Shown in pieces: positions 1 to 64,000 of a stretch of 64,000 nt of DNA. Location: the NCBI GenBank assembly GCA_035309945.1, contig DATGEQ010000106.1, forward strand, positions 143,503-207,502. Reading direction: 5' to 3'. The stretch's first letter is position 1. The number at the start of each line of letters is the position of its first letter. Source of the DNA: Gemmatimonadales bacterium (lineage in GTDB: Bacteria > Gemmatimonadota > Gemmatimonadetes > Gemmatimonadales > GWC2-71-9). Below the pieces are notes generated by a model. That model was given only the letters and a program-made list of their open reading frames with translations. It made no database searches and was not told the origin of the DNA. Made by a program: the position numbers and the translations under genes.

Positions 1-125
1 TGCCGATCGACGTGGTGCGGACGCGCAGCGGCGGCTGGCTCGTCTACGACGTCCACCTCGAGAGCGCCGGCAATCCGAACGGGCCGTGCCAGCCCGCGAG
101 CACGGGGCAGGGAACCAGGCCGTAG
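1..125 (+). CDS. 3' end of an unidentified CDS, truncated by the window edge
   Basis: Open frame from position 3 to TAG at 123-125 (..PIDVVRTRSGGWLVYDVHLESAGNPNGPCQPASTGQGTRP*). No recognisable domain. Confidence 0.3.
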   Translation, partial: PIDVVRTRSGGWLVYDVHLESAGNPNGPCQPASTGQGTRP

Positions 126-140
126 AGGGGAGCGTTCCAC

Positions 141-530
141 CTACTCGGTGAGCTCCAGCAGAATGCCGTTGGTGGTCTTGGGATGCAGGAAAGCGATTCG
201 CCGTCCGCCCGCTCCGCGCCGGGGCGCTTCGTCGATCAGCTTGTAGCCGGCAGCACGGCAGCGTTGCAACGCGGCGTCGAGATCCGCGACCCGATAGCAG
301 ATATGGTGGATGCCGGGGCCGCGTTTCGCAAGGAACTTCGCCACGGGACTGTGCGGGTCGATCGGCTCGAGTAGCTCGACATCGACCGGGCCGAGATGCA
401 GGCTGACGATTGTCGCGCCATCGGCGGTCTCAGGACCTTCGGGAGCAAGCCCGAGGACGTCGCGGTAGAAAGCGAGCGCGTCAGCAATGCTCGACACAGC
501 GATGCCGATGTGAGCGACAGAGGCGTTCAT
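141..530 (-). CDS. mce: methylmalonyl-CoA epimerase (VOC/glyoxalase family)
   Basis: 129 aa. The sequence HIGIAV..A..FY..VLG...ELLEP...SPVAKFL.KRGPGIHHICY.V.D...A......G......P..GA.G..IAFLHPK...G.L.EL is typical of this epimerase family. Confidence 0.8.
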   Translation of the reverse strand: MNASVAHIGIAVSSIADALAFYRDVLGLAPEGPETADGATIVSLHLGPVDVELLEPIDPHSPVAKFLAKRGPGIHHICYRVADLDAALQRCRAAGYKLIDEAPRRGAGGRRIAFLHPKTTNGILLELTE

Positions 531-569
531 CAGGTCAAACTAACGTCTAGCGAAGGAGCGTGTAGGGTT

Positions 570-905
570 ATGGAAGATGTGAAGCATCCGTCCGCCGTCA
601 CGGACGCCACATTTCAGGCGGAAGTGGAGCAGCACAAGGGTCTGGCCGTCGTGGATTTTTGGGCGACGTGGTGTGGGCCCTGTCACATGGTGGCGCCGAT
701 CATGGATCAGCTTGCCGGCAAGTACAACGGCAAGGTGAAAATCGTGAAGGTAGACGTGGACGCCAATCAGGCGACGGCGATGCGCTTTAACGTCCGCTCG
801 ATTCCGAGTATTCTATTCTTCAAGGACGGACGTCACGTGGATACGCTGGTCGGTGCCTATCCGTCACAGGCGTTCGAGCAAAAGATCGACCAACATCTGT
901 CGTAG
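570..905 (+). CDS. trxA: thioredoxin
   Basis: WCGPC active site inside a thioredoxin-length protein. The internal ATG at 570 gives a 111-aa product; the upstream part of the 396..905 ORF overlaps mce and looks non-coding. Confidence 0.9.
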   Translation: MEDVKHPSAVTDATFQAEVEQHKGLAVVDFWATWCGPCHMVAPIMDQLAGKYNGKVKIVKVDVDANQATAMRFNVRSIPSILFFKDGRHVDTLVGAYPSQAFEQKIDQHLS

Positions 906-923
906 CTTCCTCGCCGGAGGACG

Positions 924-1940
924 ATGCGCGCGAGCACCGCTCGCCTGACGAATTCGCCGGTTCGCCTCGCGGATCTGCAGTTTCCGCAGGTCAACCGGCT
1001 CATTCATCGCACCCGCCTCGCGTTCATTCATCTCGACAATCTGCTGGCGTACGCCAAGCGCGACCGCGACGGCCGCATCGACGGCTATATCGCGGCGCAC
1101 CTGCCGGACGAATGCGTGCTGCTCTTCTTCCGCAAAGGGGAGGCGGTCAACGCCGCGTCGCTCCACACCGCCGGCCGTCAGGTCATCACGATCACCGAGG
1201 CGCTGAAGCGCATGCGCGGCGAGGTGGAACGCGGCGACCTCGAATACTGCGCGGCGCCGATGGAGCAGCTCGCCTGGATGTATGGGTCGTGCGCGGGCGA
1301 CTATCAGTCACGGTTCATCGACGTCAAACAGCCGGAGAAATTCTTCCCGGTGTTGCAACAGGAAAAAGTCACCGGCGTGCTGGAACTCATCTCGAACGGG
1401 CGGGTCTCCTACCTGAAGTTCGATCAAGGCAAATACCTGAGCGGCTACTTCTGCGACAAGCCCGAGAACGTGCCGCCCGCGCGCTACCTCGAGTCGCTCT
1501 TCGACCCCGCCCCGGGTGGGGGGACTCCCGCGATGTCGGCCGGCACGTTCCCCGCCGCAGCCGATCTGCCGGCGCAGGCGCCGACGGCCCTGGTCAACAC
1601 GTATCGCGAGCTGTACTGGCGCATCGTCGATGCGGTGGAGCGGGAGTTTCCGGGAGAAGCGAAGCGCCGCGCGCAGAAGGTCATGAGCGCCATCGTCGAC
1701 ACGCATCAGGCGCTCGCGTTGCTGAGCGTGCCGCGCGGCACCGACACGCCCGATGCCGTGGTGAAACCCGAGGAGCTGTCGACGGCGCTCACCGACTGGG
1801 CACTGCAGCTGCTCGAGGGGGCCGAGGTCATGATGCCCGGCACGGCGACGAAAGTGCTGAAGGATGCGACGCGTGAGCATCGCTACGTCCTGCAGGCCGC
1901 CAACTTCTACGGCCGGCTCCCCTGGCGGGTGACGTGGTAA
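924..1940 (+). CDS. conserved hypothetical protein
   Basis: 338-aa ORF with a GGAGGA Shine-Dalgarno 3 nt upstream of ATG 924. No domain recognised by eye. Confidence 0.6.
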   Translation: MRASTARLTNSPVRLADLQFPQVNRLIHRTRLAFIHLDNLLAYAKRDRDGRIDGYIAAHLPDECVLLFFRKGEAVNAASLHTAGRQVITITEALKRMRGEVERGDLEYCAAPMEQLAWMYGSCAGDYQSRFIDVKQPEKFFPVLQQEKVTGVLELISNGRVSYLKFDQGKYLSGYFCDKPENVPPARYLESLFDPAPGGGTPAMSAGTFPAAADLPAQAPTALVNTYRELYWRIVDAVEREFPGEAKRRAQKVMSAIVDTHQALALLSVPRGTDTPDAVVKPEELSTALTDWALQLLEGAEVMMPGTATKVLKDATREHRYVLQAANFYGRLPWRVTW

Positions 1941-1941
1941 C

Positions 1942-2769
1942 GTGGCCGGAACGCTCTATGTCGTCGCGACGCCCCTCGGCAACCTCGGCGATCTCTCACC
2001 CCGCGCCGCCGAGACGCTGAAGCGCGTCGCGGTGGTCGCCGCCGAGGACACGCGCCACAGCAAACCCCTGCTCAATCACGCCGGCTCGAAGGCCGAGCTG
2101 GTCAGTTTCCACGCGCATTCATCCGACCGCGCCCTGGAGCGCATCCTGCGCATCCTCCAAGACGGGAGGGACGTTGCGCTCATCACCGATGCCGGCACGC
2201 CGGCGATCAGTGACCCGGGCGTCGAGCTGGTCGCTGCCGCTCGCGGGCGGGGAATTCCGATTGTCACCATACCAGGACCGACCGCCGTAGCGGCGAGCTT
2301 AGCGGTGTCGGGCATCGGAGGCGACCGCTATGTCTTTCTGGGATTCCTGCCCCGCAAAGGAAGCGACCGCCGCCGTTTGTTGTTGACCGCCGCCTCCAGT
2401 GAATGGACGGTCGTCATGTTCGAATCACCGAATCGCGTCACGCAACTGCTCGCCGACTTGATCGACGTCTGTGGGGCCGACCGGCAGGCGAGCGTCTCTC
2501 GGGAGTTGACCAAGGTCTTCGAAGAGACGCGTGCGGGGACGTTACAGGATTTGTCAGACCACTATGCAGACGCCCCGGTCCGGGGCGAGGTTACGGTGGT
2601 GCTCGCGGGCACCGGGAAGCCGCGGGTCGAAGAGCGGCCTCCCGATCCGGCCGAACGGGCCAAGGCTTTATTGGGAAAAGGGCTGTCCCGGAAAGACGCT
2701 GCGGATCGGTTAGCGGAAGAAACCGGAATCTCGCGGAATACGGCATATAGATTGGTCAACGATTTATGA
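1942..2769 (+). CDS. rsmI: 16S rRNA (cytidine1402-2'-O)-methyltransferase
   Basis: The N-terminus LYVVATPLGNLGDLSPRA...L..V..VAAEDTRHS..LL and the tetrapyrrole-methylase-like body are typical of RsmI. Confidence 0.85.
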   Translation: MAGTLYVVATPLGNLGDLSPRAAETLKRVAVVAAEDTRHSKPLLNHAGSKAELVSFHAHSSDRALERILRILQDGRDVALITDAGTPAISDPGVELVAAARGRGIPIVTIPGPTAVAASLAVSGIGGDRYVFLGFLPRKGSDRRRLLLTAASSEWTVVMFESPNRVTQLLADLIDVCGADRQASVSRELTKVFEETRAGTLQDLSDHYADAPVRGEVTVVLAGTGKPRVEERPPDPAERAKALLGKGLSRKDAADRLAEETGISRNTAYRLVNDL

Positions 2770-3443
2770 AAGCACTGTGCTCGGCCTTGGTCGCGGCTCT
2801 TGCGTTAGGCACCCCACACCCGACGCACGACACACGACGCGCGGCTTCTCTCACCATCGGTCGCCTGCACTACGACGGCGGCGGCGACTGGTATGCCAAT
2901 CCGTCCGCATTGCCGAATCTGCTGACGGCGCTGCGCGAGCGAACCACGCTTCCGGTAGCCGATCGCGAGCGCGTCGTGACGCTGACCGGGCCGGAGCTGT
3001 GGGACGTTCCCTTCATCTATATGACAGGCCATGGCAACGTGCATTTCTCCGATGTCGAGCTGCGCAATCTCCGGCGCTACCTGGAGCAAGGCGGATTCCT
3101 CCACGCCGACGACAACTACGGTATGGACAAGTCGTTCCGCCGTGAGATCGCGCGCGTCTTTCCGGACCATCCGCTCGTTGAAGTGCCGTTGACGCATCCG
3201 ATTTACAACCTGGTGTACGCGTTTCCGAAAGGCATTCCGAAGATCCACGAGCACGACGGTCTGCCGGCGCAGGGGTTCGGAATTTTTTTGGGAGATCGGC
3301 TTGTCGTATACTATTCCTACCAATCCGATCTCGGGAACGGATGGGAAGATACGACTGTGTACCATGATCCTCCCGCGCTGCACGAGGCCGCGCTGCGCAT
3401 GGGTGTGAATCTCTTCACGTACGCAGTCAGCGGGACAAAATGA
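2766..3443 (+). CDS. DUF4159 domain protein
   Basis: GRLHYDGGGDWYANPSALPNLL..L..RT...V......V.L..PEL.D.PF.YMTGHGN..FSD.E..NLRRYLE.GGFL.ADD.YG is the DUF4159 signature. The ATGA start/stop overlaps rsmI. Confidence 0.8.
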   Translation: MKALCSALVAALALGTPHPTHDTRRAASLTIGRLHYDGGGDWYANPSALPNLLTALRERTTLPVADRERVVTLTGPELWDVPFIYMTGHGNVHFSDVELRNLRRYLEQGGFLHADDNYGMDKSFRREIARVFPDHPLVEVPLTHPIYNLVYAFPKGIPKIHEHDGLPAQGFGIFLGDRLVVYYSYQSDLGNGWEDTTVYHDPPALHEAALRMGVNLFTYAVSGTK

Positions 3444-6400
3444 CCGAGACGGCGCGCCGACTGCGTCGCCTGGCCAGGCCGCACGCGCGCGCCCGCGCCT
3501 TCGCCGTGGTCCTCGGCGGTGCGGGAGCGGCGCTGGCCGCGGCCGCGCTCGGGCTTGCCGTCGCCCCCGCCGTTCCTGGCATGACCCTCGCCTGGGTTCT
3601 GGTCGCCGCGAGCGCGGTTGCCGCTGTCTGGGCGGTGCGGCGCGCGGGCCGCGACGCCACGCCGCCCGCTGTCGGCCGGCTGGTCGAGAGTGCCGCCGGT
3701 GGACGCGCCGGCAGCATCGTCGGCGTCGTGAGTCCGACGGTAGGCACGGCGCCGGGGGGAGGTTCGAGCGCCGCGTTATTGCTTGCGGCCGACACGCGCG
3801 CCGCCGCGGTCGTGTCGTTCGCGGCACCGGGTGTCGATGGTTTCATGCGGCGGACGACCTACCGTCACTTCTTCGCCGGCGCGGGCGCGGCACTCACCGG
3901 ACTCGTGCTGTTCGTCATGGGCTCACCCCAATCCGGCCGCGCCGCCGCGTTCTGGCATCCGGTCCGGGCTTGGCGGAACGCTTATGCGCCCGTGCGCCTG
4001 ACCGTGGATCGACTGAAAGTCCGCCGCGGCGGAACGGTGACTGCGACGATCGGTGTTCCCGGCGCGAAACGCGTCACGCTCTGGACGCGCGGGGCGGGGG
4101 AGCCCTGGAAGCCTACGGTCCTGGCGCTCGATCCTGACGGCAACATCGTGCAGCACATCGGTCCGATCGAATCGGATCTCTTTCTTCGCGCCGCGAGCGG
4201 CGGCCGCTCGAGCGGCGAAATCAAAATCGCCGTCGCGCTCCCGGCATTTCTCGCCGACCTCGATCTGACGGCGCGGTTTCCTTCTTATCTCGGTCGCTCC
4301 GATGAGCCGCTGCTCGCGGGGCCGGAGGTCATCCCGCTGCCCGCCGGGACGACCGTCATCACCAGCGGCACCGCGAGCGTACCGCTCGCAACGGCGGCGT
4401 GGACGCTCGAGTCTCATGCCGAGAAGTTGCGGGTGAGCGGCACGCGGATCGACGGACGCTTCATACCGCCGGCGAGCGGCACGTGGCGCTTGGAGGCGAC
4501 GACCATCGACGGATCGCCGCTGGAAGGCGCGAGTCCCGAGCTCCATCTCTTGATCGTGCCGGACTCGGCGCCGGTTGTCACGGTGCCCGTACCCGGCCGG
4601 GATACCACGTTGCCCATCTCGCTGCATCAGCAGCTGGTCGCCGACGTGCGGGACGACCACGGTATCTCGCGACTTGCGATCGTGAGCTGGCGCGTCAGCC
4701 GCACCGGCCGCATTGGCCAGCCGGTGCGCGACTCGGTGGATGTCAGCGGCGTGGGCGATCGCGCAATCGTTCAGGCCCGGCTCAATGCCGAGAATCGCAG
4801 CTTGCTGCCCGGTGACACGCTGCGCTTTTATGTGGAGGCACTCGACAACGCGCCGACCCCGCATGCGGGGCGTAGCCCGGAGATCGCGCTGCGACTTCCG
4901 AGCATGGAAGAGCTGCGCGCCGAGGCGCGCGCCGCCGCGCGAGAGGTGGCGACGGCGGCGGACTCCGTCGCAGCCGCGCAGCGCGAGCTGAGCGATCGCA
5001 CGCGCGATCTCGCGTCGGAGCGGAGCCGGGATACCGACGGGCAGGCCGGCCGACGGGCCGACGGGCGGAGTCAGGAGTCCGGCAGCATGTCGTTCCAGTC
5101 CACGCAGCGCGCCGAGGAAATCGCCCGCGATCAGGCCGCGATGTCACAGCGCGTACAGCAACTGGCGCAGGCGGTCGACGAAATCGCGCGCGCCGCGAAA
5201 GCGGCTGGCATCGACGACAGCGCGTTCCAAAGCCGGCTGCGCGAAGTGCAGGATCTGCTCGAACGCGCGCTCACCCCGGAGCTCGAACAGCGGCTGCGTG
5301 AGCTGCAGGACGCGTTGGCGAAGCTCGATCCTGAAGCCACGCGGCAGGCGCTCCAGCGCTTGGCGGAAGCACAGCAGCAGCTCAAGCGCGAGCTCGATCG
5401 CAGCGAGGAACTGTTCAAGCGCGCGGCCCTCGAAGGCGAGCTCGCCTCACTCGCCAAGGACGCCGAAGACCTGCAGCGCCGGCAGGCGGAGTGGACCAGG
5501 GAAGATGCGCAGCATGCCGATTCCGCAGCCGCCGCGAGCGAGCGTGACCTCGCCACGGCAACCGATTCGCTCGCGCGCGGCGTGGAGCGCGCGGGCGAGT
5601 CCGTGCCGCTCAAGCAATCCGCAGCTGCCGCGCGCCGCGCACACGGCGCCATGCAGGAAGCCGCGGGGGCCGCGAGTCAGAGCGACGCGCGCACCGCCCG
5701 CCGCGCGGGCCAGGAAGCGGCCGATTCGCTCGCGCAGCTTCCGGACGAGCTCCGCCATCGGCGCGACTCGCTGACCACGGCATGGAAACAGGAAACGCTC
5801 GACGCCCTGAACCGCGCGCTTGCCGAGACCGCGGCACTCGCCCAGCGCCAGCAGGAAATCGCCGATGCGCTGCGCGACGGTGACGTCAGTGCCACCACGC
5901 GGGGACGCCAGGCTGCCGTCGAAGAGGGAACGCACGCGATCGAACAAGAGATCGGAGCGGCGGCCGGGCGTCATGCGCTCGTCTCACCACAGCTCGAGGC
6001 GGCACTTGGCTACGCGCAGAACCAAATGAAAGAGTCGCGCGAGCAGCTGGAGCAAGGCGATCCGAATCCCGCGACCGCCGCGCCGTTTGCCGAGCAGGCG
6101 CTCGACGCGCTCAACGCGACCGCCCATGCGCTCGTGCGCACCGCGCAGCAGGTCGCCGGCGCGCAATCCGGCTCGGGTTTCCAGGAAGCGATCGAGCAGC
6201 TCGCGCGCATGGCGCAGGAGCAGCAGGGGATGAACGGTGAGGCCCAGGGCCTGATGCCGATGATGGGTCTCGGCGGCGACGCCGTGATCCAGCGACTGCG
6301 CGAGCTCGCGGCGCGCCAGCGCCAGCTCGCCGACCAGCTCGACCGTTTGCAGGCAGGCGGCGATGCCGGTGCCGCGGGCGCGCTGGCCCAGGAAGCGCGT

Positions 6401-6712
6401 GAGCTTGCGCGCCAGCTCGAAGCCGGCCGGCTCGATCAGCGGACGGTTCAGCGCCAGGAAGGCCTCTACCGCAAGCTGCTCGACGCCGGCAGAAGCCTCT
6501 CCAGCGATGAGCCCGACGAGAACAAGAAGCGCACCAGCCGCTCCGCTACCGCTGCCGACAGCGTCCACATCCCCACCGCGTTGCTGCCCGGCGCGACGGG
6601 CAACGGTCCCAAGATGCGGTATCCGACGTGGGACGAGCTCACGGGCCTCACGCCCGAGCAGCGGCGCATGGTATTGGAATATTTCCGCAGGTTAAATGAG
6701 CCGAAGCGTTAA
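3440..6712 (+). CDS. large membrane-anchored protein with a long Ala/Glu/Gln/Arg-rich predicted coiled coil
   Basis: 1090-aa ORF with hydrophobic N-terminal segments. The C-terminal half is heptad-like and low in complexity. The ATGA start overlaps the DUF4159 gene. Confidence 0.7.
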   Translation: MTETARRLRRLARPHARARAFAVVLGGAGAALAAAALGLAVAPAVPGMTLAWVLVAASAVAAVWAVRRAGRDATPPAVGRLVESAAGGRAGSIVGVVSPTVGTAPGGGSSAALLLAADTRAAAVVSFAAPGVDGFMRRTTYRHFFAGAGAALTGLVLFVMGSPQSGRAAAFWHPVRAWRNAYAPVRLTVDRLKVRRGGTVTATIGVPGAKRVTLWTRGAGEPWKPTVLALDPDGNIVQHIGPIESDLFLRAASGGRSSGEIKIAVALPAFLADLDLTARFPSYLGRSDEPLLAGPEVIPLPAGTTVITSGTASVPLATAAWTLESHAEKLRVSGTRIDGRFIPPASGTWRLEATTIDGSPLEGASPELHLLIVPDSAPVVTVPVPGRDTTLPISLHQQLVADVRDDHGISRLAIVSWRVSRTGRIGQPVRDSVDVSGVGDRAIVQARLNAENRSLLPGDTLRFYVEALDNAPTPHAGRSPEIALRLPSMEELRAEARAAAREVATAADSVAAAQRELSDRTRDLASERSRDTDGQAGRRADGRSQESGSMSFQSTQRAEEIARDQAAMSQRVQQLAQAVDEIARAAKAAGIDDSAFQSRLREVQDLLERALTPELEQRLRELQDALAKLDPEATRQALQRLAEAQQQLKRELDRSEELFKRAALEGELASLAKDAEDLQRRQAEWTREDAQHADSAAAASERDLATATDSLARGVERAGESVPLKQSAAAARRAHGAMQEAAGAASQSDARTARRAGQEAADSLAQLPDELRHRRDSLTTAWKQETLDALNRALAETAALAQRQQEIADALRDGDVSATTRGRQAAVEEGTHAIEQEIGAAAGRHALVSPQLEAALGYAQNQMKESREQLEQGDPNPATAAPFAEQALDALNATAHALVRTAQQVAGAQSGSGFQEAIEQLARMAQEQQGMNGEAQGLMPMMGLGGDAVIQRLRELAARQRQLADQLDRLQAGGDAGAAGALAQEARELARQLEAGRLDQRTVQRQEGLYRKLLDAGRSLSSDEPDENKKRTSRSATAADSVHIPTALLPGATGNGPKMRYPTWDELTGLTPEQRRMVLEYFRRLNEPKR

Positions 6713-8435
6713 GTTCGCGCTCGCTCTCATCGTCGCATTGCCGATCGTACTCGAGGCGCAAGCCATCGGGCCCGGCTTTGAGCTCGAGCGGTCGGGCCGG
6801 TACGCCAACGCGGCCGCCAGCTACCTCGCGACGATCCACGCCGATCCGACGAATCTTTCGGCGCTGCTCGGTCTCGAGCGGACGTTGTTCGCGCTGAACC
6901 GGATGGCGGAGCTATTGCCGCTGGTGCAGAACGCGCGGGCGCGGTTGCCCGACAATCTGGCGTTGCGCAGCCTGGAGTTGCGCGTGTACGCAACCTTGAA
7001 TGAGCCGGATTCCGTCGACGCGATATCGGAGCGCTGGGCGGCGCAATCGCCCCACAGCGAGGTGCCGTACCGGGAGTGGGGCCAGGCGTTCGCCGATCGA
7101 CGGATGTGGAACGACGCGCGACGCGCGTTCCTGCTCGGCCGCAAGAACCTTGGTGACGAAGACGCGCTCGCGATCGAGCTCGCGCAGCTGGAGCAACGGG
7201 CCGGCAACTGGGAGGCGGCTGCCGCCGAATGGGGGCGCGCGGTCACACGATCGCCGGATGTCGGCCCGAACGCCGTCAGCCAGCTGGCCGAGGCGCCCAC
7301 GGCGGCGCACGACGGCGTCACTCGGGTGCTGACAACGGGAACGGCGACTGCCCGCGCCCGCCGGCTGGGCGCCGAAGTGTTGCTGGCCTGGGGCCAGCCG
7401 GATGAGGCGTGGACCGCGATGCAGTCGACCCTGGCGCCGCGCGACGGCGAGACGGCTGATGCGCTGCGCCGCTTCGCGGATCTCGCGGCCGCGAACACGT
7501 CCGCGCCAGGGCATCGCGTGCGCGGGTTGGCGCTGACGCGCTGGGCCGACATGGTCCCCTGGCAGCAGGCGGCGCGCGCGCGCGCGGAGGCGGTGCGCGA
7601 GTTGCTCGACGCCGGCGACAAGGTTGCGGCGCGGCGCGTTCTCGAAGGACTGACCAGCGATTCGTCGATTCCGGCCGAGGCCCACGCGGCGGCCGAGACG
7701 GCGTTGCTGCAGGTGCTGATCGCGGATGGGCAACTCGATGTCGCGGAGGAGCGCCTCGCGAGTCCCGCGCCTTCGACGTTGTCCGAGGACGATCGCGCGT
7801 CGCTCCGACTCGCGCTCTCCCAGGCACGCGTCATCCGCGGGGAGCTGGACCGCGCGGCGACTGTGCTCGGCAACGATTCGAGCGTGACGGCGATCGCGCA
7901 GCGTGGCTGGATTGCGCTGTACCGCGGCAACCTCAAGGGCGCGATGGAGGCGTTTCGGATGGCCGGCCCCTACTCCAGCGACCGGGCCGCCGCCACCGAA
8001 CGGACCGCCATGATGGCGCTGCTGCAGAGCATCCAGCAAGAGTCGAGTCCCGAGCTCGGTGCGGCCCTGCTCACGCTGACGCGCGGCGATTCGATTGCGG
8101 CGATCGGCGCGTTACGGCGCGCTGCCGCCAAGCTGCCCGAGCAGGGCGGGCGACTCGACGTCTTGCTCCTTGCCGGCCGCGTCGCTGCCCTCAAGGGTCC
8201 TGAGCAGCAGCCGACGGCGACCGCGATCTTTGACGAAATCGTGCGCGCCGGCGGGGAGGGCGCGGCACCCGCCGCGGCCGAGCTCGAATGGGCGCGGCTG
8301 CTGGTGCGCGTGGGGCGCAACGCCGACGCGATCCCGCATCTCGAGCATCTCATCCTGACTTATCCGAACAGCGCCTTCGTGCCCGAGGCGCGGCGCGTGT
8401 TGGAGGGGGCGAAGGGAGCGATTCCGAAGTCGTGA
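6696..8435 (+). CDS. TPR-repeat protein with a signal peptide
   Basis: 579 aa, with a signal-like N-terminus followed by Ala/Leu-rich TPR-like repeats. The start overlaps the upstream gene by 17 nt. Confidence 0.65.
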   Translation: MSRSVKFALALIVALPIVLEAQAIGPGFELERSGRYANAAASYLATIHADPTNLSALLGLERTLFALNRMAELLPLVQNARARLPDNLALRSLELRVYATLNEPDSVDAISERWAAQSPHSEVPYREWGQAFADRRMWNDARRAFLLGRKNLGDEDALAIELAQLEQRAGNWEAAAAEWGRAVTRSPDVGPNAVSQLAEAPTAAHDGVTRVLTTGTATARARRLGAEVLLAWGQPDEAWTAMQSTLAPRDGETADALRRFADLAAANTSAPGHRVRGLALTRWADMVPWQQAARARAEAVRELLDAGDKVAARRVLEGLTSDSSIPAEAHAAAETALLQVLIADGQLDVAEERLASPAPSTLSEDDRASLRLALSQARVIRGELDRAATVLGNDSSVTAIAQRGWIALYRGNLKGAMEAFRMAGPYSSDRAAATERTAMMALLQSIQQESSPELGAALLTLTRGDSIAAIGALRRAAAKLPEQGGRLDVLLLAGRVAALKGPEQQPTATAIFDEIVRAGGEGAAPAAAELEWARLLVRVGRNADAIPHLEHLILTYPNSAFVPEARRVLEGAKGAIPKS

Positions 8436-9733
8436 AGCGACGAGACTTCGTGCGGACGGTTGGGCGCATGGGCGGATTGGCAGTTGCGTCCCAGCTCGGT
8501 CTTCGATTCAGCCCATCAGCGCATCTGCCCATCAGCCCATCGCTGTTGGTTCCGATGGACGACACGCAGACCGACCATCTCAAAGCGTACGGTCTCACCT
8601 ACCGCGCGATCCAAGCCGGTCTCAAAGCCGAGTGGCTGCTGAATTATCGCGGCGGGTCGTTCCTCATTCCCGACTTGGATGCGTTGCGGCGCGATGCGGC
8701 ACTCAACGGCGTGCGGACCGAGCCGGTCGACAGTGCGATGACCGCCGTGCGCGGCGAGATCGAAGCGAGCAACATGGACTCGGTGCCGCTCGAGAAGGCG
8801 CCCAAGATCGCCGTCTACGTGCCGCCGTTTGAGCAGCCGTGGGACGACGCCGTCACCATGGCGCTGCAGTACGCGGGGATCTCGTTCACGAAAATTTGGG
8901 ACGAAGAGGTCACGAACGGGACGCTGAAAGAATACGATTGGCTGCACCTGCATCACGAAGACTTCACGGGCCAGTATTCGAAGTTTTTCTTGATCTACTC
9001 GGGCATGCCCTGGCTGGCCGAGATGGTCCAGCGCAACACCGACATGGCCCGGCGGCTCGGTTTCCCCAACGTGCCTGAGCTCAAGAAAGCGGTGGCGCGG
9101 GGTATTCGCAGCTACGTCGAGAACGGGGGGTTCCTGTTCGCGATGTGCACGGCGACCGAGACGATCGATCTCGCGCTCGCCGCCGAACACGTCGACATCG
9201 CGGCCTCCTTCGCGGACGGTACCCCGATCGATCCCGAGGCCGACAGCAAGCTCGACTGGTCCAGGACCTTTGCGTTCACCGGCGCGCACATCGAGACGAA
9301 TCCGATGATCGCGAGCTTCTCCGACATCGACGGCCACCAGGTCAACGGCGGCGCGCGGCGCCAACCGCTCGGCGCGTTCAAGCTGTTCAACTTCGCCGCC
9401 AAGATCGATCCGGTGCCGACGATGCTCGTGCAGAACCACCGCCAGATCATCCCGGACTTCTACGGGCTCACGACGTCGTTCATGCGGAACCGGCTGAAGC
9501 CCAGCATCACGATCATGGGCGACGAAGAGGGCGCGCCGTGGGTGAAGTACGTTCACGGGGATCTGGGGAAGGGCACGTGGACCTTCTTTGGGGGCCACGA
9601 TCCCGAAGATGCGCAACACCAGATCGGTGATCCTCCCACCGATCTATCGCTGCATCCGCATTCGCCCGGCTATCGGTTGATTCTGAACAACGTGCTGTTT
9701 CCGGCAGCCAAGAAGAAAGAACTGAAGACGTGA
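8432..9733 (+). CDS. Tat-signal secreted protein of unknown function (class-I glutamine-amidotransferase-like fold suspected)
   Basis: GTG 8432 overlaps the TPR gene stop (GTGA). The N-terminus KRRDFVRTVGRMGGLAVA is a twin-arginine motif. From memory this family is often labelled 'asparagine synthetase B'; I could not verify that here. Confidence 0.6.
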   Translation: MKRRDFVRTVGRMGGLAVASQLGLRFSPSAHLPISPSLLVPMDDTQTDHLKAYGLTYRAIQAGLKAEWLLNYRGGSFLIPDLDALRRDAALNGVRTEPVDSAMTAVRGEIEASNMDSVPLEKAPKIAVYVPPFEQPWDDAVTMALQYAGISFTKIWDEEVTNGTLKEYDWLHLHHEDFTGQYSKFFLIYSGMPWLAEMVQRNTDMARRLGFPNVPELKKAVARGIRSYVENGGFLFAMCTATETIDLALAAEHVDIAASFADGTPIDPEADSKLDWSRTFAFTGAHIETNPMIASFSDIDGHQVNGGARRQPLGAFKLFNFAAKIDPVPTMLVQNHRQIIPDFYGLTTSFMRNRLKPSITIMGDEEGAPWVKYVHGDLGKGTWTFFGGHDPEDAQHQIGDPPTDLSLHPHSPGYRLILNNVLFPAAKKKELKT

Positions 9734-12273
9734 GCGTCGAGCGCCTGACGGCGGCGACGCGCGCGCTATTGCAGGAGGAGATCGCCGCCGCCCACGGGCG
9801 CGAGGTGTCGTTCGTCGTCCGCGCCGATCCCAACGGCGCGCTCACCGACGCGCGCGTGGTCGCGCGCGGCACGATCGACGCGGTGCTCGCGCTCCCCGGC
9901 GTCGCGCAGAAGGGTGAGATGCTGCTCCACAATCATCCGAGCGGCTTCCTCGAGCCTTCCGGCGCCGATCTCCACGTCGCCGCGCGCCTGCACGATGAGG
10001 GCGTCGGCTTTGGTATCGTCGACAACGACGTCAGCACCCTGTACGTGGTGGTCGAGTGCCCGCGCGCCAGGAGTCTCACGCGACTCGACGCCCTCGCGGT
10101 CGCGAATCTGCTGGCGGAGCCCGGCCCCGTCGCGCGCGTGCTCGGCACCACGGCGTTCGAAGATCGGCCAGGCCAGCGGGACATGGCGGCCTACATCGCC
10201 GACGCCTACAACGACGGCGGCATTGCGCTGCTCGAAGCAGGAACCGGCGTGGGGAAGTCGTTCGCCTACCTCGTCCCCGCGCTCGAGTGGGCGCGGCTCA
10301 ACGGCGAGCGGACGATCGTTTCGACGAACACGATCAATCTCCAAGAGCAGCTCGTCGGCAAAGATCTGCCCATCCTGTCGCGCGCGTTCTCTACCGGCGA
10401 TCGCGCCGTGACGTTCGCGCTGCTCAAGGGCTGGCGTAACTACCTGTGTCTCTCTCGGCTCGAGCAAGCGCGCGCCGGTCAGGAATCGCTGTTCGACGAC
10501 GCGCGCGGCGCCGAGCTCGACGCCATCGCCGGCTGGGCGTCGCGGACGGCCGACGGCAGCCTGTCCGATCTCGTCGAGGAGCCGTCGAGCGACGTGTGGG
10601 ACGCGGTGGCGGCGGAGTCCGATCTTTGCACCCGACTCAAGTGCCCGCACTTCGACCGGTGCTTCGTTTTTGCGGCGCGGCGGCGCGCCGCGGAAGCGGA
10701 CGTCGTCATCGTCAATCATCACTTGCTCGCGTCGGATCTCGCGGTACGCATCGTCTCCGATAATTGGCAGGAAGCCGCTGTGCTGCCGCCGTACCGTCGC
10801 CTCGTACTCGACGAGGCGCATCATCTGGAGGACGTCGCGGCGCAGCACCTCGGCACTCAGGTCAGCATGCTCGGCGTGCAGCGGCTGCTGGGACGCCTCG
10901 AACGCAACGGCCGCGGCCTGTTGCCCACACTCGCCGCCGAGCTCAGCACCCACGAGGACCTGCTCGGCGCAGCCAGCCGCGACCTGCTGGGCCGCACGGT
11001 GCTCGACGCGCTCGCCGCCGCCCGGCGCGGGGCGGAGGAGCTGTTTGGCCGCCTGGCGCGACGCCTCGACGCAGAGCAGTCGGCCACGCCCGTGTTACGG
11101 CTGACCGACGCGTTCGCCGAGGACGCTGTGTGGCGCGAAGGGCTCGACGTGGCGCTCGACAATCTGCTCATCGCCTTCAGCAAGCTGCGCGATGGTGTCG
11201 AGACGATCGCCGATCGCCTTTCGATTGACGATCCGGCGGAAATGCGGACACGGCTGATCGGCGAATTGCGCGGCGTGGTTCGCCGTTTGGATACGGCCGC
11301 GGATGCCCTCAAAGCGACGCTGCAACCGCGCAACCCGTCCGCCCATCTGCCCACGAGCCCATCGGTTCGTTGGATGGAGCGCCGCGGCCGCCGCACACCC
11401 AATCTCACGCTTTCGGCGGTGCCGCTCGATCTCGCGCCGGTTCTCAAGGAGGCGCTGTTCGATCGTGTCGAGACGGTCGTGTTGACGAGCGCGACGCTCG
11501 CGGCTGGCGGCGAGTTCACCTTCCTCGAAGAGCGACTCGGTTTGTCGCTGCCGCCCTCGCGCGTAACGGTCCGCGAAATCCTTCCGTCGCCGTTCGATTT
11601 CGGCGCGCAGTGCGTGTTTGGGATTCCCACGGACATCCCCGAGCCCCGCGACGACGAATCAGGCCACGGCGCCGCGGTCGCGCGTGTGCTGCTCGAGCTG
11701 GCGCACGCCTCGGACGGCGGGATCTTCGGGCTGTTCACGAGCTACGCCGCTCTCCGCCGCACCGCCGAGGCCGTCCGCGGGCACATCAACGGCCGCTGGC
11801 CGCTGCTCGTTCAGGGAGAGGGGCAACGCGATCAACTGTTGCGCCGGTTCCGCGAGGCCGGGTCGGCGATTCTGCTCGGCACCGATTCGTTTTGGGAAGG
11901 GGTCGACGTGCCGGGACGCGCGTTGCGTGTGCTCATCCTCGCAAAACTGCCGTTCAAGGTCCCGACCGAGCCGCTAACCGCCGCGCGGCTCGAGCGTCTG
12001 ACGCAAGCCGGAGTGGACGGATTCACGCACTACCTCGTTCCCCTCGCGGCACTCAAGTTGAAACAGGGGTTCGGGCGCCTCATCCGCACCAAATCGGACG
12101 TCGGCGTGGTAGTGCTGCTGGACCGGCGGGTCGTCACCAAACGGTATGGCGCGGCGATGCTCGAAGGCTTGCCGCCCGCTGCGAGGGCGATCGGTAACTG
12201 GCCGGATGTACGGCGAGAAGTCGAAGAATTCTTTGCGATGCACAGTATCGGCAGCCCCCCGTCTTGGAGCTAG
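9730..12273 (+). CDS. dinG: DinG/XPD-family Fe-S helicase with an N-terminal RadC-like JAMM (JAB/MPN+) domain
   Basis: The N-terminus carries HNHPSGFLEPSGAD, which matches HxHx7Sx2D. The helicase part has Walker A GTGVGKS, DEAH box VLDEAHHLED and a 4-Cys cluster (CLSRL...CTRLKCPHFDRC). GTGA overlap with the upstream gene. Confidence 0.85.
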   Translation: MSVERLTAATRALLQEEIAAAHGREVSFVVRADPNGALTDARVVARGTIDAVLALPGVAQKGEMLLHNHPSGFLEPSGADLHVAARLHDEGVGFGIVDNDVSTLYVVVECPRARSLTRLDALAVANLLAEPGPVARVLGTTAFEDRPGQRDMAAYIADAYNDGGIALLEAGTGVGKSFAYLVPALEWARLNGERTIVSTNTINLQEQLVGKDLPILSRAFSTGDRAVTFALLKGWRNYLCLSRLEQARAGQESLFDDARGAELDAIAGWASRTADGSLSDLVEEPSSDVWDAVAAESDLCTRLKCPHFDRCFVFAARRRAAEADVVIVNHHLLASDLAVRIVSDNWQEAAVLPPYRRLVLDEAHHLEDVAAQHLGTQVSMLGVQRLLGRLERNGRGLLPTLAAELSTHEDLLGAASRDLLGRTVLDALAAARRGAEELFGRLARRLDAEQSATPVLRLTDAFAEDAVWREGLDVALDNLLIAFSKLRDGVETIADRLSIDDPAEMRTRLIGELRGVVRRLDTAADALKATLQPRNPSAHLPTSPSVRWMERRGRRTPNLTLSAVPLDLAPVLKEALFDRVETVVLTSATLAAGGEFTFLEERLGLSLPPSRVTVREILPSPFDFGAQCVFGIPTDIPEPRDDESGHGAAVARVLLELAHASDGGIFGLFTSYAALRRTAEAVRGHINGRWPLLVQGEGQRDQLLRRFREAGSAILLGTDSFWEGVDVPGRALRVLILAKLPFKVPTEPLTAARLERLTQAGVDGFTHYLVPLAALKLKQGFGRLIRTKSDVGVVVLLDRRVVTKRYGAAMLEGLPPAARAIGNWPDVRREVEEFFAMHSIGSPPSWS

Positions 12274-12282
12274 ATTTACTCG

Positions 12283-13455
12283 ATGAGTTTTGCCAGACGC
12301 GTAGCACAATTGCCGACATATCCGATGGCGGAGTTGCCCGCCATCAAGCGCCGCCTGATCGAGGAGGGCGTCGACGTCATCGACGTCGGGGCGGGAGACG
12401 CCGACTTCCCGCCGCCCGAGATCGCGGTTCAGGCGCTGACGCGGGCGCTCGAGGACCCGGCGATGAGCCGTTACGCGTTCCAGCTTGGCCTCCCCGCCTT
12501 TCGCGAATCGGCTGCCGCCTACATGCAGCGGCGCTTTGGCGTCCGCATCGATCCGTTCAAAGAGCTGCACCCGATCCTCGGCTCAAAAGAGGGCATTGCG
12601 CACCTCGCGACTGCCGTCCTGAACCCCGGCGACGTCGCCATCGTGCCGGTGCCGGGCTATGCCGTCTATCATGGCGGCACGGTGCTCGCGGACGGCGAGC
12701 CGTATCTCGTCAACCTGACGCCGCGCAACGATTTTCTGCTCGAGCTGGATGAGATTCCCGCGGATGTTCTCAAGAAAGCAAAGCTCGTCTATCTCAATTA
12801 CCCGAATAATCCCACGGCGGCGATCGCGCCGCGCGATTATCTGAAGCGCGTGATTGCCGCCTGCAAGAAACACGATCTCGTGCTCGCGTACGACAATCCG
12901 TACTGCGAGATCACGTTCGACGGCTACGTCGCGCCGTCGATCTTCGAGATCCAAGGCGCGATGGACGTCGCGGTAGAGTTTCATTCGCTGTCCAAGAGTT
13001 TCTGCATGACGGGCTGGCGCCTCGGTTGGGCGGTTGGCCGGCCGGATCGGATCGCCGCGCTCGCGCGTGTCAAGAACTACATCGACACGGGCGCGTTCCT
13101 CGCGGTGCAGGCGGCGGGCGCCGCGGTGCTGAACCAGGCTGAGCATATCGCGGCCGCGTATGCGGCCCAGTTCCGCGAGCGGCGTGATGCGATTCTGCCG
13201 GCCTTGCGCGCGAACGGCTTCGAGGTCGAATCACCGCGCGCGACGTTGTACGTCTGGATCCCGTTGCCCGAAGGACTGCCGTCGGCTGCGTTCCAGAAGC
13301 GCGCGCTGGAGGACGTCGGCGTCGTGACGTTGCCCGGCAGCGCATTCGGTGCGGGCGCAGAAGGATTTTTCCGCATTGCGTTGACGCTGCCGTCGCCGCG
13401 CCTCATCGAAGCGACCGAACGGCTCGGAAAGGTGCTCGGGGGCGCCCCTGTTTGA
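12283..13455 (+). CDS. PLP-dependent aminotransferase, class I/II (LL-diaminopimelate/aspartate aminotransferase-like)
   Basis: 390 aa with the PLP-lysine motif SLSKSFCMTGWRLGW and an NYPNNPT motif. Confidence 0.8.
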   Translation: MSFARRVAQLPTYPMAELPAIKRRLIEEGVDVIDVGAGDADFPPPEIAVQALTRALEDPAMSRYAFQLGLPAFRESAAAYMQRRFGVRIDPFKELHPILGSKEGIAHLATAVLNPGDVAIVPVPGYAVYHGGTVLADGEPYLVNLTPRNDFLLELDEIPADVLKKAKLVYLNYPNNPTAAIAPRDYLKRVIAACKKHDLVLAYDNPYCEITFDGYVAPSIFEIQGAMDVAVEFHSLSKSFCMTGWRLGWAVGRPDRIAALARVKNYIDTGAFLAVQAAGAAVLNQAEHIAAAYAAQFRERRDAILPALRANGFEVESPRATLYVWIPLPEGLPSAAFQKRALEDVGVVTLPGSAFGAGAEGFFRIALTLPSPRLIEATERLGKVLGGAPV

Positions 13456-13540
13456 CCGCCATGTAGATCGGCAACCGGTCGGCCGCGCCTGGCTGATCAC
13501 CGCGGCGATTCACGTATTCGCCGTCGTACTGATCTTCACG

Positions 13541-14299
13541 GTGAACTGGGCGGCGCCGTGGCGGCACACGACCTATGTCGTAATGGAGCCGCTGAACGCC
13601 GGGGACTCCGTCGTCTACGTGCCGGGGACTCGCGAAGTCCGCGCCAGGGGTCCGAAGATTCTGGCGACTCGCAAGGAGCCCGCGCCGCCACCGCCGCCAG
13701 CAGTCGCTCCGCCACCGCCCGCCGCGCCGGCGCCGCCGGAATCCACGGTGACAGTCCTCGCCTACGATCCCAACGCGAGTCGCGTGGCTCCGGCGCCGCA
13801 GGTTGGCGACGGCAAGCTGTGGGTGAGTCCGCGGCCCGGTCTCCCCGCTGCCGTGGCTGACGCGATCTATGGAGACACCTCCACCGAGACGCGGCACACC
13901 GCGGCGATCCAACGGCTCAAGGCGATGGTGGATACGTTGAATCAGGTGCTCGATCAGGAGCAGCGTGAACATCGTCGTCCGTCCTGGACGCTCGGCGGCA
14001 CGCCCGACAAACCCGAGTGGGGGATCGATTCCGCGTACATCCACATCGCGGGCATCAAGATTCCGACGGCGGTTCTGGCGGGGCTCGGCTATCTGATGAA
14101 AGGCGGCGGCAATTTCGACGAAGACATGCGTAACCGCCAGCTCGCCGACATGCGCGCCGACATTCTCCAGGCCGCGAATCGCGCGCAGTCGCTGGCGCAG
14201 TTCCGGCGCTACGTGCGCGAGCTCCGCGAGCGCAAGCAGGCCGAGCGTGATGCCGATGAGCGGCGGCGCGCCCAGGATACGGTCAAAGCCGTACCCTAG
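13541..14299 (+). CDS. hypothetical proline-rich protein (true start uncertain)
   Basis: The first canonical start is GTG 13541. The in-frame upstream stretch (from about 13448) encodes a hydrophobic helix (AWLITAAIHVFAVVLIF) but has no ATG, GTG or TTG. Confidence 0.5.
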   Translation: MNWAAPWRHTTYVVMEPLNAGDSVVYVPGTREVRARGPKILATRKEPAPPPPPAVAPPPPAAPAPPESTVTVLAYDPNASRVAPAPQVGDGKLWVSPRPGLPAAVADAIYGDTSTETRHTAAIQRLKAMVDTLNQVLDQEQREHRRPSWTLGGTPDKPEWGIDSAYIHIAGIKIPTAVLAGLGYLMKGGGNFDEDMRNRQLADMRADILQAANRAQSLAQFRRYVRELRERKQAERDADERRRAQDTVKAVP

Positions 14300-14332
14300 T
14301 TGGACCGTGGGGCGGATGCGATCTTCGTCTGC

Positions 14333-14740
14333 ATGAGATCGGTCCGCATCGCAGTAATTCTTTCCATCGTATCGTTCGCTCCCGCGGCGCTCCGCGCCCA
14401 GTCGCTCGACCGCATCGAGCAGCGCCTGCGCGCGAACATCACCGCCGCGCATGAAAGCCAGATCGTGTATCTCCAGCGTGTCGTCGACATCCCGAGCAGC
14501 ACATTGAATCTCGAAGGGGTGCGCAAAGTCCGCGCGGTGTTCCGCGCGTCGTTCGATTCGCTCGGGTTCACGACGAGCTGGGCCGCCGTGCTCGGCGCGC
14601 TGGGCAGCGGCTCTCACGCGCCGGGCGAGCGCGTCGATCTCAAGTCGCTCACGATGCAGACCGAACGCGCGGCTTTGTTGTTTTACCGGTTGGGGAAGCG
14701 GCCGGCGTCGCAATTCGCGCGGCAGACCGGGGCGAACTGA
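14333..14740 (+). pseudogene. internally deleted M20-family peptidase remnant (signal peptide, N-terminal part and C-terminal tail only)
   Basis: 135 aa. The N-terminal part (RIEQRL...YLQRVVDIPSSTLNLEGV.KV...F...F..LGF) and the C-terminal tail (GSGSHAPGERVDLKSL....RAALLFYRL) resemble the two ends of M20 carboxypeptidases of about 400 aa. The whole catalytic core is absent. Confidence 0.55.
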
Positions 14741-15990
14741 TGCTCGTCGCGCTCACGATTCTGGCTGCGCTCGCCGTGCAAGACACGACGGTCCTGCGGG
14801 CGGCCACCGTCATCGACGGTCGCGGGGCCGTTCAGCACAATGTCGATATCTTCGTCGCCGGCGGCCGCATCATGCGGATCGCGGTCCGCGGGGCCGCGCC
14901 GGCGGGAACGCGTCTCGTAGATCTCGGCGACCGCACGGTGTTGCCCGGACTCATCGACGCGCACGCGCATCCGGCCTGGTACTTCAATCGCCAGAATCGC
15001 CTGCATACGCCGAACGACGGCGATACCCCCGCGCAGTCGATGCTCGCTGCGGCGGCGAACGTGTATGCGACGCTCCTGGCCGGCTTCACGACCATCCAGA
15101 GCGTGGGATCGCGCAGCGACGCCGACCTGCGCGACTGGATCGCGACGCAAGGGCTGCCGGGGCCGCGGATCCTCACGTCGCTCGATCCGCTGGCCGATCC
15201 AAGCCTCAGCCCGGATTCCATGCGCGCGCTCGTGCGCGCGCGCAAAGCGCAGGGCGCCGATCTCATCAAGATTTTCGCGTCCGCGAGCATTCGCGAAGGC
15301 GGCCGGCCGACGCTTTCCGACTCGCAGCTCGTCGCGGTGTGCGGCGAAGCGAAGGCGCTGGGTTTGCGCGCGCTGGTGCACGCGCACGCCGCGGCCGCCG
15401 TGCGCTCAGCGACCCTCGCCGGGTGCACCCAAGTCGAGCACGGGCTCTTCGTCACGCCGGACGTGCTCGAGCTCATGGCACAGCATGGGACCTATTTCGA
15501 TCCACAGTGCGCGCTCGTGTTCCGCAACTATCTCGACCATCGCGCCAACTATCAGGGCATCGGCAATTACACCGATTCCGGATTTGCGGCGATGGAGCGT
15601 GTGCTACCGCTCGCGGCGCAGGACATCCGCCTGGCGCTGGCGACGCCGGGCCTCAAGGTGGTGTACGGTACCGACGCCGTGGCGGGCGCCGACGGCCATA
15701 ATGCCGAGGATCTGATCTGTCGCGTACAAAAATCGGGTGAAACACCCATGCACGCGATTCAAGCCGCGACGTCGCTCAATGCGCAGGCCATGGGCCTCGG
15801 CGACGAGCTCGGCGCGATCGCGCCGGGACTCGACGCGGACATCATCGCCGTCGACGGCGATCCCCTCAAGGACATTACCGCGTTGCGGCGCGTGAGCTTC
15901 GTGATGAAGAGCGGGCGCGTGGTCCGCAATGATGGCGTGAGCGCGACGCCGACGAGCGGCGCCGCGCTCAAGGTACGGTCGAAGCCGTAG
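14740..15990 (+). CDS. amidohydrolase-family metallo-hydrolase
   Basis: VIDGRG......DI.V.GGRI..I, then LPGLIDAHAHP (HxH metal motif), and later VHAH and AVDGDPL motifs. The ATG overlaps the upstream stop. Confidence 0.8.
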   Translation: MLVALTILAALAVQDTTVLRAATVIDGRGAVQHNVDIFVAGGRIMRIAVRGAAPAGTRLVDLGDRTVLPGLIDAHAHPAWYFNRQNRLHTPNDGDTPAQSMLAAAANVYATLLAGFTTIQSVGSRSDADLRDWIATQGLPGPRILTSLDPLADPSLSPDSMRALVRARKAQGADLIKIFASASIREGGRPTLSDSQLVAVCGEAKALGLRALVHAHAAAAVRSATLAGCTQVEHGLFVTPDVLELMAQHGTYFDPQCALVFRNYLDHRANYQGIGNYTDSGFAAMERVLPLAAQDIRLALATPGLKVVYGTDAVAGADGHNAEDLICRVQKSGETPMHAIQAATSLNAQAMGLGDELGAIAPGLDADIIAVDGDPLKDITALRRVSFVMKSGRVVRNDGVSATPTSGAALKVRSKP

Positions 15991-15995
15991 GTGAT

Positions 15996-16454
15996 TTACT
16001 GCTTTACCAACTGCCCGCGAATTTCTCCGCCCGGGTGTGCCTTTGTATGGATGTTGACATAAGTATTTCCCGCTCGCAGCAAGGTGATGACACTATCGGG
16101 CGGGACCGCCGAGCCGTTTGCCACGGTGCCGGTGAACCCTACACCCGTTGCTATCACGGCGAGGTTCTGGATGACGCCGCCAGCGGAATCGGCCAGACCG
16201 CGGTGAATATGGCCAGCGATGACACTATCGATAGCGGTGGTGATATCAACTTTCCAGGTGATCTGGGTTCCCAGGACCGTCACGATCGCGTGGGCCGTGG
16301 CGGTTGTGGTGACGGGCGTCGGCCGTTCATTGGCTCCATTCAGGTCGGCCGTGTAGACTTCTAGCCCCGCGGGAATGCCGGTCGAGTTGCTGTTGTTGCA
16401 CCCGGCGAAGGCCGTGATCGCTGTGAACATCGCCATTGCTCGCGACAAATTCAT
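15996..16454 (-). CDS. CHRD-domain lipoprotein
   Basis: The internal ATG 16454 is preceded by AAGGAGG. Lipobox AFAGC. CHRD motifs GHIHRG and NIHTKAHPGGEIRGQL. Confidence 0.8.
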   Translation of the reverse strand: MNLSRAMAMFTAITAFAGCNNSNSTGIPAGLEVYTADLNGANERPTPVTTTATAHAIVTVLGTQITWKVDITTAIDSVIAGHIHRGLADSAGGVIQNLAVIATGVGFTGTVANGSAVPPDSVITLLRAGNTYVNIHTKAHPGGEIRGQLVKQ

Positions 16455-16541
16455 ATCGGGTTCCTCCTTGGACAGCTTATCACAGGTGAAACTGCACAAA
16501 GCGTCGAGACGAAACGCGGCCTCCTTTCTCATCGCTGACGG

Positions 16542-16946
16542 TTATTGGACGACGACCTTCCCGGTCATGAAGGGGTGCGGCGTACAGTGGTAGAGAAAAA
16601 TTCCTGACGCGGCGAAGGTGTGTGAGAACGTATTACCCGGAGCGAGGTCGGGAGAGCTCCAGACGGCGCTGTCGGACGTCGTGGTGTGCGGCTCCGTCCC
16701 GGCGTCCTCGCAATTGACCCAGGTAACTGTCGCGCCCCGCGGCACGTTGAGCGAGTCGGGATGGAAGGCGAAATTCCGAATCGCGACGAGATAGTGCAAC
16801 GAGTCGATGGTCGAAACGGGCACTCGACACTCGGCGGCGGTATTCACGGTCGGGCCGGAGCCGCGCTCGGAGAAGCACGCAAGGACCCCGGTGCCGACGC
16901 TGATCGCGCCGCATAGCAGGGCGACGGCTCTACGAGTTGGAGTCAT
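16542..16946 (-). CDS. amicyanin/plastocyanin-like type-1 copper protein (cupredoxin)
   Basis: 134 aa with a signal or lipoprotein N-terminus. The ligand set is His...YHCTPHPFM..KVVV. Confidence 0.85.
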   Translation of the reverse strand: MTPTRRAVALLCGAISVGTGVLACFSERGSGPTVNTAAECRVPVSTIDSLHYLVAIRNFAFHPDSLNVPRGATVTWVNCEDAGTEPHTTTSDSAVWSSPDLAPGNTFSHTFAASGIFLYHCTPHPFMTGKVVVQ

Positions 16947-16949
16947 GGG

Positions 16950-17987
16950 TCACCTCACCACCACGACGGCCTTCATGAACGGATGCGGCGTGCAATGGAG
17001 CGCGTACTCGCCGGGTTGCGTGAACGTGTGACTCCAGCTCTTCCCGGGTTCGATCGGCCCTGAGTCCCACGATCCGTCATCGGCGGTGACGGTATGAACG
17101 AGTGGATCGTTGTTGGTCCACGTGACCGTCGTGCCGGCCGCGATCTGGATGCGCTTGGGATTGAAGGACACCGTACGCATTTCGACAGCGGTGACGGGAC
17201 CCGTCACCACGCCTGCCGCGCCTTTTGACGCCGTTTCGCTCCTTTTCCCGAAATAGCGACTGAGCGTGAAAGGAATCGTGAACTCGAACCCGCCCCGAAC
17301 CCTGTCGATGCCGCGCGACTCGCCTTGCAGCGTCGCCGTGTTCGTGTTCGTCACCTGCAGCGAGAACGTGTGCGGCGAGTAGGGAATCGCGATCTGGAGC
17401 GCCGCGCCCCACGCAGCCTTCTCGCTGGGCCGGCGGTCGAGCAGTGTGGTCACGTCCCCCGCCAGCGCGAACCAGCGGTTGAGTCGTAGCGTCGCGCCGC
17501 CGCCGACGGCATAGCGTGTCGTGTCGCTGTGGTAACCGTTGGAGAGCATTCTGCCGACCGCCAAGAGCCGGATGCGGCCAAGGCTGCGAGCGGCGGTGAG
17601 CTCAGCGTCAAAACTTGTTGCCGCCTGGTTGTAACCGGCCTGCAAGGCGAGACCGCGCTGTCCGTAGCGCGCGAACGCCTCCCACTCGTTCGGGAACGCG
17701 GCGGCGATGTCGGATGAGGTCGCGTAGTTGACGCCGATGAGCAGCGGGAGCGGCAGCTGGTACGCGAGCAGAAACGTCGGTGAATTCGTGACCTTGCGGA
17801 GCGGAGGATCGCTCACGCCGAAACGATGCACGAAGTTGAACTGCAAGGTGCCGGGTGCGCCCAGCCAGCCTCCCGATAGATTGGGCGGCCGATCGAGCAC
17901 CGACTGGCCTCGGGCTACATCAGCGACTCCAACGACAGCGGATAGGGCGCAGGAGAGGGACACTGCGATCCGACCAAGCTGGGCCAA
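16950..17987 (-). CDS. predicted outer-membrane beta-barrel domain fused to a C-terminal cupredoxin domain
   Basis: TTG start with a GGAGGG SD 4 nt upstream. After a signal peptide come about 250 aa of alternating beta-strand-like sequence, then ..VHTV...HCTPHPFMKAVVVVR, a complete type-1 Cu ligand set. Confidence 0.75.
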   Translation of the reverse strand: MAQLGRIAVSLSCALSAVVGVADVARGQSVLDRPPNLSGGWLGAPGTLQFNFVHRFGVSDPPLRKVTNSPTFLLAYQLPLPLLIGVNYATSSDIAAAFPNEWEAFARYGQRGLALQAGYNQAATSFDAELTAARSLGRIRLLAVGRMLSNGYHSDTTRYAVGGGATLRLNRWFALAGDVTTLLDRRPSEKAAWGAALQIAIPYSPHTFSLQVTNTNTATLQGESRGIDRVRGGFEFTIPFTLSRYFGKRSETASKGAAGVVTGPVTAVEMRTVSFNPKRIQIAAGTTVTWTNNDPLVHTVTADDGSWDSGPIEPGKSWSHTFTQPGEYALHCTPHPFMKAVVVVR

Positions 17988-17997
17988 CCGACCCTCC

Positions 17998-19287
17998 TCA
18001 TGAGAGAGACGCCGCCTCGAGGCGGCGCAGCGCCGCCTCCTTGCCGACCACCGAGAGCAGCTCGTTCACAGGCTCCGACACCGTTCCGCCGGTCAACGCG
18101 ATGCGGATCGGCTGAAAGATCTTTCCCGCGGCAACATTGCGCTCTTCAGCCAAGTCGCGCAGCACCTTCTCCAGGCTTTCCGACGTCCACGCCGGCGCAT
18201 TCTTCAAGGCCGTCACGCTCGCCGCAAGCGAGGCGTGATAACCGGTCGGGTCCTTCGCGATTTCCTTCTGTGCTTTCTCGTCCAGCGCCACGAATTTCGG
18301 ATCGAGCCGCACCGCCACCTGCCGAGCGATGTCGAGCGTGGTGCGCGAGCGCGTCTTGACGGCCGTGATCGCCTTCAGCACCGCGTCCTTGTTGCCATCC
18401 ACGCCCAGCTTGTCCAGCTCGGGTCGCACGAGCGGATAGAGCTCCTCGGCCGACTTCGCCGAGAGATACTGCCCATTCATCCACTCGAGTTTCTTGATGT
18501 CGAAGACAGACGGCTTTTTGAGAATGCCGCCCGCCGCAAAGAGGTCTCTGAGCTCCTCCATGCTCATGATCTCGCGATCGCCGCCGGGACTCCACCCAAG
18601 CAATGCGAGAAAGTTACGCATCGCTTCTGGTAAAATCCCCAGATGCTGGTAATCGCCGACCGCCGTCGCGCCGTGGCGTTTGGAGAGCTTTTTGCCGTCC
18701 GGGCCGTGAATCATCGGCACGTGACCGAAGATCGGGGTCACCGCGCCGAGTGCCCGATACACGGCCAGCTGTTTCGGGGTGTTGGAGATGTGATCGTCGC
18801 CGCGCAAGACGTGCGTCACCTGCATGTCGATGTCGTCGACGACGACCGCGAAGTTGTACAGCGGCGAGCGATCGGATCGGAGGATCACGAAATCGCGGAT
18901 GTCCTCACCCTTGAAGCTGATCCGGCCATGCACCGCGTCCTCCCACGACAGCTCGCCGGGGGGCACGCGTAGCCGGATCGCGTCCTCTTCCATGTAGGCT
19001 TTCCCCTCCTTGAGCAGCTGATCCGCGACCTGCTGGTGCCGCGCGAGGCGCGCGCCCTGGAAGATCGGCGGCTCGTCCCAGTCGAGACCGAGCCACTGTA
19101 GGCCGTCGAGAATGACCTGCGTGTGTTCGTCGGTGGAGCGCGCCTTGTCCGTGTCTTCGATCCGCAGGAGGAATTTGCCGCCTTCATGGCGGGCGAAGAG
19201 CCAGTTGAAGAGGGCCGTGCGGGCGCCGCCGACGTGCAGGTACCCGGTCGGCGAGGGCGCAAAGCGAACCCTGACGGGCAAAGCCAT
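17998..19287 (-). CDS. gltX: glutamate--tRNA ligase
   Basis: RFAPSPTGYLHVGGARTALFNW (HIGH region) and KLSKRHG (KMSKS-like). I preferred ATG 19287 over the upstream ATG 19311. Confidence 0.9.
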   Translation of the reverse strand: MALPVRVRFAPSPTGYLHVGGARTALFNWLFARHEGGKFLLRIEDTDKARSTDEHTQVILDGLQWLGLDWDEPPIFQGARLARHQQVADQLLKEGKAYMEEDAIRLRVPPGELSWEDAVHGRISFKGEDIRDFVILRSDRSPLYNFAVVVDDIDMQVTHVLRGDDHISNTPKQLAVYRALGAVTPIFGHVPMIHGPDGKKLSKRHGATAVGDYQHLGILPEAMRNFLALLGWSPGGDREIMSMEELRDLFAAGGILKKPSVFDIKKLEWMNGQYLSAKSAEELYPLVRPELDKLGVDGNKDAVLKAITAVKTRSRTTLDIARQVAVRLDPKFVALDEKAQKEIAKDPTGYHASLAASVTALKNAPAWTSESLEKVLRDLAEERNVAAGKIFQPIRIALTGGTVSEPVNELLSVVGKEAALRRLEAASLS

Positions 19288-19378
19288 GGGGCGAATTATA
19301 ACGAACATCATGACGCCTTAGGAGAATCTTCATAAAGCACAGGGCATCGTGTTGCCACACCATTCTCGAGAGGTTCTG

Positions 19379-20797
19379 ATGCGTCGCTCCGCGTCGTTGT
19401 TGCTGGTTGCACTCACGATTCCCACGATGTGTGCCTTTGCCGCCAGTCGGGGGGGGGGCGGGAGCAGAGGCGGCGTGTCCGACGCTGTGCGTGCGTACGA
19501 GCTGGCGTATTCGGCATCGCGCTCAAGTTATGGGAGCATTCCGAGCTTTTCACGCCAAACCGGGCTCGCCTGCAACGTCTGCCACAGCGCGTTTCCCATG
19601 CTGACGGCGTTCGGTCGGCAGTTCAAACTGAATGCCTACACGCTGACGGGGCTGCAGACGATCGGGCCCCTGGGGGCGAATCCCAGTCTCAAGATCGACC
19701 TGATTCCGCCGGTGTCGACGATGCTGCAGACGTCCATGACGCAAACGGCGAAGGCGCAGCCCGGGACGCAGAACGGCAACGTCGAATTCCCGCAGCAGCT
19801 CAGCGTCTTTTTCGGCGAAGCTATCTCACCCCGCATGGGCACGTTCATTCAGATCACCTATGACGCGGTAGCGGGCTCGATCGGCATGGATAACGTCGAT
19901 CTTCGCTACGCAAAGCGGGTGACGTTCGCGTCGAAACCCCTGTTGTTCGGCGTTACGGTCAACAACAGCCCTACCGTGCAGGATGTCTGGAATTCAACTC
20001 CGGTGTGGGGATTTCCGTTCGCGTCATCGGGCGTAGCGCCCACGCCCACCGCAGCGCCGCTCATCGACGGCGCGCTCGCGCAAGGTGTTGCGGGAATCGG
20101 CACCTACGGGCTGTGGGACGAGCACCTGTACGGCGAGCTCTCGGTGTACCGGTCCGCGCCGCAGGGCGGGGCACATCCGCCAGATTCGTCGTCGACGATG
20201 ATTGCAAAGGGCGTCACGCCCTATTGGCGGTTCGCCTATCAACGTGGATTTGGGAGCCAGTACATCGAGCTGGGCACGTACGGCCTCTCGGCCCGACTCT
20301 TCCCGACGGGTGTCACGGGACCAGTCGACCGCTTCACCGACGTCGGTGGCGATCTCCAGTACGAGCGCCGGACCGGTAAGGCCGGGCTCGGGACATTCGT
20401 CGTGCACGCGACCTACACGCACGAACAGCAGAAGCTCGACGGAACATTCGCGGCTGGCGGCTCGGCGAATCCGAGGAACAGCCTCAACCGGTTCCGCGCC
20501 GACGCGGTGATTCTGACGCCTTCGCGCGTGGGCGGCACGCTCGGTTTCTTCGCGACGAGTGGTACCGCCGATGCCGGCCTGTATGCGCCCGCGTCCGTGA
20601 CCGGCAGCGCGACGGGAAAGCCGAACAGCAGCGGTCTGATCGCGGAGTTTCAGTACATGCCGTGGATCAACACACGGTTCTCGGTGCAGTACGTCGCGTA
20701 TCAGAAGTTCAACGGTGGGACGACGAACTATGATGGGTCGGGCCGCAACGCGTCCGACAATAACACGCTGTATCTGCTGGCCTGGTTGATGTTCTAA
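19379..20797 (+). CDS. putative outer-membrane beta-barrel protein with an N-terminal CxxCH heme-binding motif
   Basis: Signal peptide MRRSASLLLVALTIPTMCAFA, then the motif ACNVCHSAFP. The body is long and beta-rich, and the C-terminus ...LYLLAWLMF ends in an aromatic residue, as in OMPs. Confidence 0.65.
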   Translation: MRRSASLLLVALTIPTMCAFAASRGGGGSRGGVSDAVRAYELAYSASRSSYGSIPSFSRQTGLACNVCHSAFPMLTAFGRQFKLNAYTLTGLQTIGPLGANPSLKIDLIPPVSTMLQTSMTQTAKAQPGTQNGNVEFPQQLSVFFGEAISPRMGTFIQITYDAVAGSIGMDNVDLRYAKRVTFASKPLLFGVTVNNSPTVQDVWNSTPVWGFPFASSGVAPTPTAAPLIDGALAQGVAGIGTYGLWDEHLYGELSVYRSAPQGGAHPPDSSSTMIAKGVTPYWRFAYQRGFGSQYIELGTYGLSARLFPTGVTGPVDRFTDVGGDLQYERRTGKAGLGTFVVHATYTHEQQKLDGTFAAGGSANPRNSLNRFRADAVILTPSRVGGTLGFFATSGTADAGLYAPASVTGSATGKPNSSGLIAEFQYMPWINTRFSVQYVAYQKFNGGTTNYDGSGRNASDNNTLYLLAWLMF

Positions 20798-20812
20798 CGG
20801 TGAGCCGGTGAG

Positions 20813-20863
20813 CCGAATGATCAATGATCATTGGTCATTGCTCAATGATCATTGATCATTCGG
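20813..20863. terminator. perfect 21-bp-stem, 9-nt-loop AT-rich hairpin between convergent genes (candidate bidirectional terminator or binding site)
   Basis: I paired 20813-20833 with 20843-20863 base by base without a mismatch. The stem contains four TGATCA cores. There is no flanking U-tract. Confidence 0.45.
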
Positions 20864-20873
20864 GCAGTCCGCA

Positions 20874-20964
20874 CGGAGAGGGGGGGATTCGAACCCCCGA
20901 TAGAGGAATTACCCCCTATAACGGTTTAGCAAACCGCCGCCTTCAGCCACTCGGCCACCTCTCC
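20874..20964 (-). tRNA. tRNA-Ser (anticodon GCU)
   Basis: The reverse complement folds as a class-II tRNA: acceptor GGAGAGG/CCTCTCC, anticodon loop TTGCTAA, a long variable arm and T-arm GGGGG-TTCGAAT-CCCCC. No CCA is encoded. Confidence 0.9.
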
Positions 20965-20965
20965 C
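20926..20965. repeat. attL: 40-bp perfect direct repeat (tRNA-Ser 5' half)
   Basis: TTAGCAAACCGCCGCCTTCAGCCACTCGGCCACCTCTCCC is identical to 36715-36754. Confidence 0.9.
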
Positions 20966-21010
20966 GGAAAACAGAAGTTCGCTTGCTGCATCGACTTGTT
21001 CAAGTGCGAC

Positions 21011-21033
21011 GAGGCCCCCGACCTGGGGGCCTC
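21011..21033. terminator. GC-rich hairpin (9-bp stem GAGGCCCCC / GGGGGCCTC, 5-nt loop)
   Basis: Perfect inverted repeat read from the sequence. It lies between the leftmost minus-strand genes of the element and the tRNA upstream region. The U-tract is weak. Confidence 0.4.
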
Positions 21034-21041
21034 ACTCGTTT

Positions 21042-21063
21042 GGCAACATTTCTGGTAACATTT
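21042..21063 (+). promoter_or_regulatory. candidate integrase arm-type sites (GGCAACATTT ct GGTAACATTT)
   Basis: A tandem decamer pair 76 bp inside attL. A near-identical pair lies at 36592-36610, 104 bp inside attR, in the same orientation. Confidence 0.45.
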
Positions 21064-21150
21064 TTGGGAGACGTAACGAGAGCAGGGCACCGCCGCGCGC
21101 GCGTGGGTTCGATGCGGTGATTCCTAGCTCTTGATCGCGCAGCGCATGAA

Positions 21151-21309
21151 TTATTCCTGCCACGTGTCGCCGACGGCGTTGAGGTTCAACGGGTGGCAAA
21201 CGCCGACCCAGGCCTGCGTCTCGGGATCGCGGAAGACCTCCCAGGCGAGATTGGCTTCAATGCGGACTTGTACAACTCGTGTGGGGAGCAGCTTCGACAG
21301 CAGCGCCAT
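21151..21309 (-). CDS. small HicB/DUF1902-like protein (52 aa)
   Basis: Below the ORF-track cutoff. GAAGGAG SD upstream of ATG 21309. VRIEANLAWEVFRDPETQAWVGVCHPLNLNAVGDTWQE resembles the N-terminal fold of HicB-type antitoxins. Confidence 0.45.
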   Translation of the reverse strand: MALLSKLLPTRVVQVRIEANLAWEVFRDPETQAWVGVCHPLNLNAVGDTWQE

Positions 21310-21404
21310 GCCTCTTCTCCTTCACGGTGAAATACCCCGGGATGGGGCAAACGGCGTGCCTAGTTAGGCGGTTCCTACAATACGGCCGAACGTTAGGCCT
21401 GGCG

Positions 21405-22091
21405 TCAAGGGCGCCGCGCACCCTGGTTACCCGACTTTACGCGCGGAAACTTGCGACGTTGCAGTGTGTTACATCTGGTTTTTCGACGCACGGTGCCTCG
21501 CGCGGCGTCCGGCCCTCGAGTAGGCTCGCGCCCGATCGCGATCACTCCACGATCGTCAACGAGTTCTAGCGCTGGGCCGTGCCGCAGTTTCTGCTGCAGC
21601 ACGCGCTCCCCACCCCTCACGCGCAATACCCTCGCCACCACTAGCCGCGCCGCCTTCTCGCGGACGATTGGCCAGCGCCGTGGTGACACTGCGAGCTGGT
21701 CCGCGGCGTGCTGAACGAGCGCACACATCCATGCTGGCGCGCCGACACGAAGCAGATGGGAGTGACCCCGTTGACGAGCGGCGTGGTAGTGGTCGAGCCA
21801 GGAGAGCACCCGGCTGTAGAGCCAAAAGAGCAGCAATCGATCAGGGATAGAACCGCGCCGGTGACTCGGGACTAGGCGCGACAGCAGGAACTCATTCCAT
21901 ACCGCTGGTCTCACCTTCAATTCTCGCAGAACAGCCGCTCGAGTCCGACCCTTCGGCTGGTCGCGGTCCGAGTAGGCCGACCACACCCCGGGAGATTCGA
22001 ACGGGTCGGCCGTCGGGGCACCAAAACCTGTTGCAGCGAACGCCGCGCAATCTGGGCAGGAGATGGGGTGATCCTTATGTGCAGGGTCCAC
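21405..22091 (-). CDS. hypothetical protein of the element (HPISCPDC Cys motif)
   Basis: 228-aa ORF, divergent from the plus-strand early operon. No domain recognised, and the C-terminal third is Arg-rich and less convincing. Confidence 0.4.
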   Translation of the reverse strand: MDPAHKDHPISCPDCAAFAATGFGAPTADPFESPGVWSAYSDRDQPKGRTRAAVLRELKVRPAVWNEFLLSRLVPSHRRGSIPDRLLLFWLYSRVLSWLDHYHAARQRGHSHLLRVGAPAWMCALVQHAADQLAVSPRRWPIVREKAARLVVARVLRVRGGERVLQQKLRHGPALELVDDRGVIAIGREPTRGPDAARGTVRRKTRCNTLQRRKFPRVKSGNQGARRP

Positions 22092-22110
22092 ACCCTAGAA
22101 TCTACCGCAA

Positions 22111-22329
22111 ATGGAACAGCGCCGCACCAAATCGCTCGACTTCTGGGTGACGCCCGATGAGTTGGAGTGCCTTCGTGCCGGCGCCCGGGCAGCCAGCTCC
22201 TCGCTCAGTGCGTTCGTCCGAGATGCCGCACTCCGCGCGGCCGAGCAGGTCCGTGGCATCGTCAAAGTCGAGCTCGGGCGTGATGAGGCAGAGGCGGTAC
22301 TCAAAGGTCTTTCAACAGAGAGGCGATGA
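22111..22329 (+). CDS. ribbon-helix-helix protein (DUF1778/TacA- or MobC-like)
   Basis: KSLDFWVTPDELECLRAGARAASSSLSAFVRDAALRAAEQV matches the RHH pattern R...I...V.PEE...I..AA...G.S.S.F.R.AAL..AE. Confidence 0.55.
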   Translation: MEQRRTKSLDFWVTPDELECLRAGARAASSSLSAFVRDAALRAAEQVRGIVKVELGRDEAEAVLKGLSTERR

Positions 22330-22330
22330 C

Positions 22331-22660
22331 ATGGAGAACGGCTCGGAGAAACCGACAGTCGAAGAGCTGGCGAAGCTTTTGAAAAAGGCCGCGCGAAAGG
22401 CCGCGCGAAAGGCCGCCAAAAAGATGGTCCGTGAGGAGCTGATGAAGCTTGCGCCGTCGCTCGCGATCGCGAGTGAGCTCGACGACGCAGAGGCTCGCGC
22501 GAAGGCCGGCAAGCCGCTGCGGAAGCGGCAGACGAAGTTGATCGAGAAGATCTACCAGACTGCGAAAGAAAACCCGGGCGAAGGCGAAGCCACGCTGCTC
22601 GAGAAGGTTGCTAAAGGCGCACGCCCCGCCGGCTCATCGGGCTACGCGGACGCGTTGTGA
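22331..22660 (+). CDS. hypothetical Lys/Ala-rich protein
   Basis: In-frame ATG 22331 lies 1 nt after the RHH gene stop. 109 aa and helical (AARKAARKAAKK). Confidence 0.45.
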   Translation: MENGSEKPTVEELAKLLKKAARKAARKAAKKMVREELMKLAPSLAIASELDDAEARAKAGKPLRKRQTKLIEKIYQTAKENPGEGEATLLEKVAKGARPAGSSGYADAL

Positions 22661-23178
22661 TTCCCTCGAGGCCTGGCGCGGAGCTCGAGCGGGGCGTGCT
22701 GATCCACGGAGAAGATTTCTCGTGGACCTGCCCTGGCTACGGCCAAGCGCATGATCTGCCGATCGCGAGCACACAGTGCGCGACGCACTCCCAGTGGCGG
22801 CCGCCGCTCATGTATCGCTGCAAAAAATGCCACCAGCCAGTCGAGCCGGGCGGCCCGCTCGCGGATTACCACTTCGGCTGTTCCAGTCTCAACCGCGGAC
22901 CGGCGCCTGTCGCCGAGACGAAGTACGCGAGACCGGCGCCGCGCGGCGAGGCGGAATACCGGCAAACACTCGCGCACGCCAACGAGCTGCACATCAGTCT
23001 CGGCGCCGAGCTTGAGCGTCTCGCGAGCTGTACGGGAAATGATCCGCACGGCGGCACGCCGTTCGTAAACGAGAAGGGCGAGGTCGTTGGGCGGCAGTCG
23101 CCGGCATTCCGTCGCTCGCTGACGATCATCGCAGCGCTCGAGCAGCTGGCGAAGGCGCTCGGCGGGATGGAGCGCTGA
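22657..23178 (+). CDS. hypothetical protein with CxxC motifs
   Basis: GTGA overlap with the upstream gene. 173 aa containing CKKCH and other Cys pairs. Confidence 0.5.
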   Translation: MIPSRPGAELERGVLIHGEDFSWTCPGYGQAHDLPIASTQCATHSQWRPPLMYRCKKCHQPVEPGGPLADYHFGCSSLNRGPAPVAETKYARPAPRGEAEYRQTLAHANELHISLGAELERLASCTGNDPHGGTPFVNEKGEVVGRQSPAFRRSLTIIAALEQLAKALGGMER

Positions 23179-23513
23179 TGGATCCGCGCTACCGGTGGCC
23201 TGACGGCCGGCCGCTTGCGGGCCCGTTCAACGTGCCCACGCGGCCCGACGTCGAGCCCGATCCGAGGAACAGGGATCCCGAGGTCAATACGCGCCTGCCC
23301 AACTATGACGCCGGCGTCGAGCTGCTCCAGGGATCGAGACCCGACGGCCGCGCGATAGGCAGCGACACGAAAGGTCTGCCCGCGTTCGATCCGAACGGAA
23401 GGACAATCACGCTGGCGGGGCCGAACCTGCCCCAGGCCACGCCGAACGACGTGAGGCTGCCCGATCCGCGCGACGTGCCGGTGGCCACGCCAACTCTGCC
23501 GAGCGAGCCCTAA
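23178..23513 (+). CDS. hypothetical protein
   Basis: The start overlaps the upstream stop by 1 nt (TGATG). 111 aa, proline-rich. Confidence 0.45.
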   Translation: MDPRYRWPDGRPLAGPFNVPTRPDVEPDPRNRDPEVNTRLPNYDAGVELLQGSRPDGRAIGSDTKGLPAFDPNGRTITLAGPNLPQATPNDVRLPDPRDVPVATPTLPSEP

Positions 23514-23525
23514 ACGGAGGCGAGC

Positions 23526-23768
23526 ATGTCGCTACCCGATGCGACGCAGGGCGCTGCTGCAGACGCGAGTCGCGATCGCCGATTGGCGAACGTGGCCGTC
23601 GACATGGACCAGCTGACGCCCGAATTCCTCGCGGCGCGCACGGCCGAGGCGAGCAACTACAACGCCAGCATGGACACGCTCGCCGCGGTGCGCGCGGAAC
23701 AGAAACGGACACACAACGAATCCGTCGGCCGGCCGGCGACAGGGACGGCCGCGCCGCTGAAGAAATGA
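23526..23768 (+). CDS. hypothetical protein
   Basis: 80-aa ORF with GGAGG upstream of ATG 23526. Confidence 0.45.
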   Translation: MSLPDATQGAAADASRDRRLANVAVDMDQLTPEFLAARTAEASNYNASMDTLAAVRAEQKRTHNESVGRPATGTAAPLKK

Positions 23769-23865
23769 CAGCGGGGGAGGTCGTCAGCGCGAGCCTAACC
23801 TCCTCGCCTGGCGGGCAACGGGCCAGGGTTGGCCCGCCTCCTCTGACCCTCAACAGGAAGGGACG

Positions 23866-24105
23866 ATGCCTTATCTCGGGCAGATCGTAATCGTGAACGA
23901 GGACCGCCTGACCGGCACTCAGGAGCGGCGCGCGGCGCCGCGCGGCCGACCGGGGATCATCACGAAGGTCAACGGCGACGGCACCATCAACGCTGTCGTC
24001 TTCAGCGATCGAAACGACGGACACATGGGGCGGTGCACGCAGGTCGTGCAGAACCGCGGCTACTCGCGCACGCCGACCTGGGGCACCTGGCGGGAAGCGG
24101 ACTAA
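23866..24105 (+). CDS. hypothetical protein
   Basis: 79-aa ORF with GGAAGGGA upstream of the ATG. Confidence 0.45.
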   Translation: MPYLGQIVIVNEDRLTGTQERRAAPRGRPGIITKVNGDGTINAVVFSDRNDGHMGRCTQVVQNRGYSRTPTWGTWREAD

Positions 24106-24165
24106 CCAAACGACAACGCCTCGAGCGGCGAACCTCGAGGTTACCGCAACAGGAGACACGATCAA

Positions 24166-24336
24166 ATGCCGCAGCGCGCGAGCCGACGCACACCATCCTC
24201 GGGTCCTCTCCCGGCTCGTGTCTCCGGGCGGGGCGCAAGCGGGTCGGTGGGCCCGGCCCATGCGGATCGGTCGTACTCGGATTGGGAGAGCGTGTACCGA
24301 TCGGAGCGCGGCCGGGGACGGGAGCCGCGGTGGTGA
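24166..24336 (+). CDS. possible small ORF (56 aa, Arg/Ser/Gly-rich)
   Basis: AGGAGA SD upstream of ATG 24166. The stop overlaps the GTG of the next gene (GTGA). Composition is weak for a real protein. Confidence 0.3.
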   Translation: MPQRASRRTPSSGPLPARVSGRGASGSVGPAHADRSYSDWESVYRSERGRGREPRW

Positions 24337-26081
24337 GTGCGTTGAAACCGCGGAAACCGGGCATCTGCGTCGAGCGGTCGGCGACGCTGATTCGGTATCG
24401 CTACGAGAGCGAATCCGCGCCGGGCACCTTCTACGACACCCGGCTCCTCGCCCAGGGTGACCTCTGCGAGTGCTGGGGCTTCCGCAAGTGGCAGAAGTGC
24501 TGGCATCTGGAGGACGCGTGGGCGCAGGAGAGAGCGCGCGGCAACGGCAACGCCGGCACGGCAACGCCGGCGCCGGCCGACGCCATGAGCACCGGTCCTG
24601 GAATGGCCGATCGCGACGTGCCGCCGCCAGAGCCGCCGACCCCTCGAGCATCGACGAGTCCTGTCGTGGGAACGATCCCGCGCAACGTGGTTGAAGACGA
24701 AACCTCCGTCCTGAGTGCGATCCTCACGAGCCATGTCGTGCCGGCTGCGGTCCGCGCGCGGCTGCACCCGAATGTTTTTCAGCGTGAGAGTCACCGGCTG
24801 ATCTACGGCGCAATGCTCGCGCTCGCGGCTCGCGGTGAGCCGATCGACCCGCACACCCTGCGCGCGGCCCTCGACGGCAACCTCGATCGTGCCGGCGGCA
24901 TGGAGTACCTCGCGACGCTGATCGACGTCGTGCCGACGGCCGATCACATCGACGCGCACGTCTCCCTGATCCTCGAGCACCACCGCCGGCGCACGATCAC
25001 CCAGCTCGGCGCCGAGCTCGCCGGCGACAAGCTCTCACCGGCGCAGATGCGCGACGCGATCGCGAAGCTCCAGGAGCTCGCGGTCGACGAGCAGACCCGC
25101 GCGCGGTTCCGGCTCCTGTCTGTCAGTGAGCTGCTCGCGTTGCCCGCGCCGGCCTGGCTGCTCGAGCGCTACCTCCCGATCGGCGGCCTCAGTGTGCTCT
25201 ACGGCGCGCCGGGATCCGGCAAGAGCTTCGTCGCCCTCGCCTGGGCGCTGAGTGTCGCCGCCGGCCAGCCGTGGATCGATTCGCAGACGGTCCAGGGCCG
25301 CGTCATTTACGTCGCGGCTGAGGGCAGCAGCGGACTCGGCAAACGCATCGCGGCGTACACCGATAGCCGCGCGCTCACCCCGGACGGCATCCAGTTCATC
25401 CGTGAACCCGTGAATCTCGGGGAGCCGCGCGACGTCGACGCCCTCGTGGCAGGCGCGGCCGCGGCGCAGCCTGCGCTTGTCGTGATCGATACGCTCTCGC
25501 GATGCATGGAGAGTCTCGACGAGAACAGCCCCGAGGACATGGGACGCGTCATCGCCGGCGTCGATCGCATTCGACGCGCGACCGGTGCGCACGTAGTGCT
25601 CGTCCATCACGCGGGTTGGAGTACGAACGAGCGGCCCCGCGGGCACTCGTCGCTCGTCTGCGCCGCGGATGCCGTGTTCCTCTTGAAGAACGACACCGGC
25701 GTGCTGACGCTCGAGTTCTCAAAACCGCATAAGGACGCGCCACCGATCGAGCCGCTGCAGCTTCGGCTCGTCCCGATCGGAGAGAGCTGCGTCGTCGAGC
25801 CCCAGGACTCGCTCACCGCCATCAGCGAGCTCGAAAAGAGCGATCGCCTGGCGCTCGAAGCCCTGAACGCGATCGCCGTCGGCGACGGTGCCACGAAGAG
25901 CGAATGGCTGTCGGCGGCCACGGAACGGAAGGGGAAAACGTCTCACATGGGGCGTGCGACATTCTACCGTTGTCTCAAGCGGCTGTGCGACAGAAAACTC
26001 GTCGCATGTGAGACAAACGGGAAACAGGCCGAACGCTACTCGCTGACGGGCAAAGGGATTAGCGCGTGCGCCGTCTCATAG
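24333..26081 (+). CDS. replication protein: SWIM zinc finger, DnaB N-terminal-like domain, RepA/AAA_25-type RecA-fold ATPase and C-terminal wHTH
   Basis: CECWGFRKWQKCWH matches CxCxnCxH. A DnaB-N-like block follows (VLSAIL...IYGAMLALAARGEPIDPHTL). Walker A is GAPGSGKS and Walker B is LVVIDTLS. The start could be GTG 24330 or 24333; it is uncertain. Confidence 0.7.
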   Translation: MSALKPRKPGICVERSATLIRYRYESESAPGTFYDTRLLAQGDLCECWGFRKWQKCWHLEDAWAQERARGNGNAGTATPAPADAMSTGPGMADRDVPPPEPPTPRASTSPVVGTIPRNVVEDETSVLSAILTSHVVPAAVRARLHPNVFQRESHRLIYGAMLALAARGEPIDPHTLRAALDGNLDRAGGMEYLATLIDVVPTADHIDAHVSLILEHHRRRTITQLGAELAGDKLSPAQMRDAIAKLQELAVDEQTRARFRLLSVSELLALPAPAWLLERYLPIGGLSVLYGAPGSGKSFVALAWALSVAAGQPWIDSQTVQGRVIYVAAEGSSGLGKRIAAYTDSRALTPDGIQFIREPVNLGEPRDVDALVAGAAAAQPALVVIDTLSRCMESLDENSPEDMGRVIAGVDRIRRATGAHVVLVHHAGWSTNERPRGHSSLVCAADAVFLLKNDTGVLTLEFSKPHKDAPPIEPLQLRLVPIGESCVVEPQDSLTAISELEKSDRLALEALNAIAVGDGATKSEWLSAATERKGKTSHMGRATFYRCLKRLCDRKLVACETNGKQAERYSLTGKGISACAVS

Positions 26082-26166
26082 TCTCACGGCGTCTCACGTC
26101 CGTCTCACGTTGCGGTGAGACTGTCTCACCACCTGGGGGGGCTTATGTATAGCCCCCAGGTGAGAC
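26073..26166 (+). repeat. iteron-like array: 5 direct GTCTCA(C) copies, 2 inverted GTGAGAC copies and an embedded long inverted repeat (candidate origin or Rep-binding region)
   Basis: Direct copies start at 26073, 26081, 26091, 26102 and 26123. Inverted copies lie at 26115-26121 and 26160-26166. The inverted repeat is GTCTCACCACCTGGGGG...CCCCCAGGTGAGAC. Confidence 0.6.
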
Positions 26167-26367
26167 ACGCAGTCCCGGGACAGCTGCCTTTGCAGTCGTC
26201 TGCAAAGCCGCTTGCCCACGCGCCTGCGTCCCCGGTGGGCGCTCGGAAGGTACAGCGGCGCCCGCATATGCCTCACGTTGTTGCCCGCCGTGTTGCCGGG
26301 GTCCGGAAGCGCTGCCGTCGTGCGGCTGATCTGAAGCCAGCAAACACGCGAACCGCTGGAATGAGCC

Positions 26368-26766
26368 GTGGCTGAGCGCACGCTAAGCGCGCTCCGAGCA
26401 TGGGTCGAAGCGGCGCCGCCCGGTACGCTGGTGCCGGCCGCGGCGATCGCCCAGGCGCTGGCTGAGACGGCTGTGCAGACGTCTGCAAACACGCCGGCGC
26501 CGGTGTCCTGGCGCGAGCGGCTGTGGACTTGTCCACCCGAGACGCGGCTCGGTGTCGCCGAGCTGTGCGAAGCGATCGGACGGCCGAAGTCCTGGGTGTA
26601 TCGGCACACCGGCCCGAACAGTCCCGGCGCACGGATCCCGCACCGCCAGCTCGAGGGCGAGCTCGTGTTCGTCGCCGGCGAGCTGCGGCAGTACCTCACC
26701 GAACACGAGACGGTCGTTGTGCCGGGTCGCACGGGCAGTCTCGTCGTTCAGCGGCGGCACGCGTGA
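26368..26766 (+). CDS. excisionase/AlpA-type helix-turn-helix protein
   Basis: LGVAELCEAIGRPKSWVYRHT....IPHRQLEGELVFVAGELRQYL resembles the Xis/AlpA (MerR-like HTH) family. GTG start. Confidence 0.6.
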   Translation: MAERTLSALRAWVEAAPPGTLVPAAAIAQALAETAVQTSANTPAPVSWRERLWTCPPETRLGVAELCEAIGRPKSWVYRHTGPNSPGARIPHRQLEGELVFVAGELRQYLTEHETVVVPGRTGSLVVQRRHA

Positions 26767-27026
26767 ATCACCGCGCCTGCCTCGACAGCTTCACGGGGCT
26801 CGTCGGGTCCATGGATCAGCTCGTCGTCGATCTGAGAGCAAACGGTTGCGCTTCGCTTGCCGATCGCATCATCGGTCTAATGGACCGTCTCGGGAATGCG
26901 CTTCGGGAGAATATGTTGCTGCACAAGCGGGCTGAATCGAGCGATCTTCGCGTCGCCCAGCTGCTCTCCGAGCTTCGGCGGGTTCAGGACGAACTGACCG
27001 GCTTGTTGGAGGGGGACGCGTCGTGA
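26763..27026 (+). CDS. hypothetical coiled-coil protein
   Basis: GTGA overlap with the upstream stop. 87 aa. Confidence 0.45.
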   Translation: MNHRACLDSFTGLVGSMDQLVVDLRANGCASLADRIIGLMDRLGNALRENMLLHKRAESSDLRVAQLLSELRRVQDELTGLLEGDAS

Positions 27027-27265
27027 TCGTCTGCACGGTGTGCGGCGAAGGTCCGAACGATCGCGGCGCCCTGGTCCAGCTCGAGGACGCTACCGGCCTT
27101 CCGTTCTGGGCGCACTACAGCTGCACCGAACCCCAGCGCGCGATCGCCGTCTGCGTGCGCTGTGGTGAGGGCGACTCGATCCGCGTCGGCTGTCTCGTTC
27201 GGATCGGTGCGCGCTGGGCGCATCGCGCGTGTGTCACGTCCGCGCGCACCGCGAAGGCCGCATGA
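27023..27265 (+). CDS. hypothetical Cys-rich (zinc-ribbon-like) protein
   Basis: 80 aa with CTVCGEG and CVRCGEG pairs. The start overlaps the upstream stop. Confidence 0.5.
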   Translation: MIVCTVCGEGPNDRGALVQLEDATGLPFWAHYSCTEPQRAIAVCVRCGEGDSIRVGCLVRIGARWAHRACVTSARTAKAA

Positions 27266-27564
27266 CGCTGTCGACGGTGCAGGCGCGCAAGATGGCGAAG
27301 CGGCTCGGGCAGTTTCGCTCGAAGCTCACGCTCTCCGACATCGAAGAGGCGCTGCCCGAGCTGAACGACCCCGCGGCCGCGAATGCGTGGCTGGAGAAAG
27401 CGTACATCTGGGCCGCCTCGGGAAAGATTCCGGGCACAGTCGCGAATGCGTGCGTCCGCGCCGTTGAGGTCTGGCTCAAGAGTTACGACCTGGCGAAGGT
27501 GACGGCACGGATCCGCGAGCTCGAGCAGCAGCTCGCCGAGGCGAACCGGAGGCGCGATGCCTGA
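27262..27564 (+). CDS. putative terminase small subunit (assigned by position only)
   Basis: ATG 27262 with a GAAGG SD. 100 aa, helical with a C-terminal coiled coil. Lies immediately upstream of TerL and overlaps it. Confidence 0.4.
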   Translation: MTLSTVQARKMAKRLGQFRSKLTLSDIEEALPELNDPAAANAWLEKAYIWAASGKIPGTVANACVRAVEVWLKSYDLAKVTARIRELEQQLAEANRRRDA

Positions 27565-29185
27565 GCGCCACGATCGCCGACTCGACGCGGTGAAGCGCAA
27601 ACTCGACCGCGACCAGCCGCGGCCCGAGCCGCCGGCCGATCGCGAAGGGTTCGAGCAGGATCTGCTCGCGTTCGTGCGTGCCGGGTGGCAGGTGCTCGAG
27701 CCGCGCCGGCCGTTCGTCGTCAACTGGCACCACGAGCTGCTCGCTGAGTATCTGACGGCCGTCAGCCGCCGGCAGATCCTCAAGCTGATCGTGAACGTGC
27801 CACCCCGCTTCACGAAGAGCCGGTTTGCGACGGTGCTGTGGCCGTGCTGGTCCTGGGCGAAGGCGCCGGAACACTCCTGGATCTTTGGCTCGTATGCCGC
27901 CGGCCTGTCGACGCGGCACTCGCTCGACCGGCGCACGGTACTGCAATCCGACTGGTATCAGCAGCGCTGGGGCGAGCGCGTCGCATTCGCGCCCGATCAG
28001 AACGTGAAGCTCTGGTACGAGAATCAAGCGCGCGGCACGATGTACGCGACGTCGACGGGCGGCACGGTGATGGGGTTCGGCGCCGACACGATCGTCGTCG
28101 ATGACCCGCACGATCCTGAGAGCGTGCTGTCGGAGACCGAGCGCGAAACGGCGCTGCGCTGGTTCGATCAGCAGTTGTCGACGCGGCTCAACGATCCGGC
28201 CACGGGCGCGATCGTCGTCATCATGCAGCGCCTGCACCAGGCGGATCTCACTGGCCACCTCCTCGAGGAAGGCGATTGGACGCACGTCGCCTTGCCCGCG
28301 GAATCGGAAGGGCCGACACGCATTGTGTTCCCCGTGTCGGGCCGCGTGGTCGAGCGCGCGGACGGTGCGCTGCTGTGGGCTGAGCGGTTCACGCAGGCGG
28401 TGCTCGACAAGCAGCGGATCCGCCTCGGCAGCTGGGCCTACGCCGGCCAGTTCCAGCAGCGGCCGACGCCATTCGGCGGCGGGATCTTCAAGCGCGACTG
28501 GTTCCGCTTCTACGACGTGACGCCGACGCTCTTCGACAGCTCGGTGGCGTCCTGGGATCTCGCGTTCAAAGAGACCAAGGGCACGGACTACGTCGTCGGC
28601 CAGGTCTGGGGCCGCAAAGGGGCGAACTGCTATTTGCTCGACCAGGTCCGCGGCCGCTGGGACTTTCCGACGACGGTGCAGCGGATCCGCGAGCTCGCCC
28701 GCAAGTGGCCCGGCGTGATGACGAAGCTGGTCGAGGACAAGGCGAACGGGCCGGCCGTGATCGCGACGCTCAAGAACGATATCGGCGGCATGATCGCCGT
28801 GAACCCCGAGGGCGGAAAGATCGTGCGCGCGCAAGCGGTGTCGGCGCTGATCGAGGCCGGCAACGTGCTGTTGCCGCAACCTGCGCTGCAGCCGTGGGTG
28901 AAGGACTTTCTCGACGAGGCGAGTGCGTTTCCCGCCGGCCGCTTCGATGACCAGGTCGACGCGATGACGCAGGCACTGCGCCGGCTCGTCGGCGCGGGCG
29001 ATGCGAAGGCCTGGGCCGCGGCGTTTTGGGGCCTGCGGCCCGAGGATCTGCCCGACAAGCCCCTCGTGCCGCTGCCGGCAGTCGGCGCCGCCGGCGCGTC
29101 GTTCCGCGAGCTGAATCCGGTCGACGGCTCGTTCGGCAAAGCTGGCGCCGCGGTGCCACTCCCGGGAGGGAATAGGCTCACATGA
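27557..29185 (+). CDS. phage terminase large subunit
   Basis: ATPase part: PPRFTKS (Walker A-like) and IVVDDPHDPE (Walker B). The nuclease part ...SWDLAF.....DYVVGQVWG......YLLD..RGRW.F......I..L..KWP.......VEDKANGPAVI......FDDQVDAMTQAL is typical of this TerL family. Confidence 0.85.
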   Translation: MPERHDRRLDAVKRKLDRDQPRPEPPADREGFEQDLLAFVRAGWQVLEPRRPFVVNWHHELLAEYLTAVSRRQILKLIVNVPPRFTKSRFATVLWPCWSWAKAPEHSWIFGSYAAGLSTRHSLDRRTVLQSDWYQQRWGERVAFAPDQNVKLWYENQARGTMYATSTGGTVMGFGADTIVVDDPHDPESVLSETERETALRWFDQQLSTRLNDPATGAIVVIMQRLHQADLTGHLLEEGDWTHVALPAESEGPTRIVFPVSGRVVERADGALLWAERFTQAVLDKQRIRLGSWAYAGQFQQRPTPFGGGIFKRDWFRFYDVTPTLFDSSVASWDLAFKETKGTDYVVGQVWGRKGANCYLLDQVRGRWDFPTTVQRIRELARKWPGVMTKLVEDKANGPAVIATLKNDIGGMIAVNPEGGKIVRAQAVSALIEAGNVLLPQPALQPWVKDFLDEASAFPAGRFDDQVDAMTQALRRLVGAGDAKAWAAAFWGLRPEDLPDKPLVPLPAVGAAGASFRELNPVDGSFGKAGAAVPLPGGNRLT

Positions 29186-29544
29186 GCGACACACCGAAGC
29201 CGAACACCGGCGCGGACTGGGTGGCCTTCACGCGCGGGGAAGCGCTCCACAAACACGGCGTGCGCTTCTCGGATCCCGACGTGGCCTATCCGCCGGCGTG
29301 CCCCGACTGCGGCCGCGCCGAGCGCTGGGTCCGCGTGCACGTCACCGGCGATACGCCGGGCCGCACCGACGTCGTGAACGGGCGACTGGTCGCGGTGCCC
29401 GCGCGGCGATCGAGCGTCACGATGTACTGCTACTTCTGCGCGCGCCAATTCACCTACGGCGGCGAGCTGTTCACCGACCAGGAGCAAGCGGCGCGGACCG
29501 GGAAGCTCTGGCAACAGTCCAAACTTGGAAAGGTGCCACTATGA
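29182..29544 (+). CDS. hypothetical zinc-ribbon protein
   Basis: 120 aa with CPDC...CYFC. ATGA overlap with TerL. Confidence 0.5.
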   Translation: MSDTPKPNTGADWVAFTRGEALHKHGVRFSDPDVAYPPACPDCGRAERWVRVHVTGDTPGRTDVVNGRLVAVPARRSSVTMYCYFCARQFTYGGELFTDQEQAARTGKLWQQSKLGKVPL

Positions 29545-29954
29545 CCACCGCAGTCGAGCAACTCGAAAACGGTGTCCGCGTGCAGTGCACCGACGGTGCG
29601 ATCGTCGTCTGCAAGTCGCTGACCCTCCAAGCTGCCAAGCAGATCATCACGCTCTGGAGAAAACGCTTCGCGCCGCGGCCGCCCGTCAGCGACCCACCGA
29701 CCGACGCCGAGCGGCGGGCGGTGACGGCGTGGGCGATCGGTGTCGCGGATGCGCGAGTCGAAGTGGTCGACGTCTTCGGTACGCTCTATCCCGAGCTCGC
29801 CGCTCATATCTCGCCGGGCGACGTCGAGTCGCTGCTGCCGGATTTTTTCTGGCTCGCGACCGGCGCGGCCGTGCCGGCGACGACGGACCCCCTGACTGGG
29901 ACGCCGCCTACGCCGCCTACTGCGCCGCCTGGGGCGAGCTCCCCGACCCCATGA
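29541..29954 (+). CDS. putative tail assembly chaperone (G-like)
   Basis: 137 aa, immediately upstream of the tape-measure-like gene. Contains the slippery heptamer, and the -1 frame is open through to 30103. Confidence 0.55.
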   Translation: MTTAVEQLENGVRVQCTDGAIVVCKSLTLQAAKQIITLWRKRFAPRPPVSDPPTDAERRAVTAWAIGVADARVEVVDVFGTLYPELAAHISPGDVESLLPDFFWLATGAAVPATTDPLTGTPPTPPTAPPGASSPTP

Positions 29955-30103
29955 TGCCGTATCCGGAGTTCCTGTTGCGTCAACGCGGCGCCGCAATACG
30001 GCAACTCCTCCTTGTCCATGCGGTGCAACTCGCGCAGGCCACCCGGGACGATCTGGGGGCCGTCTCCGCATTCGCGCAGCTGAGGGAGGCTGCCAATGGC
30101 TGA
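29541..30103 (+). CDS. putative -1 frameshift product (GT-like tail assembly chaperone), about 187 aa
   Basis: In the zero frame, T_TTT_TTC at 29843-29849 encodes D-F-F. The -1 frame continues FFLARD... to a stop at 30101-30103, overlapping the start of the tape-measure-like gene (30096). Confidence 0.5.
29843..29849 (+). promoter_or_regulatory. candidate -1 programmed ribosomal frameshift slippery site T_TTT_TTC
   Basis: I checked codon phasing by hand: GAT(29841) TTT TTC TGG in the G frame. Confidence 0.5.
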
Positions 30104-31466
30104 CAACACGGTCGATCTTGCCGTCCGCTGGGCCGAAGCGGGCCAGGACGTTCCCCGGAGGACGGCCGAGAACCTCCAAAACCTCCAGCGCTCCGCAGAG
30201 GGTGCCGGCACGTCGATCGGCGACCGGCTGACGGGAGCCTTTGCCCGCTTCGAAGCGCGCCAGCCGACGATGGTGATTCGTCGGACGGCTCTGGCGCTCG
30301 AGGAGCTCGCGGGGTCCGCGCTCGGCGCCACGGGCCCGGTTGGCCGGATCGCCGAAGCGCTCGTGGGGCTCGGCGGTGCGGAAGGGTTGCTCATCGCGGG
30401 CGGCATTGCCGCGATCGGTCTCGCCTGGCACGAAGTGAGCCAGGAGGCTGACCTCGCCGCCTCGAACGTCGAAGCGGCAGCGAAGCGGATGCACGACGCG
30501 ATCGGCAAAGCGGTCGCGGAGCACCGCGGCGAAGGGCCGGAAGGACGCGCGGACTTCACGCGCGCCATTGCCGAAGCGCAGGCCAAGCTCGCCGCGATCG
30601 AAGCGTCGGCGGTGCCGGCGGCGGTGACGCGCAGCATCTACACGCCCTACGGCTACTCCACGTCCGTGGACACGAGCGCGGCCGAACAGCGGCAGCAGAA
30701 CATCGACAATCTCAAGACGCTGATCGGGCAACTCACCGCCGGCCTCGCGGAGCTGGACAACGAGGCGAATAAGACCGCCGAGCAGGGCCTGCGGCGCGTG
30801 CGCGAGGAGGTGGACAGTCTCGGTGCGAGCATCACGCAGTTCGTGTCGTCGGGACAATTCCAGCTCGCCATCTCGAGCATCGCGATCCCGTCCCTGAAGG
30901 ACATCCTGGGCATCCCCGGCGGGTTCAGTGCGGCGAGCGTGGGCGAGCGCAAGCGCGCGGACATGGACATCCTGGGTCCCATCATCGGCAAGTCGGACAT
31001 CGTCGAAGGCAAAGCCGCCCTCGAGAAGGCGTCGCGCACCGACCCGCGCGAGGGACGGGAGTTCGAACGGCTCGCCGGCGCGCTCGAGCGCGGCATCACC
31101 ATGATGGCGAGCGCGCGGAGCGGCAACGTGGGCGCGGCCGCGCTCGGGGCGTTGGGGGAGACCGCCACGACGGCCAGCGGACTCACCAAGCTGTTCAAGC
31201 TGTCCACCGAGGACACCAAGACCCTCGGGCTCCTCGGGTTTGGGCTCTCGACCGCGTCGAGCCTGCTGTCGATCCTCGGCGGCCATCACCACGAGGTCAA
31301 GATCAATGCCTTCAGCGAGCAGGCGCTACAGCAGATGCGCGAGACGCGCGGCGATCCACTAACGATGGTGCTTGACATCATCGCGGCGATCGGCGCGAGC
31401 CCGCGCACGATGCAGCAGCAGCTCGGCCGCCTGTCGCGCGCGGGCGTCATCACGAGGTTCCCGTGA
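30096..31466 (+). CDS. putative tape measure protein (short, 456 aa)
   Basis: GAGGGAGG SD. Ala/Gly-rich helical protein with hydrophobic segments, placed after a G/GT-like pair. Confidence 0.5.
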   Translation: MADNTVDLAVRWAEAGQDVPRRTAENLQNLQRSAEGAGTSIGDRLTGAFARFEARQPTMVIRRTALALEELAGSALGATGPVGRIAEALVGLGGAEGLLIAGGIAAIGLAWHEVSQEADLAASNVEAAAKRMHDAIGKAVAEHRGEGPEGRADFTRAIAEAQAKLAAIEASAVPAAVTRSIYTPYGYSTSVDTSAAEQRQQNIDNLKTLIGQLTAGLAELDNEANKTAEQGLRRVREEVDSLGASITQFVSSGQFQLAISSIAIPSLKDILGIPGGFSAASVGERKRADMDILGPIIGKSDIVEGKAALEKASRTDPREGREFERLAGALERGITMMASARSGNVGAAALGALGETATTASGLTKLFKLSTEDTKTLGLLGFGLSTASSLLSILGGHHHEVKINAFSEQALQQMRETRGDPLTMVLDIIAAIGASPRTMQQQLGRLSRAGVITRFP

Positions 31467-31771
31467 CCGACTACGCGATCGACCTCCCCGACTGGGAGAC
31501 CTACGCAGCGTTACCCCACGAGGAGCGCAACGCGCTCGTGCAGGCGGAGATCGTGCGCACGGGCAGGGCCCTCAACGTCGACACGTCGGCCTCCGGACGT
31601 GCGCGATTCTTCGCGATGTGGCGCGCGTGGCTGGACGGTGCGGGGGTTCACGCCAAGACCGAGACTGAGCGGGCGGCATTTGAGGTTGCGCAGCAGCTGT
31701 TCAATCTCGCGGAGGCGACGGTGAAGGAGAATTATCCCTTAGGACACGACGAACGGGAGAACCTCGAATGA
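31463..31771 (+). CDS. hypothetical protein (tail module)
   Basis: GTGA overlap with the upstream gene. 102 aa. Confidence 0.45.
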   Translation: MTDYAIDLPDWETYAALPHEERNALVQAEIVRTGRALNVDTSASGRARFFAMWRAWLDGAGVHAKTETERAAFEVAQQLFNLAEATVKENYPLGHDERENLE

Positions 31772-32565
31772 CGCTCTGCATCTCCGTCGCCCTGCCCGAG
31801 CTCGCCCTCGTCGCGTCGACGACGCGCGTGTCGCACACCGGCCCGGGCGGCGAGTGGCTCGGTCCGCGCGAAGATCGCACGGGCGAGTTCGTGAATGTGC
31901 GCCGCGTTGGCGGCGGACCCGCGCGCAGCGGTTGGTGCGCGACGTTCGGCGCGCCGGTGACGTGGTCCGCGCGCGTCTTCGCCGAGCTCGAGCAGGTGAA
32001 CGCCGACGACGTCGACCAGGTCGCGCGGACTGTTGCCGGCGCAACCGAATGGTGCGTCGACCAGGGCCTCGAGCGGCGGATCCCGCCCGAGGAGCAGAAT
32101 CCGGAACGCTGGCCCGGCGGTGTGCAGCTCGTGCATCCGTGGCCCTGGGGCTTCGTGCGCGCGACGGTCTACGGGCAAGGCGAGATCTGGGGCAGGGAAT
32201 ACCCGATCGCGTACTCGCCACCGATCGAGCTGCGCACCGGCGGCCTGCCGCAGAATCTGCGCGACGGATTCGCCGCGGCCGTCGCCGGCAATCGCACGCT
32301 CGCCGCCGTGCTGCGCGCGACGGCGCAGCTGTTCCACACCGTCTATGAGCTCACCGATCGCGAAGCCGGCAGTATCGGTCAGCTCGTCGAAGTCGGGATT
32401 TTGCGCATCGAGATGCTGCCGGGCCAGCGTTGGCAGCTGAACCTCGATTACGTGCGGCCGACCCGGGCCGCCATTCTCGCCGGCGTCGCAGACGCCGAGC
32501 TCGCCGCACTCATCCGGCGCGTCGACCCGCTCCCTCTCGTGGAGGACGCCCATGCTGCTCGTTGA
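31768..32565 (+). CDS. hypothetical protein (tail module, possibly a distal tail component)
   Basis: ATGA overlap with the upstream gene. 265 aa. Confidence 0.45.
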   Translation: MTLCISVALPELALVASTTRVSHTGPGGEWLGPREDRTGEFVNVRRVGGGPARSGWCATFGAPVTWSARVFAELEQVNADDVDQVARTVAGATEWCVDQGLERRIPPEEQNPERWPGGVQLVHPWPWGFVRATVYGQGEIWGREYPIAYSPPIELRTGGLPQNLRDGFAAAVAGNRTLAAVLRATAQLFHTVYELTDREAGSIGQLVEVGILRIEMLPGQRWQLNLDYVRPTRAAILAGVADAELAALIRRVDPLPLVEDAHAAR

Positions 32566-33376
32566 GCCGACACTCGAGGACCTGCTCACACTGTCGACCG
32601 GCTACAATACACAGGTCAGCATGGTGCCGTTCGTGAACGGGCTGAACGGTCTGTTCACCTGGGCGACCGGCGGCCCGAGCTCGGGACAGATGTGGCTCTC
32701 GTTCACCTGGTCCGCAACAACACTCACCCGCGCCGACCAGTCGACGCTCAGCCTCGCGGCACCGCCGAGCGCACTCGCGGCCCCGTCCGTGACGACGTTC
32801 GCCGGTGGGGCGCTCGGCGCGCGGACGCTGTTCGCGCGAATCGCCTACGTGCGGAGCGACGGCGACTATTACTCATTGTACGCGGTGAGCGCCGAGCAGC
32901 CGAACATTGCCGTCGGTGCGAACAACCTCCTGCAAGTGAACAGCCCGGCCGATCCGGGCGGTGGGCAGTACGCCGGCTGGATACCGCTCGTCGGGTCCGC
33001 CGCGAACGGCGAGAAGGTGCAGCTGCAGACGGTCCCGATTCCGTTCGGCACCAACTGGCAAGAGCCGAGCGGCGGCTTCGACACGACGCAGACGCCGTAC
33101 TCGACGAGCTGGAAGTCGCCAGGTGTGACACTGATTCAGATTCCAGCGAACCCGCAGATCGTCTACGCCTACCCGTATCTGCACACGTGGAGCATGGTCG
33201 TGCGCTTTCCAGTCAAAGGCGCGATCACGCCGGGCACGGCGATCGTGCAGAACGGCGACGGGAACGCGGCGTTGACGAGTTTCATCTTACCCTACCTCAA
33301 CTACTCCGCCGGCATCACGATGCCCGCGGCCAACAACACGGGATCCGGCACGGGTGGCGGAGGTCGCTGGACATGA
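32552..33376 (+). CDS. hypothetical protein (possible tail fibre or receptor-binding protein)
   Basis: 274 aa, Ser/Thr/Gly-rich and beta-like, ending in a Gly-rich tail. Assignment rests on position only. Confidence 0.4.
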   Translation: MLLVEPTLEDLLTLSTGYNTQVSMVPFVNGLNGLFTWATGGPSSGQMWLSFTWSATTLTRADQSTLSLAAPPSALAAPSVTTFAGGALGARTLFARIAYVRSDGDYYSLYAVSAEQPNIAVGANNLLQVNSPADPGGGQYAGWIPLVGSAANGEKVQLQTVPIPFGTNWQEPSGGFDTTQTPYSTSWKSPGVTLIQIPANPQIVYAYPYLHTWSMVVRFPVKGAITPGTAIVQNGDGNAALTSFILPYLNYSAGITMPAANNTGSGTGGGGRWT

Positions 33377-33708
33377 TACGACGTCTCTTCGTCGCGCCGC
33401 ACGACGTGCTCGACCAGGTCCGACTCAGTGGGTGCGAAGTGATGGGAATCGACGGCTCGACTGTCCTGCTCGCGGTGACGTCGGCCACGTTAACGGCGGA
33501 CCAGGAGGATGCGTTGCTCGCCGTCGCCGGCGTGCTCGAGCTGCATCCGTGGAACCAGGACAATCCCGCGCCGCCGGCGTTGTCGGCCGCGATCGCGGGG
33601 AGCTCAGTCCCTTCGTTGCAAGCCTTCGCCGCCGCAAACAAACTCGCCGCGCCAACACTGGCCGCGGCGATCAAAGCGGTGGGTCGCAATCTCTCCTGGT
33701 ATCGCTAG
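33373..33708 (+). CDS. hypothetical protein
   Basis: ATGA overlap with the upstream gene. 111 aa. Confidence 0.45.
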   Translation: MIRRLFVAPHDVLDQVRLSGCEVMGIDGSTVLLAVTSATLTADQEDALLAVAGVLELHPWNQDNPAPPALSAAIAGSSVPSLQAFAAANKLAAPTLAAAIKAVGRNLSWYR

Positions 33709-34079
33709 CAGGGGGTCTGCGTCGGAGCGAGGTTCACGTCGGGCGAGCTGCCGGTCGGGATGACGATGGCGTGCCACGCCGGGAACGAGTCGGGATGGAA
33801 CCAGGGCGCGGTATAGACGGCCGTGAGCGGGTTGCCGTTGTTCGGGTTCGTCGCATCGACTTCGAAATACGCGCTGTCCGGCCGCGCGGTGAAGCGCTCG
33901 CAGCGCTCGGTGCGCCCGGGCACCGTGTCGGCGCCGGCGACGCCCTGGCCGTCGCGCCAGGCGAAGTCGACCGGCCAGTCGGTGTTGTTCGTGATGAGCA
34001 CGGACGGATCGTGGTTGGCAGGGCCGGTGCTATTCGAGCACGCGGCGAGCACGGCGAGAAGCGCGAGACTGTAACGCAT
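33705..34079 (-). CDS. lipoprotein on the opposite strand (moron-like)
   Basis: ATG 34079 preceded by AGGAGG. Signal and lipobox MRYSLALLAVLAAC. Confidence 0.65.
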   Translation of the reverse strand: MRYSLALLAVLAACSNSTGPANHDPSVLITNNTDWPVDFAWRDGQGVAGADTVPGRTERCERFTARPDSAYFEVDATNPNNGNPLTAVYTAPWFHPDSFPAWHAIVIPTGSSPDVNLAPTQTPC

Positions 34080-34147
34080 AGGCCCTCCTGGGGCTACGTT
34101 TTCCGCCTTCAATCCTAACCGGAGGGGTACTTGCGGCGCAAGAGGCC

Positions 34148-34166
34148 TGCCCCAATAATTGGGGCA
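34148..34166. promoter_or_regulatory. 19-bp palindrome TGCCCCAAT-A-ATTGGGGCA in a divergent intergenic region (candidate operator)
   Basis: Perfect 9-bp arms, read directly. Lies between the lipoprotein gene (-) and the HTH gene (+). Confidence 0.4.
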
Positions 34167-34190
34167 CGATCTACAACTAGGCTACGCACC

Positions 34191-34403
34191 ATGCTTGCCA
34201 AAGTGCTCTTGTACGCCGCCCCGTCCCTTCGGGAAATCGCCAAGGAAGCGGGCATCACCGAAGCCGCCATGCGTGAGTACGTGAAGGCTCGTCGCACGGC
34301 GCCGCCGGCCGTCATTCGCCGGCTGGTGGCCGTGTTGCGCGCGCGCGGCGGGAAGCTTCGGACGTTGGCGGCGCAGCTCGAGCGCCAGGCTGGCGGGCGG
34401 TGA
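34191..34403 (+). CDS. small helix-turn-helix regulator
   Basis: 70 aa from ATG 34191. SLREIAKEAGITEAAMREYV looks like an HTH. Confidence 0.5.
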   Translation: MLAKVLLYAAPSLREIAKEAGITEAAMREYVKARRTAPPAVIRRLVAVLRARGGKLRTLAAQLERQAGGR

Positions 34404-34428
34404 CGTGGCCTCCCAACGAGGAGGACAG

Positions 34429-34881
34429 ATGGCAACCGCAACCGCAGTTGTTGCACCCAGCGCCGCGACACTCACGGAACAGCTCGCATTCGCTGGTCGA
34501 CTCCTTCGCCGAATCTCGCCGATCTCCACGGCCGTGCGGCTCATTCTGCACGCAGAGACCGAGACGATGCAGGACGTTGAAGTGGCAATGTCGGTTGTCG
34601 CCAGAGAACTGGACAGCCTTGCCGTTGACGTACTTGAGTGGGAGGGCCGGATAAAGGCGGCACGGCCCGGCGTCATTGACGAGGATTACCCCAGCTACAC
34701 GCGGGCCGAGCTCGCCGACGCGCTGCGCGAGATCCGAGAGGTCCTTGCTGAGGGGTCCACGGTGACGGAACCCGGACCGCTCGACGCAAAGCTCGAGGCC
34801 GCACAGCACGTCTTCGAAGTCACGAACTACGTCCCCGAGAAAATCCGGCGGCCGAGCCGCTGCGCGAAGGAGGACGCATGA
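34429..34881 (+). CDS. hypothetical protein
   Basis: ATG 34429 preceded by GGAGGA (the ORF track starts at GTG 34405). About 150 aa with no recognisable domain. Confidence 0.5.
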   Translation: MATATAVVAPSAATLTEQLAFAGRLLRRISPISTAVRLILHAETETMQDVEVAMSVVARELDSLAVDVLEWEGRIKAARPGVIDEDYPSYTRAELADALREIREVLAEGSTVTEPGPLDAKLEAAQHVFEVTNYVPEKIRRPSRCAKEDA

Positions 34882-35126
34882 CCGCCCCCGTCATCACCAA
34901 GAGCCCGGCGGAGGCGTTGTTCGAAGAGCTCTTGTGGCGTGCATGGACCGTCGAAGCCTTGGGGTCCTCTGCGGCGAACGAGGGGGATAGCGGGCTGATG
35001 GTCACACTACTCTGTGGATTTCGGAAAGACTTGAAGAACCTCACTCGACGGGCCGTCGACGTTGGCGTGCTGGACGAGCTGCACGCGCTGACGGTCGAGT
35101 TCGACGACGACGAGGTGACCACATGA
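34878..35126 (+). CDS. hypothetical protein
   Basis: ATGA overlap with the upstream gene. 82 aa. Confidence 0.45.
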   Translation: MTAPVITKSPAEALFEELLWRAWTVEALGSSAANEGDSGLMVTLLCGFRKDLKNLTRRAVDVGVLDELHALTVEFDDDEVTT

Positions 35127-35467
35127 GCGCGCGCGTGAAGCCGCTTACGCCATCTGCTGAGGTGGGATTGTGTATGCGCTACAAGGCGGTGGCTGATGTT
35201 CTGGATTCAGCGATTCATTGCGCCTGGTTCACAGATGACGAGGTGTGGAAGCGGACGGCCGAATCGGCGCGCCACCGAGCCACACACGGCGACTTCTGCT
35301 ACAGCTATGGTCCCTGTGAACCATGGACCTCGGCGCGCGAGCAGGTGCTCCTCGCCAGCGCGCTGGAGAGAAAAGACCGTACCATGCTCGGAAAACAGAT
35401 CCGGCGCCTAGCGGAACGTCTGCGGGAACAGGCGAATGCGATCGCCCGCACTTTGGAGGGCAGATGA
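35123..35467 (+). CDS. hypothetical protein
   Basis: ATGA overlap with the upstream gene. 114 aa. The stop overlaps the integrase ATG. Confidence 0.45.
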   Translation: MSARVKPLTPSAEVGLCMRYKAVADVLDSAIHCAWFTDDEVWKRTAESARHRATHGDFCYSYGPCEPWTSAREQVLLASALERKDRTMLGKQIRRLAERLREQANAIARTLEGR

Positions 35468-36654
35468 GACACCCAGGCCATATCCAACGCCGCGGCGATC
35501 GGCTGCGCGTGTACCTCTGCGTCGGCGGCCGCCGGCACATCTACACGCTGGCCACGACCGATCGCAAAGAGGCGCAGCAATTCGCCAAGACGAAGCAGGC
35601 CGAGCTCGAGCGCCAGGTCGAACGCCGGCGCGACGGCTATCCCGGGCCGCTCCGAGTCTCGGAGCTGTTCGGGGAATTCGAGCGCGACGAGCTCGTCACC
35701 AAGTCACCGGGCACGCAGCGCAGTTACCGGGACAGCCTCAAGCCGATTCGCTACTACTTCGAGCGCGAGGCGCACGACCCGACCGTCGACCGGATCCGCG
35801 CGGGCGACGTCGAGGGGTTCATGACGTGGCGCCGCACGCACAAGGTCCGGACGGTGAAGCAGCCGGACGGCACGGAGACGATCGAGGTCACGCCGGCGCG
35901 GCTGCACGAGCGCACGATCGTGAAGGATCGCGCCGTCCTCCACGCGATCTTCGAGCTCGCCGATCGGCGCGAGTATCGCGACGGCAACCCGGTCGCGCGC
36001 ACGAAGGCCGCGAAATACGACGCGCGCCAGCCGATCATCCTCACCGACGAGCAGTACGCGCAGCTGCTGGAGGCCTGCGACGACGCGACGGTGCGGCTCT
36101 ATGTCCTCCTGCTCGGCGAGACGGGGTGCCGGGACGAGAGCGAGGCGCTGTGGCTACGGTGGGACGACGTCGACCTCGAGGGCGGGTTCCTGCAATTCGT
36201 CTCCGGCCAGAACGGGCACCGGGTCAAGAGCGGCAAGAGTCGGTGGACGCCGCTCACGCCGGCGCTGACGAGCGCGCTGCGCGATCACGCGGCCGCGCAC
36301 CGGCTCGCGTGCAACACGCCCTGGGTGTTCCACCACGATCGCACGGTCCGCCATCATCACGCCGGCGATCGCATCACGTCGCTGCGACGGTCCGTGACGA
36401 AGGCCGCGCAGCTCGCGAAGCTGCCCGCGGGGTGGCACCCGCACGACCTGCGGCATCGGCGCGTGACGGGGTGGCTCGCCGAGGGCGCGAACCCGGTGCA
36501 TGTGAAGGAGGCAGTCGGGCACGCGGATCTGCGGATGACGATGCACTACACGCACCTGGTGCGTGAGCACCTCAAGTCGCTGGTGAATCCTGGCAACATT
36601 TTGGTAACAAACCGCGAAAACGGACGCAATTCCACGCAGTCAGCAGCAGTCTAA
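35464..36654 (+). CDS. tyrosine recombinase / phage integrase
   Basis: Internal ATG 35464. SAM-like N-domain, then a catalytic domain with ...LLGETGCRDESEAL (Arg), HDLRHRRVT (HxxR) and GHADLRMTMHYTH (Tyr). Confidence 0.85.
   Translation: MRHPGHIQRRGDRLRVYLCVGGRRHIYTLATTDRKEAQQFAKTKQAELERQVERRRDGYPGPLRVSELFGEFERDELVTKSPGTQRSYRDSLKPIRYYFEREAHDPTVDRIRAGDVEGFMTWRRTHKVRTVKQPDGTETIEVTPARLHERTIVKDRAVLHAIFELADRREYRDGNPVARTKAAKYDARQPIILTDEQYAQLLEACDDATVRLYVLLLGETGCRDESEALWLRWDDVDLEGGFLQFVSGQNGHRVKSGKSRWTPLTPALTSALRDHAAAHRLACNTPWVFHHDRTVRHHHAGDRITSLRRSVTKAAQLAKLPAGWHPHDLRHRRVTGWLAEGANPVHVKEAVGHADLRMTMHYTHLVREHLKSLVNPGNILVTNRENGRNSTQSAAV
36592..36610 (+). promoter_or_regulatory. candidate integrase arm-type sites (GGCAACATTT t GGTAACAA)
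   Basis: Near-duplicate of 21042-21063. Lies within the 3' end of int, 104 bp from attR. Confidence 0.4.
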
Positions 36655-36714
36655 AACGGGAGATTTGTAGCGGAATCGAGTCGGGTAGAGCAGGGCGCAA
36701 CGGGTCTGGATCAA

Positions 36715-36754
36715 TTAGCAAACCGCCGCCTTCAGCCACTCGGCCACCTCTCCC
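36715..36754. repeat. attR: 40-bp perfect direct repeat (orphan copy of the tRNA-Ser 5' half)
   Basis: Identical to 20926-20965. The sequence to its left cannot complete a tRNA fold. Confidence 0.9.
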
Positions 36755-36802
36755 CGGGACGGAAGTTCGCGAGTCAGTTGAGGATGAGCAAGTCACAAGG
36801 CA

Positions 36803-37990
36803 TCAGTAAGCCAAGTCGGCTTCAATATCCTCGAGGGTGCGGACGACGCGGTCCCAGCGGTAGAACGTCTCTACTGCGCGTCGGCCGGCTTGACCAAACC
36901 GGCGACGTAGCGGCTCATCGCAGAGCAGTCTCGTCACCGCAGCGGCAACATCCGTCGGATCGTAGGGATCGACGAGCAGGCCGGTGTCCCCGTGGCGGAT
37001 CGCGTCCGCCATGCCACCCTCCCGGCCGGCAACGACGGCGACTCCAGAGGCCGACGCCTCAACCGCCGCGATCCCGAAGCCCTCTACCAGCAGGTCATGA
37101 CGCCGCGACACCAGCGCGAACACATCGGCCACGTTGTAGAGGAAAGGGAGATCGGCTTCCGGAACGAATCCCAAAAACCGAACGGCGTCGCCAAGCCGAA
37201 GCTCCGCGACGAGACGCTCGAGGTAGGCTCGGCACTCTCCCACGCCGGCAATCGCGTAGCGCGCTCCGGGAACGGACGCGCGAATGACCGGCAACGCGCG
37301 AATGACGGTGTCAATACCCTTGTGCCAGTCGAGTCGCGCTACTGTGAGGATCCACGGCCCGCCATGGAGGCCGTAGGCATCTCTAATACGCGTCGTATCG
37401 AGCCCCACGTTGAACTGCACGGGATCGGTGCCTAACGGCACGACGCGCACGCGGTCTACCGATCGATCGAGTCCCACGTGGGCGAGAACCTGCCGGGTGC
37501 ACGCGGCCGTCCACTGACTGTTGGCGACGAACACCGATGCACCTTTGAGCAGCTGGGTGGCCGTGAAGAGCTTGAACCTCGAGCGCTGGACTTTCTGCTC
37601 GAGGAGCAACAGCTCCGCGCCGTGTGTCACTACCCCGTACGGAATGCCGTAGCGGGCGTGAAGCCAGCGGGCGGGATACGCGGCGGGCTTCAGTTCTCCA
37701 CACCACGTAAATCGGGGCTGGAACTTATGCGCAAGTTGATCGGACCGGATGGTCCAGCGCAGCAAGCCGTGAACAGTTCGGAGACGTTGCGCTGACACCG
37801 GGACGCGGTCGATGTGCTGTTGGAAGTTGGAATCGCTCGCCGCGCTGTCGGGATACGATCCGGTTGAAACGACGAGCGAGTAGGGCGGATAGCGCTTCGC
37901 CATCTCTCCCATCATCCGCGCGATGCCGCCTTCGTGCGGCGGGAAATTGAATCCCAGCAGCAGACTGGGAGAACGGGACCTCTCGGCCAC
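36803..37990 (-). CDS. glycosyltransferase family 4 (GT-B)
   Basis: I chose GTG 37990 so that the N-terminus reads LLLGFNFPPHEGGIARMM. C-terminal EGFGIAAVEA motif. Confidence 0.8.
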   Translation of the reverse strand: MAERSRSPSLLLGFNFPPHEGGIARMMGEMAKRYPPYSLVVSTGSYPDSAASDSNFQQHIDRVPVSAQRLRTVHGLLRWTIRSDQLAHKFQPRFTWCGELKPAAYPARWLHARYGIPYGVVTHGAELLLLEQKVQRSRFKLFTATQLLKGASVFVANSQWTAACTRQVLAHVGLDRSVDRVRVVPLGTDPVQFNVGLDTTRIRDAYGLHGGPWILTVARLDWHKGIDTVIRALPVIRASVPGARYAIAGVGECRAYLERLVAELRLGDAVRFLGFVPEADLPFLYNVADVFALVSRRHDLLVEGFGIAAVEASASGVAVVAGREGGMADAIRHGDTGLLVDPYDPTDVAAAVTRLLCDEPLRRRFGQAGRRAVETFYRWDRVVRTLEDIEADLAY

Positions 37991-38015
37991 TGCCGCCTTT
38001 ACTGGAATCCGTGCT

Positions 38016-39182
38016 TCAGGGCGCCGTCGATGGCGCCCCCACGGTGCGCGGAAGACCCGTCGCGGACACTGTGCCCGCCCCACCTGACCTCGTCCGACGG
38101 CGCTCCATCGCTTCACGATACACGATTTCAGTTCGATCTACCATCCGGTCGAGCGAGTGTTCGCGTCTGACAAAATCGCGGCCCGCGTGAGCGAGCCGCG
38201 CCGCGAATGCTGGATCGGCTAACAGCTGCTCGACCGCCGCCGCCCACGCCCGTCGATTCAGCGGGGGCACGAGCAATCCGGTTTCGCCCGACTTGATCAA
38301 TTCGGAATTGCCTCCTGCCCGTGAGGCCACGACGGGCAGGCCAAGCGCCAAACCTTCGAGTAGGGCGAGTGAGAGCCCCTCGATCCGGGAGGGCAGCGCT
38401 GCCAGCGTAGCAACGCGATAGAAGGCGAGAGGCTGGTCGGTGAACGGCACGTACACCACGCGATGTCGTGCGGGCAGCCGGGCTGTCAGCGCCTGGAGCT
38501 GGACATCGGGCGCGATTCCCACGCACACCAGGACCAGCGGGCGTTCGACGAACGCCAGCGCCTCGAGGAGCACATCCTGGTCCTTGCGCCGCGCGAGAAC
38601 GACGATGATGGATCGTCCGCCGACGTCGCCGAGCGCCGCCGCGACGCGCGACATGGCCTCCCGGGATGGCGCCTGATCCACTTGCGCAAAATCGATCCCG
38701 TTGGGGACGACGCGGAGGCGTCCCGCTGGATAGAGTCTGCGGCGCAGACCACGTGCCACCGCGTGACTCACGGCGATCGTTCGGTCCGCAGTGAGCCCGA
38801 TGGCGAGCAGCTCCGGCGGCGACGTGCGTGGCATGGTTTGCCGCGTGACGACGAACCCCTGGCGCAGGCGCTTCCGCCACCGTAGCCACGTCAGCGCCCT
38901 GCGGTCTCGCGTGTCGTGACTGTTGATGAGGTCGACATGCTCGCGCTCCATAACGGCGGCGAGTTCGTCCGCGAGCCGCCCAAGGCGCCGGAAATCCAGC
39001 GGCACGACAGGGAGTCCGGCCTTCGTGGTCAACTGGGCAAGAACGCTATCCGCCCGGCATCCCACGAGGACCCTATGGCCGCGTCGCGCCAACGACGCGG
39101 ACAGACTGTGGATCATGAACGTGGAGCCGGCTTCGTGCCCCGCGTGCGTGACCTGCAGGATTGTGAGGCTACGCTCAGCCAC
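38016..39182 (-). CDS. glycosyltransferase family 4 (GT-B)
   Basis: GTG 39182 gives LTILQVTHAGHEAGSTF... C-terminal EGLSLALLEGLALGLPVV motif. Confidence 0.8.
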   Translation of the reverse strand: MAERSLTILQVTHAGHEAGSTFMIHSLSASLARRGHRVLVGCRADSVLAQLTTKAGLPVVPLDFRRLGRLADELAAVMEREHVDLINSHDTRDRRALTWLRWRKRLRQGFVVTRQTMPRTSPPELLAIGLTADRTIAVSHAVARGLRRRLYPAGRLRVVPNGIDFAQVDQAPSREAMSRVAAALGDVGGRSIIVVLARRKDQDVLLEALAFVERPLVLVCVGIAPDVQLQALTARLPARHRVVYVPFTDQPLAFYRVATLAALPSRIEGLSLALLEGLALGLPVVASRAGGNSELIKSGETGLLVPPLNRRAWAAAVEQLLADPAFAARLAHAGRDFVRREHSLDRMVDRTEIVYREAMERRRTRSGGAGTVSATGLPRTVGAPSTAP

Positions 39183-39849
39183 GGACCGCGCTCTTTCCCT
39201 TCCGGGGACAGGGAAGGAACGCACCAACAGCTTGTTCGATCGCGTTAGGATCGATGCTGCCGTCGGCGCTTGCTCGCTGACCCATCTGCGGCTGCAAGAC
39301 CATGACGCGAGAGAGCGCATCACCGTAGCGCGCGGGGAGTACGCTCGTATACACATCCGCCGTGGCGATCGCGGTGCTTGGCAACAATTCCGCCACCCCC
39401 CCAGGCGGTGGTGGCCCTCGCCACGGAAGTCCATCGATCAGCAGGAGGTTCTCGTGATCGGACGCTCCATGCACGCGCAGGGACGTCGCGAGGTCCCCTC
39501 GGTTAGTGACGAAAGGGGCCGCGGCGAGCCCCGCTAGCACATCCGACTCGCCGACAAGCGGATTGTGTTCGGCCAAATCCACATCCACGCTCGCGCCGAC
39601 CGCGGTCACGTCCACAACGAGCGCATCGAAGCCCAGCCGCTCGAACCGGAGCTGGAGGCGGGATCCCGGTGGATGGTGGACGGCGTATTGCCCGCGGACG
39701 TCGGTGAGGACGAAGTCCGCGCGGCCGACCAGGCCTACCCGCACACCCGGAATGACCTCACCCGTCCCGACTGCCCGCACAGTGCCGTGCAGCGAGTCTA
39801 GTGGGGCCTGCGTGAGGGTAATGGTTGCGACCAGCGCGAGACCGATCAA
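39175..39849 (-). pseudogene. truncated TonB-dependent-receptor-like remnant (CarboxypepD_reg and plug only)
   Basis: 224 aa, compared with more than 700 aa expected. The only start is TTG, with no charged n-region. There is no beta-barrel, and the 3' end overlaps the GT4 gene start by 8 nt. Confidence 0.5.
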
Positions 39850-40039
39850 TCCCCGCCCTCGAGTCTGGAGTGTGTCACGTCCTGACCGCCTTATTACTAC
39901 GCCGGTCGCGCCGCCGCAACCGGGGCGTCGCCACCGGCAGAGTCATCAAGGCTCGTACGAACACCTTCACCTCAATTGGCTGGCATAGGTCATAGGGCTG
40001 GCGGCGCGTTCCAAAGGTTGTGCGGCGGCGCGACAAAGA

Positions 40040-41026
40040 CTAGAGCAGCTGAATCCCCTCGCTGCGATAGCGCGCGTGCAGTTGCTTGATGAATTCGTGC
40101 TGAATGAGGTGTTGATCCTCGATCTCCCGCCCGCGCAAGACGACCGTCAGCGCCACTCCGGGTTTGCTGAAGTTGTTGAATCGCAGGAATGGCTCGAAGC
40201 CGTCGATGCCTTTGGCCACCTGCTTCATGACGATGCGCGCCACGTCCAGCGTCACTGCCTCGACGTGGCTAAGATCGCTATCGTTCGCGACCGTGACGGG
40301 GACGAGCACCGCCATCTCCATTGCCGGCAGGTAGTAGTTGGTCAGCGTCGTGCCGGCGAGCTTCGCGTTCGGCACGATCGTGAGATTGTTCGAGACCTGG
40401 CGAATCGTGGTATACCGCCACGTCACGTCCTGGATGTATCCCTCTTCTCCCGTCGCGAGCTGCACGTAGTCGCCGGGCCGCACCTGGCGCGACGACAGGA
40501 TGTGAATGCCGGCGAAGAAATTGGCGAGCGTGTCCTGCAGGGCGAGCCCGATCGCGAGGCCGCCGATGCCGAGGGCGGTCAGCGCCGGGGTGATCGATAC
40601 GCCGAACGTCTGCAAGATGACGAGGATGCCGATCGTCAGCACGACGAGGCGCGCGACGTTCACGAGCAGCGTCGCGGAAGCGAGCGTGCCGTGCGGCGGC
40701 CGCGACACGTGCGCCACAATCGTGCCCACCAGACGGGCCACCGACCAGCTGATCGAGAGAACGATCAACACGAACAGCGATTGACGGATGCCCAGCGCGA
40801 GCCGGCCCGAGATATCGAGGACCTCGAGCGCGAGGAAGAGACCGCCTGCGGCGCACCAGAGCACCGTCGGTCCGCGAATCGCGGCATACAGCAGGTCGCC
40901 GAGCCAGGACCGGTTGCGGCGACCACCGGGGAAGAGGAGGAGCTGGAGGACGAAGCCGATGATGCCGCCGCCCACGGCGAAGGCAACGGGAGGCAGCAGC
41001 GCCTCGAGGAATTCTCCTTGAATCAT
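40040..41026 (-). CDS. small-conductance mechanosensitive channel (MscS family)
   Basis: Transmembrane helices followed by LGIGGLAIGLALQDTLANFFAGI.IL....VRPGDYV. Confidence 0.85.
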   Translation of the reverse strand: MIQGEFLEALLPPVAFAVGGGIIGFVLQLLLFPGGRRNRSWLGDLLYAAIRGPTVLWCAAGGLFLALEVLDISGRLALGIRQSLFVLIVLSISWSVARLVGTIVAHVSRPPHGTLASATLLVNVARLVVLTIGILVILQTFGVSITPALTALGIGGLAIGLALQDTLANFFAGIHILSSRQVRPGDYVQLATGEEGYIQDVTWRYTTIRQVSNNLTIVPNAKLAGTTLTNYYLPAMEMAVLVPVTVANDSDLSHVEAVTLDVARIVMKQVAKGIDGFEPFLRFNNFSKPGVALTVVLRGREIEDQHLIQHEFIKQLHARYRSEGIQLL

Positions 41027-41083
41027 GGAAGATGGTAGTCAGCAAAACGGCCGGCGGTTCCTTCCGCCGGCCGTTCACGCTTG

Positions 41084-41692
41084 CTACTCGGTTTCCCAAC
41101 TTCGGCGTATGCCAGCGCCGCCTTTGGCGCCGCCGCCATGCGCCGCGTGCACGCCTTCACCGAACTCCTCGATCATCTTCTTGTTGAAAGCGGGAATGTC
41201 GTCCGGCTTGCGGCTCGTGACGAGGCCGTTGTCCGTGACGACTTCCTTGTCGACCCAGTTCGCACCGGCGTTCTTGAGGTCCGTCTTGAGCGATGGCCAG
41301 GAAGTCACCGTCCGGTCGCGCACGATGCCGGCCTCGATCAGGAGCCAGGGCGCGTGACAGATCACGGCCATCGGCTTGCCGGCCTGCGCGAAGCGGCGCA
41401 CGAACTCCACAGCCTTCTGCTCGGTGCGGATCTTGTCGGCATTGATCACGCCGCCCGGCAAGAGCAGGGCGTCGAATTCGTCGGGATTGGCCTGCGCCAG
41501 CGAGACGTCGACCCGCAGCGGATCGCCCCAGCGATCGTGCTCCCACGCCTTGATTTCGCCGGTCTTGGGCGCGATCACCTTCGTCACGGCGCCCTCGGCG
41601 TCGAGCGTGCGGCGCGGCTCGCGGAGTTCGGCACCCTCGAATCCTTCCGTCGCCAGGATGGCGACCCTCAGGCCCTTCAGCCTGTCTGCCAT
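41084..41692 (-). CDS. DJ-1/PfpI family protein (type 1 glutamine amidotransferase-like)
   Basis: ATG 41692 preceded by AAGGAG. Motifs ..VAIL...GFE..E........G.......FDALLLPGG..N.D and ...AVICHAPW (nucleophile elbow Cys-His). Confidence 0.85.
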   Translation of the reverse strand: MADRLKGLRVAILATEGFEGAELREPRRTLDAEGAVTKVIAPKTGEIKAWEHDRWGDPLRVDVSLAQANPDEFDALLLPGGVINADKIRTEQKAVEFVRRFAQAGKPMAVICHAPWLLIEAGIVRDRTVTSWPSLKTDLKNAGANWVDKEVVTDNGLVTSRKPDDIPAFNKKMIEEFGEGVHAAHGGGAKGGAGIRRSWETE

Positions 41693-41763
41693 GCTTTCTC
41701 CTTGTTGAATCGGCATGGCGAGGTACACCGGGGCGGGGTCCGCGTTTCCGCACGAGAGCTAAT

Positions 41764-43701
41764 TCACTTCGTGAACACCTCGATCACGCCGCCCGCATGG
41801 CCGACACCGTATCGCAATTGCGCGTCGCTGGCGCCGAGAAACCGGAGCTCGCGAATGTCCATGACCGCAATCTGCTGCAGCTGCGTCACGTCGCCGCTCG
41901 CGGTGCCGTTGATGTACACCTGCAAGTCGCCGGCGTGCGGATCCATGATGCTGACCGCCCCGCGCGAGTGGAGCCAGTTCGGTCGATACTCCTGCACGAG
42001 CGACAGCGCGTTCGTCGCCGTCGTATTCGCGAATTCGTCCGCTTTCAGGAGGTTGGAATTCCGCATGCGACGCTGGCGGCGCTCGGAATCGGTGAGCGTC
42101 ACCTGCGCCGGAGTCGGCGGGTTCGCCACCATGGTTGACTGTCCGGCTGCCGCCCCCGCCCCCGCCCCGGCGGAGGGCGCGGCTACGCCCGTCGCTACGT
42201 CGATGACGCCGCCCGCGTGCCCGGGGCCGTACCGGATTTCCGCCTGCGCCGGTTCGAGGAAGCGAATCTCGCGAACATCATTGATCGCGATCTCGTGCAA
42301 GCGATTGACGTCGCCGAGCGGCGCGCCGTCGCGATAAACCTGCACGTCGCCGGATGCGGGATTGCTGATGCTGATCGCGCCGCGATGCTGCAGCCACATC
42401 GGCCGCGACTCCTGAACCAGTGCGTATGCGTCCACAGCCGTGGATGAATCGATCTCGGGTCGCGCGAGCACATTGGAATTGCGCGCCCGCGAGCGTCGCG
42501 AAGACGCTGCGACGGAATCGCCGGGCTGGCTGTCGGCGGCGGGTGCTTGCGCCGCGGCCACCGGAACCGATCGCCCCGGACCGAGGGCGGCGGCGGCCGG
42601 CGGGGCCGCCGTGCCGTAGACCAGCGCGCCGTTCTGGGCCCTGATCGTCAGAGCGCTGCCGCCCTGTTCGACGAACCCGATGACCTCAGGTGCCGTCCCC
42701 ATGCCCATCGCCCGCTGCTTGAGGCGCGCGAGCGGCATCCGAATCACCCAGTCGCGGATGATCCACACCCCGGACGGCAGGCGCAGGAACGCGACGCGGC
42801 CACCGGCACTCGAGGACACGACGTCCTGCGGCAAATGGACGTACTTGAATTCGAGTTGCCGCAGCTCCGCTGTCCGGCGATCGACCCACAGCGTGCCCGT
42901 GATCTCCGGGACCGTGCGGTCCCGCGCCGGCGTAAACATCAGGCCGACGAGGCCCTGATTGTCCCCCTCGCCCGTTGTGGTTTCGAAGCAATGCGTGCGG
43001 AGGAAGACACTGCTGAGCAGAATATCGGAATCGGGTGCGCGATAGGTCCAGCCGGACGAGTCCGTGACGACGTAGCCCTCCAGCTCGAGCCGCGCTGCCG
43101 ATGTCAAATTCCGGATCGGGTTGATGAACAAGCCGCTCTGTTCCCAAGTGGAATCGGGACCGCGAGGCCGGCCGCTCGGCGATAGCTCGCGTTGAAATCG
43201 CGTGAGGTCGAACCAGTAGGACGGCACGCGCGAGGTCCACGATACGGCCGCGAGCGCCTCGTGCACCTCGTCCCACAGCGCGGCGACCGAAGCGCCCGCG
43301 CTCCCGCCACTGCTGCTCGGCTCGATGTCGCATTGACGATCGCCGGCAACGACGACTTCCTGCAGCGCGATGGGAATCGGATCGATTGCCGCGTTGTAGC
43401 CGATCACTTCGCCGGTCCGCAGGGTCAGTGGCGACGAGACGAGGGGGCGGAAACCGATGCGCTTGGAGCGCAGCCGGTACGTGCCCGCAGCCGGCGCGGT
43501 CAGCGTGAACTCGCCGGCGCCGTTGGTGATCGTGCGGGCCTGCTCGACGCCGTGGTCGTCAATGAGGGTGAGGAATGCGCCCGGCAGCGGTGTACGACTG
43601 ACGCTATCGGTCAGCAGCCCGCGCACGCTTTGCGCCGGCGCCGCAGGGACCGCGAGCGCGGCGCAACAGAGGACGACGGCTAGTGTCTGGAATCCCACCA
43701 T
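41764..43701 (-). CDS. secreted CarboxypepD_reg-domain protein with two tandem C-terminal plug-like domains and no beta-barrel
   Basis: Start at ATG 43701 (signal MVGFQTLAVVLCCAALAVPAAPA). An N-terminal regulatory-like domain, then two repeats of about 100 aa ending ...IRYGPGHAGGVIDVAT and ...LRYGVGHAGGVIEVFTK. Confidence 0.7.
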   Translation of the reverse strand: MVGFQTLAVVLCCAALAVPAAPAQSVRGLLTDSVSRTPLPGAFLTLIDDHGVEQARTITNGAGEFTLTAPAAGTYRLRSKRIGFRPLVSSPLTLRTGEVIGYNAAIDPIPIALQEVVVAGDRQCDIEPSSSGGSAGASVAALWDEVHEALAAVSWTSRVPSYWFDLTRFQRELSPSGRPRGPDSTWEQSGLFINPIRNLTSAARLELEGYVVTDSSGWTYRAPDSDILLSSVFLRTHCFETTTGEGDNQGLVGLMFTPARDRTVPEITGTLWVDRRTAELRQLEFKYVHLPQDVVSSSAGGRVAFLRLPSGVWIIRDWVIRMPLARLKQRAMGMGTAPEVIGFVEQGGSALTIRAQNGALVYGTAAPPAAAALGPGRSVPVAAAQAPAADSQPGDSVAASSRRSRARNSNVLARPEIDSSTAVDAYALVQESRPMWLQHRGAISISNPASGDVQVYRDGAPLGDVNRLHEIAINDVREIRFLEPAQAEIRYGPGHAGGVIDVATGVAAPSAGAGAGAAAGQSTMVANPPTPAQVTLTDSERRQRRMRNSNLLKADEFANTTATNALSLVQEYRPNWLHSRGAVSIMDPHAGDLQVYINGTASGDVTQLQQIAVMDIRELRFLGASDAQLRYGVGHAGGVIEVFTK

Positions 43702-44381
43702 CGGAAACGCTGCGGCTCGAGCTTGGCGAGCCGATACAGGTTGCGTGCAAACCGTACGACGAACAGCGCCACCATGCCGGCGAGTAAGACGGCCAGCGTC
43801 CAATTCGTAACCAGCTCGATTGGCCATAGTCCCTTCACCTCCCAGCGAGCCGCAAGCGCGAGGACGGTATTCAACAACACGAGCAGGAGTCGTACCTCCG
43901 TTGGTCCGATCCTGCCGTACGAGATCTTGAAAACGCCGAAGACACTCGATTCGAGATAGACGTTGATCGAGAGCGCGAGATAGGCCACGACCAATCCCAG
44001 CGCCAGGCTCAGGTTCACGTAGGGCGAGAGGCCGATGCCGACGCCGATAACCGTGGTTGAAAACGCGTCCACGACGTGGTCGAGATAGTAACCATACTTG
44101 GGGCGTTGCGTGCTTCGGACCCGCGCCAGGGTTCCGTCAAGGCTGTCGCCGAGCCAGTTGATGCCGAGCATGAGACTCGCGGCCCAGAGCCAGTCGGGGT
44201 TGTAGCGCGTGAGCGCGTACGCGACGCCGGTGCCCGCCGCGCCCACCATCCCCAAGGCCGTGAGATGATTCGAGCGAAGCCGGCGGGGGACGTGCCGGGC
44301 CAGGAGTTCGAGTAAGCGCCGCTCGGGGCCGGCGAGCAGGAACGCCATCTCGCGCCGGCTTCCCGCGGTCACTCGTGCCAA
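43680..44381 (-). CDS. CDP-alcohol phosphatidyltransferase family protein
   Basis: DSLDGTLAR......G...DH..D motif with multiple transmembrane segments. The start could be TTG 44381 or ATG 44348. Confidence 0.8.
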   Translation of the reverse strand: MARVTAGSRREMAFLLAGPERRLLELLARHVPRRLRSNHLTALGMVGAAGTGVAYALTRYNPDWLWAASLMLGINWLGDSLDGTLARVRSTQRPKYGYYLDHVVDAFSTTVIGVGIGLSPYVNLSLALGLVVAYLALSINVYLESSVFGVFKISYGRIGPTEVRLLLVLLNTVLALAARWEVKGLWPIELVTNWTLAVLLAGMVALFVVRFARNLYRLAKLEPQRFRWWDSRH

Positions 44382-44498
44382 CCCTCCGTTTTCACGTGGC
44401 CCCGCCGCGCACCAGTGTCTCGCCTTGCTTGGCGTGGGTCGGGTTCGTCAGCGTCAAGGCACTGAGTGGAATCATTCAGCTCCTCAGCAGAAACGAGA

Positions 44499-44581
44499 CG
44501 GAGGGCACAGGATTCGAACCTGTAAGGGCTTGCGCCCGCCGGTTTTCAAGACCGGTGCCTTAGCCATTCGGCCAGCCCTCC
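44499..44581 (-). tRNA. tRNA-Ser (anticodon UGA)
   Basis: The reverse complement has acceptor GGAGGGC/GCCCTCC, anticodon stem-loop CCGGT-CTTGAAA-ACCGG, a long variable arm and T-arm ACAGG-TTCGAAT-CCTGT. Confidence 0.9.
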
Positions 44582-44835
44582 CCAACGCCTCAAAAGTACT
44601 GGAGCATCCTCCCGTTCTAAAGCGAAATTATGACGTTGCGTACGGCACTTGCGGGGCTGCCGCTCTTCGGTATACCTTCGGGTCCCCAGTTCGAACCAAA
44701 CCGGGACCGACGAATGTCGAAATCCCGTGTTCTCTTTCGACGTACTAACGGCAGCGTTTTGGAACTCGCCGGTGGAAGGCCCCGTTACGTTCAGGGCCGT
44801 CCAGCCGGTTCATTTTCCCGGGAAAAATTTCGCAT

Positions 44836-47800
44836 ATGAAACTGTCAGAAACCGCCATTCGTCGCCCTGTGCTCGCGAGCATGTTGTCCGCGGCGCTGGT
44901 GTTGTTCGGCGTCATCGGCTACAGCCGCCTGTCCGTCCGCGAGCTGCCCGACATCGATCCGCCGATCATCTCGGTCTCCACCACGTTGCCCGGCGCGAAC
45001 GCCGAGGTGGTCGAAACTGCGGTCACGGACGTGCTGGAGGAAGAGCTGTCGACCATCCAGGGCCTCCGGACGCTGAGCAGCACGTCGTCGGAACAGACGA
45101 GCAACATCACGCTCGAGTTCAATCTCGACCGGCCGATCGATGTCGCCGCGGAGGACGTGCGCGACAAGGTCTCGCGCGTGCGGGGCCGGCTGCCGGTGGA
45201 CGTCCTCGAGCCGGTGATCGCGAAGCAATCGGCCGACGAGCAGCCGTTCTTCTGGCTCGCGCTGTCCAGCGACAATTACGACCTGATGCAGCTGTCCGAC
45301 GTCGCCGACCGTCTCGTGAAGGCGCGGCTCCAGAGCCTGTCGGGCGTCGGCAGCGCGAACGTCGTGGGCGAGCGGCGCTACTCGATGCGCGTCTGGGTCC
45401 AGCCTGAGGCGCTCTCTGCGCGCAACATGACCGTGCAGGACGTCGAAAACGCCATCACCGCCCGCAACGTCGAGATCCCAGCGGGCCGCATCGAATCGAC
45501 GCGGCGGGAATTCTCCGTTCGCTCGCTCGGCGAGTTGAAAACGCCGCAGGAGTTCGGCGAGCTCGTGGTCGCGAGCCAGGGCACACAGCTCGTCAAGCTC
45601 AAAGACGTTGCGCGGGTCGAGCTCGGCCCCGAAGACAACCGCTCGATCTTCCGCTTCGACGGCAGCCCGTCCGTTGCCATCGGCGTGGTGCGCCAGTCCA
45701 AGGCCAACCTCATCGATGTGGCGAAGCGCATCAACGCCGAGATCCCGGGGATTCAGCAGACGCTGCCGACCGGCGTGAAGCTCCAGGTCGCCTTCGACGG
45801 CTCGGTGTTCGTCACACACTCGATCGACGACGCGAAGCTGACGCTGCTGATCGCGGCCATTCTCGTCGTGCTGATCATCTTCGTGTTCCTGCGGAACGTT
45901 CGCGCCACGATCATCCCGGGACTGGCCATTCCGGCATCGATCATCGCGACCTTCGCGATCATGTACTTCCTCGGCTTCTCGATCAACAACTTCACGCTGC
46001 TCGCGCTCACGATCGCGATCGGCATCGTGGTGGACGACGCGATCATCGTGCTGGAGAACGCGTTCCGCCATCAGGAGGAGCTGAACGAGAACCCGGAGGA
46101 GGCGGCGGTGCGCGGCACCAACGAGATCGGGTTCGCGGTCATCGCGACCACGATCGCGCTCGTCGCCGTTTTCACGCCGCTCGGATTCCTGCGCGGCTCG
46201 ACCGGCCGGCTCTTGAGCGAGTTCGGCATCGCGGTGGCGGGCGCCGTCGTGATTTCGGGTTTCGTAGCGCTTACCCTCACGCCGATGCTGTGCGCCAAGA
46301 TCCTCCGCATGCAGCACCAGCACGGGAAAGTCTTCCAGATGTTCGAGCGCGGCTTCACCGCATTGTCGGAGCGGTATGCACGGCTGCTGCGGAAGGCCGT
46401 CGATCATCGCTGGCTTGTCGTGCTCGGCACGGCAGCGGTTGTGCTCGTGGTCGTCGCGTGGTCCGTCGTGATCCCGCAGACCCGTCTCAAGTCGGAGCTG
46501 ATCCCGGACGACGATCGCGGCTTCTTCCTCATCATCGCGCAGGGTCCTGAGGGCGCGTCGCTGCCGTACATGGACGGCTACGTGCATCAGATCGAGGGAA
46601 TCGTCAGCAAGACGCCGGATGTCAACGGCTACTTCACCATCATCGGCGGCTTCGCCGGCGGCGTGAACCGCGCCTTCATCGGCGTGATCATGAAGGATTG
46701 GAGCCAGCGCAAGCTGCCGATCCAGGCGACCATCGGCGGCATGTTCCCGAAGCTGTTTGGTATCTCGGGCGTCATGGCGTTCCCGTACGCGCCGAGCGCG
46801 CTGGGGTTCAGCCAGCCGATTCAGTACGTCGTGCAAAATCCCGACTTCGCGAAGCTCGGCCAAATGATGGATCCGTTCACGAACGCGGCACGGGGAATCA
46901 AAGGACTCACGAACATCGATACGGACCTCCGCGTCAACAAGCCGGAGCTGCGGGTCACGTTCGACCGCGATCGCGCCGAGGATCTCGGCGTGCCGGTGCG
47001 CGATGTGGCCTCCGCATTGCAGACGTTCCTGGGCGGGAGGCGGGTCAGCACGTTCACTCAGAACGACAAGCTGTACTACGTGATGGTGCAGCTCGATCCC
47101 AAGGATCGCGCCACGCCCGACGACATGCGCGGCATCTACCTGCGCGGCCGGAACAACCAGCTCGTGCAGCTCTCGGCCCTGGCCAACGTGCAGGAGGGCG
47201 TGGGCCCGCGCCAGATCAATCACTTCAACCGCGTCCCGTCCTTCACGCTGACGGCGTCGCTCGTGCCGCCGATGGCGCAAGGTGAAGCGCTCGATTCGCT
47301 CGATGCATTGGCCAAGCGCGTGCTGCCGCCGGGGACGACGACGGCGTTGGCCGGCGATTCCCGCGAATACCGCGAAAGCGGTGGCGCGTTGTACTTCGCG
47401 TTCGCCGTCGCGCTGATCGTGGTCTTCATGGTGCTCGCGGCGCAATTCGAATCGATGCTGGACCCCTTCACGGTGCTGCTCGCGGTCCCGCTGGCCATTA
47501 CCGGCGCGCTCATCACACTCAAGGTGCTGGCGCTCCTGCAGCCGACCATCGTCTCTATGCTGCTGTATCTGGTGGGAGGCTCGATCTCGGGGACCACGAT
47601 CAACCTGTACAGCGAGATCGGGATGATCTTGCTGATCGGTCTCGTGAGCAAAAACTCGATTCTGCTGGTCGAGTACACGAATCAGTTGAAGGCAAAAGGA
47701 CTCGACACCGTGTCCGCCGTGCTCGAGGCCGGGCGCATCCGGCTGCGCCCGATTCTCATGACGTCGGTCGCGACGATCATGGGTGCGGTGCCGGTCGCCT

Positions 47801-47985
47801 GGGGTGTCGGTGCCGGTTCGGCGGCCCGCAAGCCGCTCGGCTACGCGATCGTGGGTGGCGTGTTCTTCTCGACGGCGCTGACGCTGTTCCTGGTGCCGGT
47901 GGCGTACGTGATGCTCGACGGCCTGCGCGAACGGCTGCGCGCGCGGCGTGGGCGGCTGGTTCCGGTCGAGGGAGAGGGCGACTGA
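44836..47985 (+). CDS. RND efflux transporter permease (AcrB/HAE family)
   Basis: 1049 aa. The N-terminus MKLSETAIRRPVLA..L......G......L.V.E.PD.D.P and the 12-TM architecture are typical of this family. Confidence 0.9.
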   Translation: MKLSETAIRRPVLASMLSAALVLFGVIGYSRLSVRELPDIDPPIISVSTTLPGANAEVVETAVTDVLEEELSTIQGLRTLSSTSSEQTSNITLEFNLDRPIDVAAEDVRDKVSRVRGRLPVDVLEPVIAKQSADEQPFFWLALSSDNYDLMQLSDVADRLVKARLQSLSGVGSANVVGERRYSMRVWVQPEALSARNMTVQDVENAITARNVEIPAGRIESTRREFSVRSLGELKTPQEFGELVVASQGTQLVKLKDVARVELGPEDNRSIFRFDGSPSVAIGVVRQSKANLIDVAKRINAEIPGIQQTLPTGVKLQVAFDGSVFVTHSIDDAKLTLLIAAILVVLIIFVFLRNVRATIIPGLAIPASIIATFAIMYFLGFSINNFTLLALTIAIGIVVDDAIIVLENAFRHQEELNENPEEAAVRGTNEIGFAVIATTIALVAVFTPLGFLRGSTGRLLSEFGIAVAGAVVISGFVALTLTPMLCAKILRMQHQHGKVFQMFERGFTALSERYARLLRKAVDHRWLVVLGTAAVVLVVVAWSVVIPQTRLKSELIPDDDRGFFLIIAQGPEGASLPYMDGYVHQIEGIVSKTPDVNGYFTIIGGFAGGVNRAFIGVIMKDWSQRKLPIQATIGGMFPKLFGISGVMAFPYAPSALGFSQPIQYVVQNPDFAKLGQMMDPFTNAARGIKGLTNIDTDLRVNKPELRVTFDRDRAEDLGVPVRDVASALQTFLGGRRVSTFTQNDKLYYVMVQLDPKDRATPDDMRGIYLRGRNNQLVQLSALANVQEGVGPRQINHFNRVPSFTLTASLVPPMAQGEALDSLDALAKRVLPPGTTTALAGDSREYRESGGALYFAFAVALIVVFMVLAAQFESMLDPFTVLLAVPLAITGALITLKVLALLQPTIVSMLLYLVGGSISGTTINLYSEIGMILLIGLVSKNSILLVEYTNQLKAKGLDTVSAVLEAGRIRLRPILMTSVATIMGAVPVAWGVGAGSAARKPLGYAIVGGVFFSTALTLFLVPVAYVMLDGLRERLRARRGRLVPVEGEGD

Positions 47986-49283
47986 TGCTCGCTCTGCTCT
48001 TGGCACTGCAGGCCGCGGTGTCCCCGCCGCAGGCGTCGGCGGACACGTTGCCCCAGATCACGTTGACCGACGCGCTGCAGCGCGCCGCGCAGCTCGACCC
48101 GAACTACGTGGCTGCACTCGGTCAGGTGGACAACGCGGTGTGGGCGCGGCGCAACGCGTTCGCTGTGTTCGTGCTGCCATCGGTGACACTCAGCCTCAAC
48201 GCACAGCGGACGAATCCGGAGACGTTTTTTTTCACTACCCAGATCGTGCGGGTAAAGACGCTCTGGTCGGCACAGCTGAGCGCACGCTACGACTTGTTCC
48301 TGGGCGGACAAAAGTTCGCCGAGCTCAGCAGGTCCAGTGCCGCACTCGAGGGAGCGCATGCCGATGCGCTCCGCCAGCGGTTTGCGACTGCGCTCCTGAC
48401 GGAGTCGGATTACTACGCCGTACTTGCCAATAGTGAGTTGGATCGCGTGGCACGGGATCGATTGCGCCGTGCTCAGGAGCAGCTCACCGTGGCACGCGCG
48501 CGCGTTACGTCCGGTGCTGCCGTCGCGACCGATTCGCTGAATCTGCGTCTGGAGCTGACCAGGGCGGAGGTGGCGCAATTGCAGCAGGCATCGACGCTGC
48601 GTGTCTCGCGGCTCGAGCTGGGTCGTCGCGTCGGCGCCGCCGGGCCGGTCGACGCCGCGCCCCTCGACACGACGGCAGCTCCCGAACTGCCGGTCACCCT
48701 GGCTGACGCGATCTCCCAGGCGGCCGTACAGGGCCCCGAGTATCGCTCCGCGGCCGCGAATGAGCGCGCGGCGAGCGCCGCCTATCGGGCCGAGTTGGGT
48801 AACTATCTGCCGCATGCGTCGCTGACGTTCAACGCGAACGTACTCGACACCGCGTTTTATCCCAAGTTTTTCAAACAGACGCAGTTTTTGCTCGGCGTCT
48901 CGTTGCCGCTGTGGAACAACGGCCAACGCGAGCTGGCGTTGTCACGTGCCCGGGTGAATAAGGACGTCGCCCGCGCTACGCGCGAAGATCTGGATCGCGC
49001 GGTGCAGCACGATGTCACCGCCGCGTACGACGCGTATGTGACGGCCCGCGGAACCGCACAGCTCGCCAAGGAAGGCCTCAGCGTCGCGCGCGAAAGCTTT
49101 CGCGTGGAGCAAGCGCGCTACCAAAGCGGTGCCACGACGATTCTCGATCTGCTCAATGCCGAAGTAAACCTGTCGCAGGCCGAAGCGGACTTCGTGCAAG
49201 CGCGCTACGGCACGCGCCTCGCGCTGGCCGGACTCGAAAGCATCCTCGGCAAGAGACTCTTCAACGATAAGGGAACCCCGTGA
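47985..49283 (+). CDS. TolC-family outer membrane efflux protein
   Basis: 432 aa with signal peptide, LTL.DAL..A...P....A and the duplicated coiled-coil/barrel pattern. The start overlaps the RND gene stop. Confidence 0.8.
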   Translation: MLALLLALQAAVSPPQASADTLPQITLTDALQRAAQLDPNYVAALGQVDNAVWARRNAFAVFVLPSVTLSLNAQRTNPETFFFTTQIVRVKTLWSAQLSARYDLFLGGQKFAELSRSSAALEGAHADALRQRFATALLTESDYYAVLANSELDRVARDRLRRAQEQLTVARARVTSGAAVATDSLNLRLELTRAEVAQLQQASTLRVSRLELGRRVGAAGPVDAAPLDTTAAPELPVTLADAISQAAVQGPEYRSAAANERAASAAYRAELGNYLPHASLTFNANVLDTAFYPKFFKQTQFLLGVSLPLWNNGQRELALSRARVNKDVARATREDLDRAVQHDVTAAYDAYVTARGTAQLAKEGLSVARESFRVEQARYQSGATTILDLLNAEVNLSQAEADFVQARYGTRLALAGLESILGKRLFNDKGTP

Positions 49284-50368
49284 TGTCGTACCGTGCCCTT
49301 GCAGTGCTGATCGTGTTCGCGGCCGCGTGCAACAAGGCCAAATCGGCGGCTCCGGGCGGACCGGGCGGCGGCATGCCGCCGATGCCGGTCGAAGTCTCGC
49401 CCGCCATCCGCGACACCGTCGTCGACGCGATCTCCGCCACTGGACAGATCGAAGCCATCCAGTCGATCGACGTGCATCCGGAAGTACAGGGCCGGATCAC
49501 CGAGATCCTGGCGAACGAAGGGCAGGAGGTCGCCGCCGGCGCGCCGTTGTTCAAGGTCGATGACGCCGAGCTCAAGGCGCAGGTCGATCAGGCGGATGCC
49601 AATCGCCAGCTCGCGCGCCAGGCGCTCGACCGCACCAAGCAGCTGATCGCGCAGAACGCGTCGTCGGCCGCCGATCTGGAGCAGGCGGAAGCCCAGGCGA
49701 AAGCCGCGGACGCGAACTACGATCTGCTCAAGACCCGGCTCGACCGCACCGTGGTGCGCGCGCCGTTCGCCGGCGTCGTGGGTCGCCGGCTCGTCAGCAT
49801 CGGCGCGTACGTCGGCTCGCAGACGTCGCTGATCAGCCTGCAATCGGTGAATCCGCAGAACGCGACGTTCCAGGTGCCCGAGCGGTACGCCGACCGGCTG
49901 CGCCGCGGGCAGCTCGTGAGCTTCCAGGTCGCCGCGCTGCCGGGGAAAAATTTCTCGGGCGAAGTCGTGTTCGTGGACCCGGTGGTCGAGCTGCCGGGCC
50001 GCACGATCCTCATCAAGGCGCGCGTGCCGAACCCGGAGCACACGCTGCAAGCCGGCATGTTCCTCGAGGCGCGCCTCGCCACCGACATCCGTCCCAACGC
50101 GATCGTCGTGCCGGAGGACGCGCTGATGCCGGTGCAGGGCTCGAACTACGTCTGGGTCGTGAAGGACGGCAAGGCCGACCGGCGCGAAGTGTCCCTCGGC
50201 GTGCGCACGGCGGGGTGGGCGGAGATTCACGGCGGCGGCATCGAAGCGGGCGACCAGGTCGTGGTCGGCGGTCTCGAGCGGCTGTTCCCGGGCGCGACGG
50301 TCATGCCGCACGTCGTCGAGCGGCGCCGCGGCACGCCGAGCGCCGAGTCTACGGCGACGAAGTCCTAG
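49280..50368 (+). CDS. RND efflux periplasmic adaptor (MFP/HlyD family)
   Basis: Lipobox FAAAC, a G.IEA...V.V.P.V.G.I motif and a coiled-coil hairpin. GTGA overlap with the upstream gene. Confidence 0.85.
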   Translation: MMSYRALAVLIVFAAACNKAKSAAPGGPGGGMPPMPVEVSPAIRDTVVDAISATGQIEAIQSIDVHPEVQGRITEILANEGQEVAAGAPLFKVDDAELKAQVDQADANRQLARQALDRTKQLIAQNASSAADLEQAEAQAKAADANYDLLKTRLDRTVVRAPFAGVVGRRLVSIGAYVGSQTSLISLQSVNPQNATFQVPERYADRLRRGQLVSFQVAALPGKNFSGEVVFVDPVVELPGRTILIKARVPNPEHTLQAGMFLEARLATDIRPNAIVVPEDALMPVQGSNYVWVVKDGKADRREVSLGVRTAGWAEIHGGGIEAGDQVVVGGLERLFPGATVMPHVVERRRGTPSAESTATKS

Positions 50369-52764
50369 CGGGGCCGCTCCGGCAGCGGCTGCAGCTTGGT
50401 TTCGGTGTTGCGGAAGATCGCCTGCGAAATCTGCTGCGCGCGCGGGGCCAGCGGGCTGTTCGTCGCCTGCAGCTCCTGCGCCATCGTGTAGTACGTCAAT
50501 CCGTACAGCGACAGGATGCCCTCGGACGGTTTGTCGACCCAGCCGAGCGGGCGCGCGCGCGCCGCGGCGTCGGCGTGGTACACGTCGAACAGCAGCTTGG
50601 TCGTGCGCGGCACGTTCACGTAGCCCAGCGACTGGATGCCCTTGATGCTGTCGGAGGGGGTCAGCGCTTTCTCGCGCAGCACGCGCGCGAAGCCCTGGCC
50701 CTCGAGGTGGTTCGTGAACCCGAACTGGTCGGCGTAGAGTCCCACCGTGCGGGAGAAGTACACCGGCCGCTTGCCGAGCTGATCCTTGATCACCTGCAGC
50801 ACGATGACGTCGGCGCGCTCGACGTAGGGCCGGCCGAGCATCTGCGGATCGAGCGTCACGCGGATCGTGTCGGCGCCGCTGCCGAGCTTCACTTCGCGCT
50901 TGGAGTCGAGCTCGTAGTACTGCTGCAACGCATCGAGCTGCTGATCGCTGAAGCTCATCAGTCTTCCCGTCGGCATCGGCCACTGCCGGCCGCGATAGAT
51001 CGCCGGCGCGTGCGCCGAATCGAACGGCACGAGCGGCCGGCGCTGCAGCTGGCGCACGTACCAATCGGTGTTCGCGAGCGACAGATTGACGATGGTCACG
51101 TCCTGGCGAATGTGCTCGACCTCCTGCGCATACCAGAGCGGGAACGTGTCGTTGTCGCCCGCCGTGACGAGTACGCCGTACGGCTCGACCGATTGCAGCA
51201 GATCCGCGGCGAAGTCGCGCGCCAGCGTCTCGCCTTTCCGGGATGCCGCCAGATGATTTCCGAAAAACGGAATCAGGGCGAGGGCGAGCAAAGGTGTGCC
51301 GTACACCCAGCGCCGCGTCTCGCTCGGCTGGCGCTCGCGGAAGAGATCGCCGACCCCCTCGATCGCCCAGGCGAGTCCCATCGCGACCCAGATGCCCCAC
51401 AGCGCGAACGACACCATGAAGAAGTAGTCGCGCTCGCGCACCTCGTGCGCCGAGATCTGCTGCTCGGCGTGGAGCGAGAAGCCGTATTTGAAATTGAGAT
51501 AGAAGATCAGCGCGAAGGTGAACGTGAACATCAGGACCGTCATTGCCAGCGCGCGGCGGCGGTCGGCGCGCCAGTGCCGGATGGCGCCGAAGATGCCCAG
51601 GCCGCCGAACACCACGGCCAGCACGCGCTGCACGCGCTCGGGCCAGTCGCGCGCGAACTGCCAGCTGAAGTACTGCAGGTAATTGCCGATCTGCGCGATG
51701 TAGAGCGCGGCCGTATGGCCGGAGTTGCCGAACCCGGGCGCCTGCGTGGGATTGTCCATGATCGACGGCTTGCCGTACTGCACGCGGAAGATGACGTCCC
51801 ACAGCGCATGCCAGTTCGTCGGCTCGCCTTCGTTGATCGGCGGATAGAACGCGGCGCGGATCGGCAAGAAGGTGTAGACGGAAAGTCCTACGACGGTCAC
51901 GAGCAGCGCGGTGAGCGCGAAGCCGGGATTCTCCGCGATGATCGCGAACGTCAGCGCAGCCACGAACACCACCCCCGCCGCCGCTATCCAGCCCCAGTGC
52001 TCGAGCCCCAGCGACAAGAGCAGCGCCCACACGCCGACGAACACCAGGAACTGCGACCACTCGATCGTGCGGTCGCGATCCGACATCGGCCGGTTCGTCT
52101 TGAGCGGGGGATAGAGCAGGATCAGCACGACCGGGCCAACCAGCACGCCCATCATGTGGTTGGTCGCGGTCAGCGCGAGCAGATAGATGATCAGCAGCAG
52201 ATAGTGATCGTGCGCGTCGCCGGCCGGCTGATCGTCCCAGCGCACGATCAACCACAGGATCAGCGCGATCGACAGCAGGCTCAGCGTGTAGACCTTCTCG
52301 TTGACGACCGACTGGTTCCACACGGTGAACATCGTCGCCGAGACGAGCGCGCCCGCGAGCGCCGCGAGGCGGCGCGGCCACACGGCCGGCACGAACGACG
52401 CAAGCCAGCGTTCGGCGACGAGGAACCAGCAGCCGGCGGAGACCGCGCTCGTCACGGCCGCGAACAGATTGATCCGCGCCGCGTAGCCGCTCAGCAGCGG
52501 CAGCATGCCGAACACGTGGGCGACCAGGACGAACAGCGGATTGCCGGGCGGGTGCGGGATGCCGAGTGTGTACGCGGCCGCGATGTACTCGGACGTGTCC
52601 CAGAATTGCGTCGTCGGAGCCAACGTGAGGACGTACAAGATCAACGCACCGATCGAAACGCCCGCGGCCATACCATACGGCGGCCTCACGGCGCCTGACT
52701 GCGCCGCAGGTGCGGATGCGACATCAGCGCGCGCGCCCGAGCTCCGAGAATACGTGGTCGTCAT
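50365..52764 (-). CDS. DUF2723-type polytopic membrane protein (GT-C-like), paralog B
   Basis: TLAPTTQFWDTSEYIAAAYTLGIPHPPGNPLFVLVAHVFG with many transmembrane segments. 799 aa. Confidence 0.75.
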   Translation of the reverse strand: MTTTYSRSSGARADVASAPAAQSGAVRPPYGMAAGVSIGALILYVLTLAPTTQFWDTSEYIAAAYTLGIPHPPGNPLFVLVAHVFGMLPLLSGYAARINLFAAVTSAVSAGCWFLVAERWLASFVPAVWPRRLAALAGALVSATMFTVWNQSVVNEKVYTLSLLSIALILWLIVRWDDQPAGDAHDHYLLLIIYLLALTATNHMMGVLVGPVVLILLYPPLKTNRPMSDRDRTIEWSQFLVFVGVWALLLSLGLEHWGWIAAAGVVFVAALTFAIIAENPGFALTALLVTVVGLSVYTFLPIRAAFYPPINEGEPTNWHALWDVIFRVQYGKPSIMDNPTQAPGFGNSGHTAALYIAQIGNYLQYFSWQFARDWPERVQRVLAVVFGGLGIFGAIRHWRADRRRALAMTVLMFTFTFALIFYLNFKYGFSLHAEQQISAHEVRERDYFFMVSFALWGIWVAMGLAWAIEGVGDLFRERQPSETRRWVYGTPLLALALIPFFGNHLAASRKGETLARDFAADLLQSVEPYGVLVTAGDNDTFPLWYAQEVEHIRQDVTIVNLSLANTDWYVRQLQRRPLVPFDSAHAPAIYRGRQWPMPTGRLMSFSDQQLDALQQYYELDSKREVKLGSGADTIRVTLDPQMLGRPYVERADVIVLQVIKDQLGKRPVYFSRTVGLYADQFGFTNHLEGQGFARVLREKALTPSDSIKGIQSLGYVNVPRTTKLLFDVYHADAAARARPLGWVDKPSEGILSLYGLTYYTMAQELQATNSPLAPRAQQISQAIFRNTETKLQPLPERPR

Positions 52765-52793
52765 AGGCCCAATAATCTAGTGATGGAACCGGC

Positions 52794-54992
52794 TCAGTCG
52801 CCGCCGGCCGTGATGCGGCCGTAGGTCGTGTTGGCAAGGATTGCGTCGCGCATGTGGGCGGCCTGCGCCGCGAGGGCCGGCGCGGCGGCCTTGAGCACCG
52901 CTTCGAGCGTGTCGTACATGAACGCGTAGCCGAACAGGCTGTTCTGCGACGGCGCGTCGACCCAACCGCGCGCGCGGTGCCGCGCCGCCGCCTTCCCGCC
53001 CTCATACACGTTGAACGCGAGCGTCTGTGTGCGCGGAATGTTGACGAAGCCGCCACCCCGGACGGCTTTGATGCTGTCGCTCGCGACCACCGGCGCGGGT
53101 TCCAGGCGCCGGACGAGCCCTTCCTCCACCAGATACGGCGCGAGGCCGAGCTGATCCGGGTACGAGCCCGTGGAGGTCGAGAAATAGATTGGCCGGCGGC
53201 CGATCTCGTCTTTGATGATCTGCAACACGACCAGATCGGAGCGGTCGAGATAGGGCCGGCCCATCACGCGCGGATCGAACGTCATCTCGATCGGCCCGAC
53301 TTTGCCGGCCATCGCGCGCTCGAGCAGGACGTACTCGGGCAGCGTATCCCTCGCCGTCAGATAGTAATGGCTCATCCACGGCGCCGTCGGATACGGCCAG
53401 GCCTTGCCGCGCTGCCACGCGACCGCCTGCGTCGTGTCGAAGCGCGCCGCAGGTCGCTGCTGCAGCTGCGACAAGTACCAGTTGAGGTTCGCGAGCGACA
53501 GCACCATCACGCTCACGTCGCGGCGGATGCCTTCGACTTCTTGCGCGTGCCAGAGCGGGAAGGTGTCGTTGTCGCCGCTCGTGATCACGATGGCGTACGG
53601 GTCGACCGATCGCAGGATGTCGCGGGCGTAATCGCGAGCGAGCGTCTCGCCGGCGCGCGACGCCGTGAGGTGATTGCCGATGAGCGGGATCAGCGCGAGC
53701 AGGAACACCGGCGCCGCAAACCGCCATCCGCGGCGCGCGAGCGGGGGTGCCTGCGCGAGCGTCGCGAGCCCCATGCCGATCCAGACCGCGAACGCCGCGA
53801 ACGACGCGATGAAGAAGTAATCGCGCTCGCGCACCTCGTGCTCGAGACTCGCGCCCGCGGGCTCCGTGAAGCGCTGCGAGTAGCCCCACTTGAAGTTGAG
53901 ATAGAAGACGAGCGCAAACGTCAGCGTCGTCATGAGGACGATCATCATCACGGCGCCGCGGCGATCGGCGCGCCACTGGCGCCGCGCGCCCGCGAGGCCG
54001 ATGAAAGCGAACACGACCGTCAGGATCAGCTGCACGCCCAGCGACCAGTCGTGCCCGAACTGCCAGGAGAAATACTGCACGTAGTTCAGGAGCTGCTGCC
54101 CGTACAGGATCGGCGTGTGGCCGGGGTTCTCGGGGCCGGGCGGATACATCGGGTTGGCGAAGACGGATGGCTTGCCGAACTGCTCGCGCGTCATGACGGC
54201 ACGGAAGGCCGGCCAGGTGGTCGCGCCGCCCTGGTTCATATAGGGATCGAGATGCGCGCGCACCGGGATGAACAGATTGACGCTGAGCCCGACGACGGCG
54301 ACCAGCACGGCGGCGGCGAGGAAGCGCGGGCGGGTCAGCGCGCGCCAATCCGTCATGATCACGTACGCGAGCACCGCGGGTCCCGCGAGCAGGCCCATCA
54401 GGTGGTTCGTGGCGCTGAGCGCGAGCAGATAGACGATCAGCACCACGAAATTGTCGCGGCGGCTGGCGGAGGGCTGGTCGCCCCAGTGCAGCGTGAGCCA
54501 GAGGACGAGCGCGATGGAGAGCACGCTGAGCGTGTAGACCTTCTCGTTCGCCACCGACTGATTCCAGACGGTGAACACCGTCGCGCCGACGAGCGCACCC
54601 GCGACGGCCGCGACGCGCCGCCACGTTATGTTCGCCACGATCGAGCGAAGCATGCGCTCGCCGATCAGGAACCAGAGGCCCGCCGTGACGGCGCTCGTCA
54701 CCGCCGCGAGGATGTTGATGCGCTTGCCGTAGTCGGCGGCGAGCGGCAACAGCCCCCACACGTGCGCAACAAGAATGAAAAAGGGATTGCCGGGCGCATG
54801 CGGGATGCCGAGGGCGTGCGTGGCCGCGATGTACTCCGAGGCGTCCCAGAACTGCGTCGTTGGGGCGAGCGTGAGGATGTAAAGGATCAGGGCGCCGAGC
54901 GAAACGCCCGCGGCCCACACCAGCGGCGCCTGTTCCGCGCCCAACTGCGCGGCAGGTGACTCTTCAAAATTCGTGCGGGGGACCGTTGTCAT
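52794..54992 (-). CDS. DUF2723-type polytopic membrane protein (GT-C-like), paralog A
   Basis: TLAPTTQFWDASEYIAATHALGIPHAPGNPFFILVAHVWG. 732 aa and colinear with paralog B. Confidence 0.75.
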   Translation of the reverse strand: MTTVPRTNFEESPAAQLGAEQAPLVWAAGVSLGALILYILTLAPTTQFWDASEYIAATHALGIPHAPGNPFFILVAHVWGLLPLAADYGKRINILAAVTSAVTAGLWFLIGERMLRSIVANITWRRVAAVAGALVGATVFTVWNQSVANEKVYTLSVLSIALVLWLTLHWGDQPSASRRDNFVVLIVYLLALSATNHLMGLLAGPAVLAYVIMTDWRALTRPRFLAAAVLVAVVGLSVNLFIPVRAHLDPYMNQGGATTWPAFRAVMTREQFGKPSVFANPMYPPGPENPGHTPILYGQQLLNYVQYFSWQFGHDWSLGVQLILTVVFAFIGLAGARRQWRADRRGAVMMIVLMTTLTFALVFYLNFKWGYSQRFTEPAGASLEHEVRERDYFFIASFAAFAVWIGMGLATLAQAPPLARRGWRFAAPVFLLALIPLIGNHLTASRAGETLARDYARDILRSVDPYAIVITSGDNDTFPLWHAQEVEGIRRDVSVMVLSLANLNWYLSQLQQRPAARFDTTQAVAWQRGKAWPYPTAPWMSHYYLTARDTLPEYVLLERAMAGKVGPIEMTFDPRVMGRPYLDRSDLVVLQIIKDEIGRRPIYFSTSTGSYPDQLGLAPYLVEEGLVRRLEPAPVVASDSIKAVRGGGFVNIPRTQTLAFNVYEGGKAAARHRARGWVDAPSQNSLFGYAFMYDTLEAVLKAAAPALAAQAAHMRDAILANTTYGRITAGGD

Positions 54993-55004
54993 AGGTCGGG
55001 TAAT

Positions 55005-56549
55005 CTAGTGACGGAATTGCCGCATACCGGTCAGGATCATGGCAATGTCGTGTTCGTCCGCGGCCGCGATGACTTCGGCGTCCTTGACCGAGCCGCCGGG
55101 CTGAATGATCGCCGCCACGCCGGCGGCCGCGGCTTCGTCCACGCCGTCGCGGAAGGGGAAGAACGCGTCGCTGGCGAGCACCGCGCCGCGCGGGTCGTGG
55201 CCCTGCTGCCTGGATTTATGCGCGGCCAGAAACGACGAATCCACGCGACTCATTTGGCCGGCGCCGATCCCGATCGCCGCTTCGTCTTTGACCAGGATGA
55301 TGGCGTTCGACTTGATCGAGCCGACGGCGGCCCAGGCGAACCGCAGGTCGTTCCATTGCGCATCGCTGGGACGGCGCGTCGTGGCGATCCGCCACGTCGA
55401 TTCGTCGGCCACGTCCTTGTAGCGAAAGCGATCCTGCGCCAGAAACCCGCCGCGCACCCGCTTGAAGTCGAGCGTCGGTTGATCGTCCCACCGGGGCAGC
55501 TCGATCACGCGCAAGTTCTTCTTCTCTTTGAACACCGCCAGCGCGTCGGCGTCGACGCGCGGCGCGACGACGACCTCCACGAACAGCTCGCGCATCGCGT
55601 CCGCCGCCGCGCGGTCCACCACGGTGTTGAACGCGATCACCGACCCGAACGCCGACGTGCGATCGGTCGCGAGCGCCCGCGCGTACGCGTCGGCGGCGTT
55701 GCGCCCGAGCGCGATACCGCACGGCGTCGTGTGCTTGATGATGACGCAGGCGGCGCGCGCGTCCTTGTTCTGCCACGGCGTTATCGCCATCATCGCCGCA
55801 TCGACGTCGAGGAGGTTGTTGAACGACAGCTCCTTGCCGTGGAGCTGCTGCATGTTGCGAATGCCCCCCCCAGCTTCATCGGTCACGTACAGCGCGGCGC
55901 GTTGGTGCGGGTTCTCACCGTAGCGGAGCGTCTGCTGTCGCTCGAGCACGAGACTCAGCTTGGGCGGCAGCGTCTCCTGCGAGCGCGAGAGGTAGGCGAG
56001 GATCGCGGCGTCGTAGGCGGCGGTATGCGCAAAGACTTTGGCGGCGAGCGCCTGCCGCTCGTTCGCGGCTACCCCGCCGTCCTTGAGTCGCGTGATGATC
56101 GAGGGATAGTCGTCCGGATCGACGACCACGATCACCGATTGATGGTTCTTCGCGGCGGAGCGAAGCATCGACGGGCCGCCGATATCGATCTGCTCGATCG
56201 CCTGCGCGAATGTCGTCTCCGGCTTCGCGACGGTTTCGCGAAACGGATAGAGATTGACGGCGACGAGATCGATCGGCGCGATACCGTGCTGCTGCATCGC
56301 GGCGACGTCGCCTGGATGGTTTCTTCTTGCCAACAGCCCTCCATGGACTTTCGGATGCAATGTCTTGACTCGGCCATCCATCATTTCCGGAAATCCGGTC
56401 ATCTGCTCGACGAGCACGACCGAAATTCCCTCGCGCTTCAAGGCTTCGGCGGTGCCGCCCGTCGACACGATTTCCCAGCCGAGCGCGACCAGCTGGCGCG
56501 CGAAATCGACGATACCGCGTTTGTCCGAAACGGAGATGAGCGCTCTCAT
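55005..56549 (-). CDS. purH: bifunctional AICAR formyltransferase / IMP cyclohydrolase
   Basis: [16 protein letters not shown]...G.EI.STGGTA..L...GI.V..V...[16 protein letters not shown] and a C-terminal ..IIQPGGS.KD. Confidence 0.95.
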
Positions 56550-57124
56550 GCAATCCTTCTCGCAAGTTCCAGAACCACCCGCGGCAACACGCGATGCTCC
56601 GCCTCCAAGACCCGGGCCGCAAGCGTTTCGGGCGTGTCGTCGGGCTGCACCGGCACCTTCTCCTGGGCGATGATCGGCCCCCGGTCGAATTCTTCATCGA
56701 CGAAATGCACCGTCACGCCCGATTCCCGCGCGCCACTCGCCAGCACGGCGGCGTGCACGTGATGGCCGTACATGCCGGGCCCGCCAAAGTCGGGCAACAG
56801 CGCGGGATGGATGTTGATCATGCGGCCGCGAAAATGCGAGACCACCGCCCGCGGCACCAGCTTCAGGTAGCCGGCCAACACGACCAGCTGCGCGTCGCCC
56901 AGGGCGTCGAGCAGCTCCGCCCCATTCGCGGGGTCGCGCAACACGGTTGCCGGTACGCCGGCTCGGCGCGCGCGCTCGAGCGCGCCGGCGCCGGGCCGGT
57001 TCGAGATCACGCGCGCGACGCGCGCGTCAGGAGAATGCTGGAGCGTGTCGAGGAGGGCCTGCAGGTTCGTGCCGCCGCCCGAAACCAGCACGGCGACACG
57101 AACCGGACCCTCCCGGCGGGTCAC
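56546..57124 (-). CDS. purN: phosphoribosylglycinamide formyltransferase
   Basis: VAVLVSGGGTNLQALLD, ...VVLAGY.K.V and INIHPALLP motifs. The GTG start overlaps the upstream stop. Confidence 0.9.
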   Translation of the reverse strand: MTRREGPVRVAVLVSGGGTNLQALLDTLQHSPDARVARVISNRPGAGALERARRAGVPATVLRDPANGAELLDALGDAQLVVLAGYLKLVPRAVVSHFRGRMINIHPALLPDFGGPGMYGHHVHAAVLASGARESGVTVHFVDEEFDRGPIIAQEKVPVQPDDTPETLAARVLEAEHRVLPRVVLELARRIA

Positions 57125-58812
57125 TGATTGCTGCGACTACAACGCGCGACCGACTTCGGCTTCGACCCGCTGGTGACGCTGAGCGTGAACGCGCCGGTCG
57201 CGTAATGACCGACCGTGTTCACGTCGATCTCGTAGTCGCCCGTCTGCGGGAACGTGGCGGTGAGACGAGCGTTGCAGTTGCCGCCCGAGTCGTCGTCCTG
57301 AAAATCGCGCCCACCCGCGATCCCCGGCCCCCGCAGGAACAGATAGGCGTCGAACGCATCGGACTCGAGATCGATGGTGATCGTCTGGCCCGCGACGCCA
57401 TGAATCGTCCACGGCTGCGCGTACGTGCTGTCGTGCGTGAGCAACACGTCGCTCGCGGTCAGCTCGCCCTGCTGCGTCTGACCCACGTCGATGCTGTGCG
57501 CCGAGCCACCTCCACTCCCACCCGCCGTGCTGGGCGCGCTCTGCGACCGGCAGTCGGCGCTGGCCGCGCTGCCTTCCTGCACCGGCTTCGAGCCCTGCGT
57601 GATGGAGAGTGAGAAGTGGCCCGTTTGCCGTTTGGGCGTCGACGTCGTGTTGACCAGAATCCGGTACGGTCCGGCGCTCGGGAAGACGCGCGACACGCGG
57701 GAATAGCAGCCCGGCCCGCCGTCGTCGTCGATGATCGAGCGATCGAGATCGTCGCCGCGAATGATGAGCAGCGGGTCGAACTCGTCGGCGGCGAGGTCGA
57801 TCGTGATCGGCTGCCCCGGGATCGCCGTGAACTGATACATCTTGAAATAGGTCGTGTCGGGGTAGAGCGAATCGCTGCTCGTCAGCTCGCCGTTGATCGT
57901 CTCACCGACGCGGATCGTCTGGATCCCCTGACTCCCGCCCGTCGATTGCGTGCTGACGTTGCTCACCTGCTGCAGCGTCTGCGTGTTGCTCGCGAGGTTA
58001 TTCGTGAAGCGGCAGTTGCCCTTGGTCTCGACGTTCGATTGGCCTTCGGTCACGCGGAGCGTGAACCGGCCGGTCTGGCGCCGCGGCCGCGATGCCGTGT
58101 TCACGATGACGCGGAGCGGATGATCGTCGGTCGCGGTGTACACGAGCCGCGCGTTGCAGCCGCCGCCGCCGTCGTCGTTGTCGACCAGCTTGTCGCCCCG
58201 GCCTTTGGTCAGGAGCAGGTAGGCGTCGAAGTCGTCCGAGATGAGATCGACCGTGAACGCCTGGTTTGCGCGCACGGGCAGAATCCAGCGCTCGAAATAC
58301 GTGGAATCACCCGAGAACTCCGGATCGTCGGACGTCAGGTTGCCGGTGATCGTCTGGCCGACCTCGATCAATCCGGCGACGCGACCGAAGCCCTTGCACA
58401 CGGTGTCCGCCGGCGCCGCCTCGCGCCCGCGCGACAACGTGAGCTTGTAGTCGCCCAGCTCCGCCTGCGCGCTCGAGTTGGCGTAGAGCCGGTAGTTGCC
58501 GGTCGCCGGCGGGACGAACATGAGGCGGGCGTTGCACTGGCCGCCGCCGTCGTCGTTGCGGGCGAGCGAATTGCCCGCCGCATCGGCGATCAAGAGATTC
58601 GCGTCGAAGTCGTCCGAGCTGAGGTCGGCCGTGAGGGTATCGCCCTTGTTGCCGACAAAGGCGTACAGCTTGTAGCGCGACCCGTCCGAGAACTTCTGAT
58701 CGGTCTGGGTCAGACGGCCGGTCACGACCTGGCCGACGCGGATGGGGACCTGGGCGACGAGCGCCGGAGCAACAACGGTGGTGAGCGCTGACAGCATGAA
58801 GACTGCGCGCAC
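57121..58812 (-). CDS. secreted protein with four tandem pre-peptidase C-terminal (PPC)-like domains
   Basis: GTG 58812 with a GGAG SD gives signal VRAVFMLSALTTVVAPALVAQ. It contains four repeats of about 120-140 aa: (I/V).VGQ...G.L...D........Y......G....I.L.SD.FDAYL.L......DDD.GG..CNARL. Confidence 0.7.
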   Translation of the reverse strand: MRAVFMLSALTTVVAPALVAQVPIRVGQVVTGRLTQTDQKFSDGSRYKLYAFVGNKGDTLTADLSSDDFDANLLIADAAGNSLARNDDGGGQCNARLMFVPPATGNYRLYANSSAQAELGDYKLTLSRGREAAPADTVCKGFGRVAGLIEVGQTITGNLTSDDPEFSGDSTYFERWILPVRANQAFTVDLISDDFDAYLLLTKGRGDKLVDNDDGGGGCNARLVYTATDDHPLRVIVNTASRPRRQTGRFTLRVTEGQSNVETKGNCRFTNNLASNTQTLQQVSNVSTQSTGGSQGIQTIRVGETINGELTSSDSLYPDTTYFKMYQFTAIPGQPITIDLAADEFDPLLIIRGDDLDRSIIDDDGGPGCYSRVSRVFPSAGPYRILVNTTSTPKRQTGHFSLSITQGSKPVQEGSAASADCRSQSAPSTAGGSGGGSAHSIDVGQTQQGELTASDVLLTHDSTYAQPWTIHGVAGQTITIDLESDAFDAYLFLRGPGIAGGRDFQDDDSGGNCNARLTATFPQTGDYEIDVNTVGHYATGAFTLSVTSGSKPKSVARCSRSNQ

Positions 58813-58858
58813 GGAAAGCTCCTTTTGGGCGACGGGGAATTGCGGTGGCCGGGCTAAT

Positions 58859-59410
58859 TTATGATTTGCCATCGAGCCGCACAATTTCCGCGACCGCTTC
58901 CGGCAAGTCCGCGACCACGGTCACACCGAGCGCCCGGGCCTGCCCTTGATGAAGATTGCCTTCCCCCGTTGCGACCAGAATCGCCCGGCCCCCCAGTGGC
59001 GCGGCCGGCTGCACGTCGGTCAGACGATCGCCCACCCACCACGATTGCGCGGCATCCAGGTCCAACGCGCTCATGGCTTCATAAAAGAGCTTCAGCCCGG
59101 GTTTGCGACACTCGCACGGCCCGCTGAAGCGCGGATGATGCGGGCAGAAATAGGCCCCATCCAGATGCGCGCCATGCGCTTCCAGCAGCTCGCTCAGCCG
59201 CCGCTGGACCGCCGTATACTCGGCCACCGTGTAGAGACCGCGCGCGATTCCCGATTGGTTGCTGACGACAACGACGAGGAAGCCATGATCGTTGAGCTGT
59301 TTGATCGCCTGAGCCGCGCCGGGTAACAGCTTGACCTTGCCGGGTTCGTGCACGAAGCCGGAATCTTCGATGATCGTGCCGTCGCGATCCAGGAAAACGG
59401 CCTTGGCCAT
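58859..59410 (-). CDS. gmhB: D-glycero-beta-D-manno-heptose-1,7-bisphosphate 7-phosphatase (HAD-IIIA)
   Basis: VFLDRDGTI, VVSNQSGIARG, CPHHP.....C.CRKP and VGDR..D motifs. Confidence 0.85.
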   Translation of the reverse strand: MAKAVFLDRDGTIIEDSGFVHEPGKVKLLPGAAQAIKQLNDHGFLVVVVSNQSGIARGLYTVAEYTAVQRRLSELLEAHGAHLDGAYFCPHHPRFSGPCECRKPGLKLFYEAMSALDLDAAQSWWVGDRLTDVQPAAPLGGRAILVATGEGNLHQGQARALGVTVVADLPEAVAEIVRLDGKS

Positions 59411-59416
59411 CAGCCT

Positions 59417-60766
59417 TCAGCCGACTGCTTTCAGCGCGGCAATGACGGTATCCACCTGCCCGGGGAAGATCGTTCGCGCATCGAGCAGCACGCGGCTTCC
59501 CGCCACGCGAGCGATGATTGGCGGATCGTACGAGCGCAGCTTCTGGAGATAGGAGTCAGGAGCCGGGACCTGGAGCCCGACGAGCCAGGTCGGCAGCTTT
59601 GCGCCCGGAAACGATCCACCACCAACTTCCGAATCGCCCTGCACCAGCTGCGCCGTTTCGCGCAGTTGCGCGCCGTTGAGAATCGCGTCCGCTCGTTCCT
59701 TGATGATGGCGAGAGGCTCAGTGAGCATTCGGAGCACCGGAATTTTCTGAAGTGCGGTATCCTCGTCGCGATACAAGGCCAGTGTCGCCTCCAGCGCGGC
59801 CAGCGTGAGCTTGTCGGCGCGCACGGCGCGGGCGATCGGATCGCTGCGACATGCCGCGATCGCCGCCGCGCTTCCGGCGAGTATCCCGGCCTGCGGTCCG
59901 CCGAGCAGCTTGTCGCCGCTGAAGACGACGAGATCGGCGCCGGCCGCGATGCCCTCGGCAACGGTCGGCTCGCCGCTCAATCCCCAGTCGGACAGGTTCA
60001 GCATCAGGCCGCTGCCTAAGTCGTACACGCACGCGAGCCCCCGTCCGTGCGCCATCTCCGCGAGCTCGACGACCGCAACGTCGGTCGTGAACCCTGTCAC
60101 CTGAAAGTTCGAGCGATGAACCTTGAGCAGAATCTTGGAGCTTGGCGTCAGGGCGCGCTCATAGTCCTGCGGATGCGTGCGATTGGTGGTCCCGACTTCG
60201 ACGAGCTTCGCGCCCGAGCGCGCCATCACGTCGGGGATGCGGAACGATCCGCCGATTTCCACCAGCTCGCCACGCGACACCACGGCATCGCCGCCGCGCC
60301 CCAGAGCGCTCAGCGCCAGCAGCAGTCCACCGGCCGCATTGTTCACGACCAGCGCATCGGGCGCGCCCGTCAGCTCCACTAGCAGGTCGCGGCAGTGCGC
60401 GTGGCGCGAGCCGCGCGCGCCGCGCCCGAGATCGTATTCCAGCGCCGAGTAGCCGCTTGCGACCTGCGTGAGCGCGGCGATCGCCGCGTCGGCGAGCGGC
60501 GCGCGGCCGAGGTTCGTGTGCAGCACCACGCCGGTCGCGTTGATCACCGGCGCGAGCGACGCCTCGGCGAGCCGCGCCACCGCTGCGCGCACCGCGGCGT
60601 CCCATCCCTCCGCGGGCGCGGCGCCACCTTGCGCGCGCGCGCCATCCACGGCGGCCCGCGCCGCCTTCACGACCAGCGCCCGCGGATGCTCGGCAAGCAA
60701 GGCCGCCACTCCAGGCCCCGCGAGCAGCGACTCGACCGATGGCAGACCGCGTCTCGGATCGCTCAT
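59417..60766 (-). CDS. selA: L-seryl-tRNA(Sec) selenium transferase
   Basis: LPSV..LL......, VINATGVVLHTNLGRAPL and FSGDKLLGGPQAGI (PLP Lys) are SelA hallmarks. Confidence 0.85.
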   Translation of the reverse strand: MSDPRRGLPSVESLLAGPGVAALLAEHPRALVVKAARAAVDGARAQGGAAPAEGWDAAVRAAVARLAEASLAPVINATGVVLHTNLGRAPLADAAIAALTQVASGYSALEYDLGRGARGSRHAHCRDLLVELTGAPDALVVNNAAGGLLLALSALGRGGDAVVSRGELVEIGGSFRIPDVMARSGAKLVEVGTTNRTHPQDYERALTPSSKILLKVHRSNFQVTGFTTDVAVVELAEMAHGRGLACVYDLGSGLMLNLSDWGLSGEPTVAEGIAAGADLVVFSGDKLLGGPQAGILAGSAAAIAACRSDPIARAVRADKLTLAALEATLALYRDEDTALQKIPVLRMLTEPLAIIKERADAILNGAQLRETAQLVQGDSEVGGGSFPGAKLPTWLVGLQVPAPDSYLQKLRSYDPPIIARVAGSRVLLDARTIFPGQVDTVIAALKAVG

Positions 60767-62024
60767 GGGGGCGTGCGTCGTACGTCGTGCGTCGTGTCCG
60801 CTCCGGCCCGTCGTGGCGCGCGGTGTGTCGTGTCAGCCACTACCGGCTTCGGCGATGTGAACCCCACCTGTCCATCGCCCTTCTTGCCGAGCAGGCTCGT
60901 CGCGCCTTGCACGCGCACGACGTAGCGCGCTTCCGGCTTGAGCGGATTGACCATGTGAACGACGAAGCGATCGGTGGGCACCGGCCGGCGCGCGAGCAGT
61001 TGCTTGACCAACACCGTATCCACGAGTTGCCGGGGCGGTTTTGCTCCGCGTCCGCGGGCCGCTGGTGCTGGCGGCGGGGGTGGCGGAGCCCGGCGCGCTG
61101 CGCTCGTATCCTTTTTCGCCGCGGCCGACTCGGCTTGCTGCCGGGCCTGAGTGGTGAGCGAGTCGAACTGGCGCTGCGTGAGAACCTGGGCCACCGGAAG
61201 CGGCGTCGAGTCCGGCAGCGTGAGCACGTGCACGTGGGTCGTGTCGAGTGCGGCGGTCGGGTCGAGGGCCTGATTGAACTCGACGCGCACCGTCATCGTG
61301 TCGACAAACGTCGCGGCGCGCGGGCGGGGCGGGTTGGTGTCGTGCGGGAACGTGTACAGCGCGACGTTGCAGCTCGAGTCGAGCGTGACGAGCGCCGAGT
61401 CGTACGCCTCGCGCGGGCTGCGGCGGCGATCGCCGTTGTCGTCCGACGTGGCATACACGATGTACCGTCCCGGCACGAGGTTGGTGAGATTGAACTGGCC
61501 GCCGGAATCGGCGTAGGTCAAGTAACCGATCGTGTCGGGCAGCGGCACCGCCTCGATCAACGCGTGCAGCAGGATCGTCTGATCGATCCACTTGAGCGCG
61601 ATCCCGCCGATCCGCGCGTGCCCGATCTCCGGTCCCGTCGTGAACAGCACGGTCTTGCTCGAATCGTTGCGGTTGCGCCGCAGATCGACAAAGCCCGGCA
61701 GGATCTGGAGCCGGTAGACCCGCTTCTTCCAGCCTTCTTTGGGCTTCACATTGATGTGCGTGCGGTGCCAGCTCACCTTGACGGGTCCCGCGACCGGCGA
61801 GAGCAGCACCTGCCGCGAGAGTTGGGTGCCGCCGCCGGCTCCGGCCGAGTTCGCCATCTCGTCGACGACTTCGTCGAACTGAATGACGAGGTCGCCGTCG
61901 AAGTTGGGCACGACGGCGCCCGATTCCGGCTTCACCGAGAGGATTTCGGGAGGATCCTTGTCCGGCGGCCCGCCGGGCGGCGTGCCGACGCTCGCGCACG
62001 CCGCAACGACTGCGGCGGCCGCGC

Positions 62025-64000
<1,976 letters not shown>

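Follow-up and report, generated by a model that had tools for sequence, protein, structure and literature searches.

A preliminary description of the window (the whole stretch of DNA analysed, 64,000 nucleotides from a Gemmatimonadales bacterium) proposed that a RadC-like JAMM metalloprotease domain is fused there to a DinG/XPD-type Fe-S helicase, and regarded the combination as unusual. The locus raises the questions of whether the fusion is genuine, whether it is new, and what a JAB domain may do at the end of a helicase.

Integrity of the fusion gene

The gene was found exactly as first described, as one uninterrupted frame, and its GTG start shares four nucleotides (GTGA) with the stop of the gene upstream.

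8555..9733, + strand: upstream gene of about 392 aa, a syntenic neighbour, whose stop shares 4 nt with the start of the helicase gene
9730..12273, + strand: ORF of the RadC-like DinG, complete, 847 aa plus stop; homologues of 840–851 aa align over 100% of the protein

A start mis-call, a frameshift or an assembly chimera could in principle have joined a separate radC to a dinG, and public data do contain fragmented calls of "stand-alone" JAB proteins. The probability of such an artefact is negligible, and the reading is already refuted: the frame in the window is single and unbroken, in 80 of 80 Gemmatimonadota loci a helicase match lies about 375–395 nt downstream of a JAB match and on its strand, and the identical architecture is found in 125 of the 131 closest full-length representatives (clusters at 50% identity), which are themselves diverse. 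The "stand-alone" JABs that were inspected sit on error-rich contigs. A profile search for such JABs of the same subtype returned only proteins of 100–250 aa, some of them labelled partial at the source. All six that were looked up lie on contigs with many split genes, and in five of them helicase pieces directly follow or the contig soon ends; in the sixth (L087), the JAB is followed by a P-type ATPase. A separate-gene form of this JAB subtype was considered and rejected for want of support, the looked-up cases being those on split-gene contigs.

The RadC-type JAB domain

The N-terminal domain and its predicted active site are located as follows.

9730..10065, + strand: RadC-type JAB/MPN+ domain, aa 1–112 (PF04002 above the gathering score; AlphaFold2; Foldseek)
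9802..9804, + strand: Glu25 codon, predicted JAMM general base in a G-x-E-V motif; 95% conserved in 132 representatives and invariant in alignments A1 and A3
9928..9969, + strand: JAMM motif HNHPSGFLEPSGAD, aa 67–80 (H67, N68, H69, S77, D80), read from the translation; catalytic residues each 97–98% conserved

The initial claim of a RadC-like JAB with its JAMM motif intact is borne out by both profile and fold. The Pfam model of RadC-like JABs, PF04002, scored 29.1 bits against the whole protein and 35.2 bits against aa 1–137, above its gathering cut-off of 22.1. The AlphaFold2 model of aa 1–128 reached a pLDDT of 94.1, and its best solved structure in Foldseek was Chlorobium tepidum RadC (2QLC), followed by BubCD, an Rpn11 homologue, CSN5 and AMSH. 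The predicted elements are a helix (8–20), three strands (26–32, 38–46, 63–69), a second helix (78–89) and two further strands (93–98, 103–108). The E...HxHx7Sx2D motif of JAMM metalloenzymes is present at aa 25 and 67–80 on this MPN fold, and the putative catalytic centre reported for RadC-like DinGs (one Glu, two His, one Asp) is found as E25, H67, H69 and D80, together with S77. No second JAMM motif occurs in an open frame of the window; the sole other match to the pattern, around nt 19840, is broken by a stop codon. On the basis of the conserved residues, the JAB is predicted with high confidence to be catalytically intact.

The linker and the Fe-S helicase core

The remainder of the protein consists of a short linker and a complete helicase core, in which motor domain 1, the Fe-S and arch insertions and motor domain 2 are arranged.

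10066..10149, + strand: structured linker of conserved length, aa 113–140; helices 121–126 and 133–138; pLDDT 86–95 in the full-length model
10150..12270, + strand: DinG/YoaA-type SF2 helicase core, aa 141–847 (NCBIfam models; Foldseek 6FWR)
10240..10260, + strand: Walker A GTGVGKS, aa 171–177, read from the translation; G173, G175 and K176 100% conserved
10447..10662, + strand: Fe-S cluster region, Cys240/Cys300/Cys305/Cys311; C305 and C311 100%, C240 90%, C300 86% conserved
10810..10821, + strand: DEAH box, aa 361–364; D361 and E362 100%, H364 99% conserved
11692..12177, + strand: Helicase_C_2 (motor domain 2), aa 655–816 (Pfam PF13307, E = 1.9e-43)

The last three Fe-S cysteines are spaced 5 and 6 residues apart. 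The full-length fold model (pLDDT 87.5, pTM 0.82) matched E. coli DinG (6FWR) with E = 7.5e-41, and next S. aureus DinG, CasDinG and XPD. The DinG/XPD-type Fe-S helicase, including its Walker A, DEAH box and four cysteines, was thus correctly recognised at the outset, the motifs standing in the translation and the assignment agreeing with PF13307 and 6FWR. All helicase features listed for RadC-like DinGs, namely the MD1/MD2 motor, Walker A, DEAH, arch and four-Cys Fe-S domain, are present. A pattern search of the window gave no second Walker A of the form G-x-G-x-G-K-[ST]. As judged from profiles and fold models, the JAB and helicase domain matches exceed chance.

HNHP and Walker A lie 102 aa apart in 86 of 116 sequences, with a range of 99 to 108. 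Given this fixed spacing, the confidently modelled linker and the overall pTM, the JAB is predicted to be rigidly coupled to motor domain 1. The fixed distance between JAB and motor suggests that the JAB probably acts on the strand being tracked. An LGP-G-containing stretch resembling the linker also directly precedes the helicase core in orthologues that have no JAB.

Comparison with known systems

The fusion of a RadC-JAB to a DinG/Rad3 helicase was first noted in 2011 in five bacterial lineages (Iyer et al., PMC3239186) and mentioned again later (PMC5512222). [quoted passage not shown] The initial premise of an unusual fusion therefore fails, since the architecture was published in 2011, is widespread in bacteria and is shared by the nearest representatives. 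The preliminary description had also allowed that the architecture might prove common and already characterised; it is common and has been described, but not characterised experimentally. The gene almost certainly encodes a member of the described RadC-like DinG subgroup, and the architecture itself is already published, whatever conservation and context add here. What is new is the spread of the fusion among the nearest relatives, its spacing, its Gemmatimonadota context and the existence of JAB-less orthologues.

Published members of the subgroup, from Desulfuromonas soudanensis (A0A0M4DKS9) and Kuenenia stuttgartiensis (A0A2C9CFG9), have an identical domain order and share with the present protein the E/HNH/S/D JAB site, the four-Cys Fe-S domain and a YoaA-like core. 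Their N-termini also have the blocks G-x-E-V, A-R-G, H-N-H-P-S-G, P-S-x-A-D and G-V-G-F-x-I-V-D-N in common with it, whereas the lineage, Gemmatimonadota, differs. Gemmatimonadota are not named as carriers of the fusion in PMC3239186 or PMC11981726, and Gemmatimonas aurantiaca C1A7T8 (Gemmatimonadales) was classed by the review as a plain DinG (PMC11981726). Proteins from MAGs labelled Gemmatimonas sp., 66–85% identical to C1A7T8, carry the JAB.

Among helicase models, E. coli YoaA (NF053712) ranked highest, with 554 bits over 3–619 of its 630 positions, below its equivalog cut-off of 680. A part in making blocked 3' nascent ends accessible is ascribed to YoaA (PMC11981726), which works with HolC and, unlike the present protein, has no N-terminal enzymatic domain; organisms with RadC-like DinG are reported to be without HolC (PMC11981726). 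The E. coli DinG model NF008729 (412.6 against 598) also stayed below its cut-off, as did the Exo-type models NF005981 (453.4 against 789) and NF005569 (145.4 against 794). ExoDinG of S. aureus and B. subtilis (NF005981; PDB 9II8, 8ZEF) carries an N-terminal hydrolase joined at the same point. Since aa 141–834 align to positions 254–928 of the ExoDinG-type model, the JAB fills the exonuclease slot, a point also made by Iyer et al. (PMC3239186). The ExoDinG domain is a DnaQ-like DEDD exonuclease whose fold is unrelated to the JAB, and the present protein keeps the four Fe-S cysteines that are missing from many ExoDinGs (PMC11981726).

Canonical RadC/YicR (PF04002; 2QLC; NF000642, TIGR00608) has a JAB of this subtype, marked by the HNHPSG...PS..D signature, and gave the best fold match. 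It is about 220 aa long with an N-terminal HhH and a C-terminal JAB (PMC3239186), whereas here the JAB is N-terminal, no HhH was detected in the protein and a helicase is fused; the canonical models NF000642 and TIGR00608 scored 26–32 bits, below their cut-offs of 180 and 133.85. The protein also differs from CasDinG, the type IV CRISPR helicase (Csf4), which is marked by type IV cas genes or a CRISPR array close by and by a degenerate Fe-S domain, in its non-cas neighbours and its four cysteines, and the score of 109 against TIGR03117 (Csf4-type; cut-off 400) reflects generic helicase homology. The vertebrate pair FANCJ and SPRTN, a 5'→3' DinG/XPD-family Fe-S helicase and a DNA-dependent zinc protease, is a functional analogy only: the two are separate proteins, and SPRTN belongs to the zincins rather than the JABs. 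In DNA–protein crosslink repair, FANCJ works together with a metalloprotease (PMC10175854).

Conservation, distribution and genomic context

The fusion is the majority form among the closest relatives of the helicase. The family comprises at least 125 clusters at 50% identity, a scan of species-representative genomes returned at least 505 JAB-bearing matches, and at least 80 Gemmatimonadota species carry the fusion in a fixed chromosomal context. E25, H67, H69, S77 and D80 are 95–98% conserved in 132 representatives (clusters at 50% identity), and E25, H67, N68, H69, P70, S77 and D80 are invariant in independent alignments, including A1 and A3. The mean identity of the JAB core is 43%, against 41–51% for the motor domains, so that both appear similarly constrained. 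This conservation argues strongly for constraint on the predicted JAB site across the fusion family. Degenerate JAB sites occur in a few relatives (P0126, P0168, P0238), and JAB-less syntenic orthologues are found within the phylum itself (loci L089 and L090). The latter indicate that the JAB is an accessory module whose role is dispensable in some lineages.

The gene occupies a single conserved chromosomal block in 80 Gemmatimonadota species, rather than a mobile element or a defence island, and its neighbours in the window include thioredoxin, RsmI, DUF4159, a TPR protein, an aminotransferase and an amidohydrolase. Within Gemmatimonadales, the gene is inherited vertically as part of the core chromosome, and the genes of the block are co-directional. 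The upstream 392-aa gene, which has no Pfam, NCBIfam or PDB match, adjoins the fusion in 80 of 80 Gemmatimonadota loci. It was rejected as a JAB-specific partner, being found also beside a JAB-less orthologue and absent from the contexts of the other lineages looked at. No partner gene conserved across lineages was found in the contexts examined. No Ubl, E1, E2-like or cas genes are present in the window neighbourhood, nor Ubl, E1 or E2-like genes in the contexts of other lineages. With no Ubl, E1 or cas genes nearby and a housekeeping context that differs between lineages, the protein looks self-sufficient. A phage or defence context was also rejected: IMG/VR gave only one marginal match of 34 residues, and in PADLOC the JAB had no match and the helicase only generic DinG homology.

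Possible function of the JAB domain

Helicases of the DinG/YoaA type translocate 5'→3'. We tentatively propose, at somewhat less than an even chance, that the protein is a helicase-guided metallohydrolase acting on a DNA-borne adduct or obstacle by amide or peptidyl cleavage. The helicase would bind ssDNA and track along it, presumably 5'→3', using ATP, and the JAB site, which sits where ExoDinG has its 3'–5' exonuclease, would thereby meet what lies ahead on that strand, be it a blocked 3' end, an adduct or a protein that is bound or cross-linked. There, the JAB may hydrolyse a carbonyl-type (amide or peptidyl) bond of the adduct or obstacle, both substrate and bond being presumed. By JAMM chemistry, Zn would be held by H67, H69 and D80, E25 would activate water, and S77 would stabilise the oxyanion. 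The fusion may thus represent a self-contained clean-up enzyme, probably in replication-associated repair, which could be likened to E. coli YoaA plus an exonuclease or to vertebrate FANCJ plus SPRTN. In favour of this reading are the closeness of the helicase to YoaA, the (iso)peptidase activity of the JAB domains characterised so far, the FANCJ precedent and the apparent self-sufficiency of the protein; against it stand the JAB-less syntenic orthologues and the few degenerate JAB sites. It is also conceivable, though we rate it unlikely, that this single polypeptide is a protease of DNA–protein crosslinks or roadblocks, in which the helicase pushes into or unfolds the attached protein and the rigidly mounted JAB cleaves it. 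If true, this would provide the first biochemical function for RadC-family JAB domains and a bacterial counterpart of the FANCJ–SPRTN pathway.

Iyer, Aravind et al. hypothesised a nuclease or nucleotide-processing domain, which would replace the DnaQ-like 3'–5' exonuclease of ExoDinG and trim or cleave the strand delivered by the helicase. Close DinG relatives bear a 3'–5' exonuclease or an endonuclease at the same N-terminal position, fusions of RadC JABs to HhH, DnaG-primase and ArdC-N ssDNA-binding modules occur as well (PMC3239186), RadC-type JABs are said to be without the groove for the ubiquitin tail (Iyer et al., PMC3239186; PMC5512222), and the deaminase-like fold is mostly nucleotide-acting (PMC5512222). 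However, no phosphodiester cleavage by any JAB/MPN enzyme was found in the literature searched, the conserved residues match the JAMM set of peptidases exactly, down to the oxyanion Ser77, and a single Zn–water–Glu site should, by general enzymology, suit a carbonyl or amidine carbon better. We consider the nuclease reading somewhat unlikely and lean towards peptide or adduct cleavage; on chemical grounds, we give a DNA–protein crosslink role a slight edge over the nuclease hypothesis in print.

Improbable, in our view, is a JAB that acts as isopeptidase or processing peptidase on a Ubl or another protein partner, for instance by taking a modifier off a replication or repair protein or off the helicase, and so would regulate the helicase rather than act on lesions. 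Every JAB domain whose biochemistry has been characterised is an (iso)peptidase (PMC5512222), and the fold matches to BubCD, the Rpn11 homologue, CSN5 and AMSH point the same way, but the minimal 112-aa JAB is without ubiquitin-holding insertions, and neither Ubl, E1 or E2-like genes nor a conserved partner was found in the contexts described above. More improbable still is a catalytically irrelevant JAB that serves the helicase as a structural, DNA-binding or recruitment module. The JAB-less syntenic orthologues, the few degenerate sites and the inactive versions in fusobacteria (Iyer et al., PMC3239186) are consistent with it, whereas the five catalytic residues, over about 130 clusters at ≤50% identity, stand far above the domain mean column identity of about 41–43%, a pattern not expected of a purely structural module.

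To our knowledge, RadC is among the most widespread bacterial proteins still without a biochemical function, and no functional assay of RadC was found in the literature searched on its biochemistry. Of the contextual clues to a RadC role on DNA, the DinG fusion is the strongest, and the JAB-plus and JAB-minus syntenic orthologues in one phylum offer a natural comparison for what compensates the loss of the JAB.

Domain architecture of the window protein

The window protein combines a RadC-type JAB domain with a DinG/YoaA-type Fe-S helicase. Its features are as follows, with motifs taken from the translation and residue conservation computed over 132 full-length sequences.

9730-12273, + strand: JAB-helicase ORF, GTG start, 847 aa
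aa 25, +: Glu in a G-R-E-V context (E25, 95% conserved)
aa 67-80, +: JAMM motif HNHPSGFLEPSGAD (H67, H69 and P70, 98%; N68, S77 and D80, 97%)
aa 171-177, +: Walker A GTGVGKS (core residues G173, G175 and K176, 100%)
aa 361-364, +: DEAH (D361 and E362, 100%)
aa 240, 300, 305, 311, +: Cys (C305 and C311, 100%; C240, 90%; C300, 86%)

The Pfam family PF04002 (RadC-like JAB) covers aa 10-96, scoring 29.1 bits with the whole protein and 35.2 bits with the N-terminus by itself (gathering score 22.1), and the C-terminal part is Helicase_C_2 (E = 1.9e-43). Among NCBIfam models, the helicase part ranks as YoaA (554 bits), ExoDinG-type (453), i.e., DinG with an N-terminal DnaQ-like 3'-5' exonuclease, and E. 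coli DinG (413), each score lying under its equivalog cut-off, and canonical RadC models match the protein weakly (26-32 bits versus 180). AlphaFold2 modelled aa 1-128 with confidence (pLDDT 94.1), and the closest solved structure to this model is Chlorobium tepidum RadC (2QLC), with BubCD, an archaeal Rpn11 homologue, CSN5, and AMSH ranking next. For the full-length model (pLDDT 87.5, pTM 0.82), the matches are led by E. coli DinG (6FWR, E = 7.5e-41) and also include S. aureus DinG, CasDinG, and XPD. The motifs, Pfam and NCBIfam profiles, AlphaFold2 models, and structure matches thus show both halves of the preliminary description, a RadC-like JAMM domain and a DinG/XPD Fe-S helicase, to be correct, and its placing of the N-terminus in the JAB/MPN superfamily is upheld by the PF04002 score.

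The suggestion that such a fusion is unusual did not hold, as the architecture is already known. Helicases with a JAB domain were described as close to versions bearing a 3'-5' exonuclease instead (Iyer et al., PMC3239186), and the "RadC-like DinG" subgroup was defined in a 2025 review (PMC11981726). The N-termini of Desulfuromonas soudanensis and Kuenenia stuttgartiensis listed there (Table S1) have the main conserved JAB blocks in common with the window protein. The window protein is therefore a Gemmatimonadota addition to a family that is already described and named and is experimentally uncharacterised.

Conservation and loss of the JAB domain

A homologue search of 1.84 billion cluster representatives (E <= 0.001) returned 20,613 matches. 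Among the best 150, the H-N-H...S..D signature is present in 127, including 125 of the 131 proteins at least 780 aa long. The JAB core is conserved to the same degree as the motor domains, with a mean identity to the window protein of 43% versus 41-51%. HNHP and Walker A lie 102 residues apart in 86 of 116 sequences (range 99-108), which, together with the confidently modelled JAB-helicase linker of the full-length model, indicates that the JAB is fixed relative to the motor, not tethered to it. Decayed JAB sites occur in a few members (P0126, P0168, and P0238, including HSRPDG, ISHQSE, and RVRPGS), as reported for fusobacterial proteins (Iyer et al., PMC3239186), and P0209 carries an unrelated N-terminal extension of ~170 aa where the JAB would be.

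The JAB is an accessory module, since two syntenic Gemmatimonadota DinG orthologues have none in any of their six frames by a maximally sensitive profile search:

L089, 9001-11342: JAB-less DinG orthologue
L090, 9001-11300: JAB-less DinG orthologue

The L089 helicase (60% identity) starts with an abbreviated N-terminus that puts Walker A at residue 96; the locus keeps thioredoxin and rsmI as well as DUF4159, the large protein, and the 392-aa gene (67% identity). L090 lacks the block from DUF4159 to the 392-aa gene, so that rsmI immediately precedes the helicase, and lexA lies ~4 kb downstream. A rough neighbour-joining tree built on the helicase core scatters JAB-less and degenerate forms among JAB-bearing ones; repeated loss of the JAB would be the simpler reading of this crude tree. 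Gemmatimonas aurantiaca C1A7T8 is classed as a plain DinG (PMC11981726, Table S1), and three proteins from MAGs labelled Gemmatimonas sp. (P0396, P0460, and P0504), 66-85% identical to it, carry PF04002; the discrepancy could come from an incorrectly called start or from a genuine, recent loss of the JAB.

Genomic context

The helicase is preceded by genes for thioredoxin, an unidentified protein, RsmI, DUF4159, a 1090-aa protein, a TPR protein, and a 392-aa protein, and followed by those for a class I/II aminotransferase, an unidentified protein, and an amidohydrolase, all on the + strand. The G+C content of the window is uniform. Part of this neighbourhood forms a block:

2766-9733, + strand: DUF4159, 1090-aa, 579-aa TPR, and ~392-aa proteins, in conserved order

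At least 505 JAB-encoding matches were found in GTDB species genomes. The best 80, which were checked for a downstream helicase, all come from Gemmatimonadota MAGs (57-93% identity), and in 80/80 a helicase match on the same strand follows the JAB match by ~375-395 nt. The order rsmI-DUF4159-1090aa-TPR-392aa recurs upstream in nearly all of the 80 loci with enough upstream contig (DUF4159 was undetected in L034), and the aminotransferase follows the helicase in most of those with enough contig. The JAB-helicase gene is thus core chromosomal, and a mobile element or defence island was rejected given this conserved block; PADLOC gave no match for the window JAB, and IMG/VR gave one marginal match and none other. 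Other sampled lineages show different neighbours, either cytochrome c7, Fmt, and DUF116 or a nucleoside phosphorylase and GroES, and no partner gene common to the sampled lineages was found. The JAB-helicase gene is self-contained.

At 9730-9733, GTGA joins the helicase GTG start to the TGA stop of the preceding gene, which suggests that the two may be translationally coupled; the 4-nt overlap is repeated in locus L001 and in JAB-less L089. Neither the 1090-aa nor the 392-aa protein matched a Pfam or NCBIfam family, and the latter gave no PDB match either. A RRDFVRTVG stretch in the ORF upstream of the called start of the 392-aa protein may be a twin-arginine signal.

Possible role of the JAB domain

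The JAMM site is intact and strongly constrained, and so is the Fe-S helicase intact. As expected of its family, the helicase would track ssDNA 5'->3' and may present something on the tracked strand to the JAB. We tentatively favour cleavage of an amide or peptidyl adduct, a possible though far from assured reading, because all JABs characterised so far are (iso)peptidases (PMC5512222), the oxyanion Ser is among the conserved residues, the structural neighbours are of protease type, and FANCJ, a DinG-family helicase, cooperates with the SPRTN metalloprotease (PMC10175854).

The serious rival is a nuclease, inferred by Iyer et al. (PMC3239186) and put forward again by that group in 2017 (PMC5512222). 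The JAB does occupy the position equivalent to the ExoDinG exonuclease; the structural neighbours of the AlphaFold3 model of the D. soudanensis RadC-like DinG are JAMM metalloproteases and include no nucleases (PMC11981726). We consider a nuclease somewhat less likely than adduct cleavage. Deconjugation of a Ubl would also employ peptidase chemistry, and RadC-type JABs probably lack the groove for a ubiquitin tail (PMC5512222); a purely structural role would suit the few decayed sites and would not be expected of a catalytic motif retained in nearly all full-length members. Both are less likely than adduct cleavage or a nuclease. To the question of what RadC-type JABs do, the window adds context, not an answer.

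Split genes and atypical loci

The window fusion as an assembly or annotation artefact was excluded. In five ENA long-read contigs (L002, L003, L085, L086, and L088), many genes are split by apparent frameshifts, which accounts for spurious "stand-alone JAB" and "partial DinG" entries in public collections. At L087 (7001-9900), a P-type ATPase gene, not a helicase, comes immediately after a 199-aa JAB ORF, an arrangement that could mark either the remnant of a truncated fusion or a chimeric assembly.

Follow-up and report, generated by a model that had tools for sequence, protein, structure and literature searches.

The window, i.e. the whole 64-kb stretch of DNA analysed here, carries a phage-like element that in all likelihood recombined at the anticodon loop of the tRNA-Ser(GCU) gene, bringing with it a 5′ half of the tRNA together with a promoter-like region. 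The host's own 5′ half and promoter would thereby have been displaced to attR, with GCGAACTTC as the −10 region of both. In the following, we lay out the repeat and the tRNA gene, the empty site in relatives, the gene content of the element, the upstream boxes and the arrangement beside related integrases, and then weigh the readings that compete with this one.

Results

An exact repeat of the tRNA 5′ half brackets the element

ARAGORN and Rfam (RF00005, 59.9 bits) agree on a tRNA-Ser gene with the anticodon GCT on the minus strand at 20874-20964, with no CCA encoded in the DNA. The strand, the 5′ end at 20964 and the 3′ end at 20874 are thus as an earlier, sequence-only reading of this DNA had given them. 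A repeat search of the window found 40 nt that recur exactly and in direct orientation, at 20926-20965 and 36715-36754. With tRNA nucleotide 1 at 20964, this core repeat consists of tRNA nucleotides 1-39 plus base −1, and its coordinates match exactly the duplication described in that reading. Its inner end, 20926-20932 (TTAGCAA on the plus strand), is exactly the 7-nt anticodon loop, and the identity between the two copies stops exactly at the 3′ edge of this loop (20926 and 36715, respectively). When a 33-nt part of the core was sought with up to 3 mismatches, it was found at these two sites only in the window, where 0 were expected (100 shuffles). Neither Rfam nor ARAGORN calls a tRNA at the attR copy, which is therefore a fragment, namely an orphan 5′ half; the fold of the orphan region is unremarkable (z = +0.6). 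The features are collected in Table 1.

Table 1. Coordinates of the features discussed in the text, counted from the first letter of the window
Feature	Position	Strand	Remarks
Host-side palindrome of AATGATCA units	20807..20869	−	Just 3′ of the tRNA; fold z = −6.85
Intact tRNA-Ser(GCU)	20874..20964	−	nt 40-91 host DNA; nt 1-39 in repeat; further upstream is element DNA
attL copy of core repeat	20926..20965		tRNA nt 39-1 + base −1
Anticodon loop (TTGCTAA in tRNA sense)	20926..20932	−	Inferred crossover/overlap region
Phage-like integrative element body	20966..36714		15,749 bp between repeats; absent from syntenic relatives
Element-side GCGAACTTC block	20974..20982	−	Putative −10 hexamer GAACTT at 20975-20980
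Element-side putative −35 hexamer TTGAAC	20998..21003	−	17 nt upstream of GAACTT
GC-rich hairpin (GAGGCCCCC, 5-nt loop, GGGGGCCTC)	21011..21033		−27.1 kcal/mol, z = −3.5
Direct repeats GGCAACATTTCT / GGTAACATTTTT in P′ arm	21042..21065	+	Read from sequence
Helicase-primase, DnaB N-terminal + AAA_25 domains	24330..26081	+	Pfam; phrog_906; P0121 100% identical
Large terminase subunit	27557..29185	+	phrog_38 E = 3e-110; Terminase_6C
Tyrosine integrase, 396 aa	35464..36654	+	PF00589 E = 3e-23; phrog_1 E = 1e-49; reads toward attR
P arm of att site	36655..36714	+	Element DNA from integrase stop codon to core
attR copy, orphan 5′ half of tRNA-Ser(GCU)	36715..36754		nt 39-1 + base −1; antisense to integrase gene
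Chromosome-side GCGAACTTC block	36762..36770	−	Putative −10 hexamer GAACTT at 36763-36768
Chromosome-side −35 hexamer TTGCTC	36786..36791	−	17 nt upstream of GAACTT
GT4 glycosyltransferase gene	36803..38116	−	Pfam; stop codon 11 nt upstream of −35 box

Relatives keep the tRNA gene in the same orientation and without the element

To the left of the tRNA gene lie the genes for GluRS (17998-19311, minus strand) and for a 482-aa protein (19349-20797, plus strand). The flank to the right of the element holds, in this order, two GT4 genes, MscS, DJ-1, a CarboxypepD_reg protein and tRNA-Ser(UGA) at 44499-44581. A genome scan with the 482-aa protein gathered relatives from the Gemmatimonadales at 58–80% identity. 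In six of them (L001, L043, L003, L006, L002 and L010), tRNA-Ser(GCU) follows directly after the GluRS and 482-aa pair on the same strand; in L007 and L004 it follows the 482-aa gene, again on the same strand, and these loci end before GluRS. Wherever a relative's locus extends that far, GluRS is kept on the left. On the right, tRNA-Ser(UGA) is found 2.8–9 kb further on in L001, L002, L003, L004, L006, L007 and L043, not in the locus of L010, with a CarboxypepD_reg homolog in the majority of the relatives and MscS in two of them. With 15.8 kb taken out, the window therefore has the same layout as the relatives, which hold the 5′ half only once; six of these (L001, L007, L043, L003, L006 and L010) have a single copy of the tRNA and are element-free.

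Since the strand of the tRNA and the left flank are the same in element-free relatives, the element lies upstream of the intact gene, just as the sequence-only reading had proposed; the opposite orientation in an element-free relative, on which that proposal was to be judged, was not encountered among the eight relatives, all of which have the gene on the same strand. It had also suggested the GT4 gene as the flank against which to read the orientation. This did not hold, since GT4 is not conserved in the relatives, and the GluRS/482-aa flank served instead. Given that the element abuts the 5′ side of the tRNA, the intact gene can be transcribed only from element DNA.

The 3′ side of the gene, by comparison, is chromosomal, because L001 and L003 also have the motif aatgatcaatgatca on the 3′ side of the tRNA, and L004 has a variant of it (aatgatcatggatca). 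The host-side palindrome at this position is probably a terminator or a processing hairpin.

On the other side of the element, the GT4 gene is the first of a block that is not conserved. No GT4 homologs were found at the corresponding locus of the relatives, which have an M61 peptidase or other genes there. Further right, at 39175-39849, sits a truncated CarboxypepD_reg/Plug fragment, which suggests rearrangement right of attR.

A small element with phage-like genes

Three proteins between the repeats are recognisable by Pfam and PHROG: the tyrosine integrase, the helicase-primase and the large terminase. The integrase start codon agrees with that of P0001, and the HxxR and Y motifs are visible in the translation. 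The other 17 open reading frames tested gave no significant Pfam or PHROG family; the sole further match among them is a sub-threshold one to tape-measure proteins at 30096-31466. Capsid, portal and tail genes were not recognised in the element by Pfam or PHROG. At 15.8 kb, it may be a satellite or a defective prophage. ARAGORN found no complete tRNA inside it (20966-36714).

Two features of the P′ arm deserve mention. The GC-rich hairpin lies directly upstream of the element's −35 box and is possibly an insulator or a terminator; as such, it could insulate the tRNA promoter. The direct repeats beyond it are possible protein-binding sites.

The same lysogen was met once more in a contig of a second metagenome (L189), found through helicase homologs, where the attL junction and the left end are 100% identical. 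A search of viral contigs with the integrase gave no matches. With the terminase as query, viral and metagenome contigs gave no relative above 50% identity. A related integrase was absent from all of these relatives, which thus yielded no second attL/attR pair for the integrase family of the window.

The shared block occupies the −10 position of a native promoter

Beyond the repeats, the block GAAGTTCGC recurs at 20974-20982 and 36762-36770, i.e. 8 nt and 7 nt further out, precisely where the sequence-only reading had located it. In tRNA sense it spans −10 to −18 at attL and −9 to −17 at attR, which is near the −8 to −17 given there, if off by 1–2 nt. GCGAACTTC occurs as these two copies only on both strands of the 64-kb window. 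A shared run of at least 9 nt, in register within ±3 nt, was obtained between 60-nt flanks in 71 of 20,000 random window pairs and in 15 of 20,000 shuffles. A chance origin of the shared 9-mer, at 0.1–0.4%, is unlikely, though not overwhelmingly so.

The relatives show what normally stands at this position. In L001, L007, L043, L003 and L006, tRNA-Ser(GCU) is preceded by a sigma-70-type promoter of the form cTTGCTC-17 nt-GATAAT-10 nt-G(+1); L010 has TTGCCG and GATACT, and L002 and L004 have another type of upstream region, with a CTAAGTT/CTAATTT box. The two copies in the window read TTGAAC-17-GAACTT-10 nt-G at attL and TTGCTC-17-GAACTT-9 nt-G at attR. Thus, the chromosome-side TTGCTC is the −35 box of five of the six aligned relatives, the exception being L010. 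In an ungapped alignment of eight sequences (the two window copies and the six native ones), CTTG of the −35 box and G.GA...T of the −10 region are invariant, and GCGAACTTC aligns with the native −10 hexamer GATAAT, of which it covers the region plus 3 flanking nucleotides. As the two window copies have unrelated 17-nt spacers, their likeness is confined to the promoter boxes and the tRNA-proximal stretch, which from −18 to −1 is about 72% identical with mostly T/C differences.

By its position, the block is supported as the −10 region of a promoter, and both window copies may be active as such. GAACTT matches TATAAT at only two of six positions (A2 and T6) and is a weak −10 box. A scan for consensus promoters and terminators around both sites called none; the promoter reading therefore rests on the comparison with relatives. 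This comparison also qualifies the proposal of a conserved promoter element made from the sequence alone: the position does match that of the native −10 box, but the block itself is not conserved, the relatives having GATAAT in its place. The block is specific to this pair of element and host, the relatives being without it, and it is likewise missing from the orphan flanks of L169 and L170, the closest two elements in other hosts, whose upstream sequences are different, with a CTAAGTT box in the L170-type host.

Canonical and reversed elements share one integrase family

More than 368 homologs of the integrase were obtained at E < 1e-20. The window clade is 77–80% identical within itself and 65–72% identical to the remaining family. 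In its members P0002 (80% identical to the window integrase) and P0003 (77%), from other hosts, a homologous P arm leads into the 5′ half of tRNA-Ser(GCU), which again is an orphan and antisense; the reversed arrangement is thus conserved in the closest integrase clade. Other members are canonical. In P0010 and P0007 (66%), the integrase stop codon is followed by a sense 3′ half of tRNA-Cys(GCA), and P0004 (68–69%) adjoins an intact antisense tRNA-Ser(UGA) with its 3′ end facing the integrase gene. For P0005 (L186), P0012 (L167) and P0013 (L168), no recognisable target was found.

The sequence-only reading had advised a survey of related integrases for their crossover sublocation, and the outcome is uniform: every recognisable junction in the family has an anticodon loop at its centre. 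On the integrase strand, ACC comes after this loop, as seen in the window (TTAGCAA-ACCGCC), in P0004 (TTTCAAG-ACCGCC) and in P0010 (CTGCAAA-ACCTCG). Williams (NAR, 2002) reportedly described the anticodon loop (‘A’) as a crossover sublocation of canonical tRNA-integrating elements.

The P arm of the window is homologous to the corresponding region of L169, L170, L163 and L187 up to the ..CAA just before the loop, and the P arm of the window clade comes closest to the one in the tRNA-Cys elements. Read along the integrase strand, the homologous arms lead into ..GGATCAAA-CTGCAAA-ACC in the tRNA-Cys elements versus ..GGATCAA-TTAGCAA-ACC in the window clade. A single derived switch to the reversed target in the window clade is plausible. 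In such a switch, a look-alike loop would have been recognised on the opposite strand, after which the neighbouring chromosomal arm would have been captured.

Parallels in environmental sequences

Scanning IMG/VR for exact patterns with the tRNA 5′ half returned 13 loci. Orphan 5′ halves lie 3–21 kb from the ends of viral contigs of 39–69 kb in L175 (= L183), L176, L177 and L180 (= L182). Each of them adjoins a tyrosine integrase, and the junction could be attP or attR. They are preceded by TTGACG, TTGACC or TTGAAA and then by TAAGGAT, TACGGCT or TAAGAT, i.e. by sigma-70-like boxes. The provirus IMGVR_UViG_3300050821_012639 is bounded by the tRNA on one side and by the orphan 5′ half on the other, and its attL/attR similarity extends about 45 nt upstream of the tRNA. 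In L171, L172 and L178, an integrase lies immediately upstream of an intact tRNA and is co-directional with it. A further reversed element, with an unrelated integrase, was reached through helicase homologs at tRNA-Ser(CGA) (L190/L191); the order in L191 is integrase, CTAAGTT box, 5′ part of tRNA-Ser(CGA). As a side observation, repeats resembling those in the P′ arm of the window are present in the P′ arm of L191.

The integrases of these parallels belong to three further lineages, at most 30% identical to the window integrase. Elements with their own upstream region and a tRNA 5′ half are thus recurrent in environmental data. At least three unrelated integrase lineages also stand beside the 5′ portion of a tRNA-Ser gene, and the reversed geometry is clear for two of them.

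Discussion

Proposed course of integration

In the model that we favour, the P′ arm of attP, distal to the integrase gene, would carry tRNA nucleotides 1-39 behind TTGAAC-17 nt-GAACTT and no 3′ portion of the tRNA. The promoter-like region of the element would end about 10 nt before the mature 5′ end and would be placed behind a strong hairpin. The crossover would take place in the anticodon loop, at a predicted attB junction that reads ..ATAACGGT-TTAGCAA-ACCGCC..CTCTCCCCGGGACGGAAGTTCGC when empty and a predicted attP junction of ..CTGGATCAA-TTAGCAA-ACCGCC..CTCTCCCGGAAAACAGAAGTTCGC. Integration would then join the chromosomal 3′ portion to the 5′ portion and promoter of the element, giving an intact and presumably functional hybrid gene at attL. 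The chromosomal 5′ half with its promoter TTGCTC-17-GAACTT would be displaced by 15.8 kb, to end as an orphan at attR beside the integrase gene. One conceivable benefit, a broader host range from carrying a 5′ half rather than a 3′ half, was considered and rejected, because both hybrids need the same complementarity of the acceptor and anticodon stems.

As to how the reversal itself came about, it is possible, although we regard it as rather doubtful, that an ancestral element of an otherwise canonical integrase family was retargeted in strand-flipped fashion to the quasi-palindromic anticodon stem-loop of tRNA-Ser(GCU), and that the 5′ half and promoter were captured by aberrant excision as a new P′ arm. 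Under such a flip the new P′ arm is a captured host arm, so that the upstream region of the element would resemble a host tRNA promoter.

Alternatives

Several other explanations have to be weighed against the integration model. A wrong call of strand or anticodon, with the repeat in truth a canonical 3′-side duplication, is practically impossible: ARAGORN and Rfam arrive at the same call independently of each other, an acceptor stem (GGAGAGG/CCTCTCC), a GCT anticodon and a long variable arm are legible in the sequence, and the tRNA has the same orientation in all relatives. A far more serious contender, if still an unlikely one, ascribes the identity of GCGAACTTC to common descent or patchy gene conversion rather than to selection on a promoter. 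The flank could stem from an earlier related element or have been imported with the GT4 block, or RecA-mediated conversion could have set out from the 40-bp identity. Indeed, the region right of attR is variable and of atypical composition, with GT4 genes (GC3 0.73–0.75) that the relatives lack at this locus, and on the chromosome side the spacer and −10 box are unlike those of any relative, when even relatives at 58% protein identity keep GATAAT or GATACT. This flank is a variable region in itself and perhaps does not represent the ancestral promoter. The likeness of the two copies from −18 to −1, with its T/C differences, is also as one sees it in homologous DNA. Against descent or conversion stands the finding that conservation falls exactly on the −35 and −10 columns, while the 8 nt between core and block differ, which is unexpected for a tract initiated in the core. 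Furthermore, a search of the window showed neither a second integrase nor the tRNA 5′ half in a third, degenerate copy. With only 11 nt between the GT4 stop codon and the −35 box as well, a tandem or older island is not supported. The distance from this stop codon to the orphan, 48 nt, leaves no room for a P′ arm with hairpin and repeats.

The remaining two explanations concern the 9-mer itself. It might be a site for a recombination protein (the arm domain of the integrase, an excisionase or an IHF-like protein) that is needed on both partners, as it lies about 45–55 bp from the inferred crossover, within the typical size of an attP, and is identical in the P′ and B′ arms. We consider this very improbable. 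Arm-type sites are normally found in attP only, the block sits exactly where the relatives have their −10 hexamer, and integrases of 77–80% identity have used the same site with a B′ flank that is free of the block (L169 and L170), so that the block is not required in attB. A crossover at the 9-mer was likewise rejected, because the proximal flank at attR is closer to the native sequence of the relatives than that at attL, and L169 and L170 are block-free. Improbable, too, is that the match arose purely by chance and that the tRNA is transcribed from another promoter of the element or by read-through. The hexamers are weak, a window of this size is expected to contain about one copy of the 9-mer, and the frequency of chance matches reported above is not negligible for a finding picked from a scan of the whole window. 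What speaks against chance is that both copies present in 128 kb of two-strand sequence fall 8–9 nt upstream of the two tRNA 5′ ends, that the −35-like CTTGnnC stands at equal spacing in both, and that analogous elements show extended upstream similarity as well.

Relation to known systems

That elements in tRNA genes canonically duplicate the 3′ portion, as the sequence-only reading assumed, is borne out by Table 1 of Islander, in which 3760 of 3919 islands have a 3′ tDNA fragment and 159 a 5′ fragment (Hudson, Lau & Williams 2015, PMC4383910). The att sites of 2083 islands are anticodon-centred, i.e. of class A (PMC4383910). By every Islander criterion, the window element is a 5′-fragment island and thus belongs to a known, documented minority class. 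Its integrase lies inside; the full tDNA and the same-orientation fragment are spaced by 15,789 bp, within the rule of 2–200 kb; the 5′ fragment, 36715-36753 on the minus strand, is upstream of the tDNA 5′ end at 20964; and the site is unoccupied in relatives, these being of other species. It has in common with the 5′-fragment islands of Islander the integrase inside, the intact tDNA at one end and the direct-orientation 5′ fragment upstream. In such islands, as the 5′ fragment is displaced, both the promoter and the 5′ part of the gene must come from the element. The displaced 5′ tDNA fragment is said to have been first described by Zhao and Williams (J Bacteriol, 2002). What sets the window case apart from the 5′-fragment class is that it occurs in Gemmatimonadota and in tRNA-Ser(GCU), and perhaps also that element-free relatives provide native promoters against which the boxes of both element and chromosome can be aligned.

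The nearest canonical counterparts are the class A relatives P0004, P0010 and P0007, which share with the window the integrase family (65–72%), a homologous P arm, the junction at the loop and the ACC after it. What they carry is the 3′ portion of the tRNA, and the host promoter stays where it was, whereas the window clade carries the 5′ portion and a promoter. Use of the 5′ side of tRNA genes is also known from archaeal elements, including CalSub-E1 in a tRNA-Ser gene (Krupovic et al. 2019, PMC6563490); these differ from the window element in their hosts, their integrase families and their type of promoter. Another non-canonical way to integrate in a tRNA gene without losing its function is the tRNA-dependent lysogeny of mycobacteriophages, in which the tRNA at the junction stays unrestored, the phage itself having a complete tRNA gene of the same isotype (PMC10865867). 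This was rejected for the window element, since its attL holds a rebuilt tRNA and ARAGORN called no complete tRNA inside the element.

Three aspects are, in our view, modestly new: that a single integrase family with a common P arm has both canonical and reversed members, that the promoter boxes of element and chromosome stand at equivalent positions, and that the use of the 5′ side of tRNA-Ser genes recurs among unrelated integrases.

Implications

The element provides a clean 5′-fragment example in a poorly studied phylum, and island finders that assume a 3′ fragment would misplace its borders. The integrase family, with its mixture of canonical and reversed members, is a system in which changes of target and orientation can be followed, and is of relevance to integrase bioprospecting. 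If the strand-flip account were true, such flips would be a recurrent and predictable route of att-site evolution, given that at least four integrase lineages, at most 30% identical to one another, stand at tRNA-Ser 5′ portions, and every lysogen would have a promoter-bearing tRNA 5′ half from which transcription runs antisense into the integrase gene. The consequences for transcription do not alter the general view of tRNA-targeted integration. For the host, these would be that a likely essential tRNA is made dependent on an element-borne promoter, and that a tRNA half with a promoter is left aimed at the integrase gene.

Reversed-type elements on other contigs

Elements that probably bring the 5′ portion of a tRNA together with their own promoter-like region were also found outside the window. 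On large viral contigs of 39–69 kb recovered from the IMG/VR scan (L175, L176, L177 and L180), a tRNA-Ser(GCU) 5′ half, in what may be an attP or an attR junction, adjoins a tyrosine integrase, and in the first three of these the fragment reaches through nucleotide 43. Each viral-contig 5′ half is preceded by TTGACG, TTGACC or TTGAAA and then by TAAGGAT, TACGGCT or TAAGAT. In addition, another reversed-type element uses a tRNA-Ser(CGA) gene and is represented by two loci. In L191, the order is integrase, CTAAGTT box, tRNA 5′ part, P′ arm (the arm distal to the integrase gene) and helicase, which looks like an attP junction. In L190, the same tRNA-Ser(CGA) 5′ part is joined to host DNA, 47 nt downstream of the 3′ terminus of a different tRNA gene.

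The L191 integrase is unrelated to that of the window element and the helicases are 57% identical; the P′ arms of both carry similar direct repeats. These repeats possibly serve the replication module, as iterons or operator sites, instead of being arm sites for the integrase. A short tandem repeat also lies in the early region of the window element.

Several metagenome contigs stop at or near an element border (L165, L166, L168, L189 and L190). The break falls within the target tRNA in L189 and L190. L166 and L168 start a short way upstream of the integrase gene; L165 starts 8.6 kb upstream of it. Assemblers produce such contig ends from a sample that mixes lysogens with non-lysogens, or that contains different elements at a single site.

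Coordinates of the features discussed
Feature	Locus	Position	Remark
tRNA-Ser(GCU) 5′ half	L175	2586-2619	
tRNA-Ser(GCU) 5′ half	L176	6200-6233	
tRNA-Ser(GCU) 5′ half	L177	1020-1053	
tRNA-Ser(GCU) 5′ half	L180	8380-8413	
Element at tRNA-Ser(CGA)	L190	1-130	
Element at tRNA-Ser(CGA)	L191	479-2250	
P′ arm direct repeats	window	21042-21065	GGCAACATTTCT / GGTAACATTTTT
P′ arm repeats	L191	about 1790-1815	CGGCAAACATTA / CGGCAAACATCC
Tandem repeat	window	22385-22419	12-nt unit AAGGCCGCGCGA, ~3 copies
Palindrome	window	20807-20869	long, near-perfect, AATGATCA units; fold z = -6.85
Integrase gene	window	35464-36654	
Orphan 5′ half with promoter-like region	window	36715-36800	
GT4 genes, variable region	window	36803-39849	
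224-aa ORF	window	39175-39849 (-)	after GT4 genes; CarboxypepD_reg + Plug
gccgCTAAGTT-type upstream region	L002	11503-11560	CTAATTT
gccgCTAAGTT-type upstream region	L004	2085-2140	
gccgCTAAGTT-type upstream region	L170	3905-3935	
Stretch with the tRNA-Ser(UGA) -10 region	window	44582-44660	

Surroundings of the insertion site

The displaced orphan 5′ half at attR retains a promoter-like region that is directed antisense to the integrase gene, entering it from its 3′ end. No terminator-like structure was found between the two (fold z = +0.6). In the excised element, the element’s own putative promoter would have the same direction. Antisense control of this gene by a promoter-like region is possible.

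The palindrome directly 3′ of tRNA-Ser(GCU) probably acts as a terminator or processing element of the host. Its aatgatcaatgatca motif is present 3′ of the tRNA in two relatives (L001 and L003), and a third (L004) has the variant aatgatcatggatca.

To the right of attR lies a variable or rearranged region. Homologs of both GT4 glycosyltransferase genes were absent from the same locus in relatives, several of which have an M61 peptidase there, and the GC3 of the GT4 genes (0.73–0.75) is below that of their neighbours. The 224-aa ORF looks like the truncated N-terminus of a TonB-dependent receptor.

Upstream regions of tRNA-Ser genes

In some Gemmatimonadota hosts, the native tRNA-Ser(GCU) upstream region is of another type, with gccgCTAAGTT about 14–18 nt before the 5′ end and without the TTGCTC/GATAAT pair (L004 and L170, the latter the host of a close integrase relative, and L002, which has CTAATTT). 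The CTAAGTT box also precedes the element-borne tRNA-Ser(CGA) 5′ part in L191. Furthermore, at tRNA-Ser(UGA) the window has TACTTT as its -10 region, as opposed to TAGGTT in all seven relatives examined. Therefore, the tRNA promoters of the window organism diverge from those of its relatives at more than one locus.

Follow-up and report, generated by a model that had tools for sequence, protein, structure and literature searches.

The locus analysed here raises the question of whether a short open reading frame and the −1 frame that continues it encode two products of the G/GT type, the tail assembly chaperones of long-tailed phages, with the longer one produced by programmed −1 ribosomal frameshifting. 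The locus lies in a stretch of 64,000 nucleotides of a Gemmatimonadales genome (contig DATGEQ010000106.1), and this whole stretch is referred to here as the window. An earlier reading made from the letters of the DNA (the sequence-only reading) had proposed such a frameshift. Our results lead us to hold, with high confidence, that positions 29541-29954 and the −1 reading that extends them to 30103 are a G/GT-type pair produced via programmed −1 ribosomal frameshifting. The features of the locus are as follows:

29541-29954, plus strand: G-like open reading frame (0 frame), 137 aa, from the open reading frame and its translation.
29843-29849, plus strand: slippery heptamer T_TTT_TTC, codons GAT TTT TTC, in phase with the ATG at 29541.
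29849-30103, plus strand: −1-frame extension (T part), 84 codons plus stop, from translation.
29894-29947, plus strand: conserved −1-frame block DWDAAYAAYCAAWGELPD, within the G/T overlap and 5' of any usable start.
29951-29956, plus strand: ATG ATG in the −1 frame, overlapping the 0-frame TGA; gene-caller start of a 47-50-aa ORF.
30096-31466, plus strand: putative tape measure protein, 456 aa, from its position and from homologues 3' of G/T.

We read positions 29832-29852 in the frame of the ATG at 29541, in which the codons are CTG CTG CCG GAT TTT TTC TGG. Because of this codon reading, T_TTT_TTC at 29843-29849 is a phase-correct X_XXY_YYZ heptamer, as the sequence-only reading had stated. 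The −1 frame had been described as open to 30103, 8 nt into the next gene, and translation agreed with this: the frame ends at the TGA at 30101-30103 and shares 8 nt with the gene that begins at ATG 30096. The product sizes proposed earlier, 137 aa and about 187 aa, were likewise recovered, with 137 aa for the short product and 187 aa for the GT product obtained by joining 29541-29849 to 29849-30103. The translated GT junction reads ...LLPDFF-LARDRRGRAG...REAANG, and the predicted tryptic peptide that spans it is VEVVDVFGTLYPELAAHISPGDVESLLPDFFLAR, which ends ...SLLPDFFLAR. The heptamer is separated from the G stop by 35 codons. GC content by codon position was 0.70/0.49/0.82 up to the slip, which fits the 0 frame, while the region 3' of the G stop fits the −1 frame; within the overlap itself, the −1 frame fits better than the 0 frame.

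DNA was recovered for 14 independent loci, with the window counted among them in the heptamer tally and with protein identities of 29-78%. This comparative set is small, represents one family, and consists of loci that are phylogenetically related to each other. Neither scans of IMG/VR with the close five-protein alignment and with the DNA pattern nor a scan of GTDB genomes with that alignment gave relatives. A DNA-pattern scan of genomes returned 14 chance matches, none of which encodes a relative, and the 29-sequence alignment had diverged too far to serve in pattern-based searches for loci. The pN/pS values, given first for the 0 frame and then for the −1 frame, show the coding signal moving from the 0 frame to the −1 frame across the site:

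Region 5' of the slip: 0.43 and 1.12.
Overlap, DWDxxxxxYxAxWGELPD block: 1.62 and 0.54.
Region 3' of the G stop: 1.17 and 0.60.

The 18-residue −1 peptide of this block aligns in all 14 loci, and by these values the block is under purifying selection in the −1 frame and not in the 0 frame. The block bears directly on an explanation in which the T region is a separate gene of 47-50 aa, translated from ATG 29951 or 29954 and coupled to the G stop via an ATGA overlap. Such an overlap does exist in the window, an ORF of 44-50 aa was called in most of the related loci, and a Met aligns here in 10/14 loci. However, the block that is conserved and selected in the −1 frame only is located 5' of this single candidate start. 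The gene-caller Met is absent or displaced in four loci, being replaced in L028 (Val), L031 (Leu), L032 (Val) and L033 (Glu), and L031 has zero start codons in its whole −1 ORF, with no small gene called there. No ATG, GTG or TTG precedes the conserved Trp of the block in the −1 frame in 8/14 loci, and the same is true of six of the eight closest loci. In most loci, the conserved part of the −1 frame has no independent translation start. A separate gene would also leave unexplained why a rare-codon heptamer is retained in phase in every locus, and we give this explanation a small probability.

The results showed that 14/14 loci carry an X_XXY_YYZ heptamer in phase at the corresponding position, distributed as follows:

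T_TTT_TTC: the window and 7 other loci.
T_TTT_TTT: 4 loci.
G_GGT_TTT: L030, one codon upstream.
C_CCT_TTT: L031, one codon upstream.

The sequence-only reading had named conservation of the heptamer in homologous elements as a check, and the lack of both site and open −1 frame in homologues as a refutation; all 14 loci retain both, and the proposal was not refuted. The seven relatives that carry the same heptamer as the window include L003, which has a complete tail module. A wobble T ahead of the two Phe codons persists across changes of residue (GAT Asp, GGT Gly, GCT Ala), and synonymous sites of the flanking gene are near saturation (pS 0.61). In the window, TTT accounts for 15.5% of Phe codons and GAT for 33% of Asp codons, and GGT is a minority codon at 14.5%. 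The slip site is retained against strong codon bias, with other heptamers substituting in some members, and the pattern is what selection on the nucleotide sequence of the slip site would look like.

The same comparison weighs on transcriptional slippage, in which RNA polymerase would add an extra U in the T-run, so that some mRNAs encode GT directly. The GT protein would be the same under both mechanisms, the slip site is a single-base run, T6 in the window and T8 in four relatives, and slippage of this kind is known in bacteria (PMC5009743). However, the two members with only T5 keep the phase-correct heptamers G_GGT_TTT and C_CCT_TTT, and the phase, kept in 14/14 loci, matters to tRNA re-pairing and is irrelevant to the polymerase. 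In addition, T6 falls short of the run lengths that efficient transcriptional slippage usually requires. We therefore regard transcriptional slippage at the GT site as unlikely, with a small probability left for the T6 and T8 sites.

The case against chance had originally been based on the rarity of T-runs in the window and on the placement of one of them in exactly this overlap and phase, from which the sequence-only reading concluded that chance placement was unlikely. The count of three T-runs of 6 or more (at 3283, 29843 and 48225) was correct, and the window, with a GC content of 66%, contains one A-run of 6 or more. The conclusion nevertheless fails on the window alone. At least 84 open −1 codons follow 54% of all codons in the 32 confident genes of the window, and a second in-phase T_TTT_TTC is present at 48227-48233 (T-run 48225-48232), at about codon 81 of a TolC/OEP-type efflux gene in an AcrB-OEP-HlyD operon, where it is likewise followed by a long open −1 frame. 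This second heptamer is a clean negative control. T-run rarity combined with an open −1 frame was accordingly rejected as evidence, being uninformative in a GC-rich window, and the site stands beyond chance because it is conserved in homologues, rather than through window statistics. The idea that coincidence or a homopolymer assembly error produced the heptamer and its open −1 frame, with the region after the G stop non-coding or misphased, can appeal to the chance occurrence of open −1 frames and of an in-phase T_TTT_TTC in this window, but it is effectively refuted by the alignments, since the same frame relation is found in 14 independent assemblies from different samples with four heptamers, and the downstream −1 frame bears a clear coding signature in GC by position and pN/pS.

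We also assessed the RNA downstream of the heptamer, which contains the following feature:

29854-29883, plus strand: possible hairpin, core stem 29860-29866 : 29871-29877, loop GGCC.

A weak CCGGC/GCCGG stem about 10 nt downstream had been noted earlier. The stem is present, starting 10 nt after the heptamer and extending to 7 bp (CCGGCGC at 29860-29866 with GUGCCGG at 29871-29877), and its single-sequence fold was no better than that of shuffled sequence (z = −0.28). It is intact in 6 close loci and broken in the divergent L009 and L010. RNAalifold gave no supporting covariation in the stem, with a positive covariation term, and Rfam gave zero matches for the region after the site. The z value, covariation and Rfam thus give the hairpin no support as a stimulatory RNA. 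The 30 nt 3' of the heptamer, hairpin included, are almost invariant in the six close loci, with the core GACCGGCGC unchanged across the 8 closest loci. This core encodes conserved residues twice, as TGA in the 0 frame and as DRR in the −1 frame. Such double coding suffices as an explanation, and would account for the invariance after the site at least as well as a stimulatory RNA.

The relatives of G numbered 5 in a word-indexed search and 28 clusters among 1.84 billion representatives in a full HMM search, and all members of the family found so far come from soil and other environmental metagenomes, apart from one Gemmatimonadales MAG. Public records name the G/GT products 'hypothetical protein'. 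Residues 1 to about 105 of G form a folded domain, and residues 106-137 form a Pro/Thr-rich tail, which is the 0-frame reading of the overlap. The C-terminal motif TGTxS..T.PP.A.SPT within this tail is the 0-frame reading of the −1 block; the motif is apparently conserved in the 29-sequence G alignment. The AlphaFold2 model of G, built on that 29-sequence alignment (pLDDT 89.6, pTM 0.71), consists of a short helix, two strands, three helices and a coil tail, with slip codons 102-103 at the end of the last helix (92-103). Because the slip codons fall at the end of this helix in the model, G and GT are predicted to share one complete domain, with the slip at the domain boundary. On this model, G would be the domain with a disordered tail, and GT the same domain with the T part.

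Searches of G and GT against Pfam, PHROGs and NCBIfam matched no chaperone family. A Pfam scan of the 29 G-family members yielded nothing usable, with 1/29 matching Phage_TAC_6 at E = 0.05, and searches of the PDB by sequence profile and by fold returned nothing. In BFVD, the best named match of two independent models was 'Tail assembly chaperone' A0A6J5QVP5 (probability 0.91 and 0.97), in a fold match that is not significant (E 0.06 and 0.026, TM 0.36-0.49), and the modelled likeness of G to this protein is suggestive only. The chaperone function of G/GT is proposed by analogy, and the chaperone and tape-measure labels both rest on synteny and on the frameshift itself.

Homologues of the protein encoded at 30096-31466 are located directly 3' of G/T in seven related loci. 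They range from 389 to 508 aa, and the 456-aa protein aligns with them only at its ends (residues ~1-118 and ~400-456), a combination of conserved ends and variable length that fits a tape measure. Its sole family match was Tape_meas_lam_C (E = 5e-4, 20.5 bits, below the 23-bit cut-off), and searches against PHROGs and NCBIfam found nothing. The earlier assignment of this gene as a tape measure therefore rests on its position and on the synteny of its homologues, whereas family models contribute a sub-threshold match to Tape_meas_lam_C and nothing from PHROGs or NCBIfam.

Two of the related loci are clearly structural modules of tailed phages: L003, taken from a contig of 28.4 kb, and L031, from one of 24.9 kb. 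In both, the pair is preceded by head-tail connector genes, which are gp6-like and HK97 gp10-like in L003, and Phage_HCP and a head-tail adaptor in L031. Directly 5' of G/T in L031 is a 319-aa gene (4520-5479 of L031) that matches phrog_290 (minor tail protein), and L003 has a 323-aa gene (4680-5651 of L003) 5' of G with one inserted gene between. The order in L003 is G/T, a 508-aa homologue of the putative tape measure, a 280-aa gene, a 451-aa tail protein (phrog_5939) and a 1511-aa protein; in L031, the tape-measure homologue is followed by collinear genes of 280, 430 and 1457 aa, which resemble those of L003 by size. In these relatives, the pair plausibly lies 3' of the tail-tube region.

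The pair in the window is carried by an integrated island with the following features:

20926-36754, no strand: integrated island, 15,789 bp, between 40-nt perfect direct repeats.
20874-20964, minus strand: tRNA-Ser(GCT).
20926-20965: left repeat, inside tRNA-Ser GCT.
24033-26081: DnaB/AAA_25 helicase.
27557-29185: large terminase.
35323-36654: integrase, ending 60 nt before the right repeat.
36715-36754: right repeat.

The island also encodes an HTH protein. The terminase, a 120-aa orphan, G/GT, the 456-aa protein and genes of 102, 265 and 274 aa form, in this order, a tightly overlapping operon joined by ATGA-type overlaps, and the ORFs and att repeats are intact. The neighbours 5' of G are the large terminase and the orphan 120-aa gene, for which no relatives were found, and not a tail-tube gene. 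HMM searches with Pfam, PHROGs and NCBIfam recognised no portal, capsid, protease or tail-tube gene in the island, and with no recognisable tail-tube gene, the G/GT pair may lack a partner in this element. The product of the 274-aa gene shares 37% identity with the C-terminal part of L003's 1511-aa tail protein, and the 265-aa gene is unrelated to the 280-aa gene 3' of the L003 tape measure. In IMG/VR, terminase relatives are followed by genes of portal size and have no other gene in common with the island.

The island could be either a prophage deletion remnant or mosaic, or a satellite-like element; under both readings, its frameshift site is intact. A search for a second example of its architecture found none, and a literature search on satellites carrying tape measures found nothing relevant. 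We consider it doubtful that the island is a streamlined satellite with a terminase, a frameshifted chaperone pair, a short tape measure and a receptor-binding-like fragment. If it were, it could hijack the heads and tail tubes of a helper phage and set tail length or host range; in that case the conserved frameshift would serve an element that parasitises a phage.

The central proposal of the sequence-only reading, a programmed −1 frameshift with G-like and GT-like products, is supported by the conservation of the heptamer, the frame switch and the absent starts, and GT is very likely made in this way. We infer both the slip itself and its low efficiency. The majority of ribosomes would stay in the 0 frame and produce the 137-aa protein. 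A minority would slip at T_TTT_TTC with peptidyl-tRNA-Phe on UUU in the P site and aminoacyl-tRNA-Phe on UUC in the A site; both tRNAs would shift back one base onto UUU UUU, and reading would restart at CUG (29849). U_UU.U_UU.C, which IS elements use, is listed as one of the more efficient −1 heptamers in bacteria, and U_UU.[U,C] is among the most shift-prone tetramers (PMC4066793); the efficiency of this slip motif in bacteria would follow from the fact that re-pairing stays cognate. The slip product of 187 aa would carry the folded domain followed by a T domain of 84 residues. If the pair works as lambda gpG/gpGT does, the domain common to both products would coat the putative tape measure protein of the next gene (30096-31466), and the T domain would recruit the tail-tube subunit.

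This finding changes no known mechanism. For annotation, it means that the pair can be labelled correctly and that the 47-50-aa ORF added by the gene caller would be spurious. It defines a small chaperone-like family outside all Pfam, PHROGs and NCBIfam models, with a G/GT pair that anchors the tail module in otherwise unannotatable phage contigs, and it adds a high-GC lineage to the evidence for a near-universal G/GT frameshift in long-tailed phages.

The paradigm for such pairs in long-tailed dsDNA phages was described by Levin 1993 and by Xu, Hendrix & Duda 2004, 2013 and 2014, as summarised in PMC5009743, with a G:GT ratio of about 30:1 in lambda (PMC5009743). The pair in the window resembles lambda gpG/gpGT in having two overlapping frames directly 5' of a tape-measure gene (putative here), an in-phase X_XXY_YYZ −1 heptamer, an N-terminal domain common to the short and long products, and a start-less −1 ORF that stops where the tape-measure gene begins; among its phage relatives, the pair plausibly also follows the tail-tube region. 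It differs from lambda in that sequence similarity is not detectable and fold similarity is not significant, and in that the heptamer is T_TTT_TTC, compared with G_GGA_AAG in lambda. The slip in the window lies 35 codons before the G stop, a distance greater than that in lambda, which gives G a long Pro/Thr-rich tail. The T part is short, at 84 aa, and unlike lambda, the element in the window has no recognisable tail-tube gene.

Compared with the chaperones of the Pfam families Phage_TAC_1 to Phage_TAC_n and of SEA-PHAGES actinophages, G is alike in size (~110-160 aa), in position and in having a frameshifted partner, and annotations of this kind are carried by the best, weak fold matches of G. 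In contrast to those families, no Phage_TAC model matches G, which forms a separate family of 28 clusters. The −1 signals of dnaX and IS3/IS911 also use a tandem-slip heptamer, and U_UU.U_UU.C occurs in IS elements and counts among the more efficient heptamers in E. coli (PMC4066793). Those signals usually include an upstream Shine-Dalgarno-like element and a downstream hairpin or pseudoknot, whereas the site in the window has no supported stimulator. Taken together, these comparisons place G/GT as a well-supported case of an ordinary known mechanism in an uncharacterised, previously unnamed protein family.

The G/GT pair, a putative tail assembly chaperone gene and its probable -1 frameshift fusion, was compared with its counterparts in related loci, and the slip site was found to vary in sequence. 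At L030 692-698, G_GGT_TTT stands in place of the T-run heptamer, one codon upstream, changing Phe-Phe to Phe-Ser, while at L031 5765-5771, C_CCT_TTT occupies the equivalent place, also one codon upstream, changing Phe-Phe to Phe-Tyr. An in-phase tandem-slip site is kept in both loci despite the dipeptide change. The -1 frame also varied, and in L009 (585-1079) it lacks the usual stop and runs 164 codons from the heptamer, reaching well into the tape-measure gene.

A second in-phase T_TTT_TTC, followed by a long open -1 frame, was found in the T8 run at 48225-48233 of the window, near codon 81 of the TolC/OEP efflux gene 47985-49283, which belongs to an AcrB-OEP-HlyD operon. This heptamer served as a negative control, and we judged it to be a chance occurrence. 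The third T-run is a T7 at 3283-3289 (GGAATTTTTTTGGGAG).

The G/GT pair and the putative tape measure lie within an island that also encodes an integrase, a helicase and a large terminase. The island and two of its ORFs are as follows:
20926-36754, 15.8-kb island bounded by 40-nt perfect direct repeats
29182-29544, 120-aa ORF sandwiched by the terminase and G, each of which it overlaps through ATGA
32552-33376, stand-alone 274-aa ORF

One of the 40-nt repeats lies inside tRNA-Ser(GCT). HMM scans recognised no portal, capsid or tail-tube genes within the island, and no second example of its architecture was found among IMG/VR terminase relatives. Two readings fit the island: what is left of a prophage, or an element resembling a satellite. 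Immediately beyond the tRNA-Ser gene, on its 3' side, two tandem 21-nt units (20818-20859, TGATCAATGATCATTGGTCAT) are 90% identical to each other, and each is internally palindromic. The 120-aa ORF contains two CxxC pairs and had no homologue except itself among 5.8 billion proteins.

In the phage contig most closely related, insertions lie around the tail genes. These, and a further gene in the related locus L003, are listed here:
L001 578-1009, L001 5046-5480 and L002 802-1233, HNH endonuclease genes (HNH_3, weak NUMOD3)
L003 5654-6925, 423-aa gene between a 323-aa putative tube gene and G

The 423-aa gene, which gave weak TPR and glycosyltransferase-9 matches and has no counterpart in L031, looks like an inserted moron.

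Comparison of the putative tape measure (30096-31466) with the L001 protein (2692-4194) revealed a mosaic. The C-terminal 59 residues are 95% identical, the N-terminal 108 residues just 49%, and the middle did not align; this pattern suggests a recent recombination event inside the gene. The 274-aa ORF shares 37% identity with residues ~1115-1370 of a 1511-aa tail protein of L003 (14723-15490), and may encode a receptor-binding or fibre domain.
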